From contig CP000067.1 in the NCBI GenBank assembly GCA_000002445.1, positions 800,001-864,000 of the forward strand: a stretch of DNA of 64,000 bases, read 5' to 3'. The notes under the pieces were generated by a model. The model saw only the letters and a program-made list of their open reading frames with translations, ran no database searches and was not told where the DNA came from. The translations under genes and the position numbers were made by a program. Positions 1 through 64,000 of this stretch are shown here, one piece after another (the first letter of the stretch is position 1; every line of letters begins with the position of its first letter). Origin of the DNA: Trypanosoma brucei. Taxonomy: Eukaryota.

Positions 1-2879
1 CCGGGAGCAAGGCCTCTTCCAGTAAAGATGAGAACAAAAGTGATGATACAGATGATGTGGTAGACGCGGAGACGCGCGCCACAATCAATGCACTACAAGA
101 AATAAGTCGTGACGAAGCCTACGCGAATCGATTGCGGGACCGGTTGTGCACCTTGCGAGCCGATCCAAAGTACCTTGAGCGGTACCATGCACGGCGGTCA
201 TCGCTCTCAATTAATGCCGTGTCGCAGAGCATCTTAAATGAGCTCCAACAGAACCGCGTCGTCGTAGTGTGTGGTACCACAGGCTGCGGGAAGACGACAC
301 AAGTGCCACAATATATTCTTGATGCAGAAATAATGGCTGGTCGCGGCGACCAGTGTTGCATCGTCGTTACGCAACCGCGGCGATTGAGTGCATTTAGTGT
401 TGCGGAACGAATCGCCAGTGAGCGCCTGTCAGCCGTGGGTGGCGACGTTGGATACGCCGTGCGATTGGACGCACGTCCTGGCCGTCACGTTACGCTATGC
501 ACAACAGGTGTTTTGCTGCAGATGTTGGTTGGCATGCCATCGCTTGATGCGGTAAGTCACTTAGTCATTGATGAAGTGCATGAACGCGACATTAATTGTG
601 ACGTGCTCCTCGCTCTAGTTAAAGATCTCATGGAAAGTGGGGGGAACCCACGCCTGAAGGTTGTTCTCATGAGCGCGACAATGCAGTCTGATATGTTCGC
701 ATCTTACTTTGGCAGGGCGCCTGTGATCAGTGTGGAAGGCGCCACATACCCGGTGGAAGTGCGGTACCTTGATGATGTGGCTGCCCTTCTCCAGAAACAA
801 ACCAACCCCAGAAATGCCTACTACAGTACCATGTTTGACTCTCTAACTGCGGCTCGGGGGGCCGGTGAAGTCGGAAGAAGAGGAAAGGGGGCGGCCAACA
901 GAGGCAGATCGGGTTTTGGCGCAAAGAAGCAGTTGCTCAGTTCTCCACTGAAAACAGACTATAGCCTCATTGCGCAGCTTGTTCGCCGAAGCGTCGAAGT
1001 GGACCTCAACAACGACGTTTTCGGTAAGTCTGTTCTTGTCTTCCTTCCCGGCTGGAAGGAGCTAGTGGCGGCAAAACAAGCCATCGAGGGTCTTGGGGAC
1101 GGCCAACGGTACCATATAATACTTCTCCATTCATGTGTTGATGCGGCGAAGCAACGCGAATGCTTTGCGCCAGCGCCCGTAGGAAAGGTAAAGGTGGTTC
1201 TTGCCACCAACATTGCCGAGAGTGGCATCACAATTGATGATGCAGCAGTTGTTATCGATACTGGACTGATTAAACAAACCACGTGGGTCTCGCGTGTCTC
1301 CGGGCTCCAGCAGCAGGGAAGGGAGCTTGGCATCCTTGCAGCACCCATGTCAACAACATACGCCACGCAGCTGTCGCTGCGGTATGCAAGTCAGGCGAAC
1401 TGCACTCAGAGAAAGGGACGGGCGGGGCGGACACAGGGAGGAGTTTGCTACCGGCTGTTCGTGCGTGACGTATGGGATGTGCTACCGGCTTTCCAAGAGG
1501 CAGAAATTCATCGTGTGCCTCTGACGCAAGTGTTGCTTAAACTCCTAGCTCTTGGTCACGACAGGCCGAAGGAAAAACTTCGCACGTTTATTGAGCCTCC
1601 ATCCGAGAAAAATGTGGAGGACTCCATGCGCCAGCTGCAGAGCCTCGGTGCGGTGTCTGCCGACGAACGGCTCACGCCCCTTGGCCTCTACTTGTCACGA
1701 CTTCCCTGCGAACCGACGGTAGCGAAGATGATTATGATGGGCGCTGTCCTCCGCTGCCTTGACTCTGCATTGACGATGGCTGCAACGGGCGACGTGAATC
1801 CGTTCCTTTCAAGCCGTGATATGTCCTTTGAGGTGAGGGTCCGGCGGCGTGTGTTTGCAATGGGGTCGCAGAGCGACCATATTAGCGTATTGAATGCGTA
1901 TAATGCGTACAGTGCACGGCGTGCCGACGCCGGCTTCGCCAAGGAAAACTTTCTGAGCGCAAACAATATGAGGCTTATCTCCCGGTATAAGCAACAGTAT
2001 CGCGATATTCTTCAGCGTTCAGGATTTATTCGCGACACAGAACTAAACTCTCCACAGTTCACAAGCGAATGTGGGAGTTTTGGTGGAGATGGTTCTCACG
2101 TTTTGTACTTCGACGATGGACCGCTTTCAGCTGACGCCACAGATGTGTCGCTAGTGAAGGCTTGTCTGTGTGCAGCACTTTTTCCGAATGTGGCTGTTCT
2201 TGACCCGACACCGCTGCTCCAGCAACAGGGGAAAAAGGCGAAAACGTTGGTGATGCGCACTTCAACACGCTCCGCTATTTCACCATCAAAGGATAGTGCG
2301 TGTCGCCGTACAGGCTCACCGCAAGCACATACCTGTTCCACACCACAAGATTTATTCAGCCCGCACAACGATGAGCACATGGATCTTCCCTCTATGTTGT
2401 ATATTTATCAGGGTATTTTTTCGTTGAAGGAGTCTCGAGAAGAGTTTCTAACCCAAGTTTCCTCCGTTAGCCTTTGGGCGCTGCTTCTCTTTGGTGTTGG
2501 AGAGGCTGACATGCACTACGACAACCAGGTGCAACTGTGCGTCGTGGGAAACTGGATTGGCATTCATATGGACTCCGAGTCATACAAGGCCCTTGTTGCG
2601 ATTCGTACCATTTTGCACGCGTGTGTGTGGCGCAAGTACAAGCACCCGGAGGATCCCGGAAATAATCGAGCGCTCGAGGAACTCCACCGCATTTGCAAGG
2701 GTATTTTGAAGTCACCACCGAACGATAAGGAACAATACCTGAATAATCTCGTGGACACGGGAAGGATTTTCTCTCCAATGGAAGTGCAGCAGCTAACCGA
2801 TGATGTCAAAATGGAGAGACTCAATGGGGAACAAGATGACGACGGCAACAGAGACGTATGGGAGTTACACGAGGTGTGA
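1..2879 (+). CDS. DEAH-box ATP-dependent RNA helicase, 5'-partial (the reading frame is open to the window start; the ORF track begins at a GTG at 57)
   Basis: Walker A 'GTTGCGKTTQ', the 'DEVHERD' DEAH motif, 'TNIAESGIT' and 'QRKGRAGR' helicase motifs, and an HA2-like C-terminal region. No in-frame stop lies between position 3 and 57. Confidence 0.85.
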   Translation, partial: GSKASSSKDENKSDDTDDVVDAETRATINALQEISRDEAYANRLRDRLCTLRADPKYLERYHARRSSLSINAVSQSILNELQQNRVVVVCGTTGCGKTTQVPQYILDAEIMAGRGDQCCIVVTQPRRLSAFSVAERIASERLSAVGGDVGYAVRLDARPGRHVTLCTTGVLLQMLVGMPSLDAVSHLVIDEVHERDINCDVLLALVKDLMESGGNPRLKVVLMSATMQSDMFASYFGRAPVISVEGATYPVEVRYLDDVAALLQKQTNPRNAYYSTMFDSLTAARGAGEVGRRGKGAANRGRSGFGAKKQLLSSPLKTDYSLIAQLVRRSVEVDLNNDVFGKSVLVFLPGWKELVAAKQAIEGLGDGQRYHIILLHSCVDAAKQRECFAPAPVGKVKVVLATNIAESGITIDDAAVVIDTGLIKQTTWVSRVSGLQQQGRELGILAAPMSTTYATQLSLRYASQANCTQRKGRAGRTQGGVCYRLFVRDVWDVLPAFQEAEIHRVPLTQVLLKLLALGHDRPKEKLRTFIEPPSEKNVEDSMRQLQSLGAVSADERLTPLGLYLSRLPCEPTVAKMIMMGAVLRCLDSALTMAATGDVNPFLSSRDMSFEVRVRRRVFAMGSQSDHISVLNAYNAYSARRADAGFAKENFLSANNMRLISRYKQQYRDILQRSGFIRDTELNSPQFTSECGSFGGDGSHVLYFDDGPLSADATDVSLVKACLCAALFPNVAVLDPTPLLQQQGKKAKTLVMRTSTRSAISPSKDSACRRTGSPQAHTCSTPQDLFSPHNDEHMDLPSMLYIYQGIFSLKESREEFLTQVSSVSLWALLLFGVGEADMHYDNQVQLCVVGNWIGIHMDSESYKALVAIRTILHACVWRKYKHPEDPGNNRALEELHRICKGILKSPPNDKEQYLNNLVDTGRIFSPMEVQQLTDDVKMERLNGEQDDDGNRDVWELHEV

Positions 2880-3245
2880 CACGGGAAGGGAGTAAAGCAC
2901 ATCCCGACTTCGTGCCGGGAACTATTACGGTTTCGCCCAACCACGTGATAAGTGGGAAGAACTATAAATATGGCCTGTGCCACTTCACAAATCTGATAAA
3001 CGCGTACAAATTAATTAAACAGCGAGTCCGGCTCTCGTTGAGTGCGCGCAATTTCCCAGCAGAAAGGCATTCCAATGCCCTCTCGCCCCAAGTACTTGCG
3101 CGTATAACGGAGGAGGAACGAGCCGGTCAGCAAAACGGTCGTCAGTGCGCTTTGTCGGTAGCCACAAACTCAAGTGCCTTTTGTCATTGCTTATTGTTGT
3201 CAATAGACTTATATCACTTTTTCTCTTGTTTTCTTTACTCATCAT

Positions 3246-4730
3246 TTGTACGTGGTCACTAATATACATGCTAAAAAGGGAACGGGGGCGGCACACGCGG
3301 GTAGTTGGGTGAAGATGACAGATGGAAACCCTGGCGAGGATGCAATCAGGAAAGTAATAGTTTCTGCTTCCCCTCACTGCGATTTGTTGCATTTCGTGGG
3401 GCATGTTCCCCATCCCTACGGTGTCATAACGCCGCAAACCATGATGGAGAAAAATGCGGAATGCGTGAAATTCTCTCTCACACCACTCGAAAGGGAACCT
3501 TCCGTGACAGTAAGTGGAAACCACCCCCTTTTTGCGCCTGTTGTGATTCCCCGGGTGAAGGCGACGTCGTCCGCTCCAGCAGCTGCGTCAGAGGCGGGAA
3601 TGTCGCCATATTTTCCGCACAGCGGTGTCGGACTGGCACAGTCGGCATTCCGCAGTAACTTTGAGACCTTCTCCTGGGGGGTGGTTTCATCAGATGAACA
3701 ACGGCAACAAAATTACCAGTCACAAAGACACAAGGTGACTGAACGAGGTGACCATCAGGTGCAGCAGCAACCAGCTCACAATGAAGCTGAAACCCCCAAC
3801 CCTGACGCTGTTGGAGAGCAAGCGTTTATTCCCACAGTCACTGACAGTTCTTCCCGTCTAGTGAACACGTCAAGGATAGGTGGTGAAATACGTTATGAGG
3901 TTAACTTCCTGGCAGTGCGCCGGTCGCTTCTGCAAGTGTTTCTTATTCTTCATATGCCCGAGCGGAGCCCAGCGGTGGCCTTTCGTTTCTGTTCCCATGA
4001 CCCATTGCCGGGAGGTACCACCTGCCTCTCAGTTCTCCCCCGATGTGCTGAGCGCTTGCCAACGCTGGCACATCCCGCCGAAGTGACCTTCACAGACGTG
4101 CAGGCAACTGCTCATTGGAAATATTCCCTCCGCTGCGACTGCCGTATTATTCAAGAGGGTGAAGAGGCAAGTGTTGCGGAAGGTAAGTCTCAGCGCTTCA
4201 TTTCCATGAGATGGACCACAGGTGGAACCCCCGAGCGCACTCTTGAGTTAAGTGCCCTCTTGACAGAAGTCATGACACCGATGCTGTTTGCTGTCCCCGC
4301 AAAGCTGCTCAAGTCAACGGAGGAAAGGGGTAAAACAACACCACAAATCACCGGTTTCTTCCAACGTCGCTCCTTTCATCTCATGGCACTCATTGCACAT
4401 GGTGTGTGGTGCGAAAAAGTGGCCCGGTACATTATCAACGAGTCGAACAGAAGCGGCCTCGTAGCTCTTTGCGCTGAAACTTGCTCAGCCAAATTGAAGC
4501 TTCGTGATGATGTCTCGCTAGATGCCAATGAAAAGTGGGAGACGGAACTCACATTTCACCGCACTGAATCCTGTGATTGCACCACGACAGAGCGAAGTGT
4601 ACAGAAGCCAAAACCCTCCAAGTGCTTACATGTCTTAGTTAGGGGATGTGAAGATGTGATGGGTTGGGGGTGGGGCACCGCATCAACGCGCAGCGGGCTT
4701 CAGGACCTTGCAGAAGCGGTGACGCGCTGA
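3246..4730 (+). CDS. hypothetical protein (494-aa ORF, no recognisable domain). The true start may be an internal Met, e.g. the one in 'MTDGNPGED'.
   Basis: A long uninterrupted ORF co-directional with the plus-strand cluster. No motif recognised. Confidence 0.45.
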   Translation: MYVVTNIHAKKGTGAAHAGSWVKMTDGNPGEDAIRKVIVSASPHCDLLHFVGHVPHPYGVITPQTMMEKNAECVKFSLTPLEREPSVTVSGNHPLFAPVVIPRVKATSSAPAAASEAGMSPYFPHSGVGLAQSAFRSNFETFSWGVVSSDEQRQQNYQSQRHKVTERGDHQVQQQPAHNEAETPNPDAVGEQAFIPTVTDSSSRLVNTSRIGGEIRYEVNFLAVRRSLLQVFLILHMPERSPAVAFRFCSHDPLPGGTTCLSVLPRCAERLPTLAHPAEVTFTDVQATAHWKYSLRCDCRIIQEGEEASVAEGKSQRFISMRWTTGGTPERTLELSALLTEVMTPMLFAVPAKLLKSTEERGKTTPQITGFFQRRSFHLMALIAHGVWCEKVARYIINESNRSGLVALCAETCSAKLKLRDDVSLDANEKWETELTFHRTESCDCTTTERSVQKPKPSKCLHVLVRGCEDVMGWGWGTASTRSGLQDLAEAVTR

Positions 4731-5014
4731 GACCTTTCCTGTCGTTAAGAAAGGGAGGTGTCAAAAAAAAAAACAAAAAGGGGGGATTTAAACTGGACCC
4801 TCGTGTACAGATGGATGTTTTGTTCCCGTCTGGAGGAGGGAAAAGAAATGAGGATCCCTGGAGAAAGATGAAGTTGGAATCGGGTTGTCAACACCTGTTG
4901 CGAGTTTATTCTTCCCTCAAATATATGTATATATATATATATATATAATGGCATCTTTTTCTTTTTTTTTACAAGGGCCATTTTTTAGTAAACGTCAAAG
5001 GTAGGCGGTGTTAG

Positions 5015-5638
5015 GTGATAATGCGGCGGAGCGTCTGTCTACTACTCCTTTCTCTAGTAATGCATGCCAATGGCAACTTCTTTGGGATCAGTTTAGAAAA
5101 CCGATGCCAGCCACTGAGTTCCCTAAAAGGCGTCAACAGAGCTATCCTCAACAAATCAGGGGAAGAGTACAAGGAGTCGGATGAACTTTTTTGTGAGAGG
5201 GGAGCCCCTGAGCAGTTTAAATGCAACTGTGGCGTTGCTACCACGTGCCTTTCAAAAAAGGACCCGTGGGGGAACAACATCGGTGTTTGTGGATGTTGCC
5301 CTCCGTGGTTATTCCTCTTCTACACATTTTTTACTATCATTGTCGGCTTTGCCATCGCATCCGCCTTCTATATTTGCTGCTGCCGCGGCAAGTGGTGGTT
5401 TGACGGCTACCCGAAAGCGATCATCCCCGCCTTCTCCCGCCGTGGCCCCGGTACCGTCGTACCCGCTGCCGTACCGCTCCCTCCCACATTATTCCGCGGC
5501 TACCGGACGACTGATTTTGTAAATGACACGGCTGCAACTCGACCAGTGGTTGATGGGGAATCTGCCGGTACTCGCACGCAGCGGGAGGGGGCCTCATCCC
5601 TTTGGAACAATGATCAAATCGTAGATGATGAACCATAA
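5015..5638 (+). CDS. hypothetical small membrane protein (signal peptide, Cys-rich ectodomain, one TM helix 'LFLFYTFFTIIVGFAIASAFYICCC')
   Basis: N-terminal hydrophobic leader, an internal TM segment, and co-directional with the cluster. Confidence 0.4.
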   Translation: MIMRRSVCLLLLSLVMHANGNFFGISLENRCQPLSSLKGVNRAILNKSGEEYKESDELFCERGAPEQFKCNCGVATTCLSKKDPWGNNIGVCGCCPPWLFLFYTFFTIIVGFAIASAFYICCCRGKWWFDGYPKAIIPAFSRRGPGTVVPAAVPLPPTLFRGYRTTDFVNDTAATRPVVDGESAGTRTQREGASSLWNNDQIVDDEP

Positions 5639-6459
5639 ATATGAGGGTGAGGGATGGACAATGAAGGAGGAGAGAAGAAGAGGAAGGAGAAGGAGAAAAC
5701 ACAATGGAGAAATGGTGGCGTGTGTGCTTGTGGGTGTGCAAAGAGGTAGAAAAAAAAAGAAAAAGAATGAGCAAAAAGAATGGTTAAGGAACGAAAAGAA
5801 AGAAAGAAAGCAGAGCGAGCGCAGCTGCAGGTGTGGAGGCATCGCAGCACATCTCCCCCATCTTTCAAAGTATTCTATTTTCGTTTCTTCGTTTGTTCTG
5901 TTAGGTATTTTTGCCAGGGATTCACGTCAGTAATTGAGTTGGTGGTGGCGTGAATATCTTTTTTTGGAGTCCACCTCAATGCGGGTTCCATATTGCGTTG
6001 TTGTTGTTTCGTTTGCTTCCGTAGCTTCTTCGAGGAAACATGTATACACGTATGTGTATATGTATACGTATATTACTTTGAATGAAAGCACTCTTGCGTA
6101 AAGTGGCCACAAAGGGGATGAAGGGAATTTCTTTTTTTGAACAGTTCGTTGTGTTGGTTGCTTTTTTCGGTCTTTTTTTTTTCCTTATGGTTTTCGGCAA
6201 GGCTGCAACAACAGAACCTTCTTCAGTGAAGTTAAGGGTTTATAGAAATACATGTTTTCGTACACGTGTGTGTGTGTGTGTATCTGTGTTGTGCTGTGTG
6301 TTGTTTCGCTTGTCATTTTCTTCCATTTCTTCTTTTCCTTTCCTGCTTTTCTTTGCTTTATGCTGTTCTCTTTTTGGTACGAACAGGCTGCCATTATCGG
6401 TGTTTTGGTACAGTTGTGCGTATACATGCATATACATATTTATATATTTATATTTATAC

Positions 6460-6462
<3 letters not shown>

Positions 6463-6499
<37 letters not shown>
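6463..6499. repeat. (TA)n microsatellite, with (GT)n at ~6265-6281 and a (CCCT)n tract at ~6613-6635 nearby
   Basis: Direct read. Confidence 0.9.
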
Positions 6500-6505
<6 letters not shown>

Positions 6506-9500
6506 GTGCGAAGAGGGGAGGGGGAGGGAGAGGGAGAGATCCTTATTTTAACAAACAAAAAAAAAAGAAGTAAAGGGAGGAAGTGGATCATTTTCCAGAG
6601 GAATGCGTTCCCCTTCCCTCCCTCCCTCCCTCCCGAGACAGGAGTCGAAAAATGATATAAAATAGTTGAGTGGTTAATTTTATTGCTGCCGAAATCAACT
6701 CCGTGAGATGCACAATTAGAGCGCAACTAGTTTGAGTTTGTGGTGAATGTAAAGGAGAGCAAAACAGAAAGAAAGTGGGAATAGTTTTTGTTTAACAAAG
6801 AAAGAAAAGAAGAAGATGAAAAGTAGTAATTTCTTTTTTTTTTTTTTTACTACTGGACAAAATAAGCAACTGTTCTACTCGTGTGTCCTCACATGACTGT
6901 GGATGATCCAAACTTGACTCCCCCCTTTCCCCTTTTTCCTTTTGGTGATGCAACGCGTTGCATTCCGGGGCTAATAACTTTAACCCTTGTCTTCGTTGTT
7001 GCAGCAACAACAAAAATAAGGAAAAGTTAATGTTGGAACGTGCACATAAACGCACGTTGCTTACATACTTGCATACGTTCATGTTTTTTTTTCCTCTTTT
7101 TTTTTTTGCTTTCTTCGCTTTTTTGTCATTTCTGGACTCAACTGATACGCACAGAAACGATTAAGGACAAGTAGAGTTCATAAAATGAATGTCATTAGCA
7201 CAGTTTGAGTGAATATGAAAAGTTACGCGTGTGCTTAAAAAAAAAAAGAGAGAGAGAAATAAGAGTGACTGCGGCATCACACAGAGAATTGTTTGCGTGC
7301 CATGAACTGACTGTGAAAATGCTGAATTTAAGCACAAAAAACCAAAACCACCGATTTGTTGGCGTACGTGCTTGAGTTTGTGTCCAAAATGAATCAACAG
7401 TTTGAGAGGCAAAATTATGTTATGACAGCCGCCGTGCACACGACCGGCGCATCCCACAGTAGCGGTGGACGAATAGGTGGACAAAAGAGAACAGAGAAAG
7501 TAAAATAGGATAGAATGGTTAAGGCAATTAGCTCCATAAGAAATGGGATCGTATCAATTGACACATTCCCTCTTTCTGTACCGTAGGTCCGATTCAACAC
7601 TTTCAATTTCTTCTATTTTTCTCCTCCAGATCATATTTGCCTTTCAGTGCGTGGTGCGCGAATTGGCACGCGAGAGGCGGAACATTTCTTGAAGCTGTGC
7701 GTTTTCTGGTGCCGTCGCTGTGATCGTGCGCCTTTTAGCGCACCACAGTAATGACATGAGAAGGCAAGAGGATAAGGCAGATTCGGGAAGATCCTTCTTT
7801 TATTTGTTTGTTTGTTTGCTGCACCCACCTGATCGACCATTACCTCTAATTGATTCGATCATTCCTTGGAATTACCTTTACTTTACAGTTTGGATGCGTT
7901 ACTTCGTTCATGCAGGCGAGTGAATTGTGTCGGTTCTCCGTATTTGCTGCTCCTCTCGTAAAATGTCCTGAGCTGCGGGATGGTTGAAAATAATGCGGGC
8001 TCGTCACAGACAAAATGGATGATGGGGGGAGGAGGAGGGGTGCGGGACAGTGAAATTCAGCGGTCAAACGAAGCGAAATATCTCACTTCTCTTTTGTTTT
8101 ATTGTGGACATTCAACCGGCCGGCTGTTACGCGTTTCTCACTCCAAACGGAAGGACCCATGCAGGCCCACCCATAATATGTCTTAGTATATATATATATA
8201 TATGTATATACATACACATATTATTTTTTTTCTTCCCCCCCCTCCAGAAAATGCAGGGAAATCACGTGTTACGCCATGAACGGTGTTCATTCGTCCACCA
8301 ACTCTGGAGGAAGCAAATGATGACAACAAGATGTAATTTTATTTTGTCTGTGCACGCACAAACGGTTCTTGAGAAGGGGAGGCAGAGGAATTTCCGTCTG
8401 TGCTGCAACTCTATTTTTTATTCAATTCAAGTCTTCAATCCCATCCGCACCCGTTGCGAGCTGTTAATGTGATGCAAAATGCGTACCGGTGCCTTGTAAT
8501 AATGGATATATCAGCACTGGGGTGGACAAATGCAAAAAAAACGGGTGGATAAATTAGACGAAATGCATAACTTCACGTATTATTATTGCTGTTATTTGGC
8601 AGGCATAACATATAACTGGTAACCAAAGGTGCGAGAGGATTGTAACGGTGATGGGTGCAGTTTCGGTATGTAAGTTGCACCTTTGGAGACATCAGTATGA
8701 GGGAAAGAAGTAAGGAAGAAGAAGAGGAGAATTGTTGCACGTATCTTTGTACTGTCAGTGGTTCTGCTAAAGTAAGTGTTAACTTACTTCTTCGATCATG
8801 TAATGCCTTGTCCCGATTTCTGTACGTGGTGGAAGTGTGTGTGAGCAGGGTGCTTGGTTTAATCTGCTTATTTGGTCAATGCATACACATGTCCACTTGC
8901 TCACGGATTATGTGCGATAACAAGTTGTGCATGGGGCATTCACCCTTTGCGTGTATGTTGTCGGGTCGCACCTTTCCTTTGTTTCCGAGGGATGCGTTTG
9001 ATTAAATGCTCTTCTGTTCGGGCGCTCATTCGGTGGAACTCAACAAAGAGGATGAAGAGGAACGAACGGACCAGAAGGGAGGAGAGAAAAGGCCGCGGTT
9101 TCTCGATATATCGTTCCTCCTCCGTGGAGTGGCGACTTGCGCCCATATTTTTTTTTTCACTTGTTTATTTGTTTTCAGTCCACGATTGAGATACGACGCT
9201 CGTCACGGACGAACTTATTCAATTCCCCATCATCAGGACTGGAATGTGGCGAAGAAGAAAGAGGAGGGGAGGAGGAGGCAGAGCCGACGTAAAGGGGATC
9301 AGTTGGTGAAGGGGAGAATTCCTTAGTTATTAAAAATGACAACACAAACGGGGGGAAAAAATCATCCCCCTGTCTTTTTTTTTCGGCTACCTGTGCGTCT
9401 CAGACTGTTGCCATGGTCAAACGATGACATGAATCACTCTCACTGGGTCACCACGGGAAGAAACTTACATTTACACACACAGAGATGCTTACTAACCGCT

Positions 9501-10075
9501 GTCATGCACGAAAACTACAACACAAACCAAAAGAAAATGACGGGCATCGCGCGTACGTGTTCTTCGGCGTGTCGGCATGGAAGTAATAATGAAAAAAAAA
9601 AACACGTCCACCCTTTGACTTTCTTTCTTTTTACGACCAACTCTTCTCCCTGTTTCCGCCATCTGCGAACCGCGCGCCGGCACGCGTGCTCACCTGAACG
9701 CACTATCTACTGGTTGGAATACGAACGGATATCAGACTTACCAATCGAGGAACAAGAGAAAAGAGGAGCAACTACGTTTGTAGCATATACGCTTTTTTAA
9801 AAAACGCAAGAGAAAAAAGGAAAAGCAGGCAGCATAATTGTGAAGTTTGGACCAGCTCTTGGATCGCTCGCGTCGGTGAACCCTGCAACACATCCCAAAC
9901 ACAAGGTTAACTGACGCGCCATCAATATACCACCAGCAACAAAGGAGCTGTGAAACCTAGGGACTAAAGCAAAATAGAGAAAGGACTTGCGCATAATCAA
10001 GTCGGACCAAATATTTAACTAATAGGAGGCGTACTGAGAGCAGGCTGTATTAAGTGAAGGAAAGGTCGATCAAGC

Positions 10076-10522
10076 ATGGAAATCATTGATCGGCCCCTAA
10101 GTGAAATCATCAAGGAGCAAAACATTGCCCAGTCCCTGCGCCGCAACCGCCGAGGGGGGAAAGGCAACCAACAGCGACGGCCGAGAGGAGGAGCTCGGGG
10201 CGCCGTGACTGGTGGCAACCGTGGCGTGTCGAGACCCCGTCGTGGTTTGGGACGTGACCGCTTCAGAGAAGTGGACCGCCGTCGGCTCTTGTCACGGCGC
10301 CCTGATGGCCCCTTCCGCCGCTTCCGACCGTCATATGGCCGCGTATTGGAGAGGCGTCGTAATGCCGTGGATTACGGTGATGTGAGGTCGCGCCGCTCCG
10401 TGAAAAGCACCGATTATTTGCGTGAGCGCCGCCTCTCCGGTTCGGAACGCAACGAACGCCTCCGGTACCAGCGCCGTCGCGAAGAACTCTCCCGCGTCCG
10501 CTCCCGCTTCTCACGTGATTGA
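10076..10522 (+). CDS. small arginine-rich protein (148 aa) with RGG/RS-like low complexity and an N-terminal 'LSEIIK' motif resembling the UAP56/Sub2-binding motif of Aly/REF- and FOP/Chtop-like mRNA-export adaptors
   Basis: The ORF is open across a GC-rich stretch. The composition is extremely basic (R about 30%). It is the only convincing ORF in a ~6.8 kb gene-poor region. Confidence 0.45.
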   Translation: MEIIDRPLSEIIKEQNIAQSLRRNRRGGKGNQQRRPRGGARGAVTGGNRGVSRPRRGLGRDRFREVDRRRLLSRRPDGPFRRFRPSYGRVLERRRNAVDYGDVRSRRSVKSTDYLRERRLSGSERNERLRYQRRREELSRVRSRFSRD

Positions 10523-12412
10523 TAGGCCGGGCGCCCAATACGAGGGGGAGAGATGAACAGGAATTATTGAAGGTCAGGTGTTTGAGATGCGTGACTGAGG
10601 GAGAGGAAGCGAAAAAAGAAAAAAACCAAAAGGAAGGGGAACAATGAGTGAGAAGCACGGTTGGAAATGTAGAAAGGTTGCACTCAATAATAACGATAAA
10701 AAAGAAAATGGGGCGGCGAGGGGAGAAAGCAAAGAGGGAACGCAGCAAGTCGAACAGTTAAAGAAAGCAAGATGCAAGCCTACAAAACACTAGGAAGTGG
10801 AAAGGAGCCTGAGCGTTTCAACGCTTCATCAATGTCCCTCTTGTTTAAGGGTTGTTTGCCGTCACCAAATCCGTTGAGTCGAGTCCATTACCGGAGTTAG
10901 CCGCTTCAATGAAAATGACGAAGTTTTCCCGATGGAAAGTCAGTTGAAGGAAGGAGGGTAATATCGTGTAGCGATCTGTAGAGGAACGGAGAGGAGCGTT
11001 AGAAGCGGCGAGCTGAGAGACGAAAGAAATATGGCTGCTTGTAAACTTCTTTCTGCATTTGAACTGGAGCGGCGAAACCTGCCCACGAATGAAAAGATCA
11101 TCGCGAAAGAGAAAACCAACTTCACAGATTACCGGGAACTATAAACCAAGGACGCACACGAACATGTTGGTTACACATTATGTGGATTGTCACGACTTGA
11201 TTTGTTGGGTTCTTTTTCTGGTGTTGGTGTTGGTCGCGGTCATGAACGTATTGTTGCCCTTCTTCATGCGCGCAAAGGGGGGGGAGAAAAGTAGCAAAGG
11301 CATAAAATGAATAATTGATTGTTCAAATACAGTGTGCTAAGGCTAATACAACTAGAAAAGAACTAGGACAAGAAAAGGACGAAACATACGGGAAGAACTG
11401 ATAGTGAACGTTGTGAGGACTAAAAGATAGAAGGGGAGATGAACCTTGGGGATATGGTATACTCATATTTGTGCGGATGTATTTGTATTTGTTTTTACTA
11501 AGAGGAAATAAAGTGAACCAGCGACATGGTATGGTATGAACTGTTGGGTAAAAAAGAAAAAAAAGGACATTTCCACTAGCTGTAAAAGAAACGGAGAGAA
11601 GGTGAAATAGGGAAACAGAAAAAGAGGGAAATGAATTTGCTGCCTCCGTACAATGTTACACACTTCAAGGCAGCGGAATGACCCTTTAAATTTTTCATTT
11701 TCCCCATTAATCCCTTCGATATTATATTATGCGTGTCTCTCTCCCCTGCCTTCTGTTTTCTGTCTCCTTTTGTCTCCTTTTGTCATCCCTTAGCTGCCTG
11801 GAATGGGGATGTAGGAAGGCGAAAAAGAAAAAAAATACGTGTCTCTTTATTCCAACAGCAGTGCAGCGCGGGGGGTTGCAACATTGCATTTTTGTTTGGT
11901 TCTGTTTTTGCTCTTTTCTGTTTGTATTTGCTGGCGTTGTTAGTGTTGAAAACAAGAGAAAACAAAAAGAACGTGAGTATGTGCAATACAGGAACTGAAG
12001 TGAGTGGAACACCTACAAGAAACATAAAGGGGGGGTGCACTCTCTTAATTACCCTTTGCTTCGGCTTTCCTGCCACGACTTTTTTTTTCCCCATTACACT
12101 ATTATTATCACCGTTGGTGTTGTTATTTTTACTGCCTCTTCATCTTCGCAAAGGACAGGAATCGCGGCGGAAAGGACGGAGAGAGTAAAGCATTCCTTCG
12201 CTCCACTGCGTTGGCAGGACCCGTAGGAGGGCCCGAGAGAGCCAAAGGGAGAAAAACGAACGAAATAATATTAATAATAACAGTTATTAATAACGTGGAA
12301 GCGGTTTCACAGTTACATTTCAATAGCCCCGTTTGGATTAGAAGAATAGAAAAGAAACTGGAGTTGCGGAGGACTTGAGCCGACGAAGGGTAAGAGGGAA
12401 CAAAAAAGAATT

Positions 12413-13759
12413 ATGCTGCGCCATACATGCAGGCGGTTGTTACTTAATGTATCGGGGGAGAGCCCGTCGTTCCGTGCAAAGCCCATACGGAATCTGCAGA
12501 TGGATGTGCAGATGAGCCCCTACAAGGAGCAATTCAAAGACTACTGGTCCACACCCGTGCCATGGGCAGATCGCGAGTACGGCGAGAAGCCAAAACTCGG
12601 GGCTCCCGTTCCCACGCGTCGGGCTGCAACGGCGGTTGTGATTGGAATGAACCGTCACGCCGACATGGCGAAGGTTGAACGCGGTGAGGACAATGATTAC
12701 AAGGTGCTCATGATGTATCGCGAAGGAAAAAGCCGCTTTGTGCGGGACCAGTTCATCCTACCGTCAATGCCAGTGAGTTTGGAGGATAGTTCGGAGGATT
12801 GGGAAAAGATTCTCCGCCGCCGCGGTGTGAAAACTCAGTGGACGGACCTGCATCACCGCCTCTGCGCGATGCGGGCGCTATTTGCACAAATGAATATTCT
12901 TCTCATTCCAAAGGAGGGGGGCGGGCTTGCGGAGGTTGAGGGACCGCCTGGACCCAAGAAGTGGCACTTGCTCGTCCATTCAAACCCCAAGGCAATGAAG
13001 AACCTGGTGGATGTTCTGGAGTTACCGATGGAAACGTGTTTGTCACAGCTGCTGCCGTTCCGCAGCATCACAACACCAACAACGGAAACCTTTCGTTTCT
13101 GCAATCTCAATTACCTGGTGCCCTTTGAGAAGGTACCGGACGTGCGATTTACTATTAGTACTCTGGGAGAGAAGCTTGTGTGGGTGTCACCGATGGAGGC
13201 CATGGCACGTTTTAACGCCGGTATCATGAACATGCCCACGCCCAGCCTTATTCTTCTGTCTGAGTTGAACAACGAGTGCCCCACCTTTGCGGATGTGATG
13301 AAGCGGAAGCCACACGACAGTTACCGCGATGTCCTCCCTGAGTTGTTTCGTCACAACCAAACAAAAGTCGCCACAATCCTTCTCCCTGGTGACCTTCAAC
13401 ACACCAGCACAACAGAAGAAGATAAGGCTCAACAATATGTCCGTCGGTTTGTGTATGAAAAGGATTACCCCTTCGGTGTGCGCGCGGTGTTTGAGGAACG
13501 GCCGGCGACGGTAGAGGAATCAGCGGGACCTTTAGAGCAGGAAATGCCCAAATTGTTGGAGGAGGCAAATGAAATGGATATGGTTTACGCCGAGGTGCCG
13601 TACCCAAAGAGGGAGAAGCGGCCGGAGGAAATCGGTCGTACAGCATTTGCCGTTCCAAATTACACTTTTCAAGAGGGAGTGGAGAACGCAGATGGCGTCA
13701 TCCCAGTGAAGAAGCGGAACATCGGAAGCGTGGGGGATTTGTACTCGCACACAAAATAA
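12413..13759 (+). CDS. hypothetical protein (448 aa)
   Basis: Long ORF co-directional with the cluster. No domain recognised. Confidence 0.5.
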   Translation: MLRHTCRRLLLNVSGESPSFRAKPIRNLQMDVQMSPYKEQFKDYWSTPVPWADREYGEKPKLGAPVPTRRAATAVVIGMNRHADMAKVERGEDNDYKVLMMYREGKSRFVRDQFILPSMPVSLEDSSEDWEKILRRRGVKTQWTDLHHRLCAMRALFAQMNILLIPKEGGGLAEVEGPPGPKKWHLLVHSNPKAMKNLVDVLELPMETCLSQLLPFRSITTPTTETFRFCNLNYLVPFEKVPDVRFTISTLGEKLVWVSPMEAMARFNAGIMNMPTPSLILLSELNNECPTFADVMKRKPHDSYRDVLPELFRHNQTKVATILLPGDLQHTSTTEEDKAQQYVRRFVYEKDYPFGVRAVFEERPATVEESAGPLEQEMPKLLEEANEMDMVYAEVPYPKREKRPEEIGRTAFAVPNYTFQEGVENADGVIPVKKRNIGSVGDLYSHTK

Positions 13760-14312
13760 GTGAAGAAATGGAACGGAGGAGAAGGGAGGAACGTGGCATG
13801 CGAAGAGCTGGTTTTGATGATGTGGAGTGGTATCGCCCAGTTCCTTGGTGCTTACATATTTGATTTTATTTTGCTTCGTGGGAACGGGCGGTCGGCCGCA
13901 AGAAGAGAGAAGGAATGTGGCCACCGCTGGGTTGGAAGTGCCGGAAAATGCGGAAGGGGTTCTGTTGGTTCAGTATCGATCTCGTGCGTCACACACATTT
14001 TTTTCATTTCTTTCCCTTTCCATCTGTTCTACCACTGTTTCCGCGGCTATCGCTTCTGACACAGTGGCGTTCGATTCGCATCACATTCATCTGAAGCTTG
14101 GTGCTTAAGTCTGAGAAACGTTTTTTGGCATCTCTTCTTCTGTTTGTTTGTTGCTATTGTTGTTTTTTCGCTGTGCTGCCGGCATTTGTAATTGCATTTT
14201 ATCACTTCACCGAACGCATGCACGGGCTTCCACCAAAAACTAAGGAAAGAACAGAACGGATAAAGGGATATAAAGTTGCGAGACCGCATATATCATATGG
14301 TTTAGCTCAAGG

Positions 14313-14819
14313 TTGTTGGATATGAAGGTATCGTCGTTTATTGTTCAGCTCCGCCCGGGTTTCTTTCGCCTTATGATTCATGCCAAACCTGGCGCGCGGA
14401 GTACCGCGTTGGCTGCCCAACCACAAGCGCTCGATGAAGCTCTGGAGGTTCGGCTGGCGGCACCACCTGTGGATGGAAAGGCGAACACAGAACTTGTTGA
14501 GTTCATGCAAACACTTTTGGAACAGCAACTGGCCACACTTCGTATCACTCAAAAACAACATCTGCGGAAAAGCGGCTGTGAGGATGGGGAAGATGAAGTG
14601 TACACGTACGAGCACTACGCAAAGAAGAAAAAGAGTAAGAACAACAAGCGGATGAATGAAGATTCGAAGTCTGGGGAAGCGAAAGTTGAATATCCGGATG
14701 ATAAGGTGCGGGTGTCGCTAGTGAGTGGCCTCACAAGTAGAAATAAAGTACTAGAAGTTACGTTTCCCGGAACAGAGGAAGACCTGTTGGCTGTGCTCAA
14801 GTCTGCCGATTTTTCATGA
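14313..14819 (+). CDS. DUF167 / YggU (UPF0235) family protein
   Basis: 'SFIVQLRPGFFRLMIHAKPGARSTALAAQPQALDEALEVRLAAPPVDGKANTELVEFMQ' matches the conserved DUF167 core. Confidence 0.65.
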   Translation: MLDMKVSSFIVQLRPGFFRLMIHAKPGARSTALAAQPQALDEALEVRLAAPPVDGKANTELVEFMQTLLEQQLATLRITQKQHLRKSGCEDGEDEVYTYEHYAKKKKSKNNKRMNEDSKSGEAKVEYPDDKVRVSLVSGLTSRNKVLEVTFPGTEEDLLAVLKSADFS

Positions 14820-14884
14820 GGGAGGGGGTGCCTCGTGTCTTTCTTCCCTTGCTTTGCGGCTTTATTTGCCATCGACTCCGCATA

Positions 14885-14890
<6 letters not shown>

Positions 14891-14919
<29 letters not shown>

Positions 14920-14928
14920 GTGTGTGTG
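14891..14928. repeat. (TA)14 followed by (GT)5. Similar (TA)n tracts occur at 4921-4948, 8187-8203, 24037-24059 and 27781-27805.
   Basis: Direct read. Confidence 0.9.
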
Positions 14929-15514
14929 TCAGCGCGTTAATGTGAATGCAAGTTTACAGCAGAGGACGGTGGGACGAGTTGAATCCACCCCATAATTGCT
15001 TCCATCGCCGTATGCTCGCTTAATCTCCCACTGGTCATGCTGAGGCGGAAACAACTTTAATGGCTTCTCTTTTGGGTTGCCTTATTATTTTTACCCAATC
15101 CATTTATTGATACCGTCGTCTGTTGCAAACTTTTTTGTGCGTCTTTCTTTCCTTCTTTTACTATTCGTCGTTTGTGTCTGACATGATTTACAAGGGCACA
15201 ACTCAACCACAGAAGGAGTAACCGACACGTCCGTACGTCTCGTCCCAACGTACATAAAGGGGGGAAGAAGGTAAGGGAGTGGATCTGGACACAGCGGCAA
15301 AGCAGTTGAGCAATTACAGCCTCTGAAGCAAGGTAAATAAAAAGAAAGAAAAAGTATCAACAAAAAAGGGGGAACTATTTCCCTGCTTTCACGTTCTTTT
15401 TTCTTTTTATTGAAGTCTACACACGCGTGATTGTTGCGCGAACATATTTGCTCACGTGAGCCATTACTACTGTTGTTATTTACTTACAAGTTATATTTAT
15501 ATTTACAGGATCGG

Positions 15515-16213
15515 ATGCACCCGTTCTACACTATACGTTACCCACCGTCAAAAGGCTCCAATGAAAGCCAGCCAATATTAGTGACAGACACGGCGATAGA
15601 GCCACTATTCTTCTGTATTGTGTACTCTATCGAGTTTCAGTGCCCCGTGCAGACAACAGAATCCCGCACGGCAAATTCGCGCTCCAGTAGTTTCCCCTTC
15701 GGTGGCAGGGCCAGTGGCAGCGGAGGCAAAAGGGAAGCGAATGAGTTGCATGTGTGTCCCGTGGAAAACACAAGCAAACTTCTGGGGAATGTAACGTATG
15801 TGTCGTGCCTCGATCACAACCCGACTCTTCTTGCCTCTTTGCAGACGGCAGTTGATGCAGCTCGCGCCATTCCTATTCCGGAGGACGAGCAGAAAGTGCC
15901 GCTTCAGCTATGTGTGCGGCTGCTGCATAAACAAACTCGGTGGCTGTGGGAAGAGTCACGGCCTCTCGTCGAATGGACGTTTAAGATTGTCAAAACGCGG
16001 GGGCTCAGCTACGCAGCGGTTCCGGAAGCCTCCAGTGGCGCGAGTGCACGCAATACAAATGTCGAATTTGTGCATGCAAGTGGTCCTGCACAAATTAGAG
16101 AAGTTCTCCAATTCATACTCAAGCATAGCTACGAGGCCATTGATCTCAACACCTTTTCAGACTTTAAGTCAGGGGAGTTGGTATTTGAAGTATTTGTGGA
16201 TCAGGCACGATGA
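15515..16213 (+). CDS. hypothetical protein. The start is placed at an internal ATG after a pyrimidine-rich leader; the ORF itself opens at 15431.
   Basis: ORF of 260 aa. The N-terminal 28 codons look like UTR (a TA-rich 'LYLYLQ' stretch). Confidence 0.4.
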   Translation: MHPFYTIRYPPSKGSNESQPILVTDTAIEPLFFCIVYSIEFQCPVQTTESRTANSRSSSFPFGGRASGSGGKREANELHVCPVENTSKLLGNVTYVSCLDHNPTLLASLQTAVDAARAIPIPEDEQKVPLQLCVRLLHKQTRWLWEESRPLVEWTFKIVKTRGLSYAAVPEASSGASARNTNVEFVHASGPAQIREVLQFILKHSYEAIDLNTFSDFKSGELVFEVFVDQAR

Positions 16214-17232
16214 TTGTCATAATGACGGTGTGGAAACCATATGAACGGTTACGTTAAAACTCGTGGCCAGAGGATCGCAGAGGGCCCCGTGTGTTGCCCA
16301 TATTTGATGCTCCTTATCGACCGTCGTGTACAGTCGTTCACCTTTTAAGTTGTCTCTTGCCTTTTTATGGTCCCCCCCCCCTGCGTGCGCATGCGCTTCG
16401 ATCATATGCTGAAAAGCACGTTTTATTCCAAAGGGGGGGACTAAGGTAGCAAAGGGGGGGGTAGAAATCAGTTCTGTACGTTTTCAGTTTATTTCAGCGT
16501 ACGCGTACCACATAAGCGCGAAGTCGTGTCTGCTTCAGTATTTACGTGTAATTGTACACATACGTCTGGACCTGGCACTATCACAACTGGGGAGGCGAAG
16601 TGAATTAGTAACCTTGGCTATAGCCCCTGGTGTGCTTCCTTTTTTTTGTTTAATTTTGTTGCTTCTGTCGACTGGCAATCCCGTTGTGCGTATGTCTGTA
16701 GGTGGGGCTCTAAAAAGGGGGGGTCGAGTTTCACTGTTTAGATGCATTTGCTGTTACAAATTTACACATATATGTGCGCAGATGAGTGAGCGCCGCAGTG
16801 GTCGACGGGATGGCGGAGTGCCGCGACCATCTTCCGCACTTTTTCACACACTCTTTCAACGTTTTTTTCTGCTATTTTAGAGCACACGTGCGCTCCCTAA
16901 CGTGCGGAGCGCCGTTGCCTCCTTGTGGCTTTTCTTACTTTGTTGAATCAAGTGAGGGAAGGGAAACGGGGTACAACAAAGTTATCTTCAAGTGTTGTGA
17001 CTGCGGGCGTTTATGCGCTCGCCGTGGTTTTTTGTGAACAACAGAGAGAAAGCCAAACGTTCTGACGTGGTCTGTTGGCTGCATCCTGTCTAGTAGGGGC
17101 TCATGCCTTTACCATCACGTCGCCACAACTACTAAGTGCGTGAAAAGGAATAAATAAATCACCTAGGCAAAAATACATACATATATCGAGGCGGAGGGAG
17201 AACAACGTGCGTAAAATAGTATCTGGGCGGGG

Positions 17233-18327
17233 ATGCCGTTATGTGTTCCTCTTCTTCAAAATGTGTTGGCATGGTACGGTGATGAATTATCGATATCACT
17301 CGCACTCTTATCAACCTCGCCATCTGTTCGTTTCTTCTGCGAGCGACACGCGGAACCACCGCTGCGGATACTGGCGGGAACATGGACCGTGCAATGCAGA
17401 ACTGACGGGCCCCGCTTTATTACGCACAACGTAGGTATAAAGGTTGCGGACGCCCTCGGTGCGGATGTCTTTTCGTCTATGGCGTGGTGGTGTAACCGGA
17501 TCGTTACCAGCAGTAGCGGTCGGGGCCGGGAGCCGGTTCAGTTACATCTCAACCTCAACGGTGCACGGTGCTCCGTAGAACAGGTGCTGCAAGGGGCGTT
17601 GGCTTTCCGAACCCTTGTGGAGTTGTCCCTTCGCCGAGTGTCAATAAAAGATGTCAACGTGCTTGGAAAAATGCCATCGCTGCAGAAGCTAGATTTGGTG
17701 GAAGCAAGTGTCGCCGACAGTGGCATTGTTGGCCTCGGTGATAGTAACAGTTTGGTGAGCATTAACTTATGGGGATGTGAAGACATTGCCGATGTGAGTG
17801 TGCTTGGTAAGATACCAACTTTACGTGAGCTTGTAGTCGCTGAGACAAAAGTCACAGATTGTGGCACCGCAGGTCTTGTGGATTGTGTGAACCTCCGCGA
17901 GTTAAATATGGAGGCGTGCCCCTCCATTACATGCGTGGGGGCCGTGTCAGAGCTTCCAGTCCTCCAGCGGCTGTTGCTTGTAACAACAGCAGTCACTAGC
18001 GCTGGTATCGCAAGTCTGGGAAATAGCCGGAGTTTAGTGGAAATTGACCTGTGGGGTTGCCGCGGTGTGGACAGTGTAAATACTCTGGGGAAAATACCAA
18101 CACTGCGACGCCTTGATCTCTTCGGTACATCTGTGACAAATGAAGGAATCATTGAACTGGGGTGCAGTCAAAGTCTTGAAGAGGTTGATCTCACTTTCTG
18201 CGAAGCCATCAGTGACGTGGGAACCTTGGTCGCCGTACCGACTCTGCAGCGGCTGATACTCTTGCATACGTCTGTGGAAGAAGGGGCATGCAGACAGTTT
18301 AGTAAGCGGGTTTCCATTGCAATTTAA
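17233..18327 (+). CDS. leucine-rich repeat protein (RI-type LRRs, about 10 repeats of ~24 aa with an 'LxxLxLxxTxVTDxGxxxL' pattern)
   Basis: Repeated 'LGKIPTLRELVVAETKVTDCGTAGLVDCVNLRELNM'-type units. Confidence 0.65.
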   Translation: MPLCVPLLQNVLAWYGDELSISLALLSTSPSVRFFCERHAEPPLRILAGTWTVQCRTDGPRFITHNVGIKVADALGADVFSSMAWWCNRIVTSSSGRGREPVQLHLNLNGARCSVEQVLQGALAFRTLVELSLRRVSIKDVNVLGKMPSLQKLDLVEASVADSGIVGLGDSNSLVSINLWGCEDIADVSVLGKIPTLRELVVAETKVTDCGTAGLVDCVNLRELNMEACPSITCVGAVSELPVLQRLLLVTTAVTSAGIASLGNSRSLVEIDLWGCRGVDSVNTLGKIPTLRRLDLFGTSVTNEGIIELGCSQSLEEVDLTFCEAISDVGTLVAVPTLQRLILLHTSVEEGACRQFSKRVSIAI

Positions 18328-18646
18328 TACACACTTCTTGCTCGTGACACAATCCGCTGACAAACGGCTTTGCACGTTTAACCCGTGTATGCGGGTACGG
18401 GGTAGTGTGCGGTCCATTTTGGTGCCTGACGACGGGTAAATACTCTTCCCTCACAATGCCGTTCGGATACGGGAGAAGGAGGAGGAGGAGTATGCGACCG
18501 AGAAAGATCGTGTACAACGCGCATATTTGTGTACATATGCATATATTATTGTGTCTTATGTTGCTTTGCATTTGCTCTATCCATTTTATTCTACCGTCCA
18601 GACATTAGGTTGTTGTACTGCCTGTAGGCGGTCCTGCCAAGGCAGA

Positions 18647-19906
18647 ATGAGTGGCGTGGAACCCGAACCACGGGCCCGCACGGATTTGGCCTCTATGCTG
18701 AAGGAGGCGCAGTCGGCCATACTCCGTCTCGTCAAGGAGGCACCAGAGCTACGCGACGCAACCATAGAGCCATCGCAATATGAATGGGCTTGTCAGCGCA
18801 TGGAAAAGGCGTACGGTAGTATCTTAAAGATTCAGGCGCCGATGGTGCGTTGCAGCCGTCCTGCATTCCGCAAGCTCTGTAGGTTGTGGGGAACGGATAT
18901 CAGCTACACACACATGATCATGGCGGATAGTTTCGCTTGTTCGGAGGCTGCGCGTCAGGCCGAGTTCTCCATTTATTCCGGTGAAACTCGCCTCATCACA
19001 CAGCTTGCATCTTCCAGCGGACCCACGGCTGCAACGGCGGCGGCCATAGTGGCCCCTTGGTGCGACGCCATTGATCTCAACTGTGGTTGTCCGCAACGAC
19101 GTGTTATGGCGGATGGGCTCGGTGCAGCACTTCTGAGAAACCCGGAAGTTGTGGCAGATACCGTAAGATGCGTAAGAAACGCGCTTGAGGGCGGTGTGGA
19201 GTTGCCGTGCGTGGTGAAAATGCGGGTGAAGGACGATGTGCGACTTAGCGTCGACTTCGCGCGGCAGTGTGAGGCGGCCGGTGCGGCATGGATTACTGTC
19301 CACGGGCGGACCCCAAATTGCAGTGCACACGCACCCGTCAGATTTGACGCAATCAACACGATTCGTGAGGCACTTGGCGTCCCTGTTGTTGCAAATGGTG
19401 GCGTGCGAGATCCGAGCACGGCGCTTCAGGCTGCCTTAACAGCTGGTGTAGGCGGAGTGATGAGCGGAATGGGACTGCTGGCGAATCCTGCGTGCTTTTA
19501 CGTGCCTGGGGCTGACGAAAAGTTCCACTTTGAGCCGCAGCACATCGCATACGGAACAGGGTCGTGCCCTTGGGAAAGTGGTTCTGAAGTGAGGGAGGAA
19601 CACATTGACGCGCGAAAGAGATGCTTGTCCACAGGACACTCTGGTGGTGAGAGAGATGCAAAAACCGTATGGCCGAAAGGGTTCTCTCACTGTCCTCTAG
19701 AAGTTTTGTCAGACTTCATTCGTCTGAGTTGCGTTACTGACCTCGGGTCTAAGGCAACCTCGATGCATCTGCTGAAGATGGGCGGCAATTATTTGAGTCC
19801 TGTGGAACGAACCTTCATTGCAGAAATGCACTCCTCCTTCTCCGTTATAGCGGCTTTCCAGCAGTTGGGTCTTTACGTGCGGGAGGGAAGGTTTCAGGTG
19901 GAATAA
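18647..19906 (+). CDS. tRNA-dihydrouridine synthase (Dus family). The start is set at the ATG of 'MSGVEPE'; the ORF opens at 18527.
   Basis: 'PMVRCSRPAFRKLCRLWGTDISYTHMIMADSF', 'VVKMRV' and 'ITVHGRT' match the Dus TIM-barrel signature motifs. Confidence 0.75.
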   Translation: MSGVEPEPRARTDLASMLKEAQSAILRLVKEAPELRDATIEPSQYEWACQRMEKAYGSILKIQAPMVRCSRPAFRKLCRLWGTDISYTHMIMADSFACSEAARQAEFSIYSGETRLITQLASSSGPTAATAAAIVAPWCDAIDLNCGCPQRRVMADGLGAALLRNPEVVADTVRCVRNALEGGVELPCVVKMRVKDDVRLSVDFARQCEAAGAAWITVHGRTPNCSAHAPVRFDAINTIREALGVPVVANGGVRDPSTALQAALTAGVGGVMSGMGLLANPACFYVPGADEKFHFEPQHIAYGTGSCPWESGSEVREEHIDARKRCLSTGHSGGERDAKTVWPKGFSHCPLEVLSDFIRLSCVTDLGSKATSMHLLKMGGNYLSPVERTFIAEMHSSFSVIAAFQQLGLYVREGRFQVE

Positions 19907-20473
19907 AGTATCCCCACGAAGCGATGCGTTAGGATGCTCACCATGCACACACGCAGTAACGATCACCGTTTCTATATGCAAGATATATCCACAAGCGCAC
20001 ACTACCCCCTTTCCACTTCTCACTTGTTTTTTCTTGTCACTGGTATGCGTAACAAGACACTCAACCCACTTGATTTAACCACTAATTCGTACTCTTGACT
20101 AGTGTTGCGGAGAATACGAACAAAACCCGGTGACTGTCACTTTCTTTCCTTAATTCTCCTCTTTTCTTTTCCCCCAACCCCGACACTGCTGTCGTGTCTA
20201 CTTTCGATCGTTGCTTATACGGTTACGATCCATTTTAAGTGGTCGGAAGCGGGGCGGCCATTGCTCGTAGAATTGGAAGCAATATTCCTATCGTGCATAC
20301 TCGCTTCAGTATACGTATTTATATATACACCACGCAGGTGCCCTTGAGTACCCTGTTGGTGCACCGCAGGAAACGCAAAGGAAACACGAACGCGTATATA
20401 CAACATACGCAGTTACGCAACAAAATAGAGGAGATTTTAGAGTTTAGAACAATAATTAGTGGTGGCATAAAAC

Positions 20474-23275
20474 ATGGAAATTGAAGGGCATGAGACCGAA
20501 GCCATGCCAACGGCTACCAAATATGACCCGACGGAATGTGGAAGAACCGAAGGGTCCCATATTACTCAAATTAACGTGACTGTACAAGGAAGAGGAAGAC
20601 CTCCAACAGTGCCCGAGGGTGCCAGCGTTGAAAAACCGAAGTCTATCCTAAAAAACACGACTGGAACCTCGACTACAAGTGCTGAGGCTTCCCGCAAGCG
20701 GACCGTGAGGTTTGGCGGGTCCGACACGTTTGAAGCTGCACCGTACTTCAGCACACCAGAGAGCAATAGTGAGGAAGGCTCTGTTGATTCTCGGGGGGGC
20801 GGTGACAACATAGGCGCGGCCGCTGCACCAAGGGCTGGAAAGGAGCGCCACGATGACGACGACGATCAACTTGAGACAGGTAGCAACACGAGCGAGCCAA
20901 CAAGTCCGCGACTCGGAGCGATAGGTTGGGTGCCATTAGCAGTACAGCGCCCCCCAGCTGGTGAGCATCGGAAGGGCAAACAAGGGAATAAACCCACAGA
21001 AGGCAAACGAAACGAAATGGCTTCCTGGGAAATGCCTTCGACGCATCAGGGTGGAAAAGGGAAAGGTGAGGGCTCACTTCTTGACGTGAGCGTCAGTGAA
21101 TCGACGCTGTCGCCTGGTAGTGAGAAGTCTCTGATTGCAGCCGCAGATGACGAAAATAACATAGAAAAGCACCGAAAAGACGTTAAAGCAGTTGACTTGG
21201 TGGCAAAATCCAGAACGAGTGGGAAGCCACCCAGAGGGGAAGTGCTCACCGTTACCGGTCTTTCACTAGATAAAATACCCATACAAGAGAGTCGTGGTAC
21301 TGATTATAAGGAAAACTCAACGGACGATCTTCCGAGGTTGTTCTACCCCACACCGAGACCTCAGAAGGACTTCAACAACGCGGAGGAAGAAAAACCCCCG
21401 CTGCGGCACCGTGACTCGCACACCGACGGGGACGACGGAGATAAGCCTGGTACCGTGTCTGCTGAACTCTTAGACCACTTGCAGCGAAAGTCCGGGGTCG
21501 GCGATCTGCTAAATCCTGAAGGTGGCGTTGACCCGCAGCACTTGATGTTTGATGATAACCTCGCTCCCCCTGCGCGGAGGAAAGGAAGTGTTGCCTCGCA
21601 TACAAATCACGACGACTACGACCGTCTTATTCATCCCTCTATCCGGTTGTTCCCAGACCTTCCGCCGCCTATCGCAGCAAGTGACTCTGAGCCATCGGTG
21701 ATTGTAGAAGTGATGGCCATAGAACAAGCAAATGCTGACAATGCGGAAGTAGGAATATCAAGAAGCGGCAACCATCAGCAAGCCGGTTGGATGTCCTCTT
21801 CGGTCAAAGCCACATTCGAAGGGCCCAACACAATTTCACCCATAGGAACGGGGTACGTGTTCAATTCATCTGGGGCTGGAGTTGATACCTGCGTCAGCAA
21901 CACAGAGAATGGTTGGAGTGCCGTTTTAAATGCTACACCTCTCAAGATAGGCGGCGGCTCAAAGAATGTGGTCCACCGTAAAAATAGCAATACGGGGTTT
22001 GATTTGAAATCAGACTTCCTCATGTCAAGTGTGCAAACAGAGTCGGAAACAATACGCGGTGAACACCGCCCAAATGTAGCAAAGCCGGTGGATGTGCAGA
22101 CTGTCAGTTGTGCTACGGAAATGTGGCGGGAAGTTCTTAACAATGATGAGGAGTACACGATGCAATCCAGCAAGGCAGGCAGGTACCTCCCAGGGGACTT
22201 CTTCGAGGGTGTGCAAGCAAGCATGGGCAACGACGCTACAAACAAAGGCATACGAAAGGGGAGCGCATCCAAATCCGCATCGTTACTTCCAATCAGGGGA
22301 ATGGAAATCGTTCGACCAACCAAACCGCAAGGGGAAAGCACTCGCAAAACCAGTGTCTACCGCAAGAGCCGCTCGGTAGAGCGTCGTAAAACGGAAAAAG
22401 AGCAGCCGAAGGTACTGGCGGTGGAGGTGGTGGCGGGGGCCGAGTCACGCAGCGCCCTGGATGAATCTACCAACCCCAGGGAACCGCAAGCAGCGGCGCG
22501 GGCCACGACGTCCAGCAAAGAGAGGTCCCTTTGTGTGGTGCAACCATGTGGGGGAAAGGTAAGTGCAAGTGAACTAAGTGCACTGGCTTCCACGCAGCTG
22601 ATGTCCAAGGACACCTCGTTGAGCGAAGACTGCGCGAGCAGGTTGCGGAAGAAGTGGGGAGTAACGCCGAAGAAGGCAGAAAAAGAGGATGATGAAGAAG
22701 AGAGGATACGTCGGGCAGAACGTTTTGAGAGGATCAACCTCGCGTTGCTAAAGCTAGAAGTCTGCAGAAAGAACAATCATTCATCTCATGACACAAGGGG
22801 GTGGGCGTCACCAACAAGCGACTTGGACTCACGGTACGAAACCAAACCCTGGACTCAGGCATATTCCCCCTCTGGTGCCACCACCGACACCCTTGACAAC
22901 GGTTACACTTCATCGATTGATCCCCCACGCTCAAAGTATTGGGACAGGGAAATGGCCGGAGGCACTTCTAAGAGGCATAACTCAAGACCGAGATCACTGT
23001 TTCCGCCGCCGCACTCACCCGTCAAAACCTCAGCTGATCCACCGGTGGACGGCCTCATTTACACACCAGCGAAAACTGCATCGGCACGCAGCGCTTCCTG
23101 GATGTTTGAAAGGAGTCCTGATGAGGATAGGTACAACTCGTACTTCATGGACGCAAACTCACGGCTGCAGGAACTCCGTGTATGTGATTCAATGGCGGCG
23201 AAAAACTTTGCACGTGATCTCTCGTCGCTAGCATCCGCTGTACGGGGCAGTGAACTATTTAGCATGATATCGTGA
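20474..23275 (+). CDS. hypothetical protein, 933 aa, Ser/Thr/Pro/charged-rich, low complexity, probably largely disordered
   Basis: Very long uninterrupted ORF. No domain recognised. Confidence 0.55.
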   Translation: MEIEGHETEAMPTATKYDPTECGRTEGSHITQINVTVQGRGRPPTVPEGASVEKPKSILKNTTGTSTTSAEASRKRTVRFGGSDTFEAAPYFSTPESNSEEGSVDSRGGGDNIGAAAAPRAGKERHDDDDDQLETGSNTSEPTSPRLGAIGWVPLAVQRPPAGEHRKGKQGNKPTEGKRNEMASWEMPSTHQGGKGKGEGSLLDVSVSESTLSPGSEKSLIAAADDENNIEKHRKDVKAVDLVAKSRTSGKPPRGEVLTVTGLSLDKIPIQESRGTDYKENSTDDLPRLFYPTPRPQKDFNNAEEEKPPLRHRDSHTDGDDGDKPGTVSAELLDHLQRKSGVGDLLNPEGGVDPQHLMFDDNLAPPARRKGSVASHTNHDDYDRLIHPSIRLFPDLPPPIAASDSEPSVIVEVMAIEQANADNAEVGISRSGNHQQAGWMSSSVKATFEGPNTISPIGTGYVFNSSGAGVDTCVSNTENGWSAVLNATPLKIGGGSKNVVHRKNSNTGFDLKSDFLMSSVQTESETIRGEHRPNVAKPVDVQTVSCATEMWREVLNNDEEYTMQSSKAGRYLPGDFFEGVQASMGNDATNKGIRKGSASKSASLLPIRGMEIVRPTKPQGESTRKTSVYRKSRSVERRKTEKEQPKVLAVEVVAGAESRSALDESTNPREPQAAARATTSSKERSLCVVQPCGGKVSASELSALASTQLMSKDTSLSEDCASRLRKKWGVTPKKAEKEDDEEERIRRAERFERINLALLKLEVCRKNNHSSHDTRGWASPTSDLDSRYETKPWTQAYSPSGATTDTLDNGYTSSIDPPRSKYWDREMAGGTSKRHNSRPRSLFPPPHSPVKTSADPPVDGLIYTPAKTASARSASWMFERSPDEDRYNSYFMDANSRLQELRVCDSMAAKNFARDLSSLASAVRGSELFSMIS

Positions 23276-24248
23276 GGACACTATGGCGAATAAATCAAAA
23301 ATGTGAGGAAATGAACGGTTTATAGCGGAGTCGAATGCACTTCTGCTGTGCATGGCCTTAGGCTCTTTCTCTGCATGATCCAAATCTTCGTCTGTCCCTT
23401 ACTTGTGTGCGATTTCTGTCAGTGGAGTATTGTTTTTGATTTAAGTGCTTGGTCGTTGTTGTTTTTTTCTCCTTCTTGTTCCTTTAGTTGTCATGTATGG
23501 CTCACAGACGCCATTCACACGCTGTTCGGCAAATTTTCATTTTGTAACCCGACAAATCGGTTGTAACCGGAGAGAGATGTCGTGAAAAGTGGGAAAGGAG
23601 AGGGTATCTATACATAAGCATATATAGAAATGAAGTAAGAGAGAGGCCTCGAACCGAATATGTGAAATTGACAAAACACTTATGGTGAGCACTTCGCGTC
23701 ACGCAAACAGCATGGAAATGGAGCGATATCTCATAGACAGTGACCGAGAAAGTATGGTGGCCAGCGCGGTACGATGTGAAACGCAGCTGTGTGCATGGCC
23801 CTGTACATGTTAGTTAATCACTTCTTCTGTCCCGTCTCCCCCCCCCCCCGTACACACACAGTAGCGGCTTAGCCCTAACAATTTACGAATAGAACCGTAC
23901 TTGTATTGAAACACGGCGAGTCCCCGTTTTTGCTCGCTTTTTTTTTTTTTGGTGGACTTAAACCGCATTTTTCCCTCTTCCTCACTTGTGTTGCACTGCC
24001 CTTGCTTTTGCTCAAACACGTGTGTACGCATATACGTATATATATATATATATATATATGGTAGAGGAATGAATCTCTGACAGACTCATGCGTTTGCTCA
24101 CTCACCTTCATGCCTCCTTCTTTCCTGAACTTACCTCAGTCTTTTAGAATCGAGTAGCATCTGAACACGGCGCGGTGTCACGGGGCCCGCCCTTTGCACA
24201 CGCACACGCAACGCCCCCATACGGCTCCGGCTTTAATACCTTACACCA

Positions 24249-25085
24249 TTGTCTTACATGTCGGTTCCACTCACAGAGGAGGATCTGCATGACTTGTATG
24301 TGTGGGTTGATGAAATACCCATTTCCCGCCCCAAGCGGAATATTACCCGCGACTTCAGCGATGGTTGCTGCGTGGCTGAAGTCATGAAGTTCTTCTTCCC
24401 AAAGCTTGTCGAACTGCATAACTACGTGCCTGCTATGTCACAGTCAAAGAAAATAGAGAACTGGAATACCCTCAACAACCGAGTGTTTCGCAAACTCCAC
24501 TTTGAGGTGGCGCGGGATGAAATCAGCGACATCACAGCGGGGGTCCCAGGCGCCATTGAGCGGTTCCTCCGTGCATTGCGAACAAAGATTTCTGAGATCA
24601 AAGCCCGCCGTGAGGAATTGGCAGCTGCGGAGGCGCTGACAGGCGTGCCAGGAACGGGGCTCTCCCCTTCACGGTTTCGTTATGGTGCACGGCATGCGGA
24701 CAGAGCTGGCACGGCGGGATCCACCTTGTCTGCGCATGATCGTAATGTAGAAAATGAAGCGGAACGAGGACAGCGCGGGGGCAGCAAGGTAGGAGTCACA
24801 TCCGGTTACGCGAACACGCAAGGACGCTCTAACGCTGCCCCAAACGTGAAAAGTGGATTTGACCAGCGGAACGGGTCAGCCAGAACGAGTGGTAGTGTGG
24901 ACGACGGTATTGACAGCAGGACAGCTGCCAGCCTCCGTCAGTTATTTGATGAAAAGGACCGAACTATAGCTGAGCTCCGTGAGACTGTTGGCCTGCTCAG
25001 TGAGAAGGTGATGAAGCTAGAAGAACTCGTTCGCTTGAAGGACAATAAGCTGCATGACTATAGGAGCACATTTGGTCACATGTGA
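24249..25085 (+). CDS. CH-like (DUF1042) domain protein of the SPEF1/CLAMP type, with a C-terminal coiled coil
   Basis: 'LYVWVDEIPISRPKRNITRDFSDGCCVAEVMKFFFPKLVELHNY' closely matches the N-terminal microtubule-binding CH domain of sperm-flagellar-protein-1. Confidence 0.7.
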   Translation: MSYMSVPLTEEDLHDLYVWVDEIPISRPKRNITRDFSDGCCVAEVMKFFFPKLVELHNYVPAMSQSKKIENWNTLNNRVFRKLHFEVARDEISDITAGVPGAIERFLRALRTKISEIKARREELAAAEALTGVPGTGLSPSRFRYGARHADRAGTAGSTLSAHDRNVENEAERGQRGGSKVGVTSGYANTQGRSNAAPNVKSGFDQRNGSARTSGSVDDGIDSRTAASLRQLFDEKDRTIAELRETVGLLSEKVMKLEELVRLKDNKLHDYRSTFGHM

Positions 25086-25952
25086 CTATGACGATGATGA
25101 CTTTGATTTATATACGGGAGGCGACAAGAAGGAAAGTGAATAGAATTAAAGGAACATGAAACAGGGGAATAGAATGGGTGGTTTAAAGGCAGATATGAGA
25201 GGAAGAATGACGGTGTGAACGACAGCGGCAGATTGGCTTGTGCTGCTTCACCCTTCTCCCTCTTGAGAGTACCTCTTCCAAGGGTAATTGGGCTGACAAG
25301 TGGCGGTGAGCTGGAGTGTGACAATGAAGGAGACGTACGCGCGCTGGGCCCACCGCAGTACGTACGAATCTTTTAGGCTGTACTTGATTTGCTTGTGTGG
25401 TATTATAAACTTGGGCGTGTGAATTACGTTCGCTTGCCCTCCAAAGAAACCCCTAACGCGCATCTGAAACGAAAAGTTTCACCATATATGTGGACGCAGC
25501 TTTAGACTGTGCTTCGTTGATGTGACGCGCAGCCCTATGCGTGTGCGTTTTCAGCGCGCACACACGGTTCCATCTGCCTGTTCCCCATTGCGATACCACT
25601 TTCGTGCCTGTCTAATCGCGCGATGACAAACTCTGAATGCCTCTTCTTTTCCCTACTCTTGCGTCCCTTCTCGTGCGTGAAGCCTCCTTTTACAGTCAAC
25701 TCTTTCTTAAAGGTACGATCCCGCCTCGATTCCAACTTCCCGTAGCCAGCTAGCGAGCCAGCAGTAGAGAAGACAGGAAGCGGTCATAGGGAGGGGGAAG
25801 TCTTGGAGAGTGTGTATTATTATTTCCACAACTAAAAACAGCGTCCCTTCATCCGTTTAGGGGGTTCCTCTCACCATTTCGATACGTGCGGGTGCCAAAG
25901 CAGGAGGCCGCTAAACGGTAAACAGGATACTGGAAACTAAATATAGTCGACC

Positions 25953-27359
25953 ATGAGCGCGCGCATGCAGGTCCCGCTGTCGCAACGGCGCCACACAAAC
26001 GTTGCTGCAGTGCGATATACAAAAAATGGTCATAAGCTGGAAATTGCCTGTTACAAAAACAAGGTGATATCGTACCGTAATGGGGTTGAAACGCGGTTAG
26101 ATGAAGTTCTTCAGATCGACCGCGTTTTTACCAATATTTCACGTGGTCTCTTCGCTTCTGAAAAAGATATCCAAGCGGTGTTTGGCAAAGGAACCACGGA
26201 AGAGGATGCACTCAAGTACATCCTCGTCCATGGCGAACTTCAGGTGGCGCAACACGAACGTGAAGTTGAAGTGAATCAAATGTTCACAGATATAGCACTG
26301 ATCATATCGCAGAAGTGCGTGAATGAAGTTACACAGCGGCCCTTCCCCGCACAGGTCATTGAGCAGGCTCTGCGCTCCATAGGTGCCGCAGTGAGGTTGG
26401 ATCAACCGGCGAAAAAACAAGCACTTGCGCTCATTCATAGGCTTATGGACGCACAGATCATACCGATCGCACGAGCTCCAATGAAACTCCGGTGCACAAC
26501 AGTGGACGAGCAATCTCTGAAGAAGGTGACGGAATGGTGTGAAAGCAATAGAGCGACCATACTTGAGGAACCGGGGGAGACCTGCCAAGATGAAACGGTT
26601 CATGGAGCGGGGAAATATTCTCTGCTCATCCTCTTACAGCCACATCTTTTTCGAGATCTTGAAATTTTTGTCAAGGACGAGTTACCACATGGTGCGACGG
26701 TGCACATGATAGACAGTGTGGCGATGGATGTAGGTGAAGTGGATGTGATGGATGCAGATTTGATAGCTCGGGCTAACGCTCACACGAACGCTGCTGATAA
26801 GTCGGTAGGTGGCGGAGGCGGTAGCCATCAAACCGGTAGCAGCAGTAATCCCACACAATGTCTGAACAACAACAACAAAGGAGGAAAGAAAGGGGGAAAG
26901 AGTGGCCGGAAGCAGAAGAACGCAAAATATTCACTCCAGAAGAATGATGACACACCACAGGAAGAACAAGGCACGCCACTCACAGCTGATTTGTCATCGA
27001 CAGGGCCGGGGGTTGTGGATGATAAGGAGATCTCCGATGTGAAGACGGCGCTAAGCAAACTGGGTCTTGATAATCCTTGCGCGCTGGATGACCACGACGA
27101 TGACGACAAGAACAAACGGGGGAAAAAGAAAGCCAAACGGCGCCAGGGAGCTCAGCAGCAGTCACAACAACCCGCATCATCAAAGAAGGAGGTTGAGGTG
27201 GAGGCCCAGGAGGATAGTGACGAAGAGGTTCTAGTTAACCGCAAGCAGCGCAAAATGGCCGCAGTTAAGGCTAAAGACATAAGCAATAATCACGACTGCG
27301 ACTTCGATGACGAGTACAACTATGAGTACGATATGGAGGAAGGGGTAGGAGAGGAGTGA
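25953..27359 (+). CDS. SBDS (Shwachman-Bodian-Diamond) ribosome maturation protein with a long acidic/basic C-terminal extension
   Basis: N-terminal 'VRYTKNGHKLEIACYKNKVISYRNG' is the SBDS FYSH-domain signature. The tail is K/D/E-rich. Confidence 0.75.
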   Translation: MSARMQVPLSQRRHTNVAAVRYTKNGHKLEIACYKNKVISYRNGVETRLDEVLQIDRVFTNISRGLFASEKDIQAVFGKGTTEEDALKYILVHGELQVAQHEREVEVNQMFTDIALIISQKCVNEVTQRPFPAQVIEQALRSIGAAVRLDQPAKKQALALIHRLMDAQIIPIARAPMKLRCTTVDEQSLKKVTEWCESNRATILEEPGETCQDETVHGAGKYSLLILLQPHLFRDLEIFVKDELPHGATVHMIDSVAMDVGEVDVMDADLIARANAHTNAADKSVGGGGGSHQTGSSSNPTQCLNNNNKGGKKGGKSGRKQKNAKYSLQKNDDTPQEEQGTPLTADLSSTGPGVVDDKEISDVKTALSKLGLDNPCALDDHDDDDKNKRGKKKAKRRQGAQQQSQQPASSKKEVEVEAQEDSDEEVLVNRKQRKMAAVKAKDISNNHDCDFDDEYNYEYDMEEGVGEE

Positions 27360-27845
27360 AACCCACAGATGCGCCGAAACGCCACGGATGGATGTGAAGA
27401 GCAGGTAGTACGGCCACTTGGTTTAGTGCCGTACGTCAACCCACGCTCCCCACTTCAGCTGGAGGGGATATGAAAACAAAAAGTAACGTGAAATTAAATA
27501 ATGACAAGTTTTTTTTACAACCTCCGTAAGAACACACACATACTCCTCTGTCTCAGCTAGTTAGCGTTTTTCTTCTAATATATATGCTGGTGTTAATGAA
27601 GTGTCTCCTTGCTACTTTTGTTTTTGCCACTAGGCCCCTGCTTGTCTTTTGCAGCAGTGGGTGCGCGTGACCAACACGATTTCACATAAGCGGCAGTAAA
27701 ATCTTAATAGTAGCAGCTTGCACGGACACACTAAGAAAGGTCATCGTTAACCTGATAAGCACATCGCCACGTACACACGAATATATATATATATATATAT
27801 ATATAGCGAGATATTCAAATAGTTCCTTTTCTTCGCTGCGATAAG

Positions 27846-28877
27846 ATGTGGAACGCATTTAGCGGGTTTCAGCCACCAAAATTGAGGGATGGTAACGGTG
27901 GCTGGGGAAGTGGTAGGCCTTACAGGCCAATGAGGGTGGGAGGGCAGCCATATCATAAGGAAAGGTTTGGGGCCCCCTCTTACCCTCAAACCCAAGGCGG
28001 TTACCAGCATCATGGGAATTTGGACCCCATGAACCGCTCTTACAGTCGTCATACGCCGCAGGCAGCACACAGGATCCGCCAGCCTAATATCGATGAGCCT
28101 TTTGCATGGAAAGCGTTTATGCGAAGGAGCACTGAAGGTGCCATTTATCGTGGAACGACGCAGCTTGAGGGAAGCCAAAGGACAAAGGAAAGCGGTGAAA
28201 CTACGAGTCCCAATGGGTTGGCGCGGCACATTGATGGTGAAGCTTGGAATGCTTATTGGGGCGAGTACTCTGACCATTTTGCGTCCCGAATTGACGACGT
28301 TCAGGAGCATTTAAGCAAGGGTGAAAGGTACAACGGCAAAAGGTGTGTACGAGTCGCCACACCCATACCGAAGGATTCACTTATGGAGTCATTCAAGAGT
28401 CGGATGATCGACTACGCACGACACTTTGGGGCAATCGAATGTGTTACTCGCGACGGCGGTGTCGTTGGGGTACAGTTCACCACCCATCGCTCTGCAGAGC
28501 TCTTCGCTGTGTGGGCTGCCTCAATGACTTTTGTGGAAATTCTCGGTGATACCGTGAAACCGGATGAAGTCAACGGTCCCGTAGAGATGGTGGTGCGGCT
28601 TGCACCACATGATCCGAATAGACTTACGACGACACTTCGACTGGGCGATAACATCGTCCTTTCAACAGCGTTTGTCGAGGGGTTGTTTAAGGGTATTTTC
28701 GATGCCGAAGACATTAAGTTTCATGCTGGTGCCTTCCAAATAACGTTTGGCTCTGTCCAGGCAGCCAAGGTGGCACTTCACTCGGTCCAGCGGCACCTTT
28801 TCGATGGCTTTGGTCTGCTACTAACGTTTTCGGAGGTGCCCTTGGGCGCGGGGCCTCTAATGCCACATGCGAAGTAG
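27846..28877 (+). CDS. hypothetical protein (343 aa) with a Gly/Tyr-rich N-terminal low-complexity region and a possible RRM-like fold
   Basis: Long ORF co-directional with the cluster. Confidence 0.45.
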   Translation: MWNAFSGFQPPKLRDGNGGWGSGRPYRPMRVGGQPYHKERFGAPSYPQTQGGYQHHGNLDPMNRSYSRHTPQAAHRIRQPNIDEPFAWKAFMRRSTEGAIYRGTTQLEGSQRTKESGETTSPNGLARHIDGEAWNAYWGEYSDHFASRIDDVQEHLSKGERYNGKRCVRVATPIPKDSLMESFKSRMIDYARHFGAIECVTRDGGVVGVQFTTHRSAELFAVWAASMTFVEILGDTVKPDEVNGPVEMVVRLAPHDPNRLTTTLRLGDNIVLSTAFVEGLFKGIFDAEDIKFHAGAFQITFGSVQAAKVALHSVQRHLFDGFGLLLTFSEVPLGAGPLMPHAK

Positions 28878-29730
28878 CTTTCACACGATTGCGAGCAAGC
28901 AAACACAAAGGACAAAATTAAGACGGCGTAAAATAAACGGGAAACTTTTAGTGTGAAAGGGAGGAAGGGATGTTCCAAATGATCCTGCTTGCTTCCCTCC
29001 AAGGGACAAGCATGCTCCTCAACATCACTCTTCGGGGAGCCGTGCTGCAAGCAAGCACATACGCACATTATAGTGGCGAGACAAAAACGTGGAGCGCATC
29101 GCCGGCGTCTGCTGCGGGTGGAGAACATCCAGGCGTTGGGGTCGTTACTTCTTGGTGTTTTTAGGCAGCTGTGAACCCGTTTAATGTTTTGGTTAATTAA
29201 AGGCAGGAGAACCGTTTTGAACCTGCGGGAAGTCCTGCATGCGGTGCGGTCCTGTAGGTGACAGATAATGGAAAAACGTGCACCGCAGGTCAATATACAT
29301 TTATATATACTTGTGCGTGTGTATTGGACGTCTGCCGCGCGTAAAAGCCCACATCAAACGCTGGGATGCCGCCGCGTTACCTCGATTTTCTCTTTGACTT
29401 GCTTCCACGTCCGTCTCTTTTTTTCTTTAAGTCTCTCTGCTGGTGACAGTGTTGGATAAAAATTGATGCCGAGTAGCACGGGAGGAGAAAGTGGCGAGAC
29501 AGCGTGTTTGGAGGCCTTCTTAACCAGTTCTGTCCCAGACTGCGTGCATACACACCATTGTCGCCGTCACGTCCCTCTTCTTATTTGACCAACAGTGCAT
29601 TTCGGATAATCATCATGCTTTCGTGTTAACCACTCACCCTCCACGGGAGAAAATAAGCCCGCATCGCCTCTCCTGTCGCTACTGCTGCTGCTTCAACGCC
29701 CCCTAAAGTCTATTTAGCACAACTTCTATA

Positions 29731-32700
29731 TTGAACGCATCGTCTAGCACTATGAAACAAGGTAACGGGGCCACACACTCCATTCCCCACAATGTGCCCT
29801 TCCGACGCATTGTTATTCTTTCTGACTATGGATCACCTTGGCTCAACGCGGTAACGGCCGTAACATGCGCAACGCTGCCATGTCTTTCGGCACTCTCCAA
29901 TGGGTGGTGTGAGAAGCGTGGAAACGTTGTTGTTGCCAGTAAACTGGATAGCCCGCGCGTCCTCATTCCGGCCGAGGCAGGTGTTGCACCGGACGGCACC
30001 TCGTGCTCGTCACTTTCCTCGTTATCTGCAGTGTGTCGGGATTTAGCTGACGGCCGTAACATTGCCAGTCGTATCTTTTTTACCGCGGATGCGGCCAGCA
30101 ATCCGCGAGCGCAGACTTTTGCACCAAGCGTGGAAGATGACTTGTTTGTGTATGTGTCGGCGTGGAGTGGTGAAAAGGACGCCGCCCATCTTGCTCTTCG
30201 TTCCCTTTCCAACATGTTTGGTGCCACCAGCTTCGGCATTGGCGCATCGGGTGTCCTCACAGGACCGTGTGGCGTTCCTCGGCTTATTATTCTGGCAGAC
30301 GAATCCACACGAAACTCAGTCTGCGAAACTGCTCGGCATCTCAGCAATTGGTGCGTCCTCTCGTGCATTGTGCCAAGTTTCGCTCCCCCGGCCTTCAACC
30401 ACCAGCTTGCTGCTTCGGTCGTGCGGGAATGCGATGTCGTATGCGGGGTTCTGGAGTGTGTTGCGCTCGGCGTGGCTCTGGGAACGGTAAAGCGACTTCC
30501 GTTCGGTTTTATGGACCCCGTATGTGTTATGCCCCTTGATGCTGCTATCAGTACTGCTCTGATTGCATTCCTGCAGCGTTTGAAAGGGGGTCCTGCAGCA
30601 GTCTGTGGGGGTACGAGCGCCACTATTATTATAGGCTCTCCCAGTGACAGCGCTTTCGTGTGGGGCATGTTTGCTCAATACCTGATGGATTATTATGGTC
30701 GTGTGGGTCTTCTCGCACTGAAGGAATCCCAGTTACGTTGGCTGTTTGATACCTCGCCAGCGCTGCAGCTGAATGCAGACTTTATGAATTGGGTGAACTA
30801 TGGCACATCGACAATGATGCCTTTTCGGTGCTACTATGATAATGCCGCGGCGCGGCGCCGGAAGCAGTTGATGGAGCACTATCCCCATTCAAATGTAGCT
30901 AGGAAGGTTTGTGGGACATTAACGAACATTGACACGCGCATCCACAATATGGTAAAGTTGACTCAACACTCTGAGCCAACAGGGCAACATGATGGCGAGC
31001 GGGTGAACAAGCAGGGGAAGCCCAACACGGCGGGGTTTTACAGTGACTTGCTTCGGGCTGTAGAACAAGATGCCGCGTTACGGCCTCTCTACCCGTACAT
31101 CTCGTTGAGTTGCATAAGGTGGGATGTTTTTGTGAAGGTTATTGCCCAATCCGTGCTGGAGCATGCGGCACGCCAGATCGCAGGGCATCCAACTGTGGTC
31201 CCTCCGCCTCTTCCTTTGTATCATAACGACATCATATTTTACGGCCCGCAGCGGGCTCCGCGGAACTGTCTCCTCACTCGATTCTTCCCAGAAAGCGTTC
31301 GGTGGGCACAGCGCTCAGGTTTACGGCCGAACGGGGTGCTTGTAGCGGCAGAACCCGGGCTCACAGAAGAGTCATTGGCGTGTATACTTCAGCGCCCAAG
31401 TATAATTCAGGTGGTTAAGAAAACTGCAAAAGCAGAGGGCGTAACGGAGGAAGATGTCTTGAGGCGGGCGACAGCAATCTTGCGCGGTATGGGTGATAAT
31501 CTGAATCAGCTCAATGTCCGCGTCTTCGGCCTTATGGTGCGGAAGGCGCTGTTCAGGCTCTTCGACAGAGTGAGCCTGAACGCCTCCGCCTTCGAACGGC
31601 TCCATGCTGCAACTACGCAACCGAGGACCCATGTCATGTTGCTACCAGCACACAGGTCATATATAGATTTCATCATAATGACCTATTTGCTCCTGGTGAT
31701 GGGTCTGACCCTACCGCACGTATGTGCAGGTGATGATTTCCTTCGAATGGGCCAGATAACTAAATTGATGCGTGGTAGCGGCGCCTTTTTCATACGGCGG
31801 ACATTCCGCGACGATCCCCTGTACACTGCACTCTTCAAAGAGTACATTCACAACCTTGTCCTTCGAAAGCAAATGATCGAATTCTTCATTGAAGGAACTC
31901 GAAGCCGCACGGGCAAAACGCAACGCCCCATGCTCGGGGTCCTAAAGTTCATTGCCGACACCTTGGTTAACGCACAAGAGGCTATCGATGACGTTTGCAT
32001 CCTTCCAGTCAGTTTGTCTTATGATGAACTACTAGAAACGAAGTTGTATGCGGCGGAGCAGCTCGGGTTGTCAAAACCAAGGGAGAGTGTTGGAAACCTT
32101 GTGCGTGCAAGTTCCGTGCTCAGCAGGAGGCATGGGAAGATTCATGTCCATGTTGCCGAACCCCTCTCATTGCGATCCTTCTGCCACAATCCAAGCCAAT
32201 GCCCCGAGGGGTTTGAGCCGGTAACAGGAGGAGTTACAGCCGCAGCGCCTAACAAAAGTAGCGATGGCGAGGGAGCACGTAGTCCGTCCCATATCCCTAA
32301 GCAGGTTTTAACGAACATCGCGTGGCACGTAACGCACACTCTACAAGACAATACAATCATTACGCCAACGGCATTGCTCGCTGCAGTTCTCGGAACCCTT
32401 TCCCCTCCGGCAGGGTGCATGTCACTTCGGGAGGCGCAAGCTAAGATGTTGTGGCTCCGTGACCACATTATTAGGAGAAGAGCTCACGTCAGTGAAGATT
32501 GTGTAAATAATAACGGTGAGGAACTTTCTCGCATGGCTCTCTTTCATCTTGCGGAGTTTGTAGAGACGCGGGTTGAAGCTGGTGAGACATGGGTGGCTAT
32601 GCGCCAAGACAGCAGGGCTCCATTGGGCGTGGCCATCTGCAGCAACCAGTTAATCCATGTGTTTGTGGACGAAGGCGTTGTGGCGTTAGTAGCGCGTGCG

Positions 32701-33480
32701 TCAGGGGAGCTCAGCGACAACAAAAAAACAGCGCGTGTGTCAACTGATCTCTTGAAGCGTGAATGTGAGCTGCTGCGCACGTTGCTCGCAGGGGAGTTTC
32801 AGGACTACCTTCCTTGGTGCCCATATACATATGCATCATGGTTCAAATATGCTGTAACACGGCTACTCGCTCACGATGACATCCACAACGATGGGACAGT
32901 TACTTTAGAAGGAGGCGGTTCCGCCGAAAGCACCAACAAGGTGAAAAAAGGTGGCACATATGCGGTTGCGAGTGAACCCCGCTTGCATGACAGCGAAGAT
33001 ATCGTGATTCACTTCACACGCCGGTTTCGATTCATTACCGGTATCCTCTATCCATTTGTAGAGTCCCTATATGTTGTCAGCGTTGCAGTGGCTGCCGTTG
33101 CTGAAACACATGTAGAACATCTGCTTCGTAGGAGACCACTGTTGTTGGCATGTCAGAAATGGGCCTTGGAACTATGCAATGAGAAGCGACTTGTTGTGCA
33201 TATACAATCCTGTGGAAGTGTTGCGCTGAAGAGTGCCTTCACCAGCATTATGGAATTCATTGGTCTCAAGTCGCGTACCGAAGAAAAGGACCTCGTGTAC
33301 ATCCTTCCAATACCACCAAATGGTCTGGAAACGCAATTGCAGCCAGTGACGGAGCAGTTGAAGAAGTTACTGCGCCCCCTCATAGAAGTAAAAGAGGAGG
33401 AAGAGCGAGAGGCGCGAAATCACATGGTTAACGTCTATAAAAAAATCCAAATGAGTTCCAAGCGGGCATCAAGGATGTAG
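29731..33480 (+). CDS. dihydroxyacetone-phosphate / glycerol-3-phosphate acyltransferase (GPAT/DHAPAT family, long kinetoplastid-type), C-terminus '-SRM'
   Basis: Acyltransferase block I 'HRSYIDFII' (HX4D) and block III 'FIEGTRSRTGK'. At 1249 aa it is the size expected of the very long trypanosomatid DHAPATs. Confidence 0.8.
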   Translation: MNASSSTMKQGNGATHSIPHNVPFRRIVILSDYGSPWLNAVTAVTCATLPCLSALSNGWCEKRGNVVVASKLDSPRVLIPAEAGVAPDGTSCSSLSSLSAVCRDLADGRNIASRIFFTADAASNPRAQTFAPSVEDDLFVYVSAWSGEKDAAHLALRSLSNMFGATSFGIGASGVLTGPCGVPRLIILADESTRNSVCETARHLSNWCVLSCIVPSFAPPAFNHQLAASVVRECDVVCGVLECVALGVALGTVKRLPFGFMDPVCVMPLDAAISTALIAFLQRLKGGPAAVCGGTSATIIIGSPSDSAFVWGMFAQYLMDYYGRVGLLALKESQLRWLFDTSPALQLNADFMNWVNYGTSTMMPFRCYYDNAAARRRKQLMEHYPHSNVARKVCGTLTNIDTRIHNMVKLTQHSEPTGQHDGERVNKQGKPNTAGFYSDLLRAVEQDAALRPLYPYISLSCIRWDVFVKVIAQSVLEHAARQIAGHPTVVPPPLPLYHNDIIFYGPQRAPRNCLLTRFFPESVRWAQRSGLRPNGVLVAAEPGLTEESLACILQRPSIIQVVKKTAKAEGVTEEDVLRRATAILRGMGDNLNQLNVRVFGLMVRKALFRLFDRVSLNASAFERLHAATTQPRTHVMLLPAHRSYIDFIIMTYLLLVMGLTLPHVCAGDDFLRMGQITKLMRGSGAFFIRRTFRDDPLYTALFKEYIHNLVLRKQMIEFFIEGTRSRTGKTQRPMLGVLKFIADTLVNAQEAIDDVCILPVSLSYDELLETKLYAAEQLGLSKPRESVGNLVRASSVLSRRHGKIHVHVAEPLSLRSFCHNPSQCPEGFEPVTGGVTAAAPNKSSDGEGARSPSHIPKQVLTNIAWHVTHTLQDNTIITPTALLAAVLGTLSPPAGCMSLREAQAKMLWLRDHIIRRRAHVSEDCVNNNGEELSRMALFHLAEFVETRVEAGETWVAMRQDSRAPLGVAICSNQLIHVFVDEGVVALVARASGELSDNKKTARVSTDLLKRECELLRTLLAGEFQDYLPWCPYTYASWFKYAVTRLLAHDDIHNDGTVTLEGGGSAESTNKVKKGGTYAVASEPRLHDSEDIVIHFTRRFRFITGILYPFVESLYVVSVAVAAVAETHVEHLLRRRPLLLACQKWALELCNEKRLVVHIQSCGSVALKSAFTSIMEFIGLKSRTEEKDLVYILPIPPNGLETQLQPVTEQLKKLLRPLIEVKEEEEREARNHMVNVYKKIQMSSKRASRM

Positions 33481-33892
33481 GAAAGCATCAAGGAAATAAT
33501 ATTAATAATAATATAGAAAAAGAAGAAGGGGGGAAACGAGAAAAGAAAGCGAATGAATGAATTGAATGAATGAATGAATGAATGAAGTCCTCCGATGTGC
33601 TTCTCGCCGTGTGTTGGTGTTCAGTTAGTGTTTGCTTCTTTTTTTTAATTTATTTCCTCATATCATCTACATTACAACCATAATTTCATGATCCCTCCTT
33701 ATTATTATTGTTGTTGTTATCACTTTTTTTTCTTTTTTTGCAATCATTCATCCGATTGTTGTTGTGTCTATTTCTTGTTTGGCTTGTTTTTCTCTTTCTC
33801 TTTTTCTGTACCGTTCAGTGTGCATGTTTCACTTCCCGCAGCCAGTTTCTTTTTCATTTTTACTTTTTCCTTCCTTTCTTTTTGTTTTTCCG

Positions 33893-33893
<1 letters not shown>

Positions 33894-33955
<62 letters not shown>
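33894..33955. repeat. (GT)31 microsatellite
   Basis: Direct read. Confidence 0.95.
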
Positions 33956-33956
<1 letters not shown>

Positions 33957-35157
33957 TTTGCATTTTCGGCCTTGTTATTCTTCTTTCATTTTGTTTTCAT
34001 ATCGTGCATGGCGTGTGACGGTACAGAAAGTCTTTTCATTTAACAAACTAGTCATTACTTAACAACACGTAACAAAAATATAAGATACGAAGTGGCCGAA
34101 GAGGGTTATGGCAGAGCAGATGGTCAACTTAAAGGGTATTTGTTCTTTTAATGTTGTTGTTGTTATGGTTATTGTTATTACGGTTGAAGTTTTAAGTTGG
34201 CGTTGTAAACTTCAAAGGGGAAATGTTGTTTGGTTAGCTTCATCTCACCCAGTATCAGTTCTAAGCATGTCGTCCAAACATCCGTGGGCCTATGGGTGAA
34301 AACATGAAATAAAAATAGCTAAGTAATATATGTATATTTGCTTATCTTTATTTACGTGTGCGTTTTTGTTTTGGTGGTGAGCTGGAGTAGATTGTCCAAC
34401 CCACACCTGAATTTCACTTGTGCTTATTTGACCTTACGCGGATTCGCACCCTTTTTTTTTTTCCTCTCCTCTTCTTTTCTCTCCGGGCAGTAAATATCGC
34501 ATGGATCATAGAAAGGGGGTCAAATATAATACAGCGGAAAAAAAGAAAGGAGTTCACTACGTTTTCGAATAAATAAGAAAAACGATAAAAACAATCGAAT
34601 GAAGAGAATAAACGAGTGGGACGCTAAATAAGTGGCCTGCTTCTGTTTGTTTCGTTCCGTTTTAGCTACTGCTTTTTTCTCATGTTACGGAAAGGCGTAG
34701 ACAAAAGAAGAAAAGAAAAAAAAAGAGAAGAGAAAAGAGGGAGGGAGGGACAGCTGCCTGGAGAGCACAAGTTGCAATTAGTTGTGTGGGCGTCTGTATG
34801 ATTTGGTTTGTCTCAGTCGCTACAGCGTTGTCGCATGTTGATTTTGTTTTATTTTGTTTTTTATGCATGTTTGAGTGCTCAGGCATTATTTCCTCGTAGT
34901 TTTCGGTAACTGTTCCGACATCTTCATTTTCTTGTTTCAACGTCGACTTCTGCTATTATTTACTTATTTTTTTTTATTTTATTTTATTTTTTGCCGCGTT
35001 AAGGTCACGTAGGTGCCAACCTTCACCCGTAGATCAGTAAGTCCTGTTATCCCAACGTAGGGGGGAGGAATCTTCTGGGTGGGTGGGGAAAACAAATAAT
35101 TAGTTATCTTTTAAACAAAGAGGAAACTTTCTTTTTTTCAAAAAAAAAAAAGAAAGG

Positions 35158-37848
35158 ATGCAGGGAGACACTAAAACTATGGGGAAAAAAAAAACAGTTT
35201 CAAGTTTGAATGAAACGCGAGAGCGCCGTCGTTTGGATATTGGGAAGGTACGAGACGTATGGAACACATTTCAAACCGCCATGTGGCATGTTTGTCTTCC
35301 TAATGAACTTGTCATGTGCTTCGATCCGCTGCTACGCTGCATCTTTGCGTTATATTATTTACCTCCTGTGGCATTAGTTGTGGCCATCACCCATAGCGCA
35401 TTGGCACGTATTGTTTGGGTGCTCGTTACTCCGGTTGCGCAGGAAATGGAAAAACAGCCATATGATGCCTCACGCATCGTAACACTTGCACTTGGGCTCT
35501 ATCAAATAATTATTTGCATGTTACCCTTCACCACGCTAAGTATTGCAGTGGCCACTTTAGGTCATAAGGCACTCAACTGCTTCATGGAAAGCATGGTGGA
35601 TAGTTGGTGTACGTATGAGCAGCGGGATTATCCACTTTTGGCAGCGCGCCTGCGTTTCATGATGGAGGACCGCTGGCGATGTTGTACCTTTCTTGTGGTG
35701 CTTTTCCTTCTTGGTACACTTGTGCTTTCAGGTTTTCATACCGACTTGCTCGTCGCATGGCCAGACCGCGAGGGCAATGTGGCATTAAATGTGTGGTTAA
35801 TCATTTTTATTGACTTAACATTCGTTGTAGTGTCGGCATTTACTTGTTCGCCGCCGGGGTTGCGGTTACTCAACTCAAAAAAAGACACAGCGGATGGAAA
35901 GGATGGATCATTTCTGGAATATTTCTTCGATACATGGTGGCGGAAACGTGTTTTCTATATCCGGTACGCCACGGGTTATATGGTGATTGCGCTCGGCGTG
36001 TTCACAACATATCATGATGGTCCATTGCGGGCGCTATCCATGCTGCTGGAGACTTTGATGTATTTACTCATACCTCACGTTATGGTGCACGCAGTGCTTT
36101 CAATTTCAATCGTAGCGGTTAACTTTCACCGCTCGGTGCGGTGGTTGTCCCACCACCGTGCGGCCGTGCCCCACACAATTGCCTTTATCCTACCTTACGA
36201 AGGAGTGCTGCTTTATTCCATGTATTACTTTAGGCACCACTGGATGACGGTGTGTTTGCTTGTGGGAGTCAGCGTTCTTCTAATATACCGCTCTATAGAC
36301 ATTGCGAGGGAATTTGAGGTGACAGAAGCCGGTTCCGTGCTTTGGAAACGGGAAGATGACGGAACCGTAGCGCCGCCAGATCTCGCTAAAGTGCTGGAAG
36401 AGGCGCACGAAAACAAATCACGGCACCTGAACACCGTAAGCCTTGGTGTATCAGGAGATATGGAACGGATGCGGTTAATATCGGATGGAAAGGAAATACC
36501 ACTGCAACGTGTGGTGATCGAACGAATCGGTGAGTCGAGGAGTCTTTCCAAAAAGGCAGTTTTCCTCGCGTACGCATTTCCGAGGGTGTTACACGCACAG
36601 AAACCGAACTATTTGGGTGGTAAGCATTTTCGGACGGGCCGGCTGCTGCTTCGTACGATTACGTCAATCCTCTTAACTTTCTTCGCCCTACTTGTGGCAG
36701 GTGTAATACTTCAGGCAGCTTTTCCAGAATTACGTAAATGGCCCGTCCGCTTACGGATATCGGAGGGGGGCGAAATTTTGACTATCGATCATATTGTGGT
36801 GCGCATGCATTTACTCTCTAGAAATGCAAGTGCAAATCCATTGTCGCCACCTGTTACCTCCGCCATGACGCCTGCACACGCCGCATTTCAATGGGGCAAT
36901 ACAACGGCGTTTAATACGGATTGGTATGCGTCGCTGTGCGCACGAGAGTTCCATGGCGCTTCAGTATGGGAAGTTTCATTACTTGCGCTGGCCACATACC
37001 TTTCAACTGAAGAGGAAGTGCGTCAAATGCTGCATTTTATGAATACACACATGGAGACAGACTGGATCATGCGCGAGCGTCATGGAATGGATTGCGTAGC
37101 CGTGGATTCTTCCACGAAGCCCACAGAATGGAATGGTTATTTCGACTTTTATAGTGCCAAACACGATCTCTCCGTGGTTGCCATTCGCGGAACCGATATG
37201 ACATCGGCTATTGATTTCCTTATCGACTTCAACATGTTTTTTGAGGTTGTTTTGTATCATCTCTTATCTAATTTCGTTCCTGGGGCAGGAATTTTACCCT
37301 CGCACCTAATCGCAGACTTGATTGGACTGGCTTCACTCCGGTCGGATGGAAACTTCCAGTACGGGACTTGGGAATCCCTCATTGCAGAGAGTAAAGCAGA
37401 TGATAAAAATAACAAACTCCAGTGCGTGAGTAATAACTATCGCCGTGACTTTTTTGCAGACGTTTATAATCACATCCGCTACATTGGCAGTAGGTCAAAG
37501 AGGCCGAAGCATGTTATCTTGACGGGCCACTCATTAGGTGGTGCCGTTGCCTCAATTGTTGGAGCCAAGATGGGAATTCAAGCTGTGGGTTTTGGAGCTC
37601 CGGGAATAACATTAGCGCGAAAAAAGTTCAACGTGGATTTGCGGAGTATTAACAAACACGTTGGGAATATCATATCCTCGCACGATATATTTCCCATGAT
37701 TGGTGGTAATGTTGGGGAGCAACATCGCATAGAGTGTCTGGCAACTACACGGGAACTTTGCCATGCCATGGAATTTCTCGTTGGAGCGCTATGGCGGTCA
37801 TGCGGGTCAATTCGCTCACGATTTCCCTCCATGGGCTCAGTTTTGTAA
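35158..37848 (+). CDS. polytopic membrane protein with a C-terminal class-3 (fungal-type) lipase domain
   Basis: Multiple hydrophobic helices in the N-terminal 400 aa. The lipase nucleophile elbow is 'LTGHSLGGAVASIVGAKMG'. Confidence 0.75.
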   Translation: MQGDTKTMGKKKTVSSLNETRERRRLDIGKVRDVWNTFQTAMWHVCLPNELVMCFDPLLRCIFALYYLPPVALVVAITHSALARIVWVLVTPVAQEMEKQPYDASRIVTLALGLYQIIICMLPFTTLSIAVATLGHKALNCFMESMVDSWCTYEQRDYPLLAARLRFMMEDRWRCCTFLVVLFLLGTLVLSGFHTDLLVAWPDREGNVALNVWLIIFIDLTFVVVSAFTCSPPGLRLLNSKKDTADGKDGSFLEYFFDTWWRKRVFYIRYATGYMVIALGVFTTYHDGPLRALSMLLETLMYLLIPHVMVHAVLSISIVAVNFHRSVRWLSHHRAAVPHTIAFILPYEGVLLYSMYYFRHHWMTVCLLVGVSVLLIYRSIDIAREFEVTEAGSVLWKREDDGTVAPPDLAKVLEEAHENKSRHLNTVSLGVSGDMERMRLISDGKEIPLQRVVIERIGESRSLSKKAVFLAYAFPRVLHAQKPNYLGGKHFRTGRLLLRTITSILLTFFALLVAGVILQAAFPELRKWPVRLRISEGGEILTIDHIVVRMHLLSRNASANPLSPPVTSAMTPAHAAFQWGNTTAFNTDWYASLCAREFHGASVWEVSLLALATYLSTEEEVRQMLHFMNTHMETDWIMRERHGMDCVAVDSSTKPTEWNGYFDFYSAKHDLSVVAIRGTDMTSAIDFLIDFNMFFEVVLYHLLSNFVPGAGILPSHLIADLIGLASLRSDGNFQYGTWESLIAESKADDKNNKLQCVSNNYRRDFFADVYNHIRYIGSRSKRPKHVILTGHSLGGAVASIVGAKMGIQAVGFGAPGITLARKKFNVDLRSINKHVGNIISSHDIFPMIGGNVGEQHRIECLATTRELCHAMEFLVGALWRSCGSIRSRFPSMGSVL

Positions 37849-39373
37849 CCTCCCGATACGTCACATTCAAGACAAACATGGAACTGGATTTGTGTTCGTA
37901 TTAGGCTCCCTTTGTTTTGTTTTGTTTTGTTTTTTCTTTTTTGTTTCCGTCGTTGACCTTTCAATGGGGAGGAGAGGAATGAAGGGCAAGTAGAAGAAAA
38001 GAAAACAGAGGGAGGAGAAAATATGCACCAATGGGAGTTGATTAATGGGATATGTGCAAGGTGAGAGGGAGGTGTTGAAAATAAAATAAATGAGCACAAG
38101 CGCGTGTGTTGAATAATTTCATAATTTTTTTTTCTTCGCTGTTGACTTGTTCATTTGTCTCTCTCTGTTGTATTAATCTACCTAATCGCTTTCCTTCACC
38201 TGTTCTTCAACACTTTTTTTTTTCTGATTCACCTGTTGTTAATGCTTCATTTTTATCCGCACGGCAACATGCTTTTCGGCAGCCGCCGTTGTGAAATTCA
38301 ATTCAACACGCACGTGCGATTATGCCCATTTGTAGTCATAACACCCACCTCATATTTCTTTTTTCTTCTTTTATTTATCATTCCAATTTTACAGTCGGGC
38401 GGAAGTAATGCGCTTCAAACCTGCTGAGTTGTTTTGTTTTGTTTTCTGGAATGTGTGTGTTTTGCGTCAACACGAAGAGGCCATCGCACAAACCCTTCAA
38501 CACACGTCCAACTCATCAAAAAGAAAATTATTAATAATAATAATAGTATTGGCAACAGTAATAATAATATTGTTATTAACGTTGATAACACGACGTGAGG
38601 AAGTGAACCGCACAGTTCTGCCCAACATTTAATTCAGTCTGGTGAAGGAAAGAATAAAAGGAAGGAGGAAACATATTCCTTTACTTCGGAGAAACACATC
38701 TGGGAACGGATTTCGTAGAATGTAAACACCACTCGAATTTGTCATGAAATTCCGTTTTAGCCCCTGATTCTCCTTTTTTTTTTTTTTATTTCTTTCTTTC
38801 TTCCTTTCTTTGTATATTCATCGCTTTTGTGATGCTTGTGTTTTCTTTTTTTTTTCTCTCTTTTTTTTCTGTCAGTGAGTTCACGTGAATAAGGGATTAT
38901 AGTCTCACTGGTGGGGAATGGTTTCATGTCTTGGCAGTAGTTACCGCACTTAAGTCTGTCGTTTCTTTTTTGTTGTTGTTGTTGTTGTTGTTGTGGAGTT
39001 GCCACCATTCGGCCGTGAGAGAAAAAAATCCTTGCGTAAAATCCATGCGAGATTTGGTGCTCGCTCCCTTTGTTGTTGTTGTTTTCCTTACTTTTACTCA
39101 CTTGTTCTGTTTTGCTTTGTCGTCCGCATAAAAGAAGAAAGGCAAACAGGACGAAGCACATTTTAACCTTCTGCTTTGGGGAACGTGGCTGTTCCCAGGG
39201 GGGATTTTATTGATTGATGTTGCTTGTTTTTGTGTTTTGCTTTCTTTTGCACATGCAATCCGTGAGTATGGCACATTCACAATAACATGAGGCTGAAAAC
39301 AGTGATGCCTTTACGTCCTTTACCTCATCTCTTTATTTAACTTCACACACATATCCGTCAATAAAAGGTTGGA

Positions 39374-40021
39374 ATGAGTACCACAGGAAGCTGGACAATT
39401 GAACGAAGCGATGGCGTCATCGTTAAAATTGATAAACCGAATGTCTCTTTTCGCTTCGGCCGCGGAAAGGAACTTCCTCCTGGACAGCAACTTAACGACA
39501 AGTACATCTCCCGGAATCACATCTCATTCGAGTGTAAATCATCTTCGCTTTTCGCAAAGCAAAGCGGCCGGAACCCAACATTTTATTCAGCAGCGTTCCG
39601 TCAAGTTCCGAGAGCCGGATTGGAGTTCCGGCCTGCCGATGCCAACAAAACTTCTGCCGCGCAACCCGATGGTTCCGGCAACAAAAATGAGGAAAATATT
39701 GTTTTCGTTCCATGTGGTAATGAAAAAACAAATCAAGTTGTGATAAGCAGCAGCGGGAATGAAATAGAACTGTGTACCCTTCACTTCCCAGAGGAGTTGA
39801 GACTCCCAAAACTTACGGTACGTTACACACCGCCACGCATAGAAAAGGTGGATCACATGCCAAGAGGTGTTCCCGCCGTTCCACTCGTTTTCCCTAAGGA
39901 TGATGATGATGATGATGACGATGACAATAACAACAACAACAACAGTCACGGCTCCACCCCGCCTGCTTGGCGCGGGATTCTTGACGCCGTTCTTCAATCC
40001 AATAAAGGCAGTGACAGTTAA
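39374..40021 (+). CDS. FHA-domain protein with a poly-Asp/poly-Asn tract
   Basis: 'FRFGRGKELPPGQQLNDKYISRNHISFEC' fits the FHA G-R...S-R-x-H core. The D9N6 tract is encoded by the (GAT)n(AAC)n repeat at ~39898-39948. Confidence 0.55.
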   Translation: MSTTGSWTIERSDGVIVKIDKPNVSFRFGRGKELPPGQQLNDKYISRNHISFECKSSSLFAKQSGRNPTFYSAAFRQVPRAGLEFRPADANKTSAAQPDGSGNKNEENIVFVPCGNEKTNQVVISSSGNEIELCTLHFPEELRLPKLTVRYTPPRIEKVDHMPRGVPAVPLVFPKDDDDDDDDDNNNNNNSHGSTPPAWRGILDAVLQSNKGSDS

Positions 40022-40583
40022 CATAAGCGCAATTCATTTGGAGCGCGCAACAGGCCGTTGTGGTTTGGACGATGGTTTGAACCACCAATTTGATTAAAGT
40101 TAACTTAATTGAATGGAGAGGCGCATTGCCTCCACATAAGCAGATACGGAGGGCGCCTGAATTTACACGGCAAATAAACAGCCTTGAGGGTAATGCGGCG
40201 AGTTGAACAAACGCTGAAATTGATGCGCTTATTCGGTTGCGAGGAGTTGCGGTATATCTTGTGCGCATATGTTGGTGGTTGGTTGCATGTGAGTTTTAGC
40301 AATGCTGAACAAAAGTTGTCGTAGAGCTGCTGCTGAAATGTAACGAAAGGTGTGGCGATCATGTCGGTCATATATTGCTCCGACTGAGTTCGCATGTGTG
40401 CTTGTCAAATTGCTCTTCCCTTGTGAAGCTAAGCCGTGTATGCGTGTAAGAGCGGATCCTCTTGCTTCGACAACCTCTGCCGGTGACTTAACCCGCGATA
40501 CGTTGCTGCCTTTTTGTGGTTGTTGTTGTTGTTGCTGTTCTTTTTCTTGTTTTAAAAAAAAAAAAAAGAAAAAGGTATCTCAG

Positions 40584-41246
40584 ATGCCGGCGCCGCCAGC
40601 GGCATCCGGTGTGCGTCGCCTGCAGAAGGAGTTACGCGACATCACCCTGGACCCTCCACCGTATTGTAACGCTGCTCCTTCGTCGGAAAGCATTTTCACG
40701 TGGTATTTCACCCTCGATGGACTACCTCAGACGCCTTATGAAGGTGGTCGATATGTTGGGGAGCTGAGGTTCCCACCTGAATATCCGATGAAGGCACCCA
40801 AAATAATTATGCTGACGCCGAGTGGACGGTTTGTTATTAACAGTCCCATTTGCCTTACCATAACTGATTTTCATCCGGAAGAGTGGAGCCCAATGTGGGG
40901 GGTGCGGACAATAATCACTGGTTTGCTTTCATTCATGGTCAGTGAGGAAAGTGGGTTGGGCGGGATGACGGCAACTGCAGAGAGTCGAAGGGCTCTGGCT
41001 GCAGAAAGTCATCGCTATAATGTGGAGCGTGTGCCGGTATACAAGGAATTGTTCAACAGCGAGTACCAGAAAGATTTAAAAAAATTGAACGAGGAAGCAG
41101 AGGCATTGCGCAAGAACTGTGGTGACGTTAGCGAGCATTTGGGTAACAAAACCACCAACGCAGGCAGGGCGCAGCTGCGTGGAATCGTTGCTTCTATCGT
41201 TGTGTTGGTTGCCCTTGCTGTGGGGCTCTTAGTGCTTAGGAATTGA
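40584..41246 (+). CDS. ubiquitin-conjugating enzyme E2, UBE2J-like, with a C-terminal TM anchor. The start is set at 'MPAPPAASG'; the ORF opens at 40350.
   Basis: UBC fold motif 'HPEEWSPMWGVRTIITGLLSFM' with the catalytic-Cys context 'INSPICLTI', and the C-terminal hydrophobic 'IVASIVVLVALAVGLLVL'. Confidence 0.75.
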   Translation: MPAPPAASGVRRLQKELRDITLDPPPYCNAAPSSESIFTWYFTLDGLPQTPYEGGRYVGELRFPPEYPMKAPKIIMLTPSGRFVINSPICLTITDFHPEEWSPMWGVRTIITGLLSFMVSEESGLGGMTATAESRRALAAESHRYNVERVPVYKELFNSEYQKDLKKLNEEAEALRKNCGDVSEHLGNKTTNAGRAQLRGIVASIVVLVALAVGLLVLRN

Positions 41247-42082
41247 CGGGCTGTTGACTCCATCCTTATTCCCATCCCCACCCAAACGCGCACGATCACA
41301 ATTATTCGTATGAAATTCTCACAGGCAAAGCGTTCATTTCCGCCCACCTCCTCCGTTGAAAATTACCTTCCCACCCGAGCTTCAGTTGATGGCATTACCC
41401 TTCAACACACGCCTGCACTTGACGCCAACATTAACTTTATTACATGTAATCTCTTCTCCACACCATTAAATAGTAAATGTTAAGGAAATGCGCCTGGGAC
41501 AAATGCATATGATACTTTCATGCCTTTCGTTGGATCGCAACCCACTTTGACACTCAGTTGCGGCGTCGCCGAAGTGTTTCAAGAGGGTATTTTTTGTTCG
41601 CCGACTTCCTCTCGACCGTTCAAACTGACATGGGTTTCGGTCATTTCCCCTGTTTGCCGGATTCCGATGGATGTGAAGAAGTGCAATAAAGCGTTGCATT
41701 ATGGAGCAAGTGGAGAAATCACAGCGGTCTCTCAGTGTTGCTGAATTATTTCTGTTTCCCTCTCCCCGATCTAGGGCAACGGTGCAGTTCCAAAACAATA
41801 AAAAGGTCGGGACGCGAAAGTGGACAGAGAGTGCTCAAGGAACGCCATTGTGAGGTTTGACACACTTCACGTATGCGAATACCGGAATTCACACATGGCC
41901 CTCGACGGGCATCGGCTACACGGGCGCCATAGCGTTACGAATCCGTGGGGAGTCCAACTTTTTTGCTTCTGAAGCGCCGCATTCCTGTCACTTGAAATAG
42001 CAGTCCATCGTGAACTAAATGAGATCGTGCAAACACATTCCGGAAGCAACGGCCAGAAAAGGAACCTTACCGAGACCACCTC

Positions 42083-42803
42083 CAAAACCATGAAAAAAAG
42101 GACATATTGCACACATTTGTTTTCCCCTTATTTTCCTTCCTGTCACTGTTCCTTTCCCAGCCCAGTTCCAGTTTCCCATGACAGCACGGGTCCAATACCT
42201 TCCTCTTTTATAATGAACAATGGGGCATTTGATGGAATGTTTGCAGCAGCACCGCAACACCCCGCCACACATTGCAGCCTCGTGAGGTGATGTTTGAACT
42301 CTGTTGGTATGGGGGTCATCCTCTCCCTGCCTTTCTGGTATTTTAGCATTGCTTTCTCAACCAACCCAATAAAAGAAAAAGCAAAGCAAGGCAAAGAGCA
42401 AAAAGAGACGAGCCGTCCACTGACTCACGTTTTAGTTGATGGGGATGTTACTCTCGATGTAATGAATAATGGATATGCTGCTTCATTAGTAACTAAAACA
42501 GCGACCCCTTTTCCTTTCATTCGTTTCCGTCCCAAATGTCACCACCTCAGGCCACACACACACGCACAATCTCAATCCCTCTTCCCCTTTCATCCGAACA
42601 TTAAAATTTCACGGCAGCAAAATTGAGGGAAACGGAGAAATGACGAAAACCTACGCCGATCGGGACTCGAACCCGAGACCTTCGCCGTGTTAAAGCGACG
42701 TCATAACCACCTAGACCATCAGCGCTTGCCCGCTCCGGCAATTTTTGTATCATTTCCTCAGTTCAATTGATTTAAACACGAAAACGACTGACGGTGGTGG
42801 GGT
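42083..42803. repeat. left arm of a ~720-bp inverted repeat (≈98% identical to the right arm). It contains tRNA-Val and the 3' end of tRNA-Leu.
   Basis: Direct comparison with the reverse complement of 61012-61732. The ORF-track proteins 42294-42626(+) and 61186-61518(-) are identical. Only a few substitutions are visible, e.g. 'ataatgaacaatgggg' versus 'ataatgaccagtgggg'. Confidence 0.85.
42652..42725 (-). tRNA. tRNA-Val (anticodon AAC)
   Basis: Folded by hand. Acceptor is GCGCTGA/TCGGCGT, anticodon stem TCGCT/GGCGA with loop TTAACAC, T-arm TCGGG-TTCGAGT-CCCGA, and a T-run follows on the coding strand. It lies inside the left inverted-repeat arm. Confidence 0.8.
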
Positions 42804-42822
42804 TCGAACCCACGCCCCTAGA

Positions 42823-42861
<39 letters not shown>

Positions 42862-42868
42862 CACCGCC
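42789..42868 (-). tRNA. tRNA-Leu (anticodon TAG), long-variable-arm type
   Basis: Acceptor GGCGGTG/CACCGTC, D-arm GCCGAGTGGTCTAAGGC, anticodon loop TTTAGGC, variable arm TCTCTAGGGGC, T-arm GTGGG-TTCGAAC-CCCAC, and a T-run after the 3' end. Confidence 0.8.
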
Positions 42869-42926
42869 ACCACCGCCGGTTTCGCGGGCGAATTTCTGTT
42901 ATAAACTTACTCCCGCAGTAAAAATA

Positions 42927-42999
42927 TGCGATCGGTGAGGCTCGAACTCACGACCTTGGGATTATGAAACCCACGCGCTGCCGACTGCGCCACGCTCGC
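42927..42999 (-). tRNA. tRNA-Met (anticodon CAT), elongator type (G1:C72, T54)
   Basis: Acceptor GCGAGCG/CGATCGC (one mismatch), anticodon stem with GGG:CCC, loop TTCATAA, T-arm GTGAG-TTCGAGC-CTCAC. The sequence is identical to the plus-strand copy at 60774-60846. Confidence 0.75.
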
Positions 43000-45900
43000 A
43001 GCAGCTTCCGTCACATTTCGGATTGCCTTTTAACGGCTGGAAATCAGTTTCCAACCAGCAGGCTCATTCTGTAAATTCGCGCTGGGAAGCTTACATCCGC
43101 TTCTTCTATGCGAACACAACAATATACTTTCAAAATAACTACTCACTGTGAAAGTATCATATTTTACTGTTTTTATGTCGTCCCACTGAAGGAGTTTGGT
43201 GTATACATGAAGCATCCGCCGCAACGACAGCTGAAATAACACCTTTTCTCCACGCGAACGCCATTGAATATGGGTTGCCTAGAGGACTGGACGGAACAAC
43301 GGGAAGTACGTGTACACGGCGTCTGGAGCTCGTAAAAAATTAAATGGAATAGTTATACTTGTATTTATTTCAACGGTTAAGAAGATTGATCGTTATGGTA
43401 AAAGTATGGAAAGAAGTAAAAATAAGGTAGCGTTGAATGAGGAGTCGTGAAGGGGATGAAAATGAAAGAATGCTCCAACTCGCAGACTTTATTCTCACTA
43501 ACTAGATCCGCTTTACCGTATATTTCAATGTAGTATAAGAGTGTTATTCTTCCGCGAGGTGAGTGTGAGATTTGTAAAGGTGAGCATCCCCTCACGCTGT
43601 TGGTACAGAGCCATCGGTGTCGGAAGCGGCTGCTGCCATATATCCGCGGAATGTGAATGACCTCCAGGAAACAGTAGAAGCCACCAGAAAGGAAGTAAAG
43701 TGAGATTTTCCCATGATAATCCTAGAATCAACGCTAGCCCTTGGTTTCTCACAAGTTTGTATCTTTTTTTTTCCTTTATCGTCTTGTTACGTTTTGCAAT
43801 TCACCCTTTTTTTTCGAGCCTCTCCTTAAACTTTTTTTTCAAGAACCTTTCTCGTTTCTTATTTAAATAATTATTAGAGTTTATATCCTGGATACCTTCA
43901 TGAAGTTCTTTTGCGTCCCTTTTTGAAACCTATGTGCATGGCACCGTTGTAATGTTTCACAAATCCTGTTGCATTCCATGCGATTGAGATTCATATCTTC
44001 CCTGGAGGCGTCAGAAATTGCAGAGTAATGGTGAGTTGAGTTTACCGTTAGGGGGAGGCCAAATGACTGTTCGCACCCTGTCATCAGGGAGACATGGCAG
44101 CTCACCGGCTGTTGGTTGTTGGGGTAACGGGGGAAGTGGAAACGATATTGGCTCCCTGATGTGGGAACCGATATCTTTGTTGTCCCTTGCACGCTCTTGC
44201 ATGTTCCCGTGGGCGTGTAGGGACAACTCCTGTTGTGGAGAAGACATCAGAGGCAACTGTAATTCACCTACTGGCGTATGGTAAGGGACTGTCTCTTCAA
44301 ATTTTTTGGGGGGAAAAAGGAAGGCTTCTTTTGCGTTTTGAAGGGGACATACATCCACGCGACGAAGAAGTGAAATGCAAAATGATGCCTGTATTTCCGG
44401 AACATTGATATAGCAAACCCTTCTAGGGGTTGACGAGTGTCAAAATCGGCAGAAAATAGCACAGGTAGAATGCAAGGCTCGTAACAAAATGGAAACTGGA
44501 AGAGTGTCAGTTAAACCGAAACTCGCTCAGGAGTAGTGGAACACACTCGTGTCAATATTTTTCTGTGGCCAAATCTGGAATCACCTGACCACTACTGGAA
44601 GGTTGCATGGAAGAGATAGTTTGAAGGTTTGCAGAAAGGCAATGGAGTAGCAATTCGACGAAGGAGGAAACTTAAATACCCCACATATCACGCGGAATGC
44701 TGCCTTGGAATAGGATTCCGCAGAATATGAGGGATAAATGTTATTGCCGCCTGAAGGAATAATAGTCACTTATAGGGATAGGGGTTTACGATGGGAATTA
44801 GGCAGTTCCTTCAGCTGTTGGAAGTTTTGAAGCAAATAGACAAGACAGCAAAAACAATGAACTTCCTGAGGAATCAGAGCAGGCAATGCAAAAGGCACTG
44901 ACCGAAGCGCAGAGTAGAACACGATACAAATGTAGATGGTGCGATTATTAGCGTGTTCATGTGTCGGGGCCCATTCTGCACACAAGGAACAAACACTCGG
45001 TGGAAGTTGGAATGAAAAAAGATACAAATGATAAAGCATCTCCGGCATCAAAGACAGCTCCAAAGACCCTCCAACGCTCGCAGTACAAAATGCGTGCAAC
45101 AAAGTGACCTCACTGAACTCATGCAGCGGAAAGGCGAATGCAAAATAGGAAAAAAAGCACAACACTGTAAAAAGTGGGTACTACTCATCTTCCCTAAAAC
45201 CGTCACAACACCCCTCCCCAGGAAGCGCTGCGTAGAGAAAGCGGTCGAAAATGCGGCAAACAGATGGTTGCCGTTTCGCATGCAACTGGCACGTTTCCAT
45301 GCAAGCTATTTCAACCAAAGGATTTGGAGCTAAACACAGAGGAGCGTCAACAGACTCAAGATAACTGTCAAAGGAATTCACACTGAAACGACCATGGGTT
45401 GGTTCAACACAAAAAAACACGCTCTTAATTAACTCTATAAGATTCTTTCGCATTCCACAGTTTCTCACGTCTCCACTGACTTGTTTCCTCTCTACGAAAA
45501 AGCAGCTCTACTTGTTTGCTACACGTATCTAAAGGGATACTGACACTTTTTTGAAACGTGTTCATCGCCTCATATCGCTTATCTTCAGACTGTTCCCACA
45601 AAGGAGCTGAAGAGCTTAATAAAAATAATAAAAATATGTTCGCATTCATACCATCAAACCCCAATAACGGAAAACATTGAAGAAAAGAATTTCCCTGCAG
45701 TTACTGATATAACATGAAGACCAACAAAAGAACTTACTCAACACTCCATAGATGGTATGTAATTAACATGCACCCAGAAACATACGCAGCCGATAGATAA
45801 TAGAAGGATCGAAATAAGTCCTCAAAATATATGCGATACAGCCTCCACTTTTTTTTTGACCTTCGCCTACGCACAAACCGCTATAAAATTGCTATGTTCC

Positions 45901-47179
45901 TTTTGAGTCGACAATTATTTTGCGTTTCTGTCAGCGCATATATCGATCTTTTCAAAAACTTTCAAACAATGCGTACAATCCTCCCCACCTAGGCAATTGC
46001 AACCAAATTTTACCAACCACCTTTACCACATATTTTGCCGAGAAAATACCCCGTGATTTGATTTTTCGTTAAATTTTTCGCCATGGAAAAGTGCATTTGT
46101 TGCTTTTCTTCGCTTCATTAATTTTACCACTTACTCTAGTAGTGTGTTTCAGGACCTCCAATAATTTGCTGCTATCGTTTATTTTGTTGGAGAATTTCTC
46201 TTCGCTAGATAAAACTTTACTGAAGGTTTTGAACGTTGTCAGTAAATCTGGCTTCTGCGGTGCACAAGCGCCGTATATTTATTTTTTTCATAAGTGCGTG
46301 CCTCAGAAATAGCACTTCCCTGGCTCAGTAATGGGACAACCACGCCCCTGTTGACTTTATTTTGAAGCTTTCTCTTACTACATCTCGGAGTAAGTTTCTT
46401 TCCCTCATGAGCTCATAAATTTCCACCACTGGTTCTTTCTCTTTTCTAGAGATGTCATTTTCACACGTCAAACCAGCTGTGATGACCTCAGATGTTCTAT
46501 TTTTTATTTTCAGTGTGGTCCCAAGGTCTCTTTCATGTAGTGAAGTTCCGGAATTGGTCTTTTATGGCTTTCATCTGTCTTTGTTCACTTCTTTTTTCAC
46601 TTTGTTTCTGCGAGTCACATATTCCAACCGTTGTCACTATGTTTTGTTAGCTCCTTGGTAGTATGTCTGTTCTGACCCACAGTAATCTGGCACTTCTTTC
46701 TTTCCATCCGTTCCATAGTGTTCATATAACCTCACCTTCGTCGTCGCAGACAAAACCATCATTTGCTCTTGATCACCTTCTTTGTACACGTAACGTTCTA
46801 TTTTCTCCCCCTTGCCATACACACGCAAATACGCAAAAATGGAGAGAAAAGTATACATCCTTGCAACCTGAACTCCCTTGTTTACCTATAACTTCAACAT
46901 AGTTCGGTCTTTTCTCGATCCACTGTATCCCCTTCTGAAAAAAAGACAAAGCATATGAGCGTACATGCTTCGTATCAAACGAAAACTCAAACTGAAGCAC
47001 GTGTGTGACCATGCATGCTCTCGCGTGATATTTAGTATCGTATACCTGTGCTACTAAGAAAATATAAAGATGCGCGCAAAGAGGAAAGGGGGTGTCTATG
47101 ACAATAGTGGCTCTGAAGATGAAGCTTAAAAAGGGAAGTAACACAAACGAGTGGAAACTGTATTCACACATTCTTGATA

Positions 47180-48109
47180 TTATACTGAAGACGCCATAAG
47201 ACTACTGAAAAGGGAATGGAGTTTGTCAGAGAGGGTGTCAATTCTGGAAGCACGTTCCGACAGCTTAGAAAGCATGACTTCAATTTCTGAGGATACATCA
47301 TTTATTTCTTTGAGGTGAGGAAGAAAAGACTTGAAAACTCTTGTTACGTTCACATCTTCTACCAGGCCGTATCTATTCGCAAGGACCTTGTCCCTACCCA
47401 AATTACCCCTTATTCCCCTGTGTTTGAAGATGTGTCCATGGGAAGTGGACACCGAATCAACTCTGTCAGCCAGTTTTCTTCCTCCAGTGCTATACGCCGT
47501 TCCATTGTGAAACCTCAAGTCGACGTGCTCGTCCCTGCTGCTGTCAAATTCGGTAATTATATCAGAAACGTCCCTTCCAGTTAAGGTTCCATCACACGTG
47601 ACTTGTATCCCATTATTCCTACAAAAGCCATGTGAATTATTCAGCATGCGCACTGCCTCCGATCCAACTCTGTACATCTCCTCCATTGTGGCTGCATACC
47701 TGGTTCCGGTTCTTACAACATCCATTGCCTTTTCCTCCATATAAGAAACACTAAGATCGAATTTCTTCCGTAAGTAGCTTTCACCTTCGAAAACACTCTC
47801 CATCTCATTTAATATTTCCTTCATTTTATCACCCTTCTCTTTTTTCATAAATGGTTTTCCGCGTAGGAATAATTCTCTCCACGCTGCATTCTGTTCTTCT
47901 GCCGAATACCTCTTCTCATACACCTCCTCTGCATGTACTCTAGTTCTTAAAAGTAGATCCTCCGTCACATTAATCATCCAATTAAGCTTCTTCACGACAC
48001 AGTCAATTTGTTTAAGGGTTGAGAGTGCTTCTTTATCAGTCTCCTGCATTCGAGAATCCACCAAGACAACAGAAATTGCAGCAAACACTACCGGAACTAT
48101 CCTCACCAT
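47180..48109 (-). CDS. array unit 1, 'A'-type secreted protein: signal peptide, ~310 aa, several N-glycosylation sequons, no C-terminal hydrophobic/GPI-type tail. The ORF opens at 48187.
   Basis: Paralog of 49729-50658, 52260-53204 and 54814-55740. Shares 'IDCVVKKLNWMINVTEDLLLRTRVHAEEVYEKRYSAEE'. Confidence 0.7.
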   Translation of the reverse strand: MVRIVPVVFAAISVVLVDSRMQETDKEALSTLKQIDCVVKKLNWMINVTEDLLLRTRVHAEEVYEKRYSAEEQNAAWRELFLRGKPFMKKEKGDKMKEILNEMESVFEGESYLRKKFDLSVSYMEEKAMDVVRTGTRYAATMEEMYRVGSEAVRMLNNSHGFCRNNGIQVTCDGTLTGRDVSDIITEFDSSRDEHVDLRFHNGTAYSTGGRKLADRVDSVSTSHGHIFKHRGIRGNLGRDKVLANRYGLVEDVNVTRVFKSFLPHLKEINDVSSEIEVMLSKLSERASRIDTLSDKLHSLFSSLMASSV

Positions 48110-48254
48110 CCCAAGCACTTGTACCACGTAAAAGAGAACTACAGAAAAATACACGTTCTTTAAGAGAAGCACCACACACACACACACGCTAGTAGCGTGA
48201 AACTTACAATTGTAAAAATATTTTAGAAAATTACTAACATTTCCCCACCTATTT

Positions 48255-49373
48255 CTAAAACGGTACCAAGACGCACAAAAGCAACGCTACCCATGGTAGA
48301 GTTTGTTGAAACTTCACCACACCATTATTATCTTCACTATAATTATCATTCCATGGAGAATCCTTCGCGTTTCCTAATGTTTCCGTAAGTTCATTGGTCC
48401 TTTCCTTCATTTTAACAATACTTCTGACTTTTTCTTCAAGTTCCAGAAGCAACCTATCGAGTACAGCTCGTTGAGCTGTGATGGAGGTGTTTCCTGCAGA
48501 TATCTTTATGACGCTGGCACTCAGCAGATCGATTAGTTCCTGAAATTCTTCTCCAATAGAACTGAAGTTTGCCATAAGTCTGTCATTCTGTGTGTAAAAG
48601 AGGCCACCAGAAAGTTCATTGATAAAGGGCTTCTTCCCTTTTGTGTACGGCTGGTATGTCGTCGTGATATAGCATCCATAAACAGCATCGGCACCTTGAT
48701 CTCCTGCATTTCCCATAGTCAAACTGAGTTCTGTATTAAGAGGATTTTCATACTCAGCAAGGCCACCCTCGCTGTGCTGTGGTGGCTCAACTGTGCAGTC
48801 TCTGGGAACACTGCCGCGTTTACCACCTCTTATGCAATCGCCAGTTGCCCCTCCATCCACCACAAGACAGCAATTTCCATATCCTAGTGCTGCATGGTGG
48901 AAAACTTCCACCATATCCTTAATCCAGTACGCGTACGAGTCAGACATATTCAGAAGGTTCCACGATGGCAACCTCATAGCCCGCAGTGAAGTATTCATGT
49001 TTTTAATGCTTTTTTTTAACTCCAATAGTGACTCTTCCGTTTCAATCAACAACTTTGCCACCTCATTCACTCTTTTACCTCCATCTGGAATTACTTCTTT
49101 CAGAACATCCACTAAAATTGTTTTTGTTCGAACACGTGCACTGTAGTGAGCTACAATTTTTTCACAGTCTTCCACTATTTTCTCCCCGAATTTCATATTA
49201 TGTGTCACATTGTTCCTCAGTTCCCTCAGCTTCCTAACTATACTACAGATGGCATTTGCATCACTTTGTGTCAGTGCCTTGCCCTTACCCTTTTCATCAC
49301 CCTCCGGTCCACTGTTAGCACATGCCACCACCAGAAAACTAAACATAATCACCACTCCTCCAACTGAAATCAT
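48255..49373 (-). CDS. array unit 1, 'B'-type surface glycoprotein: signal peptide 'MISVGGVVIMFSFLVVACA', ~375 aa, C-terminal hydrophobic GPI-type tail 'WVALLLCVLVPF'. The ORF opens at 49439.
   Basis: Paralog of the B copies at 50780, 53338 and 55871. Cys pairs such as 'CCLVVDGGATGDC' and many NxS/T sequons. Confidence 0.7.
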   Translation of the reverse strand: MISVGGVVIMFSFLVVACANSGPEGDEKGKGKALTQSDANAICSIVRKLRELRNNVTHNMKFGEKIVEDCEKIVAHYSARVRTKTILVDVLKEVIPDGGKRVNEVAKLLIETEESLLELKKSIKNMNTSLRAMRLPSWNLLNMSDSYAYWIKDMVEVFHHAALGYGNCCLVVDGGATGDCIRGGKRGSVPRDCTVEPPQHSEGGLAEYENPLNTELSLTMGNAGDQGADAVYGCYITTTYQPYTKGKKPFINELSGGLFYTQNDRLMANFSSIGEEFQELIDLLSASVIKISAGNTSITAQRAVLDRLLLELEEKVRSIVKMKERTNELTETLGNAKDSPWNDNYSEDNNGVVKFQQTLPWVALLLCVLVPF

Positions 49374-49728
49374 ATTATCACCTTCATACACAAAACAAGC
49401 AAAAAGGAGCTTTGAAAGCATGTGCTTCTTATTCCCCATATCATACTGTTATTCAAGTAAAGACAAATCTTCGCTGACACATTATCAAGGCACCCAAAAA
49501 CATGATATCGCAATGCGACCACACGTAGTCGGCCAGAAGCAGCAATAGCATATAAACACACATTCATATTTGCACATGCACATTCATTTCATGGTTATTG
49601 GACGGTTATTTTATGGTTATTTGCAAGAGGAGGGTGCAGTGAGAGTGTTAATACTGCTGACAGTTGTTGAGGCACAGGGTGTAAAAAGAGAAGGTGAGCG
49701 AAAGAGGCGTGTGTTCTCTTTTTCATTT

Positions 49729-50658
49729 TTAAGCTGTGGATATGGTGATGCTGCTGAAGATTGACTGGAGTTCCTTTTCGAGAGCGTCGATTCTGGAAGT
49801 TTGTTCCAACAGCTTGGAAGGCGTGGCTTCAATTTCGGAGATGATGTCGTTGATTTCTCTTAGAGGTGTGACAAACAACTTGAGAAGCTCTGATGCATTC
49901 ACCTTTTCTACCGAGCGAAGTTTATTCGTTTGGACGTTGTCTTTACCCAAATTGTTCCTTATTCCTCTGTGCTTGAGGACGAGCCCAAGGGAGGTGGACG
50001 CCGTATTGACTTTATCGGCCAATTTGTTTCCCCCATGGCTCTGAAACCCTCCACCGGTAAATGACAAGTCCATATAATCAGCGTCGCTGTCGAAATCGCC
50101 AACAATACCGGAAATATCTTTCCCAACAAAAGTTGTCCCGCACTTGACGTATGCACCATTATCCCCACAATAGCCATGCGACTTATTTACAATACATACT
50201 GCCTCTAATCCAACTCTGTACATCTCCACCATTGTGGCTGCATACCTGGTTCCGGTTCTTACAACATCCATCACCTTTTCCTCCAGATAAGAAACATTAA
50301 GGTTAAATTTCTTCCGTAAGTAGCTTTCACCTTCGAAAACACTCTCCATCTCATTTAATATTTCCTTCATTTTATCACCCTTCTGTTTTTTCATAAATGG
50401 TTTTACGTACACGAATAATCGTTCCCAGGCTGCGTATCTTTCCTCCGCCGAATACCTCTTCTCATACACCTCCTCTGCATGCACTCTAGTTCTTAAAAGT
50501 AGATCCTCCGTCACATTAATCATCCAATTAAGTTTCTTCACGACACAGTCAATTTGGTTAAGAGTTGTCAGTGACTCGTCGTTGTCCGCTTCTGGTGACA
50601 TGTTCTCTGCCAACACAACCCAAACTACAAAAAGCATCACTAGAAGTATCCTTATCAT
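49729..50658 (-). CDS. array unit 2, 'A'-type secreted protein (no GPI-type tail)
   Basis: Paralog of the A family. Signal peptide 'ILLVMLFVVWVVLA'. Confidence 0.7.
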   Translation of the reverse strand: MIRILLVMLFVVWVVLAENMSPEADNDESLTTLNQIDCVVKKLNWMINVTEDLLLRTRVHAEEVYEKRYSAEERYAAWERLFVYVKPFMKKQKGDKMKEILNEMESVFEGESYLRKKFNLNVSYLEEKVMDVVRTGTRYAATMVEMYRVGLEAVCIVNKSHGYCGDNGAYVKCGTTFVGKDISGIVGDFDSDADYMDLSFTGGGFQSHGGNKLADKVNTASTSLGLVLKHRGIRNNLGKDNVQTNKLRSVEKVNASELLKLFVTPLREINDIISEIEATPSKLLEQTSRIDALEKELQSIFSSITISTA

Positions 50659-50779
50659 CCTATAAACTTATTCCACACAAAATCGAACTACAGAAAATAA
50701 TGCCCCTTTCCGGAAAGAGACCACACCGCTAGTAACATGAAGCTGTTATTAAAAATATTTTATAAAATTACTCACTTTC

Positions 50780-51904
50780 TCAACTATTTCCAAATACAAA
50801 TGGGAGAAGAAGCAGAGCCACTCCTAGCAGAGTTTGCTGAACCCTTGCTACACTGTCACTCTCATTACTCTCTTTATCATTCCAATGAATATGTTTCACT
50901 ATTCCTAGTGTTTCTGTAAGTTCATTGGTTGTTTCCTTTTTTTCCAGAATATATCTGACTCTTTCTTCAAGTTCCAGAAGCAACCTATCGAGTACAGCTC
51001 GTTGAGCTGTGATGGAGGTGTTTCCTGCAGATATCTTTATGACGCTGGCACTCAGCAGATCGATTAGTTCCTGAAATTCTTCTCCAATAGAACTGAAGTT
51101 GGCAACGACGTTGTTATTCTGTGTGTAAAAGAGTCCTCCTGAAAGTTCATAAATGAGAGATTTCCTCCCCGAAGTGTAAGACTGATGTGTCGTCGTGATA
51201 TAGCAGCCATACTCCGAGTAGTTTCTGTAGTTTCCTGCATTTCCCATCGTTAAAGTGAGTCCTTCATCAAGAGGGTTTTTGTACTCAGCAAGGCTACCCT
51301 CGCTGCGCTGTAGCGGCTCAACTATGCAGTCTCTGGGAACACTGCCGCGTTTACCGTTCTTCATGCAATCGCCCGTTGCCCCTCCATCCACCACAAGACA
51401 ACAACTTAGAGTGCTAAGTGCCGCGTGGGCAAAACTCTCCACCGTGTCCTTAATCCAGTACGCGTACGAGTCAGACATATTCAGAAGGTTCCACGATGGC
51501 AACCTCATATATCCAAGCGACGAATGCATTTGCGCAACTAAATTTCTTAATTCATCTTTCAGTACTTTCATATCGCTCAAAAGCTTTATTATTTCAGTTA
51601 AAATTTCATCTTCTTCCGGAATTACTTCTTTCAAAACATCCACTAAAATTGTTTTTGTTTGAACACGTGCACTGTAGTGAGCTACAATTTTTTCACAGTC
51701 TTCCACTATTTTCTCCCCGAATTTCATATTATGTGTCACATTGTTCCTCAGTTCCCTCAGCTTCCTAACTATACTACAGATGGCATTTGCATCACTTTGT
51801 GTCAGTGCCTTGCCCTTACCCTTTTCATCACCCTCCGGTCCACTGTTAGCACATGCCACCACCAGAAAACTAAACATAATCACCACTCCTCCAACTGAAA
51901 TCAT
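50780..51904 (-). CDS. array unit 2, 'B'-type GPI-type surface glycoprotein. The ORF opens at 51970.
   Basis: Its N-terminal 100 aa are identical to B1 and B3. The C-terminal hydrophobic tail is 'LLGVALLLLPFVF'. Confidence 0.7.
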   Translation of the reverse strand: MISVGGVVIMFSFLVVACANSGPEGDEKGKGKALTQSDANAICSIVRKLRELRNNVTHNMKFGEKIVEDCEKIVAHYSARVQTKTILVDVLKEVIPEEDEILTEIIKLLSDMKVLKDELRNLVAQMHSSLGYMRLPSWNLLNMSDSYAYWIKDTVESFAHAALSTLSCCLVVDGGATGDCMKNGKRGSVPRDCIVEPLQRSEGSLAEYKNPLDEGLTLTMGNAGNYRNYSEYGCYITTTHQSYTSGRKSLIYELSGGLFYTQNNNVVANFSSIGEEFQELIDLLSASVIKISAGNTSITAQRAVLDRLLLELEERVRYILEKKETTNELTETLGIVKHIHWNDKESNESDSVARVQQTLLGVALLLLPFVFGNS

Positions 51905-52259
51905 ATTATCACCTTCATACACAAAACAAGCAAAAAGGAGCTTTGAAAGCATGTGCTTCTTATTCCCCATATCATACTGTTATTCAAGTAAAGACAAATC
52001 TTCGCTGACACATTATCAAGGCACCCAAAAACATGATATCGCAATGCGACCACACGTAGTCGGCCAGAAGCAGCAATAGCATATAAACACACATTCATAT
52101 TTGCACATGCATATTCATTTCGTGGTTATTGGACGGTTATTTTATGGTTATTTGCAAGAGGAGGGTGCAGTGAAAGTGTTAATACTGCTGACAGTTGTTG
52201 AGGCACAGGGTGTAAAAAGAGAAGGTGAGCGAAAGAGGCGTGTGTTCTCTTTTTCATTT

Positions 52260-53204
52260 TTAAGCTGTGGATATGGTGATGCTGCTGAAGATTGACTGGA
52301 GTTCCTTTTCGAGAGCGTCGATTCTGGAAGTTTGTTCCAACAGCTTGGAAGGTGTGGCTTCAATTTCGGAGATGATGTCGTTGATTTCTCTTAGAGGTGT
52401 AATAAAGGACTTGAATATCCTTGGTGAGTGAACAAACTCTACCAAGCCGTTTCCATTCGTGATGACCTTGGATTTACCCAAGTTACTTCTTATTCCTCTG
52501 TGCTTGATGATGTGCCCATAAGAGGTGGACGCCGCATTAACTTTATCGGCCAACTTGCTGCCTCCGTGTCCGCTCTGCGCTACTTTCTGTGTTTTCCTGT
52601 TTTGGAATGACAAGTCGATGTGTTCAGAGCTGTTTTCCAACACTCTAACGACGTCAGAAATGTCTTTCCCAACAAAAGTTGTCCCGCACTTGACGTATGC
52701 ACCATTATCCCCACAATAGCCATGCGACTTATTTACAATACATACTGCCTCTAATCCAACTCTGTACATCTCCACCATTGTGGCTGCATACCTGGTTCCG
52801 GTTCTTACAACATCCATCACCTTTTCCTCCAGATAAGAAACATTAAGGTTAAATTTCTTCCGTAAGTAGCTTTCACCTTCGAAAACACTCTCCATCTCAT
52901 TTAATATTTCCTTCATTTTATCACCCTTCTCTTTTCTCACAAAGTTTTTTACGTATACGTATAATTCTTTCCATGTTGTGAACCTTTCCTCTAGTGAATA
53001 CTTTTTCCCATACACCTCCTCTGCATGCACTCTAGTTCTTAAAAGTAGATCCTCCGTCACATTAATCATCCAATTAAGTTTCTTCACGACACAGTCGATT
53101 CTTTTTAGAGTAAAGCATGGTTCTCTATAACTCACCTGTGTTCTTCCAGCATATGGCAACACAAAGAAAACGACGGTAACGGTCACTTGACTTATCTTAA
53201 TCAT
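52260..53204 (-). CDS. array unit 3, 'A'-type secreted protein
   Basis: The central block and C-terminus are identical to A2. Confidence 0.7.
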   Translation of the reverse strand: MIKISQVTVTVVFFVLPYAGRTQVSYREPCFTLKRIDCVVKKLNWMINVTEDLLLRTRVHAEEVYGKKYSLEERFTTWKELYVYVKNFVRKEKGDKMKEILNEMESVFEGESYLRKKFNLNVSYLEEKVMDVVRTGTRYAATMVEMYRVGLEAVCIVNKSHGYCGDNGAYVKCGTTFVGKDISDVVRVLENSSEHIDLSFQNRKTQKVAQSGHGGSKLADKVNAASTSYGHIIKHRGIRSNLGKSKVITNGNGLVEFVHSPRIFKSFITPLREINDIISEIEATPSKLLEQTSRIDALEKELQSIFSSITISTA

Positions 53205-53337
53205 TCCACACTCTTACTTCAGGAAAAACTAAGCCAGTTCGAAGAGCGTACCTTTTTTGGAAGGGCACATCGCTTACACGCTAGTAGTAATAAGCTGTCA
53301 ATTGCACAAATATTTTAGAAAATTACACACTTTCCAC

Positions 53338-54459
53338 CTATTTCCAAAATACAGAAAAGACGAAAAGAAGCAGAGCCACTTCTGATAGATTTGGTTTCTT
53401 GCTCATACCATCACTCTCATAACTCTCATTATCATACCAGGAAACATCTTCTATGCTTCCTAATCTTTTCGTAACATCCATGACTCTCTTTTTCCTTTTA
53501 AGGATATCTCCAACTTCTTCCTCAAACCTCAGTAACAAGCTGTGGAGTATAGTTCGTTGACCTGTGATAGATGTGTTCCACGTGAAAATGTCGCTGATAC
53601 TAGTGTTCAGTTGATCGATTAGTTCCTGAAATTCTTTTCCAACAGAACTGAAGTTGGCAACGACGTTGTTATTCTGTGTGTAAAAGAGTCCTCCTGAAAG
53701 TTCATTTATAAAGGATTTCTTTGTATTAAAGCCACCTGCGGTGCTTGTGATGTAGCAACCGTAACTATTTGGGGTTTTACCGTAGTTTCCTGAATTTCCC
53801 ATAGTCAAACTGAGTTCTGTATTAAGAGGATTTTCATACTCAGCAAGGCTACCCTCGCTGTGCTGTGGTGGCTCAACTATGCAGTCTCTGGGAACTATTC
53901 CTCGTTTTCGGTCAAAGGGACAATCTTCCATTGACCCTCCATCTACCACAAGACAGCAACTCCCGGGGCTAAACGCTGCATAGTGAAAAAAATCCACCAT
54001 ATCCTTAATCCAGTACGCATATGAGTCCGATATATTTACAAGGTTCCACGATGGCAACCTCATAGCCCGCAGTGAAGCATTCATGCTCGTAATTGTCTTC
54101 CCTAATCCATCCCTCAGTTCCCCCATCTTCTCCAGGATTCTTTCCATCCCACTGAAACTTGACTTTTCTTCTGCCATTACTTTCTCCAACACGCTCACCA
54201 GCATTTTCTTAGACATAACTTTCGCGCCGTAGTAACTTTTCACGTCTTCAGCCTCGTCCACTATTTTCTCCCCGAATTTCATATTATGTGTCACATTGTT
54301 CCTCAGCTCCCTCAGCTTCCTAACTATACTACAGATGGCATTTGCATCACTTTGTGTCAGTGCCTTGCCCTTACCCTTTTCATCACCCTCCGGTCCACTG
54401 TTAGCACATGCCACCACCAGAAAACTAAACATAATCACCACTCCTCCAACTGAAATCAT
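53338..54459 (-). CDS. array unit 3, 'B'-type GPI-type surface glycoprotein. The ORF opens at 54525.
   Basis: Paralog of the B family. C-terminal tail 'VALLLFVFSVFW'. Confidence 0.7.
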   Translation of the reverse strand: MISVGGVVIMFSFLVVACANSGPEGDEKGKGKALTQSDANAICSIVRKLRELRNNVTHNMKFGEKIVDEAEDVKSYYGAKVMSKKMLVSVLEKVMAEEKSSFSGMERILEKMGELRDGLGKTITSMNASLRAMRLPSWNLVNISDSYAYWIKDMVDFFHYAAFSPGSCCLVVDGGSMEDCPFDRKRGIVPRDCIVEPPQHSEGSLAEYENPLNTELSLTMGNSGNYGKTPNSYGCYITSTAGGFNTKKSFINELSGGLFYTQNNNVVANFSSVGKEFQELIDQLNTSISDIFTWNTSITGQRTILHSLLLRFEEEVGDILKRKKRVMDVTKRLGSIEDVSWYDNESYESDGMSKKPNLSEVALLLFVFSVFWK

Positions 54460-54813
54460 ATTATCACCTTCATACACAAAACAAGCAAAAAGGAGCTTTG
54501 AAAGCATGTGCTTCTTATTCCCCATATCATACTGTTATTCAAGTAAAGACAAATCTTCGCTGACACATTATCAAGGCACCCAAAAACATGATATCGCAAT
54601 GCGACCACACGTAGTCGGCCAGAAGCAGCAATAGCATATAAACACACATTCATATTTGCACATGCATATTCATTTCATGGTTATTGGACGGTTATTTTAT
54701 GGTTATTTGCAAGAGGAGGGTGCAGTGAAAGTGTTAATACTGCTGATGCTTGTAATTAACATTGGCTCAAAAGGAATTATGTTCACGCATTTTTTTTATT
54801 ATACTGAAGACGC

Positions 54814-55740
54814 TCAAAGGCTGTTAAAGAGGGATTCAAGTTTCTTTTCGAGAATAGAAAACTTGTGAACACGTTCCGACAGCTTGGAAGGTGTGGCTTC
54901 AACTTCGGAGGTGAGATTACCGACTTCCCTTAGATGTGTGACAAACAACTTGAGAAGCTTCGCTGCACTCACGTGTTCTACCAAGTCGCGTTCATCCATG
55001 AGAACTCTGGCCTTTCCCAAACTATTACCTATTCCTCTGTGCTTGATGACACGTCCAAACGTGGTCGATACATTATGAACTCTATCAGCCAGCTTGTTTC
55101 CCCCTTTACTCCAGTGACCTCCGTTCTCAAACCTTAGATCTATATTTTCTTCAGTGCCGCTACCAAATTCAGCAACGATAATAGATAAATTTCCCCCAGA
55201 GAAGGCTCTCTCGCATGTAACATTGGCTTCATAAATTTCACAACTTTTTGGTACTTCTTTTCCAGAACGCACAGCTTCCAATCCAACTCTGTACATCTCC
55301 TCCATTGTGGCTGAATACCTGATACCGACTCTTACAATAGTCATCATTTTTTTTTCAAAGTAAGAAACATTAAGGTTAAAGTTTTTCTGCAAGTAGCTTT
55401 CAGTTTCAACGATTCTCTCCATCTCATTTAATATTTCCTTCATTTTATCACCCTTCTGTTTTTTCATAAATGGTTTTACGTACACGAATAATCGTTCCCA
55501 GGCTGCGTATCTTTCCTCCAGCAAATACTTCTTTTTATATACCTTTTCTGCATGCACTCTAGCTCTTAAAAGTAGATCCTCCGTCACATTAATCATCCAA
55601 TTAAGCTTCTTCACGACACAGTCAATTTGCTTAAGAGTTGAGAGAGATTCATCTCCGTGTGTTGTTTCCGCTATAACCCCCCAAAAAACAACTAGAACAA
55701 CTAAAGTGACAGCAAACACCACCTGAATCATCCTCATCAT
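54814..55740 (-). CDS. array unit 4, 'A'-type secreted protein
   Basis: Paralog of the A family. Shares 'ERYAAWERLFVYVKPFMKKQKGDKMKEILNEME' with A2. Confidence 0.7.
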   Translation of the reverse strand: MMRMIQVVFAVTLVVLVVFWGVIAETTHGDESLSTLKQIDCVVKKLNWMINVTEDLLLRARVHAEKVYKKKYLLEERYAAWERLFVYVKPFMKKQKGDKMKEILNEMERIVETESYLQKNFNLNVSYFEKKMMTIVRVGIRYSATMEEMYRVGLEAVRSGKEVPKSCEIYEANVTCERAFSGGNLSIIVAEFGSGTEENIDLRFENGGHWSKGGNKLADRVHNVSTTFGRVIKHRGIGNSLGKARVLMDERDLVEHVSAAKLLKLFVTHLREVGNLTSEVEATPSKLSERVHKFSILEKKLESLFNSL

Positions 55741-55870
55741 ATGTACCTATTCCACGAAAAGCGAATCACAGGAAAACGTGTAGCCTTTAGTAAGGGTACA
55801 ACACACGCGGTAGTAGAACATAATTGTCGTCTGTATAAATATTTTAGATCACTTACTTCTCCACATACTT

Positions 55871-56980
55871 TTAGAAGAATACCAGGAAGAATAGAAACAG
55901 ACTCACCCCTCGGAGGGTTGGTTGCGTCCCCATACCATCGCTATTCCCACTCTCGTTACCAAACCATGGAATGTTCTTCGTGCTACCTAATGCTTCCGTA
56001 ATTGCTTTGTTCTTTTCTTTCTCAAGGACATGTCTGATTTCTTTCTTCAGCTTAAGTAGCAAACCATCGAGTACAGCTCGTTGTCTTGTAATTGATGTGT
56101 TCCACGCGGAAAAATTGTTTGTGACTCTTCTTAGCGGATCGATTAGCTCCTGAAATTCCTTTCCAACAAAAGTGAAGTTGGCCATAAGTCTGTTATTCTG
56201 TGTGTAAAAGAGGCCACCAGAAAGTTCATAAATGAGAGATTTTTTCCCCCTGCTGTAAGTGTCATTTGTTGTTGTGATGAAGCAGCCACATAGCGGGTAT
56301 TCGCCTTCGTCCCCTGCATTTCCCATCGTTAAAGTGAGTCCTTCATCAAGAGGGTTTTTGTACTCAGCAAGGCCACCCTCGCTGCGCTGTGGCGGGTAAA
56401 TAGTGCAATCCGTGGGGACACTGCCGCGTTTACCACCTCTTATGCAATCTCCCGTTGCCCCTCCATCCACCACAAGACAACAATTCCCGCTTCCGAATGC
56501 TGTCTGGGCAAAGAGTTCTACCATATCTTTCACCCAGTACGCATACGAGTCAGACATATTTGTGAGGTTCCACATTTGCACACTCATGCACCCGAGTGAA
56601 GCGTTCACATTCGTAATACTTCTTTTCAACACCTGGATCGGCTCCTCCATATCACTCAGCAGCTTTCCCATCACGCTCAACTTTTCTCCTTCTTCAGGAA
56701 TTAGTTTTCCCAAAACCTTCACTAACATTTTCTTTGCTTCAACACGTGTGCTGTAGTAAGTAGCAACGTTTTCGCCATTGTCCACGATTTTTTCACCCAA
56801 TTTCATATTACGCGTCACGTTATTTGCCAACTCCCTCAACTGTTTGACCACATTGCAAATGGCATCTGCATCACTTTGCGTCAGCGCCTTGCCCTTACCC
56901 TCGATGTCACCCTCCGCTTGACCGTAAGCACATACCACCACTAAACAAGCCACAACCATTCCCCTTTTGAGTGGCATCAT
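55871..56980 (-). CDS. array unit 4, 'B'-type GPI-type surface glycoprotein, the most diverged B copy. The ORF opens at 57019.
   Basis: Signal peptide 'MMPLKRGMVVACLVVVCAYGQA' and C-terminal tail 'LRGVSLFLFFLVFF'. Confidence 0.7.
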   Translation of the reverse strand: MMPLKRGMVVACLVVVCAYGQAEGDIEGKGKALTQSDADAICNVVKQLRELANNVTRNMKLGEKIVDNGENVATYYSTRVEAKKMLVKVLGKLIPEEGEKLSVMGKLLSDMEEPIQVLKRSITNVNASLGCMSVQMWNLTNMSDSYAYWVKDMVELFAQTAFGSGNCCLVVDGGATGDCIRGGKRGSVPTDCTIYPPQRSEGGLAEYKNPLDEGLTLTMGNAGDEGEYPLCGCFITTTNDTYSRGKKSLIYELSGGLFYTQNNRLMANFTFVGKEFQELIDPLRRVTNNFSAWNTSITRQRAVLDGLLLKLKKEIRHVLEKEKNKAITEALGSTKNIPWFGNESGNSDGMGTQPTLRGVSLFLFFLVFF

Positions 56981-57092
56981 ATTATCCCCTCCTTCCAGAA
57001 ACGCAAGAAAGGCAAACAAATTGTGGATCCCTACGTGCGTATTCAGTCGGAGAACAGATCTTGATTACAATAAGTAGAACATTTGGGCTATA

Positions 57093-58325
57093 TTACGAAA
57101 ACACCAACAAAACAAAAATGCTCACCATTAAATCGAAATGGGCATCACCCTCCGTGTCAACATCCAAATTTTCTGCCTTGCCCCAGATATCTATGTTTCC
57201 TCCAAGTTTGTACTCAAGAAACATTTCCTCAGCGTCATGCTGTAAATCTTCCAACTCGTAAATATGGGAGTTTGCTTCACTTTCATACTTCTCCATGTCT
57301 TCCATGTTCTTTGTGGCATTGGTGAGACGATTGTGCCACGGTATGCCGCCATGGGATAAGGTGTGTTTGTAATTCACACACGTTGTTCCGGGTCTGTGGC
57401 CATCACATAGAAATGTTTCATTACTCGTATCATTCACGTGGCCAAATACGCCTTCCACCTGAAACTTGTCCTGCCTCATGTTAACAGATTTATCAAACTC
57501 CTCCAATGCAGCCTTTAACAGCTTTGAGTTGGATGCAATGTGCCTGTACACGCATCCGCGCTTTACCACTTGCCAAGCATCTTTGAGTGTCATTGATGAA
57601 TTAACCTCACATTTCTCTTCGGCCAAGGCGCACTCATTGCTCATGCCCGTCCACTTATTTTTTTCTGGTCGCCTCAAGTAGGTCCTGCAGGGCGAACTAT
57701 GCCCGTTGTAATAGTAGCTGCTGCTGTTCGCCTCGTCTTTCGCCTCTCCCACACATACACAAAAAAAGTCGTTAACAAGTGTTTTTCCAGTTTCATTACC
57801 GTTGCTTCCACAGCTTTCCAGAGCAGATTCATTGCTGTTGAACAGTAAACTTTTATTAGTTTCCATAATATCGTCAATGGGTCTGTTGGTCTTATGTGCC
57901 TCATCCACTAAATCACCATACACAGCTTTCATCATGCTCTCCTCAGCCTTACTGCTCTCCCGCATCGCCCTCTTTCTATTCCTGTCAATCTCTCCCTTCA
58001 CCGCTTTTGCTCTTTTGTATAGTTTCTCAATCCCTTCACGCGCCTTTTGGCTCACAGAAGTTTCTTTTCCGTTCGCTCTCGCCTCACTCACCATTACCTC
58101 GAACCTCTTCATAATCTCATCTTCCTTCTCACGGTTTCTAAATTCCGGCCTTGGCACCTTTGCTTGAGTGATCCTGTAAATCTTACAAAGGATCTCAAAC
58201 TCTCCGGTGTTGTGTTGGTAATCAGTAATGTTGAAAACACCCTTCTGTTGACCCTGACTTCCTCTTATTGATCCCCATAAAAGAGCAACCAACAATAGCA
58301 CCCCAGCGCAACCACGTCTCTTCAT
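57093..58325 (-). CDS. VSG-like / ESAG-like GPI-type surface glycoprotein (410 aa) with a signal peptide and C-terminal hydrophobic tail. Contains the motif 'NDFFCVCVGE'.
   Basis: N-terminal 'GVLLLVALLWGSIRG', C-terminal 'LMVSIFVLLVFS', a Cys-rich central region, and many sequons. Confidence 0.65.
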   Translation of the reverse strand: MKRRGCAGVLLLVALLWGSIRGSQGQQKGVFNITDYQHNTGEFEILCKIYRITQAKVPRPEFRNREKEDEIMKRFEVMVSEARANGKETSVSQKAREGIEKLYKRAKAVKGEIDRNRKRAMRESSKAEESMMKAVYGDLVDEAHKTNRPIDDIMETNKSLLFNSNESALESCGSNGNETGKTLVNDFFCVCVGEAKDEANSSSYYYNGHSSPCRTYLRRPEKNKWTGMSNECALAEEKCEVNSSMTLKDAWQVVKRGCVYRHIASNSKLLKAALEEFDKSVNMRQDKFQVEGVFGHVNDTSNETFLCDGHRPGTTCVNYKHTLSHGGIPWHNRLTNATKNMEDMEKYESEANSHIYELEDLQHDAEEMFLEYKLGGNIDIWGKAENLDVDTEGDAHFDLMVSIFVLLVFS

Positions 58326-58435
58326 AATTTCCTATTACAACCAAATGGGAAGCAAATATCAACAACATGCCACGCAGCAGCAGTCATTTAGGAAAATGCG
58401 GAAGCTGGGAAAAGCTAAAAATATAACACGGAAAG

Positions 58436-59716
58436 TTAAGCGACAAAGGCAGTCAGCGCCATCATTGCTAAAACAGTCAAAGATATTGAAAAGCCGGCCC
58501 CATCCTCTTCCACCTCGTTCACTTCACTCTCCATCATTAAGTGTTCCAAATTCAAGTTAATCTTTGCTGCTGCACTTTTCATATTCTCCGCTAATTTCCA
58601 CAGCCTTCCAAGCAAAACCTTTGCCTCCTTATTGTGCCTTTCCATTTCCACCAGGTACTTCTCCGCATCCAGCAACCTCAGCTGCCACTCAATTCCCTTC
58701 TGCGTCAGAAGTCTATACGCATAATTCACGCACATTTGGTCATTCTTCCCCGTGCATATGTTTTCGCTGCGGTCAAAAACACCCGTATGTATTTTTTTTG
58801 CTCTCCCAAACACGTAGGTCCGAAATCCCTCCGATTCTTTCATGTTCATGATTATATTCTCCCTCTGCCTTCCAAGAAGCTTATTGAACTCCCTCACTGC
58901 ATCTTGGATTTTTTCTGGCGTTATCAATTTCAAATTTTCATTTTTTGGACAGGCTTCATCCTTTATCTTAAACCAGCCGGGGCCAAAAGCCACATCACTT
59001 CCATCATACGACACATTTTTCCACAGTTTCTTTCTACCCGGCCCCTTGATACTTTTGTGACAAACGGTCTCATTATTCTCTTCTCCAACGCACAAGCAAA
59101 AAAAGTCCCCCACGAGCGAACGCCCAGCCATGGCATCCTCAGTCGAGGGATGATACCCAGCTCCGCACGTTTCCTCTGCGGAGTTTCCTATTAAAGTGTC
59201 TCCGGTGTGCACCGCAAACTTTTCAAACTCCTCCTTCTCCATCAGCCTCCCAGCATTCGCCCCATAAACGACTTGCGCCATTCTTTCGAGTGCAAATTTC
59301 CTTGACACATTCGCCAGGCGCCGTTCCTCTCTTATTCCACTCACGAGTATGGTTGCCTTTTCCGCTAGTTTTATTAACTTCTCATGTGTTACCCTCCACC
59401 GAATAATATCATTTGCACGATGCATACTCATCTTAGCGGCCCCACTATTGTTAACTGTTCCTTTCCTCCTTTCCATAGCTTCTTTATACAAGGAATCCTT
59501 CACGTATGTCGCTTTCACAAACATCTGTAGCCTGTCGATGATACTCGTTAGATTCGCAGGCTCTTCCATTATTTTCTCTGGTTCCCCCTCCGCCAACCTC
59601 AATATCTCACACATTTGGTTGAACTCTTTTTCATTCACTAACTTTGAATCCTCTCCACACACCAAGTGGAAGGCACCAAAGGCCGTTAACAAGAATGTCA
59701 CTATGATTTCCTTCAT
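58436..59716 (-). CDS. second VSG-like GPI-type surface glycoprotein (about 426 aa from the 'MKEIIVTFLLTAFGAF' start). Contains 'GDFFCLCVGE'. The ORF opens at 59767.
   Basis: Signal peptide and C-terminal 'ISLTVLAMMALTAFVA'. Shares a Cys motif with the neighbouring gene. Confidence 0.65.
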   Translation of the reverse strand: MKEIIVTFLLTAFGAFHLVCGEDSKLVNEKEFNQMCEILRLAEGEPEKIMEEPANLTSIIDRLQMFVKATYVKDSLYKEAMERRKGTVNNSGAAKMSMHRANDIIRWRVTHEKLIKLAEKATILVSGIREERRLANVSRKFALERMAQVVYGANAGRLMEKEEFEKFAVHTGDTLIGNSAEETCGAGYHPSTEDAMAGRSLVGDFFCLCVGEENNETVCHKSIKGPGRKKLWKNVSYDGSDVAFGPGWFKIKDEACPKNENLKLITPEKIQDAVREFNKLLGRQRENIIMNMKESEGFRTYVFGRAKKIHTGVFDRSENICTGKNDQMCVNYAYRLLTQKGIEWQLRLLDAEKYLVEMERHNKEAKVLLGRLWKLAENMKSAAAKINLNLEHLMMESEVNEVEEDGAGFSISLTVLAMMALTAFVA

Positions 59717-60614
59717 TATCAAAGCCCTGCTACAAACAAAAAGAAAGTAAAGGCACCAACAAGACAATCCTCCAACCAGAAGATGCTCCTAATCGCAGAT
59801 AAAAGAGATCACTTTTGTAACGCAAGAAAAGCATCCAAAGCCACCAACCGAGCATCCCAACCGTCATACAAACGTATTTCCGAATGGCCAAACCACCGTA
59901 ATTTTAAAAATCTCTCACACATTCACGATTGAACACTATACGTGATAAAAAAAGCGTGCTCTGATTTAAGCCTTCCCAATGCATTGCTGAGCCCACGCAC
60001 GGCCCCTCTCAACCTTAACGCGCAGTTTTTCACGGAGTGAAACCAACCAAAAAAGCAAGCAGGTCACAGCTTTTTTAATGTCTTCACGCGCAGGCAGCTT
60101 ATATATAATTACTGCGGCAAAGAGAGGAACAGAGTAATGGAAAGTATTTAAAGGATCACAGACAAAAAGAAGCAGAACAAACCTGAACGTTATTCCGTGG
60201 TTACTGCCTTGTGGGGAAAGAGGGCCGCGGCATGGGAAAGCGCTTTAATTCAGGTCTCGGCGCCACACGGAACTGCAGAGGCTCACGCGCCAATGAGTGG
60301 CGACAAACCGACTGACAGCGATATCACACTTCTGAACTTCCTTTTCCTTTGTGGTGAGTGCCCTGAGGCTCATCCTCCGTTTTTCTCCTGAAGCTTCCCC
60401 GAATCAATTTTATCCTCCTTAACAGCGATGAAGCAGCGGAGTTATGCGCAATAGACAACCGCTGCGGGAGCGGCGAAACATTGAAATGTCCTCGACAGAG
60501 GATACTGGCACGGCAGCTGCAACGGTCGGCAAGTTCCAAAACTCATCGTCTTGGACCGTTCTCTCGAGTAACGTGCCCGTCGCCGCATCAAGCACGTTGA
60601 CCTCTAAAAAAAGT

Positions 60615-60686
60615 TTCCGGTGCCGGGGATCGAACCCGGGTCTAGCGGGTGAGAGCCGCTTGTTCTAGCCACTATACCACACCGGA
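60615..60686 (-). tRNA. tRNA-Glu (anticodon CTC)
   Basis: Acceptor TCCGGTG/CACCGGA, anticodon stem AGCGG/CCGCT with loop CTCTCAC, T-arm CCGGG-TTCGATC-CCCGG, and T7 after the 3' end. Confidence 0.8.
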
Positions 60687-60773
60687 GATGCATCTCGTCA
60701 AATCTACACTTACGTTCTAAACCATAAGTTGTGATGCAGACGTTCATAATTTACTATCGAGCGGCCCCGCACC

Positions 60774-60846
60774 GCGAGCGTGGCGCAGTCGGCAGCGCGT
60801 GGGTTTCATAATCCCAAGGTCGTGAGTTCGAGCCTCACCGATCGCA
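60774..60846 (+). tRNA. tRNA-Met (anticodon CAT), elongator type, arranged divergently to tRNA-Glu
   Basis: Same 73-nt sequence as 42927-42999 on the opposite strand. Followed by a T6 terminator. Confidence 0.75.
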
Positions 60847-60889
60847 CTTTTTTGATTTCCACCTGCGAGTTTTTCAGCAGGAGAAAACC

Positions 60890-60970
60890 CGTCGACAGCA
60901 GGGTTCGAACCTGCGCGCGAGATCGCATTTGATTTCAAGTCAAACCCCGTAACCACTTGGGTATGTCGAC
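60890..60970 (-). tRNA. tRNA-Ser (anticodon TGA), long variable arm
   Basis: Perfect 7-bp acceptor GTCGACA/TGTCGAC, discriminator G, anticodon stem TTTGA/TCAAA with loop CTTGAAA, 13-nt variable arm, T-arm GCAGG-TTCGAAC-CCTGC. Confidence 0.75.
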
Positions 60971-61011
60971 AACGGTTTACCCGACTATTTCAAACTAATA
61001 AAAAAACAGAT

Positions 61012-61025
61012 CCACCACCGTCAGT
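61012..61025 (+). pseudogene. 3'-terminal ~14 nt fragment of tRNA-Leu(TAG) (acceptor 3' strand plus part of the T-stem). It sits at the inner boundary of the right inverted-repeat arm.
   Basis: 'CCACCACCGTCAG' matches the 3' end of the intact tRNA-Leu at 42789-42868. The homology then stops. Confidence 0.55.
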
Positions 61026-61086
61026 CGTTTTCGTGTTTAAATCAATTGAACTGAGGAAATGATACAAAAATTGCCGGAGCGGGCAA

Positions 61087-61160
61087 GCGCTGATGGTCTA
61101 GGTGGTTATGACGTCGCTTTAACACGGCGAAGGTCTCGGGTTCGAGTCCCGATCGGCGTA
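61087..61160 (+). tRNA. tRNA-Val (anticodon AAC), the copy in the right inverted-repeat arm
   Basis: Identical to the reverse complement of 42652-42725 and followed by TTTT. Confidence 0.8.
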
Positions 61161-62493
61161 GGTTTTCGTCATTTCTCCGTTTCCCTCAATTTTGCTGCCG
61201 TGAAATTTTAATGTTCGGATGAAAGGGGAAGAGGGATTGAGATTGTGCGTGTGTGTGTGGCCTGAGGTGGTGACATTTGGGACGGAAACGAATGAAAGGA
61301 AAAGGGGTCGCTGTTTTAGTTACTAATGAAGCAGCATATCCATTATTCATTACATCGAGAGTAACATCCCCATCAACTAAAACGTGAGTCAGTGGACGGC
61401 TCGTCTCTTTTTGCTCTTTGCCTTGCTTTGCTTTTTCTTTTATTGGGTTGGTTGAGAAAGCAATGCTAAAATACCAGAAAGGCAGGGAGAGGATGACCCC
61501 CATACCAACAGAGTTCAAACATCACCTCACGAGGCTGCAATGTGTGGCGGGGTGTTGCGGTGCTGCTGCAAACATTCCATCAAATGCCCCACTGGTCATT
61601 ATAAAAGAGGAAGGTATTGGACCCGTGCTGTCATGGGAAACTGGAACTGGGCTGGGAAAGGAACAGTGACAGGAGGAAAAATAAGGGAAAACAAATGTGT
61701 GCAATATGTCCTTTTTTTTCATGGTTTTGGAGAAGAAGAGTGTTTGTGATAATACTGGAACCGTTGCACCACACCAAAGGGACACCGGCAGCAATATTAC
61801 ATGCTACGAAGGCTTTGCACACGCCTTGCGCTGTTCTAAACGCTACGCGCGCCCTTGACTTCAGGGAAGGGAATGGAAGGGGAAAATGAAGAAACGATCT
61901 TCCCAAAGTCAATTAAGCGTTACGCCCTCGGTCGCATCCATGAGCCTTTCACTCCAATTGCCAACAACAACGGCTAACAACATCCTCATTACGACATTGT
62001 ATTGCTTTGCCTTTTAGGGGAGAGAGTTGATTTTCTTCCCGCGTGCGCGAATAATGCACATCCGCGCGGAGGCATCTTTACCGTTCCAAAAGCAAAAAAA
62101 AAAGATGAGTAAAAGAGGAGACGAAAAGAATAGAAGCAGAAAAGTGAAGTTGGGGTGTGAAAAGGTGCTATGAACAAACTTCATCCACTTCAGCTGGCGC
62201 AGCGTGAAAAAATTTACATTCACCCCACGTGACTTCTCACTTTCTGTTGGCCAAATTATTGCATCCGGTTAGAAAGAAACCAGGTGTATCGCACACACGC
62301 GCTCGCACAAGAAACACGCAATCACCAACACGCGGCTACGCACACGTCACTCACGAAGAGAGCATCAGCTATTCAAAAAAAAAATAATAATAACAATAAT
62401 AATTAAATGGAGGATACGAACTTGAAGTCCACCGCCAGATCCCATCCTTTTAGTACCCAACCACACACACGGATTCACAAGCACACACTCTCC

Positions 62494-63990
62494 TTAGCTC
62501 TCCAGATAAGTGCGGAACTCTTTTGTCATGACAGGACGGTCGCCAAGTAAAAGCCAAAGCTCGTGCGCTGTAAGTGTCTCTTGTCTTGCCAAAAGGCCCG
62601 CCAGTGCACGCACCTCCCTAAGATATTGTTTTAATATGGACCGCGCCCTGTTGAGCGCCTCGGTGATGAGCTTGTGAACGGCCTCATCCACAATATCCTC
62701 CTTTAATGGTCCAAACGGTTTCTGAATGCTGTCTTCCTGGTCTAAGTTGTAACCAAAGTGACCAATATTCTCGGGATCCATCCCGTATGTGCAGACCACC
62801 TGTCGCGCCCTGTTTGTAGCATGCTGCACATCATCTGCAGCAGATGTTGAGACGTCCTTAAAGAAGTACTCCTCCGCTACGTAGCCTCCCAACTGTGCCA
62901 CCATACCTTGCATGAGTTGTTCCTGCGTCGAAATAAAAGCGGTTTGAGGCAACTTTTGGGTTACGCCGGAGCGATGCTGCCCACGAGGAAGGATAGTGGT
63001 TTTGATGACGGGATCGGTTTTCTCTTGAAACCAATGAAGAACGACCTTACCCGCTTCATGAAATGAAATGCGCTCCCGCTCTGCATCGCTCAGCTTCACT
63101 GCACTCTTCTCCAATCCAACTAGCACTCGGTCCACTGCTTGGTGGAAATGGCGTGTTGAGACGTATTCCTTTCCCTCCCTCGCGGCTTGGATAGCGGCCT
63201 CGTTGCAAATGTTAAATATATCCGCACCACTGCATCCAGGGGTAAGCGCGGCGACGGTTTCTGCGAAGCCCCGAATAGTTCCCGACGGCTCAAGCTTAAG
63301 TGGAGCCAAGTGAACCTCGGCGATGGCAACCCTATCCTTATGTGAAGGTTTTTCCAGCGTTATCTTTCGGTCGAAACGCCCGGAGCGCGTGAGGGCGTTG
63401 TCGAGAATGTCGGCACGATTAGTGGCTGCCAGTACCATTATTCCTGTGGAATCCTTGAAACCATCCATTTCAGAAAGAAACGCATTCAGCGTACCTCGCA
63501 GGCTCCCTCCGGAGTCGGATTTTCTTTTCCTCCCGAAGGCATCGATTTCATCCACAAAAACGACGCACGGCTTGCACTCGTGAGCTTGTTTGAAGAGTTC
63601 CCGAGCACGCTGCGCTCCAACGCCGACGTACACTTCCTCAAACTCACTTCCAGAACAACTGAGAAAAGGAACCATGGCCTCACCAGCAATGGCTTTCGCG
63701 AGAAGTGTTTTCCCCACACCAGGTGGCCCGTCAAGCAGAACGCCTTTGGGAAGTTTGGCCCCAAGTGCCTGGTAGCGGCTGGGGTTCTTCAAGAAATCAA
63801 TCACTTCAACCACCTCGTGTTTTGCCTCAGTTAACCCCGCCACATCACTTAGCCGAGTGGCAACGGAAAGTTCACGCTTGAATGAATAACTACTCTTCTC
63901 TGCCGTGAGGGATGCGAGCCTGGCCGATGTGTTAAATAAGGAATGCGTTAGGGCCAAAAGGGGCAGGAGACAAAGGAGTAACATAGGCAC
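62494..63990 (-). CDS. FtsH-like AAA+ ATPase with a peptidase-M41 domain whose zinc motif is degenerate (HEAGK instead of HEXXH). It lacks the long N-terminal FtsH TM/periplasmic region. The reading frame is still open at the window edge, so the 5' end is uncertain.
   Basis: Walker A '[18 protein letters not shown]', Walker B 'VVFVDEIDA', second region of homology '[19 protein letters not shown]', and M41 motifs 'TILPRG' and 'VCTYGM'. The motif '[12 protein letters not shown]' sits where HEAGH is expected. Confidence 0.75.
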
Positions 63991-64000
63991 CCATGGGTAA

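What the first reader, a model, noticed from the sequence alone, without database searches (positions are those of the whole stretch)
49210..54634. A homogenised ~340-nt segment covers the B-gene 5' end and its upstream spacer in units 1-3, even though the coding bodies diverge
Three stretches (49210-49548, 51741-52079, 54296-54634) are so similar that an antisense ORF-track artefact translates to the identical 112-aa peptide in all three. Each stretch runs from the A→B intergenic spacer through the B signal peptide and first ~100 codons. The fourth unit (B4) differs here. Near-identity of the 5' UTR, trans-splice region and signal peptide beside hypervariable ectodomain sequence suggests concerted evolution of a regulatory or processing module. 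It could also be the homology tract that seeds conversion events.
Basis: seen in the sequence. Interest (0 to 1): 0.5.

Follow-up and report, generated by a model that had tools for sequence, protein, structure and literature searches.

The report
Gene-conversion patch in trypanosome surface-gene array
Three neighbouring copies of a Trypanosoma brucei surface-protein gene share a ~490-base near-identical stretch, most likely because recombination between repeat units recently overwrote it; this is a real but ordinary feature of the parasite's tandem gene arrays.

Summary
The window is T. brucei TREU927 chromosome 4, 800,001-864,000. The finding lies in a minus-strand array of four two-gene units. 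B is the ESAG11-related Fam3 family (Tb927.4.3210/3230/3250/3270). A is Fam4 (Tb927.4.3200/3220/3240/3260).

The identity is real but wider than reported. It spans 490 nt (49171-49660 = 51702-52191 = 54257-54746) with four variable sites and sharp edges.

Synonymous divergence among B1-B3 is 0-0.02 inside the tract and 0.45-0.77 in the rest of the same genes. The non-coding part is equally identical. The homologous region of the other haplotype (T. b. gambiense, T. b. equiperdum) is only 76% identical, and its distal 158 nt do not align.

Units 1 and 2 share a larger tract of 783 nt, and other pairs share shorter patches. T. b. equiperdum gained a unit by unequal crossover within an A gene.

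The best explanation is recent gene conversion (concerted evolution), not a conserved regulatory module. B4 differs because it is the first gene of the array and follows an ESAG2-like gene. The pattern is already described in general for T. brucei arrays (Jackson 2007). Interest is low.

The parts
49171..49660 (-). Homogenised tract, copy 1. It covers the distal part of the A2->B1 spacer, the B1 5' region, the signal peptide and the first ~46 residues of the mature protein (Tb927.4.3210).
   Evidence: 490 nt, 99.4% identical to copies 2 and 3. Edges are sharp.
51702..52191 (-). Homogenised tract, copy 2 (A3->B2 spacer plus the 5' end of B2, Tb927.4.3230).
54257..54746 (-). Homogenised tract, copy 3 (A4->B3 spacer plus the 5' end of B3, Tb927.4.3250). 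The limits of this copy define the three-way tract.
49087..49869 (-). Larger unit 1/unit 2 tract: 783 nt with 6 differences, paired with 51618-52400. It runs from the last ~140 nt of A2/A3 through the whole spacer into B1/B2.
   Evidence: A2 and A3 have identical C-termini.
51618..52400 (-). Partner of the 783-nt unit 1/unit 2 tract.
49371..49409 (-). Probable processing and start signals of B1. They comprise an 18-nt polypyrimidine tract (49409-49392), an AG (49383-49382) and the ATG of M23 (49373-49371). The same elements occur in B2 (51940-51902) and B3 (54495-54457).
   Evidence: tracts and AG; the polyY tract and the ATAATATGAT context are conserved in 927 B1, 927 B4 and both DAL972 B genes, whereas the annotated ATG1 is not. 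M23 is invariant. No experimental splice-site mapping was available.
49210..49548 (+). Antisense 112-aa ORF with a TTG start. Identical ORFs lie at 51741-52079 and 54296-54634.
56781..56941 (-). Diverged counterpart in B4 (Tb927.4.3270) of the coding part of the tract, 77% identical. There is no similarity upstream of it.
   Evidence: In this segment dS is ~1.0-1.1 and dN 0.247 against B1-B3.
47180..57019 (-). The array. In order of transcription: B4 55871-56980 (annotated start), A4 54814-55740, B3 53338-54525, A3 52260-53204, B2 50780-51970, A2 49729-50658, B1 48255-49439, A1 47180-48109.
   Evidence: Gene IDs and chromosome coordinates come from Kolev et al. 2010 Table S2. Families come from Jackson et al. 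2013 Table S1.

Best explanation
The 490-nt tract is a recent non-reciprocal recombination patch (gene conversion) between units of a tandem array of old, diverged paralogues. One unit's version of 'distal spacer + B 5' end' was copied onto the others. At least two overlapping events are needed: a ~490-nt exchange involving unit 3 and a ~783-nt exchange between units 1 and 2. Too little time has passed since then for more than 2-3 differences per pair to accumulate. Because of its position, the tract carries the probable trans-splicing signal, the short 5' UTR, the signal peptide and the first ~46 mature residues of B. It also carries the distal 3' flank of the upstream A gene, so B1-B3 now share these elements. 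That sharing is a consequence of the exchange, not its cause. The 3' edge lies at the end of the best-conserved N-terminal block of B. That block probably supplied the homology needed for the exchange and limited its extent. What is shown: the identity, the edges, the dS contrast, the mosaic of tracts, the lack of conservation between haplotypes, and an unequal crossover in a related strain. What is inferred: conversion as the molecular mechanism, the number and direction of events, and the role of the conserved block.
For: (1) The coding part of the tract has dS = 0-0.023 and dN = 0 among B1-B3. The rest of the same genes has dS 0.45-0.77, and B4 in the same segment has dS ~1.0-1.1. Identity at silent and non-coding sites indicates recency, not protein-level selection. 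(2) Identity drops sharply on both sides, from 99.4% to 53% and 39%. Two breakpoints per tract indicate a conversion patch rather than a single unequal crossover. (3) Exact runs of 359-451 nt compare with a shuffle maximum of 44-70 nt. (4) The array is a mosaic. Other identical patches link different pairs: 88, 268 and 139 nt for U1-U2; 105 nt for U1-U3; 84-110 nt for A1 with A2 or A3. The nearest relative changes along the unit. (5) The 927 tract is only 76% identical to the homologous region of the DAL972/equiperdum haplotype, and its distal 158 nt have no match there. Paralogues are therefore much closer than 'orthologues'. (6) Recombination at this locus is directly visible. T. b. equiperdum has three units where DAL972 has two, and its middle A gene is a chimera of the two DAL972 A genes with a breakpoint near nt 840. 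(7) The 680-nt inverted repeats flanking the cluster also evolve in concert: 99.4% identical within 927, 98.1% within DAL972, ~95.5% between strains. (8) The general pattern is documented for T. brucei arrays by Jackson 2007 (PMC1855330). That paper reports invariant non-coding regions beside diverged CDS, conversion events spanning start codons, and terminal copies with remodelled intergenic sequence.
Against: The flanks of the tract are so diverged (39-53% locally) that classical homologous recombination would have little homology to start from. The event may have used short homology, or the flanks may have been replaced later (see rival 3). The same region was exchanged at least twice, which could indicate a local preference or selection. 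No second assembly or read data for the 927-type haplotype was available, so neither event direction nor assembly accuracy could be checked independently.
Confidence: 0.8

Rival explanations
1. The tract is a regulatory or processing module (A 3' flank, trans-splice region, B 5' UTR, signal peptide) kept identical by purifying selection, or by selection for co-regulation of B1-B3.
For: It covers the intergenic region and the gene's 5' end, where processing signals lie. A polyY/AG/ATG arrangement inside it is conserved in all B genes. Jackson 2007 notes that UTRs are often less variable than CDS in surface-gene arrays. The region was exchanged at least twice.
Against: Silent sites in the coding part are identical too, with dS 0-0.02. 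The non-coding part is not conserved in the other haplotype: 76% identity, with 158 nt unalignable. B4 lacks the tract. The A4->B3 spacer lacks the 25-nt polyY tract that lies just outside the tract in units 1 and 2. The edges do not match any feature boundary. There is no Rfam hit, and the fold is no better than shuffles, z = +1.26. Only ~40 nt around the polyY/AG/ATG are conserved across haplotypes, not the 490 nt.
Confidence: 0.08
2. The identity is an assembly or consensus artefact of a repeated region in the reference genome.
For: Repeats are error-prone in assemblies. I could not examine reads.
Against: The three copies differ at four sites, and each site has a different pattern. Each copy sits in unique, diverged flanks within units of different length (2531, 2555 and 2524 nt). 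There are no Ns in the window. Collapse would remove units rather than create patches. An independent long assembly of T. b. equiperdum shows the same array type, with a perfectly duplicated 2.3-kb segment.
Confidence: 0.03
3. The direction is reversed. The tract is a remnant of a fairly recent duplication of whole units, and the divergent gene bodies were later imported piecewise from diverged donors, such as the other allele or ectopic family members, as in mosaic VSG formation.
For: The array is a mosaic. Two very different haplotypes of this locus exist in the T. brucei group, 72-77% identical across the units, so diverged allelic donors exist in principle. The low-homology flanks are equally awkward for either direction.
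Against: No donor was found. The gene bodies of units 1-3 are no closer to the DAL972/equiperdum units (72-77%) than to each other. Protein searches found no other close relatives. dS is uniformly high for all pairs outside the patches.
Confidence: 0.07

Closest known systems
Concerted evolution and gene-conversion tracts in T. brucei tandem gene arrays (Jackson 2007, BMC Evol Biol 7:54; e.g. arrays Tb24, Tb62/62a, Tb93 BARP)
   Same: Non-coding regions are invariant or nearly so beside diverged coding sequence. Conversion events span start codons and UTRs. Different parts of a repeat unit have inconsistent phylogenetic affinities. Terminal copies have unrelated intergenic sequence.
   Different: This array is not among the 47 listed in that paper's Table 1. 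The repeat unit here holds two unrelated genes in alternation. The tract covers only part of the spacer plus ~200 nt of coding sequence, amid unusually old paralogues (dS 0.45-1.0).
Unequal crossing-over in tandem arrays (birth-and-death and concerted evolution; Nei & Rooney 2005, as cited)
   Same: Copy number differs between strains: 4, 3 and 2 units. A chimeric A gene in T. b. equiperdum marks a crossover point.
   Different: A single unequal crossover gives one breakpoint and changes copy number. The 490-nt and 783-nt tracts have two breakpoints each and leave the unit count unchanged, so they fit conversion better.
Segmental (mosaic) gene conversion among VSG genes and recombination among ESAG6/7 copies in T. 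brucei (from general knowledge; ESAG6/7 recombination is mentioned in Jackson 2013)
   Same: Short patches are exchanged between 70-90% identical surface-protein genes, with junctions in regions of limited homology.
   Different: [quoted passage not shown] No link to antigenic variation is known. The genes are low-abundance, bloodstream-biased transcripts (Table S1).

Membership tests
Gene-conversion / concerted-evolution tract in a tandem array | A stretch of near-identity significantly longer than the surrounding divergence allows | tested here: met
   Exact runs of 359-451 nt against a shuffle maximum of 44-70 nt. The 490-nt tract is 99.4% identical inside pairwise alignments that are 72-74% identical overall.
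Gene-conversion / concerted-evolution tract in a tandem array | Silent and non-coding sites are homogenised as much as replacement sites | tested here: met
   dS is 0-0.023 inside the tract and 0.45-0.77 outside it in the same gene pairs. The 287 nt of non-coding sequence have 3 variable sites.
Gene-conversion / concerted-evolution tract in a tandem array | Incongruent relationships along the repeat unit (mosaic structure) | tested here: met
   Different pairs are nearest relatives in different segments. Several separate identical patches exist.
Gene-conversion / concerted-evolution tract in a tandem array | Paralogues within a genome are more alike than the homologous region between strains | tested here: met
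   99.4% among the three 927 copies, against 76% (partial) to DAL972 and equiperdum.
Gene-conversion / concerted-evolution tract in a tandem array | Two breakpoints with unit number unchanged (conversion rather than crossover), and donor and recipient identified | tested here: inconclusive
   Two sharp edges per tract are seen. Donor, recipient and number of events cannot be determined from one haplotype.
Conserved cis-regulatory / RNA-processing module | Sequence conserved across strains or haplotypes and across all family members | tested here: not met
   76% identity over nt 159-488 and no match for nt 1-158 in DAL972/equiperdum. B4 is 77% identical over 161 coding nt only. Only ~40 nt around the polyY/AG/ATG are shared.
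Conserved cis-regulatory / RNA-processing module | Edges coincide with functional boundaries, or a structured or known RNA element is present | tested here: not met
   The edges lie in mid-spacer and at annotated codon 89/90, inside the predicted first long helix (low-confidence model). There is no Rfam family other than the flanking tRNAs. MFE z = +1.26.
Conserved cis-regulatory / RNA-processing module | Mapped spliced-leader acceptor and poly(A) sites lie within the tract and depend on it | not testable with these tools
   Kolev 2010 lists all ten genes Tb927.4.3200-3290 as giving no detectable transcript in procyclic cells. The Nilsson 2010 supplements had no entry, and no Siegel 2010 supplements were held.
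Fam3 (ESAG11-related, B genes) and Fam4 (A genes) of the T. brucei cell-surface phylome | Identity with the family exemplars Tb927.4.3270 and Tb927.4.3260 | tested here: met
   The window proteins are 100% identical to the TREU927 entries. The coordinates equal Tb927.4.3200-3270 minus 800,000. Exemplars and their SP/GPI calls come from Jackson 2013 Table S1.
Assembly artefact (collapsed or cross-polished repeat) | Copies are indistinguishable, and depth or junction reads are anomalous | tested here: inconclusive
   The copies are distinguishable at four sites and lie in unique flanks. Read depth cannot be examined here.

The most novel reading that the evidence does not exclude
The tract is more than an accident of recombination. 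On this reading it is a preferred exchange cassette anchored on the conserved N-terminal block of B. It is homogenised repeatedly, so that B1-B3 share one expression and secretion leader. It also serves as the homology anchor that lets the diverged ectodomain bodies be reshuffled, and units gained or lost, between repeats and between the two very old haplotypes of this locus. That would make it a chromosome-internal counterpart of segmental VSG and ESAG6/7 recombination.
Probability: 0.07. Interest if true: 0.5.

Novelty: new member of a known kind. Interest (0 to 1): 0.2.

Why it matters
The practical value is for annotation and mapping. Short reads cannot be assigned uniquely within about 0.5-0.8 kb at the 5' ends of Tb927.4.3210, .3230 and .3250. 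The annotated start codons of these three genes are probably 22 codons too far upstream. The identical tracts predict instability in unit number. The finding adds one more example of conversion acting on old, diverged surface-protein paralogues in T. brucei, and it shows that this locus exists as two very different haplotypes in the T. brucei group. It does not reveal a new mechanism or a new regulatory element.

Tried and rejected
(1) Known RNA element in the tract: the Rfam scan of 41000-62000 found only the seven flanking tRNAs. The non-coding 287 nt fold no better than shuffles.

(2) Published splice and poly(A) maps. Kolev 2010 lists the whole cluster as undetected in procyclic cells. Nothing was found in the Nilsson 2010 supplements, and no Siegel 2010 supplements are held. 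The trans-splice site is therefore only predicted.

(3) Homology between A and B, which would make the unit an internal duplication: BLASTP E = 1.1 and hhalign probability 0.24%. Not supported.

(4) Structure of B, to place the tract edge in the fold: the AlphaFold model was too poor to use (pLDDT 37), so no fold search was run on it.

(5) Positive selection on the ectodomain ('hypervariable'): dN/dS is 0.31-0.45 overall, and no window exceeds 0.68.

(6) GC-biased conversion: the tract has 40.8% GC against 42.8-43.1% in neighbouring coding sequence, so there is no enrichment.

(7) Extra copies of the tract elsewhere in the window, or downstream of A1: none. ORF 46773-47171 is unrelated to B.

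(8) Whether Jackson 2007 had already analysed this array: it is not in that paper's Table 1 or text.
Full report
IDENTITY OF THE REGION. The B1 protein (48255-49439, minus strand) is 100% identical to a TREU927 protein on a 1,590,432-bp contig. All eight array proteins and their two upstream neighbours match TREU927 entries exactly. Kolev et al. 2010 Table S2 gives chromosome 4 coordinates that equal window coordinates plus 800,000. It names the genes Tb927.4.3200 (A1) to Tb927.4.3270 (B4), followed by Tb927.4.3280 (ESAG2-like) and Tb927.4.3290 (VSG_B-domain protein) (Pfam). In Jackson et al. 2013 Table S1 the B genes are Fam3, 'ESAG11-related' (signal peptide, GPI signal). The A genes are Fam4 (signal peptide, no GPI, four members). 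That paper describes Fam4-7 as T. brucei-specific families that are arrayed in tandem next to strand-switch regions and are bloodstream-biased.

All these genes are on the minus strand. The order of transcription is Tb927.4.3290.3280, B4, A4, B3, A3, B2, A2, B1, A1.

THE OBSERVATION. The three antisense ORFs give identical 112-aa peptides. They are TTG-initiated and antisense to B, so they are ORF-listing artefacts. They do, however, reflect real DNA identity. Multiple and pairwise alignments place the three-way tract at 49171-49660 = 51702-52191 = 54257-54746. It is 490 nt long, with four variable sites and 2-3 differences per pair.

Outside the tract, identity between unit 3 and unit 1 falls at once to 53% on the 3' side and 39% on the 5' side. 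Units 1 and 2 share a larger tract, 49087-49869 = 51618-52400 (783 nt, 6 differences), which reaches into the last ~140 nt of A2/A3. The longest exact runs (451, 359 and 369 nt) far exceed the maxima of 70, 54 and 44 nt in 2000 column shuffles.

B4 has only a 77%-identical counterpart of 161 coding nt and no upstream similarity. That is expected, because its upstream neighbour is not an A gene.

CONTENT OF THE TRACT. On the sense strand it starts 68 nt after the A stop codon. It then runs through the rest of the annotated 289-nt spacer and 89.7 annotated codons.

The annotated start of B1-B3 is probably wrong. An 18-nt polypyrimidine tract, an AG 8 nt downstream of it, and the context ATAATATGAT lie within the first 22 annotated codons. 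These elements are conserved in B4 and in both DAL972 B genes, whereas ATG1 is not (GTG or ATA in the other genes). M23 is an invariant alignment column, and B4 and DAL972 B370 are annotated from the equivalent Met. A canonical signal peptide (MISVGGVVIMFSFLVVACANS) follows M23 directly.

The tract therefore most likely holds ~287 nt of non-coding sequence, including the probable trans-splice signal and a very short 5' UTR. It also holds the signal peptide and ~46 mature residues. No experimental splice or poly(A) map was available. The whole cluster is listed as undetected in procyclic cells.

WHY IT IS IDENTICAL. Nei-Gojobori estimates give dS = 0-0.023 and dN = 0 among B1-B3 in the coding part of the tract. 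The rest of the same genes gives dS 0.45-0.77 (dN 0.20-0.34). B4 against B1-B3 in the same segment gives dS ~1.0-1.1 and dN 0.247. Identity at silent and non-coding sites next to near-saturated silent divergence means recent copying, not constraint.

The homologous region of the only other haplotype available is found in T. b. gambiense DAL972 (L003) and T. b. equiperdum (L002; organism named). It is 76% identical over nt 159-488 of the tract and shows no match to nt 1-158. The sequence is therefore not conserved over time.

There is no Rfam family in the tract and no excess folding energy. Each tract has two sharp edges, and the 490-nt three-way tract lies wholly inside the larger 783-nt unit 1/unit 2 tract. 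This indicates at least two conversion-type events rather than one discrete element.

The rest of the array is also a mosaic of shorter identical patches that link different pairs.

Recombination at this locus can be seen directly between strains. DAL972 has two units and T. b. equiperdum has three. The extra equiperdum unit is 100% identical from the A 3' end through the whole of B. Its middle A gene is a chimera of the two DAL972 A genes, with a breakpoint near nt 840. This is the signature of an unequal crossover.

The 3' edge of the 927 tract coincides with the end of the most conserved N-terminal block of B (pN 0.06-0.14 there). That block plausibly provided the homology for exchange; this step is inference.

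COMPARISON WITH WHAT IS KNOWN. Jackson 2007 surveyed 47 T. brucei arrays. The paper reports concerted evolution as widespread and describes arrays whose non-coding regions are invariant while the CDS diverge. It also reports gene-conversion events that span start codons and UTRs, and terminal copies with unrelated intergenic sequence. The present tract matches that description on every feature I could test.

The Tb927.4.3200-3270 array itself is not in that paper's table or text. No paper in the library mentions these gene IDs apart from Tb927.4.3290. The tract is therefore an undescribed example of a well-described process.

RIVALS. A selected regulatory module is not supported, for the reasons above. 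It cannot be fully excluded without expression data.

Misassembly is unlikely. The copies carry private variants, the flanks are unique and the units differ in length. Read depth could not be checked.

The reverse history holds that the tract is a remnant of a recent duplication and that the gene bodies were imported later. It lacks any identifiable donor. It cannot be excluded without the second 927 haplotype.

VERDICT.

Noticed in passing
window 42121-42800 and 61012-61691; also 42920-42999 and 60774-60853: The whole 18-kb surface-gene cluster is bracketed by a 680-nt inverted repeat that carries tRNA genes (tRNA-Val in both arms, plus an 80-nt tRNA-Met arm pair). The cluster comprises Tb927.4.3290, .3280 and the B/A array. 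The arms are 99.4% identical within 927, 98.1% within DAL972 and only ~95.5% between strains, so they too evolve in concert. The segment between them could in principle invert.
   Followed up: partly
L002 10000-17330 (T. b. equiperdum) vs L003 10000-14802 (T. b. gambiense DAL972): Copy number of the array differs between strains: 4 units in TREU927, 3 in equiperdum, 2 in DAL972. The equiperdum middle A gene (L002 13869-14807) is a chimera: nt 1-~840 match DAL972 A310 and the last ~100 nt match A311. The following spacer and B are 100% identical to the next unit. This is a clear unequal-crossover product.
   Followed up: yes
window 44000-62000 vs L002/L003: The locus exists as two very different haplotypes. 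The TREU927 units are only 72-77% identical to the DAL972/equiperdum units, and even the flanks are only 92-95% identical. I recall genome-wide identity between these subspecies as far higher, but this was not checked here. The cause is not resolved; it could be an old balanced polymorphism, introgression or rapid turnover.
   Followed up: partly
window 49374-49439, 51905-51970, 54460-54525 (minus strand): The first 22 annotated codons of Tb927.4.3210, .3230 and .3250 are probably not coding. They contain the conserved polypyrimidine tract and AG. The conserved initiator is M23, which is followed by a canonical signal peptide.
   Followed up: partly
window 50784-50817, 53338-53375, 55868-55897 (minus strand): The B->A spacers are very short (121-145 nt). 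The only polypyrimidine tract plus AG upstream of A2, A3 and A4 lies inside the 3' end of the B coding sequence, in the Leu/Phe-rich GPI-signal region. If that tract drives A trans-splicing, it is unclear how B transcripts are polyadenylated. Alternative or overlapping processing of B and A is possible.
   Followed up: no
A genes, e.g. window 49729-50658 (minus strand): The AlphaFold model of A2 (pLDDT 74.6) is a long three-helix bundle. Its best PDB matches are trypanosome surface receptors (HpHbR, ISG65, transferrin receptor ESAG6/7, factor H receptor, MISP), all weak (E 0.003-0.2, TM 0.3-0.55). A lacks a GPI signal and B has one, and the two alternate strictly, which recalls the ESAG7/ESAG6 pair. 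Sequence profiles show no A-B homology (hhalign probability 0.24%).
   Followed up: partly
window 46773-59767 (Tb927.4.3200-3290): All ten genes of the cluster are listed by Kolev et al. 2010 (Table S2) as producing no detectable transcript in procyclic cells. The cluster lies at the end of a minus-strand unit that converges on plus-strand genes ending near 41246, with a tRNA cluster in between.
   Followed up: no

What the first reader, a model, noticed from the sequence alone, without database searches (positions are those of the whole stretch)
57093..59767. Two distinct VSG-like GPI-type genes sharing a 'DFFC[VL]CVGE' cysteine motif lie immediately upstream of the array
Both proteins (410 aa and ~426 aa) have signal peptides, C-terminal hydrophobic GPI-type tails, many sequons, and the shared motif 'NDFFCVCVGEAKDE' / 'GDFFCLCVGEENNE'. 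Otherwise they are very different from each other and from A and B. Their intergenic spacers are only ~75-110 nt, so ten surface-type genes are packed into 12.6 kb. They may be additional members of a VSG-fold superfamily cluster, such as decoys, co-receptors or stage-specific coats.
Basis: partly seen in the sequence, partly recalled or inferred. Interest (0 to 1): 0.55.

Follow-up and report, generated by a model that had tools for sequence, protein, structure and literature searches.

The report
Two known ESAG2-family VSG-like genes
The two genes are already-annotated Trypanosoma brucei chromosome 4 genes (Tb927.4.3280 and Tb927.4.3290) of the ESAG2 family, surface glycoproteins derived from class-B variant surface glycoproteins, and the shared 'DFFCxCVGE' motif is that family's signature, so the finding is real but ordinary.

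Summary
Two minus-strand genes, 57093-58325 (410 aa) and 58436-59716 (426 aa; the ORF extends to 59767 only through an upstream TTG), each encode a signal peptide, a hydrophobic GPI-type tail and the exact motif DFFC[VL]CVGE.

The window is T. brucei TREU927 chromosome 4. Published PCR primers place Tb927.4.3290 on the 426-aa gene, so the 410-aa gene is Tb927.4.3280, which NCBI names "ESAG protein, putative".

- Both match Pfam VSG_B (E 6e-27 and 4e-36).
- AlphaFold models of both match only class-B VSG crystal structures (Foldseek E 1e-9 to 1e-4). A-type VSG, TfR, HpHbR and GARP do not match.
- The motif is exact in 21/21 ESAG2-family proteins and 0/116 other VSG_B relatives. The looser D-h-h-C-h-C core occurs in 105/116 of those relatives and in the solved VSG615 and VSG3.

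The two genes are 24% identical and belong to two old ESAG2 lineages. Gene 1 is sister to canonical ESAG2/GRESAG2. Gene 2 groups with Tb927.11.14620 and T. congolense genes. They lack a VSG C-terminal domain and 70-bp repeats, and they evolve under purifying selection. They are therefore invariant VSG-derived glycoproteins, not variant antigens. Function and expression remain unknown; one RT-PCR study got no cDNA product for Tb927.4.3290. Already known; low interest.

The parts
58436..59716 (-). Gene 2 = Tb927.4.3290 (XP_844479, 426 aa). ESAG2-family protein with a class-B VSG N-terminal-domain fold, of the lineage that includes Tb927.11.14620.
   Evidence: Exact NCBI match. Published Tb927.4.3290 primers map at 59540-59561 and 58642-58663. 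Pfam VSG_B 3.8e-36. 47% identical to chr 11 ESAG2. AF2 pLDDT 81 with Foldseek top hits all class-B VSGs.
57093..58325 (-). Gene 1 = Tb927.4.3280 (XP_844478, 410 aa, 'ESAG protein, putative'). Divergent sister of canonical ESAG2/GRESAG2.
   Evidence: Exact NCBI match. The ID follows from gene order between primer-anchored .3270 and .3290. Pfam VSG_B 5.8e-27. 41-47% identical to 13 ESAG2/GRESAG2 proteins. AF2 pTM 0.71 with Foldseek class-B VSGs.
57744..57770 (-). DFFCVCVGE motif of gene 1 (aa 186-194)
   Evidence: Invariant columns D186 F187 F188 C189 C191 V192 G193 E194 in alignment A1.
59081..59107 (-). DFFCLCVGE motif of gene 2 (aa 204-212)
   Evidence: D204, C207 and C209 are invariant across ESAG2 proteins plus T. 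congolense VSGs. The motif aligns to 'SDISCLC' of VSG615 and 'ATIVCVC' of VSG3.
58251..58325 (-). Predicted signal peptide of gene 1 (about aa 1-25; cleavage site approximate)
   Evidence: Hydrophobic N-terminus. The family is scored SP-positive in Jackson 2013 Table S1.
59654..59716 (-). Predicted signal peptide of gene 2 (about aa 1-21; cleavage site approximate)
   Evidence: Savage 2012 Table 1 lists a signal peptide for Tb927.4.3290.
57096..57146 (-). Predicted GPI-addition signal of gene 1 (DAHFDLMVSIFVLLVFS, 17 aa after a candidate omega Gly)
   Evidence: The omega site is inferred, not predicted by a dedicated tool.
58439..58498 (-). Predicted GPI-addition signal of gene 2 (AGFSISLTVLAMMALTAFVA)
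   Evidence: BigPI and FragAnchor are positive for Tb927.4.3290 in Savage 2012 Table 1.
58326..58435 (-). 110-nt spacer between gene 2 and gene 1. A pyrimidine-rich tract with AG dinucleotides starts directly after the gene 2 stop codon.
   Evidence: 109 of 110 nt are identical in T. equiperdum.
56981..57092 (-). 112-nt spacer between gene 1 and the first ESAG11-related gene (Tb927.4.3270)
47180..56980 (-). Context: downstream array Tb927.4.3200-.3270, four copies of a hypothetical Fam4 gene (about 309 aa) paired with an ESAG11-related Fam3 gene (about 370 aa)
   Evidence: Jackson 2013 Table S1. Carnes 2015 S7 Fig legend.
60615..61160 (.). Context: tRNA cluster (Glu, Met, Ser, Val) between FtsH33 (Tb927.4.3300) and gene 2

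Best explanation
The two genes are Tb927.4.3280 and Tb927.4.3290 of Trypanosoma brucei TREU927 chromosome 4. They are chromosome-internal paralogues of expression-site-associated gene 2, that is 'GRESAG2-type' genes (cell-surface phylome Fam13).

Shown here. Each encodes one class-B VSG N-terminal-domain fold. Each has an N-terminal hydrophobic leader and a C-terminal hydrophobic GPI-type tail, and neither has a VSG C-terminal domain. DFFC[VL]CVGE is the ESAG2-specific form of the D-h-h-C-h-C core present in almost all b-type VSG domains. The two genes represent two lineages that separated before the T. brucei / T. congolense split. Both are kept intact under purifying selection.

Inferred. 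The proteins enter the ER, are N-glycosylated (9 and 5 sequons), receive a GPI anchor and sit in the plasma membrane as low-abundance invariant glycoproteins among the VSG coat. This would parallel tagged ESAG2 (cell-body membrane) and Tb927.11.14620 (a bloodstream-form GPI glycoprotein carrying poly-N-acetyllactosamine). The two motif cysteines most likely form the conserved disulfides that pin the motif helix to the core of the fold. The most likely role is ligand binding or coat-associated function in the mammalian bloodstream stage, as for other VSG-derived invariant proteins. The ligand is unknown, and expression of these two particular copies has not been demonstrated.

The genes lie in an RNA polymerase II unit just downstream of a tRNA cluster. 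The spacers are so short (110-112 nt) that the splice-acceptor signals of one gene must abut or overlap the 3' end of the previous gene.
For: Identity. The exact protein sequences are XP_844478 and XP_844479 on the 1,590,432-bp TREU927 contig. Neighbour FtsH33 is Tb927.4.3300. Published primers for Tb927.4.3290 and .3270 map inside gene 2 and the adjacent gene.

Family.
- Pfam VSG_B 5.8e-27 and 3.8e-36.
- Gene 1 is 41-47% identical to 13 ESAG2/GRESAG2 proteins.
- Gene 2 is 47% identical to chr 11 ESAG2.
- The motif is exact in 21/21 family members and 0/116 other relatives; the core occurs in 105/116.
- The nearest non-brucei relatives are T. congolense VSGs, as published.

Fold.
- AF2 models have pLDDT 69.5 / pTM 0.71 and pLDDT 81.1 / pTM 0.77.
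- Foldseek top 23-25 hits are all class-B VSGs: mVSG1954, VSG615, VSG11 and VSG3.
- The profile-versus-PDB search gives VSG615 at 1.4e-41.

Not a VSG. There are no cysteines after C316/C329. There are no 70-bp repeats. Orthologues in T. equiperdum are 95% and 98% identical with dN/dS 0.16 and 0.36.

Lineages. The NJ tree gives 100% bootstrap for gene 2 plus the chr 11 copy, and 99% for that clade with T. congolense P0030/P0032.

Family biology from the literature.
- ESAG2 localises to the cell-body membrane and is GPI-anchored.
- (GR)ESAG2 RNAi gives the largest fitness loss among ESAGs.
- Tb927.11.14620 is a pNAL-bearing GPI glycoprotein of bloodstream forms.
Against: There is no direct evidence that either gene is expressed. 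Tb927.4.3290 was dropped from a stage-expression study under the criterion 'cDNA'. Neither ID occurs in the held supplements of a bloodstream surface proteome or of a mouse/cattle transcriptome study.

No T. b. gambiense protein clusters with gene 1 at 90% identity, so it may be dispensable.

The 110-nt spacers leave almost no room for a normal T. brucei 3' UTR plus a 5' UTR.

Signal-peptide and GPI predictions for gene 1 rest on hydropathy and family analogy only. The AF2 model of gene 1 is of medium confidence (103 residues below pLDDT 50). The disulfide role of the motif was not checked on coordinates.
Confidence: 0.85

Rival explanations
1. The two genes are silent or barely expressed relics. 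They would be ESAG2-lineage copies left in the chromosome core that are still intact but no longer make meaningful amounts of protein.
For: No cDNA product for Tb927.4.3290. Neither gene appears in the surface-proteome and transcriptome supplements searched. The 110-112-nt spacers are awkward for normal mRNA processing. No T. b. gambiense orthologue of gene 1 was retrieved. The adjacent array is variable or absent among strains.
Against: Both ORFs, leaders and tails are intact in TREU927 and T. equiperdum, and gene 2 is also intact in T. b. gambiense. dN/dS is 0.16 and 0.36, not near 1. By contrast, the GRESAG2 copies at the procyclin locus do carry frameshifts in T. evansi, which shows that decay is visible on this time scale. 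The negative proteome comes from Lister 427, where the locus may differ.
Confidence: 0.15
2. They are insect-stage (procyclic, epimastigote or metacyclic) surface proteins and not bloodstream-stage ones. They would be a stage-specific coat component.
For: Another GRESAG2 sits in the procyclin locus. Many predicted GPI proteins of unknown function are salivary-gland or proventriculus specific. The best Foldseek hit for both models is a metacyclic VSG, though this reflects fold class and not stage.
Against: The Savage 2012 screen covered midgut, proventriculus, salivary gland and bloodstream forms and still obtained no cDNA product for Tb927.4.3290. Both genes are kept intact under purifying selection in T. 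equiperdum, which is not tsetse-transmitted (transmission mode from general knowledge). The close paralogue Tb927.11.14620 is a bloodstream-form protein.
Confidence: 0.1
3. They are ordinary archive VSG genes (b-type variant antigens) that happen to lie in the chromosome core and can be copied into expression sites.
For: Class-B VSG N-terminal-domain fold and Pfam VSG_B. Signal peptide and GPI-type tail.
Against: There is no VSG C-terminal domain: no cysteines after the N-terminal domain, and only about 35-50 residues before the tail. No 70-bp repeats lie upstream. The closest relatives are ESAG2 proteins, not T. brucei VSGs. Orthologues are conserved at 95-98% between subspecies with dN/dS below 1. 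The genes are embedded between housekeeping genes and tRNAs.
Confidence: 0.02

Closest known systems
ESAG2 / GRESAG2 of T. brucei (cell-surface phylome Fam13; canonical copies in bloodstream expression sites and at the chr 6 procyclin locus)
   Same: Gene 1 is 41-47% identical over 91-100% of its length. It shares the invariant cysteines and the exact DFFC[VL]CVGE motif, and has the same signal peptide, class-B VSG domain and GPI-tail architecture without a VSG C-terminal domain.
   Different: Gene 1 lies in the chromosome core, not in a telomeric expression site. It lacks the variable charged insertion that follows the motif in canonical ESAG2 (alignment columns about 255-300). It branches outside the canonical clade.
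Tb927.11.14620 (XP_829518, 'ESAG2, putative', chr 11), a pNAL-modified GPI glycoprotein of bloodstream forms
   Same: Gene 2 is 47% identical over 86% of its length with the identical SLVGDFFCLCVGE block. The two form a 100%-bootstrap clade.
   Different: Gene 2 is 62 residues shorter and lacks the acidic C-terminal extension. Expression is proven for Tb927.11.14620 but not for gene 2.
Class-B variant surface glycoproteins (VSG3, VSG11, VSG615, mVSG1954) and T. congolense VSGs
   Same: Same N-terminal-domain fold (Foldseek E down to 1.7e-9, TM up to 0.74 on the target; profile E 1.4e-41). Same conserved D-h-h-C-h-C core and other invariant Cys, Gly and Trp positions.
   Different: No C-terminal domain, no 70-bp repeats, not subtelomeric, conserved between subspecies. 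Only 12-16% identical to the solved VSGs.
Fam1 (Tb927.6.1310 array), a T. brucei-specific b-type-VSG-derived GPI protein at a strand-switch region
   Same: Same evolutionary pattern: a b-type VSG domain that has lost its C-terminal domain, is GPI-anchored and lies chromosome-internally next to a strand-switch region.
   Different: A different family. Fam1 proteins are 347 aa and were not among the close hits. The relationship was not tested directly here.

Membership tests
ESAG2 / GRESAG2 family (Fam13) | Significant, near full-length sequence similarity to named ESAG2 proteins | tested here: met
   Gene 1: 13 ESAG2/GRESAG2 hits at E 1e-77 to 1e-107, 41-47% identity. Gene 2: ESAG2 XP_011780782/XP_829518 at E 3e-100, 47% identity.
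ESAG2 / GRESAG2 family (Fam13) | Family-invariant DFFC[VL]CVGE block and conserved cysteine framework | tested here: met
   Exact in 21/21 family sequences including both genes, and in 0/116 other VSG_B relatives. Invariant columns listed.
ESAG2 / GRESAG2 family (Fam13) | Signal peptide plus GPI-addition signal, with no VSG C-terminal domain | tested here: inconclusive
   Hydrophobic N- and C-termini and no cysteines after the N-terminal domain. BigPI, FragAnchor and SignalP are positive for Tb927.4.3290 in Savage 2012. No dedicated predictor was run here for gene 1, and there is no biochemical evidence.
ESAG2 sensu stricto (expression-site-associated) | Located in a telomeric bloodstream expression site between ESAG3 and ESAG11 | tested here: not met
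   The genes lie in the chr 4 core, between FtsH33 with a tRNA cluster and the Tb927.4.3200-.3270 array. They are therefore 'genes related to ESAG2', not ESAG2 proper.
Class-B VSG N-terminal-domain superfamily (Pfam PF13206) | Match to the VSG_B profile above the gathering threshold | tested here: met
   95.3 and 125.5 bits against a cut-off of 25.
Class-B VSG N-terminal-domain superfamily (Pfam PF13206) | Three-dimensional fold of solved class-B VSGs | tested here: met
   Foldseek against PDB: the top 23-25 hits are all class-B VSGs, E 1.7e-9 to 2e-3, probability 1.00. These are predicted models, not solved structures.
Bona fide VSG (variant antigen) | Cysteine-rich C-terminal domain between the N-terminal domain and the GPI signal | tested here: not met
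   The last cysteines are C316 (gene 1) and C329 (gene 2). Only one long helix and a short linker precede the tail.
Bona fide VSG (variant antigen) | Upstream 70-bp repeats and subtelomeric or telomeric location | tested here: not met
   TRF finds no repeat array between 56 and 62.5 kb. The flanks are housekeeping genes and tRNAs.
Bona fide VSG (variant antigen) | Hypervariability between strains | tested here: not met
   95% and 98% protein identity to T. equiperdum orthologues in the same gene order; dN/dS 0.16 and 0.36.
A-type VSG / ESAG6-7 transferrin receptor / HpHbR-GARP three-helix-bundle proteins | Fold or profile similarity | tested here: not met
   Foldseek E-values: 2vsg 2.5; TfR 6soy 0.47; HpHbR 0.13-1.2; GARP 0.31-0.37; FHR 0.14-0.9; ISG65 0.012-0.019. 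No Pfam Trypan_glycop hit for either gene.

The most novel reading that the evidence does not exclude
The chr 4 locus could be the core-genome counterpart, either progenitor or relic, of the 'ESAG2-11-1' cassette of bloodstream expression sites. Two anciently diverged ESAG2 lineages sit directly upstream of ESAG11-related genes, in the same order as ESAG2 then ESAG11 in expression sites. The whole 18-kb block is bracketed by inverted tRNA-bearing repeats that could have mobilised or inverted it. If so, the interleaved Fam4 genes might be cryptic relatives of ESAG1, and the locus would show how expression-site cargo was assembled from a Pol II-transcribed surface-gene cluster.
Probability: 0.2. 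Interest if true: 0.4.

Novelty: already known. Interest (0 to 1): 0.15.

Why it matters
As it stands the finding matters little. Both genes are in the reference annotation, one as 'ESAG protein, putative' and the other as a 'VSG B-type N-terminal domain-containing protein'. The descent of ESAG2 from b-type VSG was published in 2012-2013.

Three points have residual value:
- ESAG2-family function is still unknown, although (GR)ESAG2 knockdown gives the strongest fitness loss among ESAGs. Single-copy, divergent core-genome members such as these two are easier to target for specific knockouts and ligand screens than the multi-copy expression-site genes.
- Tb927.4.3290 is under-annotated as 'hypothetical'. 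It belongs with Tb927.11.14620 in a second ESAG2 lineage shared with T. congolense.
- The locus keeps the ESAG2-then-ESAG11 order seen in expression sites, which bears on how expression sites were assembled.

Tried and rejected
- I first assigned the window to chromosome 5 from contig size (note). This was wrong. The DHAP-acyltransferase-like neighbour, the Fam3/Fam4 exemplar IDs, FtsH33 = Tb927.4.3300 and the primer mapping place it on chromosome 4.
- Single-sequence phmmer against PDB found nothing relevant for either protein. Only the family profile and the fold search worked.
- The look-up of encoding contigs has no record for the TREU927 gene 1 protein. The T. equiperdum orthologue was used instead.
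- Searches for UniProt and RefSeq accessions in papers gave nothing.
- Transcript or protein evidence was sought and not found:
  - The supplements of Gadelha 2015 and the cattle-infection study contain neither gene ID.
  - Siegel 2010 has no supplements held.
- I tested whether the Fam4 'B' genes are hidden ESAG1 relatives, which would complete an ESAG2-11-1 parallel. No Pfam hit of any kind appeared at E up to 10. Structure prediction jobs were exhausted, so this remains untested at the fold level.
- True ESAG11 proteins were not retrieved with the 'A' gene as query, only 'ESAG11-related' ones.
- A search for 70-bp repeats found none.


Full report
**What is there.** The ORF list shows two minus-strand genes. 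Gene 1 runs 57093-58325 (410 aa). Both quoted peptides are present, and the core DFFC[VL]CVGE lies at 57744-57770 and 59081-59107. Both proteins begin with a hydrophobic leader and end in a hydrophobic tail: DAHFDLMVSIFVLLVFS and AGFSISLTVLAMMALTAFVA. Gene 1 has 9 N-x-S/T sequons, clearly more than shuffles of its own composition give (3.3 +/- 1.7). Gene 2 has 5, which is marginal. The gene 2 to gene 1 spacer is 110 nt. The gene 1 to next-gene spacer is 73 nt to the mechanical TTG-ORF and 112 nt to the annotated ATG. Ten genes occupy 47180-59767.

**Where it is from.** An exact-sequence look-up identifies both proteins in Trypanosoma brucei brucei TREU927. Gene 1 is XP_844478, 'expression site-associated gene (ESAG) protein, putative', which is called ESAG2 in T. 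equiperdum. Gene 2 is XP_844479, 'hypothetical protein, conserved', which UniProt names 'VSG B-type N-terminal domain-containing protein'. The contig is 1,590,432 bp. I first read that as chromosome 5, which was wrong. The neighbouring metallopeptidase is Tb927.4.3300, FtsH33. The downstream array matches the Fam3 and Fam4 exemplars Tb927.4.3270 and .3260. The published RT-PCR primers for Tb927.4.3290 map at 59540-59561 and 58642-58663, inside gene 2, and the Tb927.4.3270 forward primer maps at 56922-56941 in the next gene down. Gene 2 is therefore Tb927.4.3290, and by position gene 1 is Tb927.4.3280.

**Family.** Both proteins match Pfam VSG_B far above threshold (95 and 125 bits against a cut-off of 25). 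Gene 1 is 41-47% identical to thirteen proteins named ESAG2, ESAG or GRESAG2. Gene 2 is 47% identical to one 'ESAG2, putative' on chromosome 11, which is XP_829518; by its product name, mass (56 kDa for 488 aa) and chromosome I equate this with Tb927.11.14620. The two window genes are only 24% identical to each other, though the match is significant at E 2e-15.

In a 16-sequence alignment, D-F-F-C-x-C-V-G-E is invariant. Across everything retrieved, the exact motif occurs in 21/21 ESAG2-family sequences and in 0/116 more distant relatives found by an exhaustive profile search. Of those relatives, 105/116 keep the looser D-hydrophobic-hydrophobic-C-hydrophobic-C core. The nearest non-brucei relatives sampled are T. 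congolense VSGs or VSG-like proteins. This agrees with the published conclusion that ESAG2 belongs to a lineage closest to T. congolense b-type VSG. The motif is thus a family signature built on a superfamily-wide structural core. It is not a special link between two unrelated proteins.

**Fold.** AlphaFold2 models were built from family alignments. They scored pLDDT 69.5 / pTM 0.71 for gene 1 and pLDDT 81.1 / pTM 0.77 for gene 2. Foldseek against PDB returned class-B VSGs as every significant hit for both models: mVSG1954, VSG615, VSG11 and VSG3, with E from 1.7e-9 to about 1e-3 and TM-score up to 0.74 on the target. ISG65 is marginal at about 0.01-0.02. A family profile searched against PDB sequences hits the same class-B VSGs (VSG615 1.4e-41, VSG3 about 2e-28, mVSG1954 8e-25, VSG11 5e-22). 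It aligns the motif to 'SDISCLC' in VSG615 and 'ATIVCVC' in VSG3. Single-sequence searches had found nothing.

**Why they are not VSGs.**
- There is no cysteine after C316 or C329. Only one long helix and a short linker lie before the tail, so there is no VSG C-terminal domain.
- No 70-bp repeats lie upstream.
- The locus sits in the chromosome core, between a helicase, a dihydrouridine synthase, SBDS, an acyltransferase and similar genes on one side and FtsH33 on the other.
- A T. equiperdum contig has the same order: tRNAs, gene 2, 110-nt spacer, gene 1, then an ESAG11-related gene.
- Against that contig, gene 1 has dN 0.020, dS 0.129 and dN/dS 0.16. Gene 2 has dN 0.010, dS 0.029 and dN/dS 0.36. 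The spacer differs at 1 of 110 positions.

These are conserved, constrained genes.

**Two lineages.** A neighbour-joining tree places gene 1 as sister to the canonical ESAG2/GRESAG2 clade. Gene 2 groups with the chr 11 copy (100% bootstrap), and that pair groups with T. congolense P0030 (TCIL3000_10_1020) and P0032 (99%). This fits the earlier remark that Tb927.4.3290 is shared only with T. congolense. Support for the deeper nodes around gene 1 was not recovered because of rooting, so its exact position is less secure.

**What is known about the family.** Tagged expression-site ESAG2 localises to the cell-body membrane and is treated as a GPI-anchored protein. (GR)ESAG2 knockdown gave the greatest fitness loss among ESAGs in culture. 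Tb927.11.14620, the paralogue of gene 2, was detected in bloodstream forms (70 PSMs). It is a GPI glycoprotein whose apparent mass collapses from above 100 kDa to about 60 kDa when poly-N-acetyllactosamine synthesis is impaired. No function or ligand is known.

**Expression of these two copies.** Tb927.4.3290 was predicted to be GPI-anchored (BigPI, FragAnchor, signal peptide). It was nevertheless excluded from the tsetse and bloodstream expression analysis under the criterion 'cDNA', and it is absent from that paper's expression table. Neither gene ID occurs in the held supplements of a surface proteome or a mouse/cattle transcriptome study. The proteome was from Lister 427, where the neighbouring array is not even annotated, so that absence carries little weight. 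Expression is therefore unproven. Purifying selection argues that the genes are used somewhere.

**Most likely mechanism.** These are invariant glycoproteins derived from class-B VSG. They would be translocated by the leader, N-glycosylated, GPI-anchored at the tail and displayed at low abundance in the plasma membrane. The CxC cysteines would form structural disulfides. A binding or coat-associated role in the mammalian stage is most plausible by analogy with ESAG2 and Tb927.11.14620. The fold, the family and the selective constraint are shown. The trafficking, the disulfides, the stage and the function are inferred.

**Context.** The downstream array is the known Tb927.4.3200-.3270 block, four copies of a hypothetical Fam4 gene paired with an ESAG11-related Fam3 gene. 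It is reported as absent or disrupted in T. evansi STIB805 and variable among strains, with flanking tRNA genes and a possible inversion. I found that inverted structure directly. A 680-nt inverted repeat, 99% complementary (42121-42800 and 61012-61691), and an 80-nt one each carry tRNA genes and bracket the whole surface-gene block. In bloodstream expression sites the conserved order is ESAG3, ESAG2, ESAG11, ESAG1. The chr 4 order, ESAG2-like then ESAG11-related, mirrors it. I could not find an ESAG1 link for the Fam4 genes.

**Verdict.** Small residual points are the under-annotation of Tb927.4.3290, the two ancient ESAG2 lineages lying side by side, the very short spacers, and the expression-site-like gene order.

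Noticed in passing
window 42121-42800 and 61012-61691; also 42920-42999 and 60774-60853: A 680-nt inverted repeat (99% complementary) and an 80-nt one, each carrying tRNA genes (tRNA-Val and tRNA-Met), bracket the whole 18-kb minus-strand surface-gene block. tRNA clusters lie at 42652-43000 and 60615-61160. Carnes 2015 already suspected an inversion or assembly problem here caused by flanking tRNA genes.
   Followed up: partly
window 47180-56980 (-): The 'A/B array' is the known Tb927.4.3200-.3270 block, four copies of a Fam4 hypothetical gene (about 309 aa, signal peptide, no hydrophobic tail) paired with a Fam3 ESAG11-related gene (about 370 aa, GPI-type tail). It is reported absent or disrupted in T. 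evansi STIB805 and not annotated in Lister 427. In T. equiperdum contig L001 the array part is only 70-75% identical to the window, whereas the ESAG2-like pair is above 91% identical.
   Followed up: partly
window 55871-59716 (-): The gene order, ESAG2-like (two copies) then ESAG11-related, mirrors the conserved ESAG2-ESAG11-ESAG1 order of bloodstream expression sites (Hertz-Fowler 2008). The Fam4 genes showed no Pfam similarity of any kind, including to any ESAG1 family; a fold-level comparison was not possible.
   Followed up: partly
window 47180-59716, intergenic spacers: Spacers alternate tightly along the cluster: 110, 112, 130, 351, 133, 352, 121, 352 and 145 nt. The spacers of about 110-145 nt are very short for T. 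brucei mRNA processing, since they must hold a 3' UTR, a polypyrimidine tract and a 5' UTR. T. congolense VSG genes, the nearest relatives, are reported to have 3' UTRs of only 15-30 bp.
   Followed up: no
window 57093-58325 vs L001 3316-4548: Gene 1 differs from its T. equiperdum orthologue at 48 of 1233 nt (dS 0.129), with no differences in the first 248 nt. Gene 2 differs at 18 of 1281 nt (dS 0.029) and the spacer at 1 of 110. The uneven divergence suggests old allelic haplotypes or gene conversion in gene 1. No T. b. gambiense protein clusters with gene 1 at 90% identity.
   Followed up: no
window 42294-42626 (+) and 61186-61518 (-): Two identical 110-aa ORFs (MNSVGMGVILSLPF...) are simply the two arms of the inverted repeat read in the same frame. 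They are almost certainly not genes.
   Followed up: partly
window 55871-57019 (-): The ESAG11-related protein has a very weak sub-threshold Pfam hit to A-type VSG (Trypan_glycop, E 0.2, 11 bits). The literature variously calls ESAG11 VSG-related or ISG-related. This was not resolved here.
   Followed up: no
window 1-41246 (+) vs 47180-63990 (-): Plus-strand housekeeping genes (DEAH helicase, LRR protein, dihydrouridine synthase, SBDS, GPAT/DHAPAT-like acyltransferase, a UBC-like E2) converge on the minus-strand surface-gene unit at a roughly 4-kb ORF-poor, tRNA-bearing region (about 42-47 kb). GC drops from about 0.50 to about 0.41-0.45 across the surface-gene block.
   Followed up: no

What the first reader, a model, noticed from the sequence alone, without database searches (positions are those of the whole stretch)
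61012..61025. The inverted-repeat boundary falls inside a tRNA-Leu gene, leaving a 3' tRNA fragment. This suggests a tRNA gene was the recombination breakpoint.
The left arm ends within the intact tRNA-Leu(TAG) at 42789-42868. The right arm ends with only the last ~14 nt of the same tRNA, 'CCACCACCGTCAG'. After that, the right side continues into an unrelated spacer and a tRNA-Ser gene. The duplication-inversion that created the repeat therefore broke within a tRNA gene. tRNA genes mark replication-fork barriers, chromatin boundaries and Pol II termination sites in trypanosomes, so they are plausible fragile sites.
Basis: seen in the sequence. Interest (0 to 1): 0.5.

Follow-up and report, generated by a model that had tools for sequence, protein, structure and literature searches.

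The report
tRNA-Leu scar at inverted-repeat edge
A 12-base remnant of a leucine tRNA gene marks the inner edge of a 722-bp inverted repeat in Trypanosoma brucei chromosome 4; it is a genuine but ordinary rearrangement scar in a reshuffled tRNA cluster, and copying between the two repeat arms keeps it intact.

Summary
The window is T. brucei TREU927 chromosome 4. A 722-bp inverted repeat (42080-42800 / 61732-61012, 99.2%) has a duplicated tRNA-Val(AAC) unit at its core. It reaches exactly 12 nt into the 3' end of the only tRNA-Leu(TAG) gene (42789-42868, minus strand). The right arm therefore carries an orphan CCACCACCGTCA (61012-61023) followed by Leu's own terminator.

Outgroups (T. cruzi, T. 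rangeli, T. theileri, T. vivax, Leishmania) show one ancestral tRNA cluster between a UBC gene and an FtsH-like gene. T. brucei has inverted its Ser-Met-Glu-Met block and split it with 17.6 kb of Trypanozoon-only surface-protein genes. It has also gained an inverted Val copy beside Leu.

T. b. gambiense has the same repeat with identical boundaries. The arms evolve in concert (32 columns against 0), so the high identity reflects gene conversion, not recency, and conversion preserves the fragment.

One rearrangement endpoint does lie within tRNA-Leu sequence. Whether it was the original duplication breakpoint, the end of a conversion tract or the end of a deletion cannot be resolved. The "fragile tRNA" idea is unnecessary, because 12-48% of the ancestral cluster is tRNA sequence. 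This is a modest finding: a new example of a known kind.

The parts
61012..61023 (+). Orphan 3' fragment of tRNA-Leu(TAG). It is 12 nt long: 4 nt of the T stem, the 7-nt 3' acceptor strand and the discriminator A. It has no A or B box, so it is non-functional.
   Evidence: It is identical to the reverse complement of 42789-42800 and forms the inner end of the right repeat arm. The 12-mer is unique to the Leu gene and this site. It is conserved at the same position in T. b. gambiense.
61024..61086 (+). Spacer 'd' in the right arm. It holds the native Leu 3' flank with the Pol III terminator (GTCGTTTTCGTG), followed by the 5' flank of Val.
   Evidence: It is identical to the left-arm spacer 42726-42788. 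The TTTTCG motif directly 3' of Leu is shared with the Leu genes of T. rangeli, T. cruzi, T. theileri and L. donovani.
61087..61160 (+). tRNA-Val(AAC), right copy. This is the ancestral position, next to FtsH.
   Evidence: Val+ lies next to FtsH- in T. theileri, T. vivax and L. donovani.
61012..61732 (+). Right arm of the 722-bp inverted repeat.
42080..42800 (-). Left arm of the inverted repeat. The Val part is the derived copy; no outgroup has Val between UBC and Leu.
   Evidence: The distance from the UBC stop to the Leu 3' end is 1542 nt. Without the 709 nt of arm outside Leu it is 833 nt, against 574-790 nt in the outgroups.
42652..42725 (-). tRNA-Val(AAC), left (derived) copy.
   Evidence: T. 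brucei has exactly two Val-AAC genes, both on chromosome 4 (PMC2695483).
42789..42868 (-). Intact tRNA-Leu(TAG), the only such gene in T. brucei. Its last 12 nt belong to the left arm.
   Evidence: One Leu-TAG gene is listed in Table 1 of PMC2695483.
42927..42999 (-). tRNA-Met, left copy. With the right copy it forms an 80-nt inverted repeat nested inside the Val arms.
60615..60970 (.). Right-hand remainder of the ancestral cluster: Glu(CTC)- at 60615-60686, Met+ at 60774-60846 and Ser(TGA)- at 60890-60970.
   Evidence: Together with the left Met-, this block is the exact inversion of T. cruzi Ser+ Met- Glu+ Met+.
60972..61011 (.). A 40-nt unique spacer between the Ser 5' end and the Leu fragment. 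The novel junction lies at 61011/61012.
   Evidence: It has no similarity to Leu or to the left side.
43001..60614 (-). A 17.6-kb lineage-specific insertion that splits the cluster. It holds four ~2.5-kb tandem units of paired ~310-aa and ~395-aa genes ('ESAG11-related') and two ORFs with a VSG_B domain.
   Evidence: T. theileri has only 3.7 kb between UBC and FtsH.

Best explanation
The 12-nt piece is a true relic of tRNA-Leu(UAG) sequence at the edge of a maintained inverted repeat.

Shown. The ancestral locus was one tRNA cluster in a convergent strand-switch region (UBC -> Leu- Ser+ Met- Glu Met+ Val+ <- FtsH). In the T. brucei lineage the Ser-Met-Glu-Met block is inverted. An inverted extra copy of the tRNA-Val unit sits just 3' of Leu. 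Trypanozoon-specific genes totalling 17.6 kb split the cluster. The two Val-bearing arms exchange sequence by gene conversion. That exchange keeps them 98-99% identical within each subspecies while the subspecies differ by about 6%.

Inferred. The repeat originally ended somewhere in the Leu-Val spacer. A break between Ser and Val on the right was then repaired from the left arm by the RAD51-dependent 'one-sided' pathway known in T. brucei. That pathway invades within the Val homology, copies outward through the spacer and Leu terminator and 12 nt into Leu, and then joins to the Ser-side end by microhomology-mediated end joining. This extended the repeat into Leu.

Why the fragment survives. 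The left copy of these 12 nt is part of an essential single-copy tRNA gene. Continued conversion therefore keeps re-imposing the selected sequence on the right copy, so the fragment has not decayed.

Consequence. The fragment has no A or B box and no function of its own. Recombination between the arms would invert the 18.2-kb interior and rebuild an intact Leu gene at the other end.
For: - Identity of the locus: the UBC protein is 100% identical to the T. brucei TREU927 protein on a 1.59-Mb contig.
- Repeat anatomy and sharp boundaries.
- Ancestral single cluster: T. theileri, three T. cruzi assemblies and T. rangeli all start with Leu- after UBC. Val+ abuts FtsH in T. theileri, T. vivax and L. 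donovani.
- T. vivax has Ser- directly followed by Val+, with no significant Leu remnant between them. This favours a right side that never held a Leu gene.
- Concerted evolution: 32 columns, including a 6-nt and a 4-nt indel, have 927L=927R differing from TbgL=TbgR. No column shows the orthologous pattern, and the boundaries are identical in both subspecies.
- All six differences between the TREU927 arms lie in the outer 142 bp and the inner 580 bp are identical (P about 6e-5). This fits recent conversion tracts that run to the inner boundary.
- The spacer next to the fragment is Leu's native terminator and flank.
- Leu-TAG is single-copy, and the two Val-AAC copies are both on chromosome 4 (PMC2695483).
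- T. brucei repairs breaks by homologous recombination and microhomology-mediated joining. It performs RAD51-dependent one-sided conversions that copy 28-1084 bp (PMC3045614).
Against: - The direction of the transfer and the number of steps are inferred, not observed.
- No pre-event sequence is available, because the T. congolense locus and the UBC side of T. vivax could not be fetched.
- No microhomology can be demonstrated at 61011/61012.
- The model needs an earlier, separate event that placed the Val copy beside Leu.
- A former second Leu gene on the right, later truncated, explains the same end state.
- A one-step staggered-break inversion also reproduces the 'intact gene on one side, fragment on the other' pattern, if the ancestor had Leu+ just upstream of Val+.
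Confidence: 0.45

Rival explanations
1. Truncated duplicate. The inverted duplication once covered the whole Leu gene (Leu+ spacer Val+ on the right, Val- spacer Leu- on the left). The redundant right copy then lost its 5' 68 nt, and possibly some upstream spacer, through a microhomology-mediated deletion. That left the 12-nt stump, so the repeat boundary is a deletion endpoint.
For: - Leu's own terminator and flank follow the fragment on the right.
- The Ser-/Leu+ divergent pairing exists in Leishmania.
- Leu-TAG is single-copy in all TriTryps, so a second copy would be dispensable.
- Deletions by microhomology-mediated joining, averaging 284 bp, are the norm in T. brucei.
Against: - T. vivax has Ser- Val+ with nothing Leu-like between them, so an extra loss must be assumed.
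- No further Leu-like sequence is found in the 40-nt spacer.
- No genome with two Leu-TAG copies was seen.
Confidence: 0.3
2. One-step inversion with a staggered break, the Drosophila-type signature. An ancestor ordered UBC -> Ser+ Met- Glu+ Met+ Leu+ Val+ <- FtsH suffered an inversion. Its right-hand break was staggered by about 720 nt, from 12 nt before the Leu 3' end to 572 nt past Val. Fill-in duplicated that stretch in inverted orientation. This rebuilt Leu on the left and left the 12-nt fragment on the right.
For: - A single event reproduces the observed order exactly: Val- Leu- Met- Glu- Met+ Ser- [Leu fragment] Val+.
- The interior is inverted relative to T. cruzi.
- Inversions flanked by inverted duplications of 46 bp to 1.9 kb, taken from only one breakpoint, are well documented (PMC1885836).
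- The model correctly requires the right arm to be the original, which matches Val+ next to FtsH in all outgroups.
Against: - The required ancestor, with Leu+ between Met+ and Val+, is seen in no outgroup.
- The Met2-Val spacers of T. cruzi and T. theileri hold no Leu remnant.
- A staggered-break inversion starting from the T. cruzi-like order predicts Leu- Val- Met-, not the observed Val- Leu- Met-.
- T. brucei is not known to have classical non-homologous end joining.
Confidence: 0.12
3. The break fell in tRNA-Leu because tRNA genes are intrinsically fragile in trypanosomes, acting as replication-fork barriers or chromatin boundaries.
For: - One junction lies inside tRNA-derived sequence.
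- The whole locus, a tRNA cluster in a convergent strand-switch region, has been rearranged repeatedly in different lineages. Glu is flipped between T. cruzi and T. theileri, and the Leu/Ser pair is flipped in Leishmania.
Against: - tRNA sequence occupies 12-48% of the ancestral cluster or intergenic region, so a hit by chance is unremarkable.
- The outer repeat boundary and both edges of the 17.6-kb insertion lie outside tRNA genes.
- This is a single case with no replication or breakage data.
- The endpoint may be the end of a conversion tract or a deletion rather than a primary break.
Confidence: 0.1
4. Chance similarity or an assembly artefact.
For: None found.
Against: - The 12-mer is contiguous with 710 further matching bases.
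- It is unique in the window apart from the Leu gene itself.
- The same structure is present in the independent DAL972 assembly, and its left half in T. b. equiperdum, each with private differences between arms.
Confidence: 0.01

Closest known systems
Inversion-associated inverted duplications from staggered breaks (Ranz et al. 2007, PLoS Biol, PMC1885836)
   Same: An ancestrally single-copy sequence (tRNA-Val plus flank, 722 bp) is present as inverted copies at the two ends of a block that is inverted relative to outgroups. The size lies within the reported 46 bp-1.9 kb range. One side holds an intact gene and the other a gene fragment.
   Different: The copy does not abut the inverted block in the way the model predicts from the T. 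cruzi-like order, because Leu lies in between. The arms are kept near-identical by conversion instead of decaying (Drosophila copies average about 88% identity). The organism is not known to have classical end joining.
RAD51-dependent one-sided gene conversion with microhomology-mediated joining in T. brucei (Glover, Jun & Horn 2011, PMC3045614)
   Same: This is the same organism. The tracts start in homology, run into non-homologous sequence and end at a microhomology join. They copy 28-1084 bp, which covers the 75-720 nt needed here.
   Different: That work used experimentally induced breaks. Here the event is only inferred from the end product, and the microhomology cannot be identified.
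Concerted evolution of inverted repeats by gene conversion (for example palindrome arms, chloroplast inverted repeats)
   Same: Paralogous arms within a genome are more alike than orthologous arms between lineages (32 columns against 0). The boundaries are stable across lineages.
   Different: The repeat is small (722 bp) and chromosome-internal. It flanks a tRNA cluster and an 18-kb gene array.
Syntenic tRNA clusters of the TriTryps (Padilla-Mejia et al. 2009, PMC2695483: L. major chr34-I / T. brucei chr04-III / T. cruzi contig Tc4886)
   Same: This appears to be the same locus. The L. donovani orthologue lies on a 1.85-Mb contig, and the two Val-AAC genes are Tb_04_tRNA_Val_1 and Tb_04_tRNA_Val_2. 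The tRNA genes themselves are already annotated.
   Different: The parts of that paper I read do not describe the inverted repeat, the Leu fragment, the concerted evolution or the ancestral single-cluster reconstruction. I could not see its figures.
Bacterial genomic islands integrated at tRNA 3' ends (attL/attR)
   Same: On the surface the pattern is similar. Lineage-specific DNA (18 kb) has an intact tRNA at one end and a short 3' fragment of the same tRNA at the other.
   Different: The fragment is inverted relative to the gene, not direct. The repeat extends 709 nt outside the tRNA. There is no integrase or mobile-element ORF. The interior also contains ancestral tRNA genes, and the organism is a eukaryote.

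Membership tests
Truncated tRNA gene / tRNA-derived relic | Contiguous identity to part of a bona fide tRNA gene plus its native flank | tested here: met
   12/12 nt match the Leu 3' end, and the identical terminator and 62-nt spacer follow.
Truncated tRNA gene / tRNA-derived relic | Lacks the internal promoter (A and B boxes) and the cloverleaf | tested here: met
   The fragment starts after the GGTTCGAACCC B box. Neither ARAGORN nor Rfam calls a tRNA there.
Inverted repeat under concerted evolution (gene conversion) | Arms within a genome are more similar to each other than to their orthologous arms in a sister lineage | tested here: met
   927L-927R are 99.2% identical and TbgL-TbgR 98.1%, against 93.9-94.5% for all 927-Tbg pairs. 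There are 32 concerted columns and 0 orthologous-pattern columns.
Inverted repeat under concerted evolution (gene conversion) | Same repeat boundaries in both lineages, implying a single origin | tested here: met
   The outer boundary (CTCCAAAACC) and inner boundary (GGTGGTGG|) are identical in TREU927 and DAL972.
Staggered-break inversion with inverted duplication (Ranz 2007) | The duplicated sequence is single-copy and adjacent to the breakpoint in the ancestral arrangement | tested here: met
   The outgroups have one Val, next to the Met+ end of the block and to FtsH.
Staggered-break inversion with inverted duplication (Ranz 2007) | The segment between the duplicates is inverted relative to the ancestor | tested here: met
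   T. brucei Met- Glu- Met+ Ser- is the reverse complement of T. cruzi Ser+ Met- Glu+ Met+.
Staggered-break inversion with inverted duplication (Ranz 2007) | The derived order equals A-B-D'-C'-B'-D-E when computed from an observed ancestral order | tested here: not met
   The T. cruzi-like order predicts Leu- Val- Met-..., whereas Val- Leu- Met-... is observed. The pattern fits only a hypothetical ancestor with Leu+ upstream of Val+, and no remnant of that was found.
One-sided HR/MMEJ gene conversion (Glover 2011) | Homology at one end of the copied tract and a microhomology junction at the other | tested here: inconclusive
   Homology is present (the Val arm), and the junction at 61011/61012 is sharp. 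The microhomology cannot be identified without the pre-event sequence.
One-sided HR/MMEJ gene conversion (Glover 2011) | RAD51 dependence | not testable with these tools
   This needs genetics.
tRNA-targeted integration (att-site-like island or tRNA-targeting retroelement) | Direct repeat of the tRNA 3' end flanking the inserted DNA, plus an integrase or reverse transcriptase | tested here: not met
   The fragment is inverted relative to the gene. No integrase or reverse-transcriptase domain is found in the interior ORFs.
tRNA genes as fragile sites / fork barriers | Breakpoints enriched in tRNA gene bodies beyond their share of the sequence | not tested
   Only one locus was examined. tRNA occupies 12-48% of the ancestral cluster, so one hit carries no information.

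The most novel reading that the evidence does not exclude
The 722-bp arms form a recombination-competent switch. Both arms end in the same 12 nt of Leu, so homologous recombination between them would flip the 18.2-kb cassette (four ESAG11-related gene pairs plus two VSG-related genes) and still rebuild an intact, essential tRNA-Leu. The flip would move the cassette from the FtsH-side transcription unit to the UBC-side unit. The Leu fragment would then be a selected feature that makes the inversion viable. Natural populations, or different life-cycle stages, would carry both orientations.
Probability: 0.05. Interest if true: 0.6.

Novelty: new member of a known kind. Interest (0 to 1): 0.3.

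Why it matters
This is a clean, datable example of how trypanosome tRNA clusters at convergent strand-switch regions get reshuffled. They acquire lineage-specific surface-protein arrays.

The locus also shows that short chromosome-internal inverted repeats in T. brucei are homogenised by gene conversion. High arm identity therefore cannot be read as recency. The repeat explains why T. brucei has two tRNA-Val(AAC) genes where T. cruzi has one per haplotype. It also gives a concrete, testable prediction of an invertible 18-kb cassette.

It does not by itself show that tRNA genes are fragile sites.

Tried and rejected
1. Leu remnant in the T. vivax Ser-Val spacer. CCCACCAGCGGTGCA looked suggestive, but the local-alignment score is matched by 86% of shuffles, so I rejected it.
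2. Leu remnants in the T. cruzi and T. theileri Met2-Val spacers, and in the T. brucei 40-nt and 58-nt spacers. None is significant.
3. Using T. vivax to decide which arm is ancestral. Only the Ser and Val genes align and all spacers are saturated, so the test is uninformative beyond gene order.
4. Homology beyond either end of the repeat. There is none apart from the tRNA-Met genes.
5. A bacterial-style att-site island or a retroelement insertion. The fragment is inverted, and the interior ORFs have no integrase or reverse-transcriptase domain.
6. A staggered-break inversion starting directly from the T. cruzi-like order. It predicts the wrong Leu/Val order on the left.
7. Fetching the TREU927 locus itself by exact protein look-up failed.
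8. Identifying the array proteins. They have no Pfam or PDB relatives, only Trypanozoon homologues named 'ESAG11-related'.
9. Small tandem repeats between 41 and 62.6 kb. None was found.

Full report
**What the window is.** The UBC-type E2 protein encoded at 40584-41246 is 100% identical to a T. brucei brucei TREU927 protein on a 1,590,432-bp contig, which is chromosome 4. Its neighbours are a class-3 lipase-like gene and, on the far side, a mitochondrial FtsH/AFG3-like protease at 62494 to beyond 64000 on the minus strand.

**Checking the observation.**
- ARAGORN and Rfam agree on seven tRNA genes. On the left are Val(AAC)- 42652-42725, Leu(TAG)- 42789-42868 and Met- 42927-42999. On the right are Glu(CTC)- 60615-60686, Met+ 60774-60846, Ser(TGA)- 60890-60970 and Val(AAC)+ 61087-61160.
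- A gapped self-comparison finds one inverted repeat, 42080-42800 against 61732-61012, with 716/722 identical positions. It also finds a separate 80-nt match between the two Met genes.
- Nothing else is shared beyond either end of the repeat.
- The inner end lies 12 nt inside Leu, so 61012-61023 reads CCACCACCGTCA: T-stem CCAC, acceptor CACCGTC and discriminator A. Leu's own 3' flank follows (GTCGTTTTCGTG), then a 62-nt spacer and Val.
- The 12-mer is otherwise unique in the window.
The repeat is small, essentially a tRNA-Val unit plus 572 bp downstream.

**Ancestral arrangement.** Orthologous loci were fetched through the UBC and FtsH proteins.
- T. theileri has UBC+ and FtsH- only 3.7 kb apart, with one cluster between them: Leu- Ser+ Met- Glu- Met+ Val+.
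- Three T. cruzi assemblies and T. rangeli have UBC+ followed by Leu- Ser+ Met- Glu+ (Met+ Val+).
- T. vivax has Ser- Val+ FtsH-.
- L. donovani, in the same orientation, has Ser- Leu+ Met- Ile- Val+ FtsH-.
- So Leu- next to UBC and Val+ next to FtsH are ancestral positions. The left Val- of T. brucei is the derived copy.
- The distance from the UBC stop to the Leu 3' end is 1542 nt in T. brucei. Without the 709 arm bases it is 833 nt, close to the 574-790 nt of the outgroups.
- T. brucei's Met- ... Glu- Met+ Ser- is the exact reverse complement of T. cruzi's Ser+ Met- Glu+ Met+. The Ser-/Val+ adjacency this creates is shared with T. vivax, so it predates T. brucei.
- The 17.6 kb between Met- and Glu- is lineage-specific. 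It holds four ~2.5-kb tandem units of paired ~310-aa and ~395-aa genes whose only homologues are Trypanozoon 'ESAG11-related' proteins, plus two ORFs with a VSG_B domain.

**Age and maintenance of the repeat.**
- A composite of two overlapping T. b. gambiense DAL972 loci shows the same repeat (720 bp, 98.1%) with identical outer and inner boundaries and the same 12-nt fragment.
- T. b. equiperdum has the same left side.
- In a four-arm alignment, 32 columns (22 substitutions plus a 6-nt and a 4-nt indel) have both TREU927 arms sharing one state and both DAL972 arms sharing another. No column shows the left=left, right=right pattern expected for independently evolving copies.
- Arm identity is 98-99% within a genome but about 94% between subspecies for every pairing.
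- The repeat therefore predates the brucei/gambiense split and is homogenised by gene conversion. Its near-identity says nothing about recency.
- In TREU927 all six differences lie in the outer 142 bp (P about 6e-5). This suggests recent tracts covering the inner 580 bp up to the Leu boundary.
- Leu(TAG) is single-copy in T. brucei and Val(AAC) has two copies, both on chromosome 4 (PMC2695483 Table 1 and text). The left 12 nt are therefore under purifying selection, and conversion transmits that constraint to the orphan copy. This explains how a functionless 12-mer stays perfect.

**How the endpoint got into Leu.** Every history I could construct needs one endpoint 12 nt from the Leu 3' end, but they differ in what kind of endpoint it is.
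- (a) Conversion overshoot. A break between Ser and Val was repaired from the left arm by the RAD51-dependent one-sided pathway documented in T. brucei, which combines homologous recombination and microhomology-mediated joining and copies tracts of 28-1084 bp (PMC3045614). Copying ran through the spacer and 12 nt into Leu.
- (b) Deleted duplicate. A second, complete Leu on the right was later truncated.
- (c) One-step staggered-break inversion of the Drosophila type (PMC1885836). It reproduces the observed order exactly, but only from an ancestor with Leu+ just upstream of Val+, which no outgroup shows. From the T. cruzi-like order it predicts Leu- Val- rather than Val- Leu-.
- I prefer (a). 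T. vivax shows Ser- Val+ with nothing Leu-like between them, no two-Leu stage is seen anywhere, and conversion between the arms is demonstrably active.
- (b) remains a serious rival.

**The fragile-site idea.**
- tRNA sequence is 48% of the T. cruzi cluster, 21% of the T. theileri cluster and 12% of the T. theileri UBC-FtsH intergenic region.
- The other junctions at this locus lie outside tRNA genes: the outer repeat boundary and both edges of the 17.6-kb insertion.
- One hit inside a tRNA therefore carries no evidence for special fragility.
- The cluster as a whole is rearrangement-prone. Glu lies between inverted Met genes (80-121 nt repeats in the outgroups) and has opposite orientation in T. 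cruzi and T. theileri. The Leu/Ser pair is flipped in Leishmania.

**Comparison with the literature.** The tRNA genes and the synteny of this cluster (L. major chr34-I / T. brucei chr04-III / T. cruzi Tc4886) are published. A 2025 T. cruzi tRNA paper reports general T. cruzi-T. brucei tRNA synteny. I found no description of the repeat, its concerted evolution or the Leu fragment.

**A consequence worth testing.** Both arms end in the same 12 nt of Leu. Recombination between them would therefore invert the 18.2-kb interior and regenerate an intact Leu next to the right arm. All three assemblies have the same orientation, so there is no evidence that this happens.

**Verdict.** This is an ordinary kind of genomic scar with a neat concerted-evolution twist, of modest interest.

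Noticed in passing
window 47231-56941 (minus-strand ORFs 47180-57019): Four ~2.5-kb tandem units, 74-99% identical to one another. Each holds a ~310-aa ORF without a hydrophobic tail and a ~395-aa ORF with a hydrophobic C-terminus that looks like a GPI-anchor signal. Neither has a Pfam or PDB relative, and the only homologues are Trypanozoon proteins named 'ESAG11-related'. Copy number differs in T. b. gambiense, where the UBC-FtsH interval is 16.4 kb against 21.2 kb.
   Followed up: partly
window 57093-58325 and 58436-59767 (minus strand): Two chromosome-internal ORFs with a VSG_B (trypanosomal VSG) domain sit just inside the right tRNA cluster. T. b. gambiense has one (426 aa) at the same place.
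   Followed up: partly
window 42920-42999 / 60774-60853; L002 11518-11590 / 11825-11897; L001 11866-11938 / 12270-12342: The two tRNA-Met genes form an 80-121-nt inverted repeat in every species. In the outgroups it brackets only tRNA-Glu, whose orientation differs between T. cruzi and T. rangeli (+) and T. theileri (-). This fits flipping mediated by the Met repeat.
   Followed up: partly
window 42792-42800 (minus strand) and 42867-42875 (plus strand): The Leu acceptor stem, extended by two flank bases, gives a 9-nt inverted repeat (CCACCACCG) at the two ends of the Leu gene. The first 9 nt of the orphan fragment therefore also match the Leu 5' edge as a direct repeat. This is a possible substrate for template switching, but I did not evaluate it further.
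   Followed up: no
window 42093-42221 versus 61591-61719: All six differences between the TREU927 arms lie in the outer 142 bp, and the inner 580 bp are identical. In T. b. gambiense the 14 differences are spread along the arm. T. b. equiperdum's left arm is a mosaic of 927-like and gambiense-like states at repeat positions 367-425.
   Followed up: partly
outside the window (TREU927 protein AAZ10937, 167 aa; T. b. gambiense CBH10646): A second, shorter UBC protein on the same chromosome falls in the same 90%-identity cluster as the UBC at 40584-41246. By accession order it lies about 16 genes beyond FtsH. This hints at a further segmental duplication nearby.
   Followed up: no
L001 9515-9587: T. 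theileri has an additional tRNA-Met(+) upstream of UBC, between an FHA-domain gene and UBC. It is absent at that position in the other species.
   Followed up: no
window 6441-6502, 14882-14918, 27773-27805: (AT)n microsatellites that register as perfect palindromes in self-alignment. They are trivial low-complexity sequence.
   Followed up: yes
L002-L004 beyond the tRNA cluster (about 12.2-20 kb): In T. cruzi the FtsH gene does not follow the cluster within 8 kb. Instead there are unannotated ORFs, a weak reverse-transcriptase hit (L003 15302-15727) and a GP63 (Peptidase_M8) gene. The same strand-switch region has therefore been independently invaded by lineage-specific sequence.
   Followed up: no
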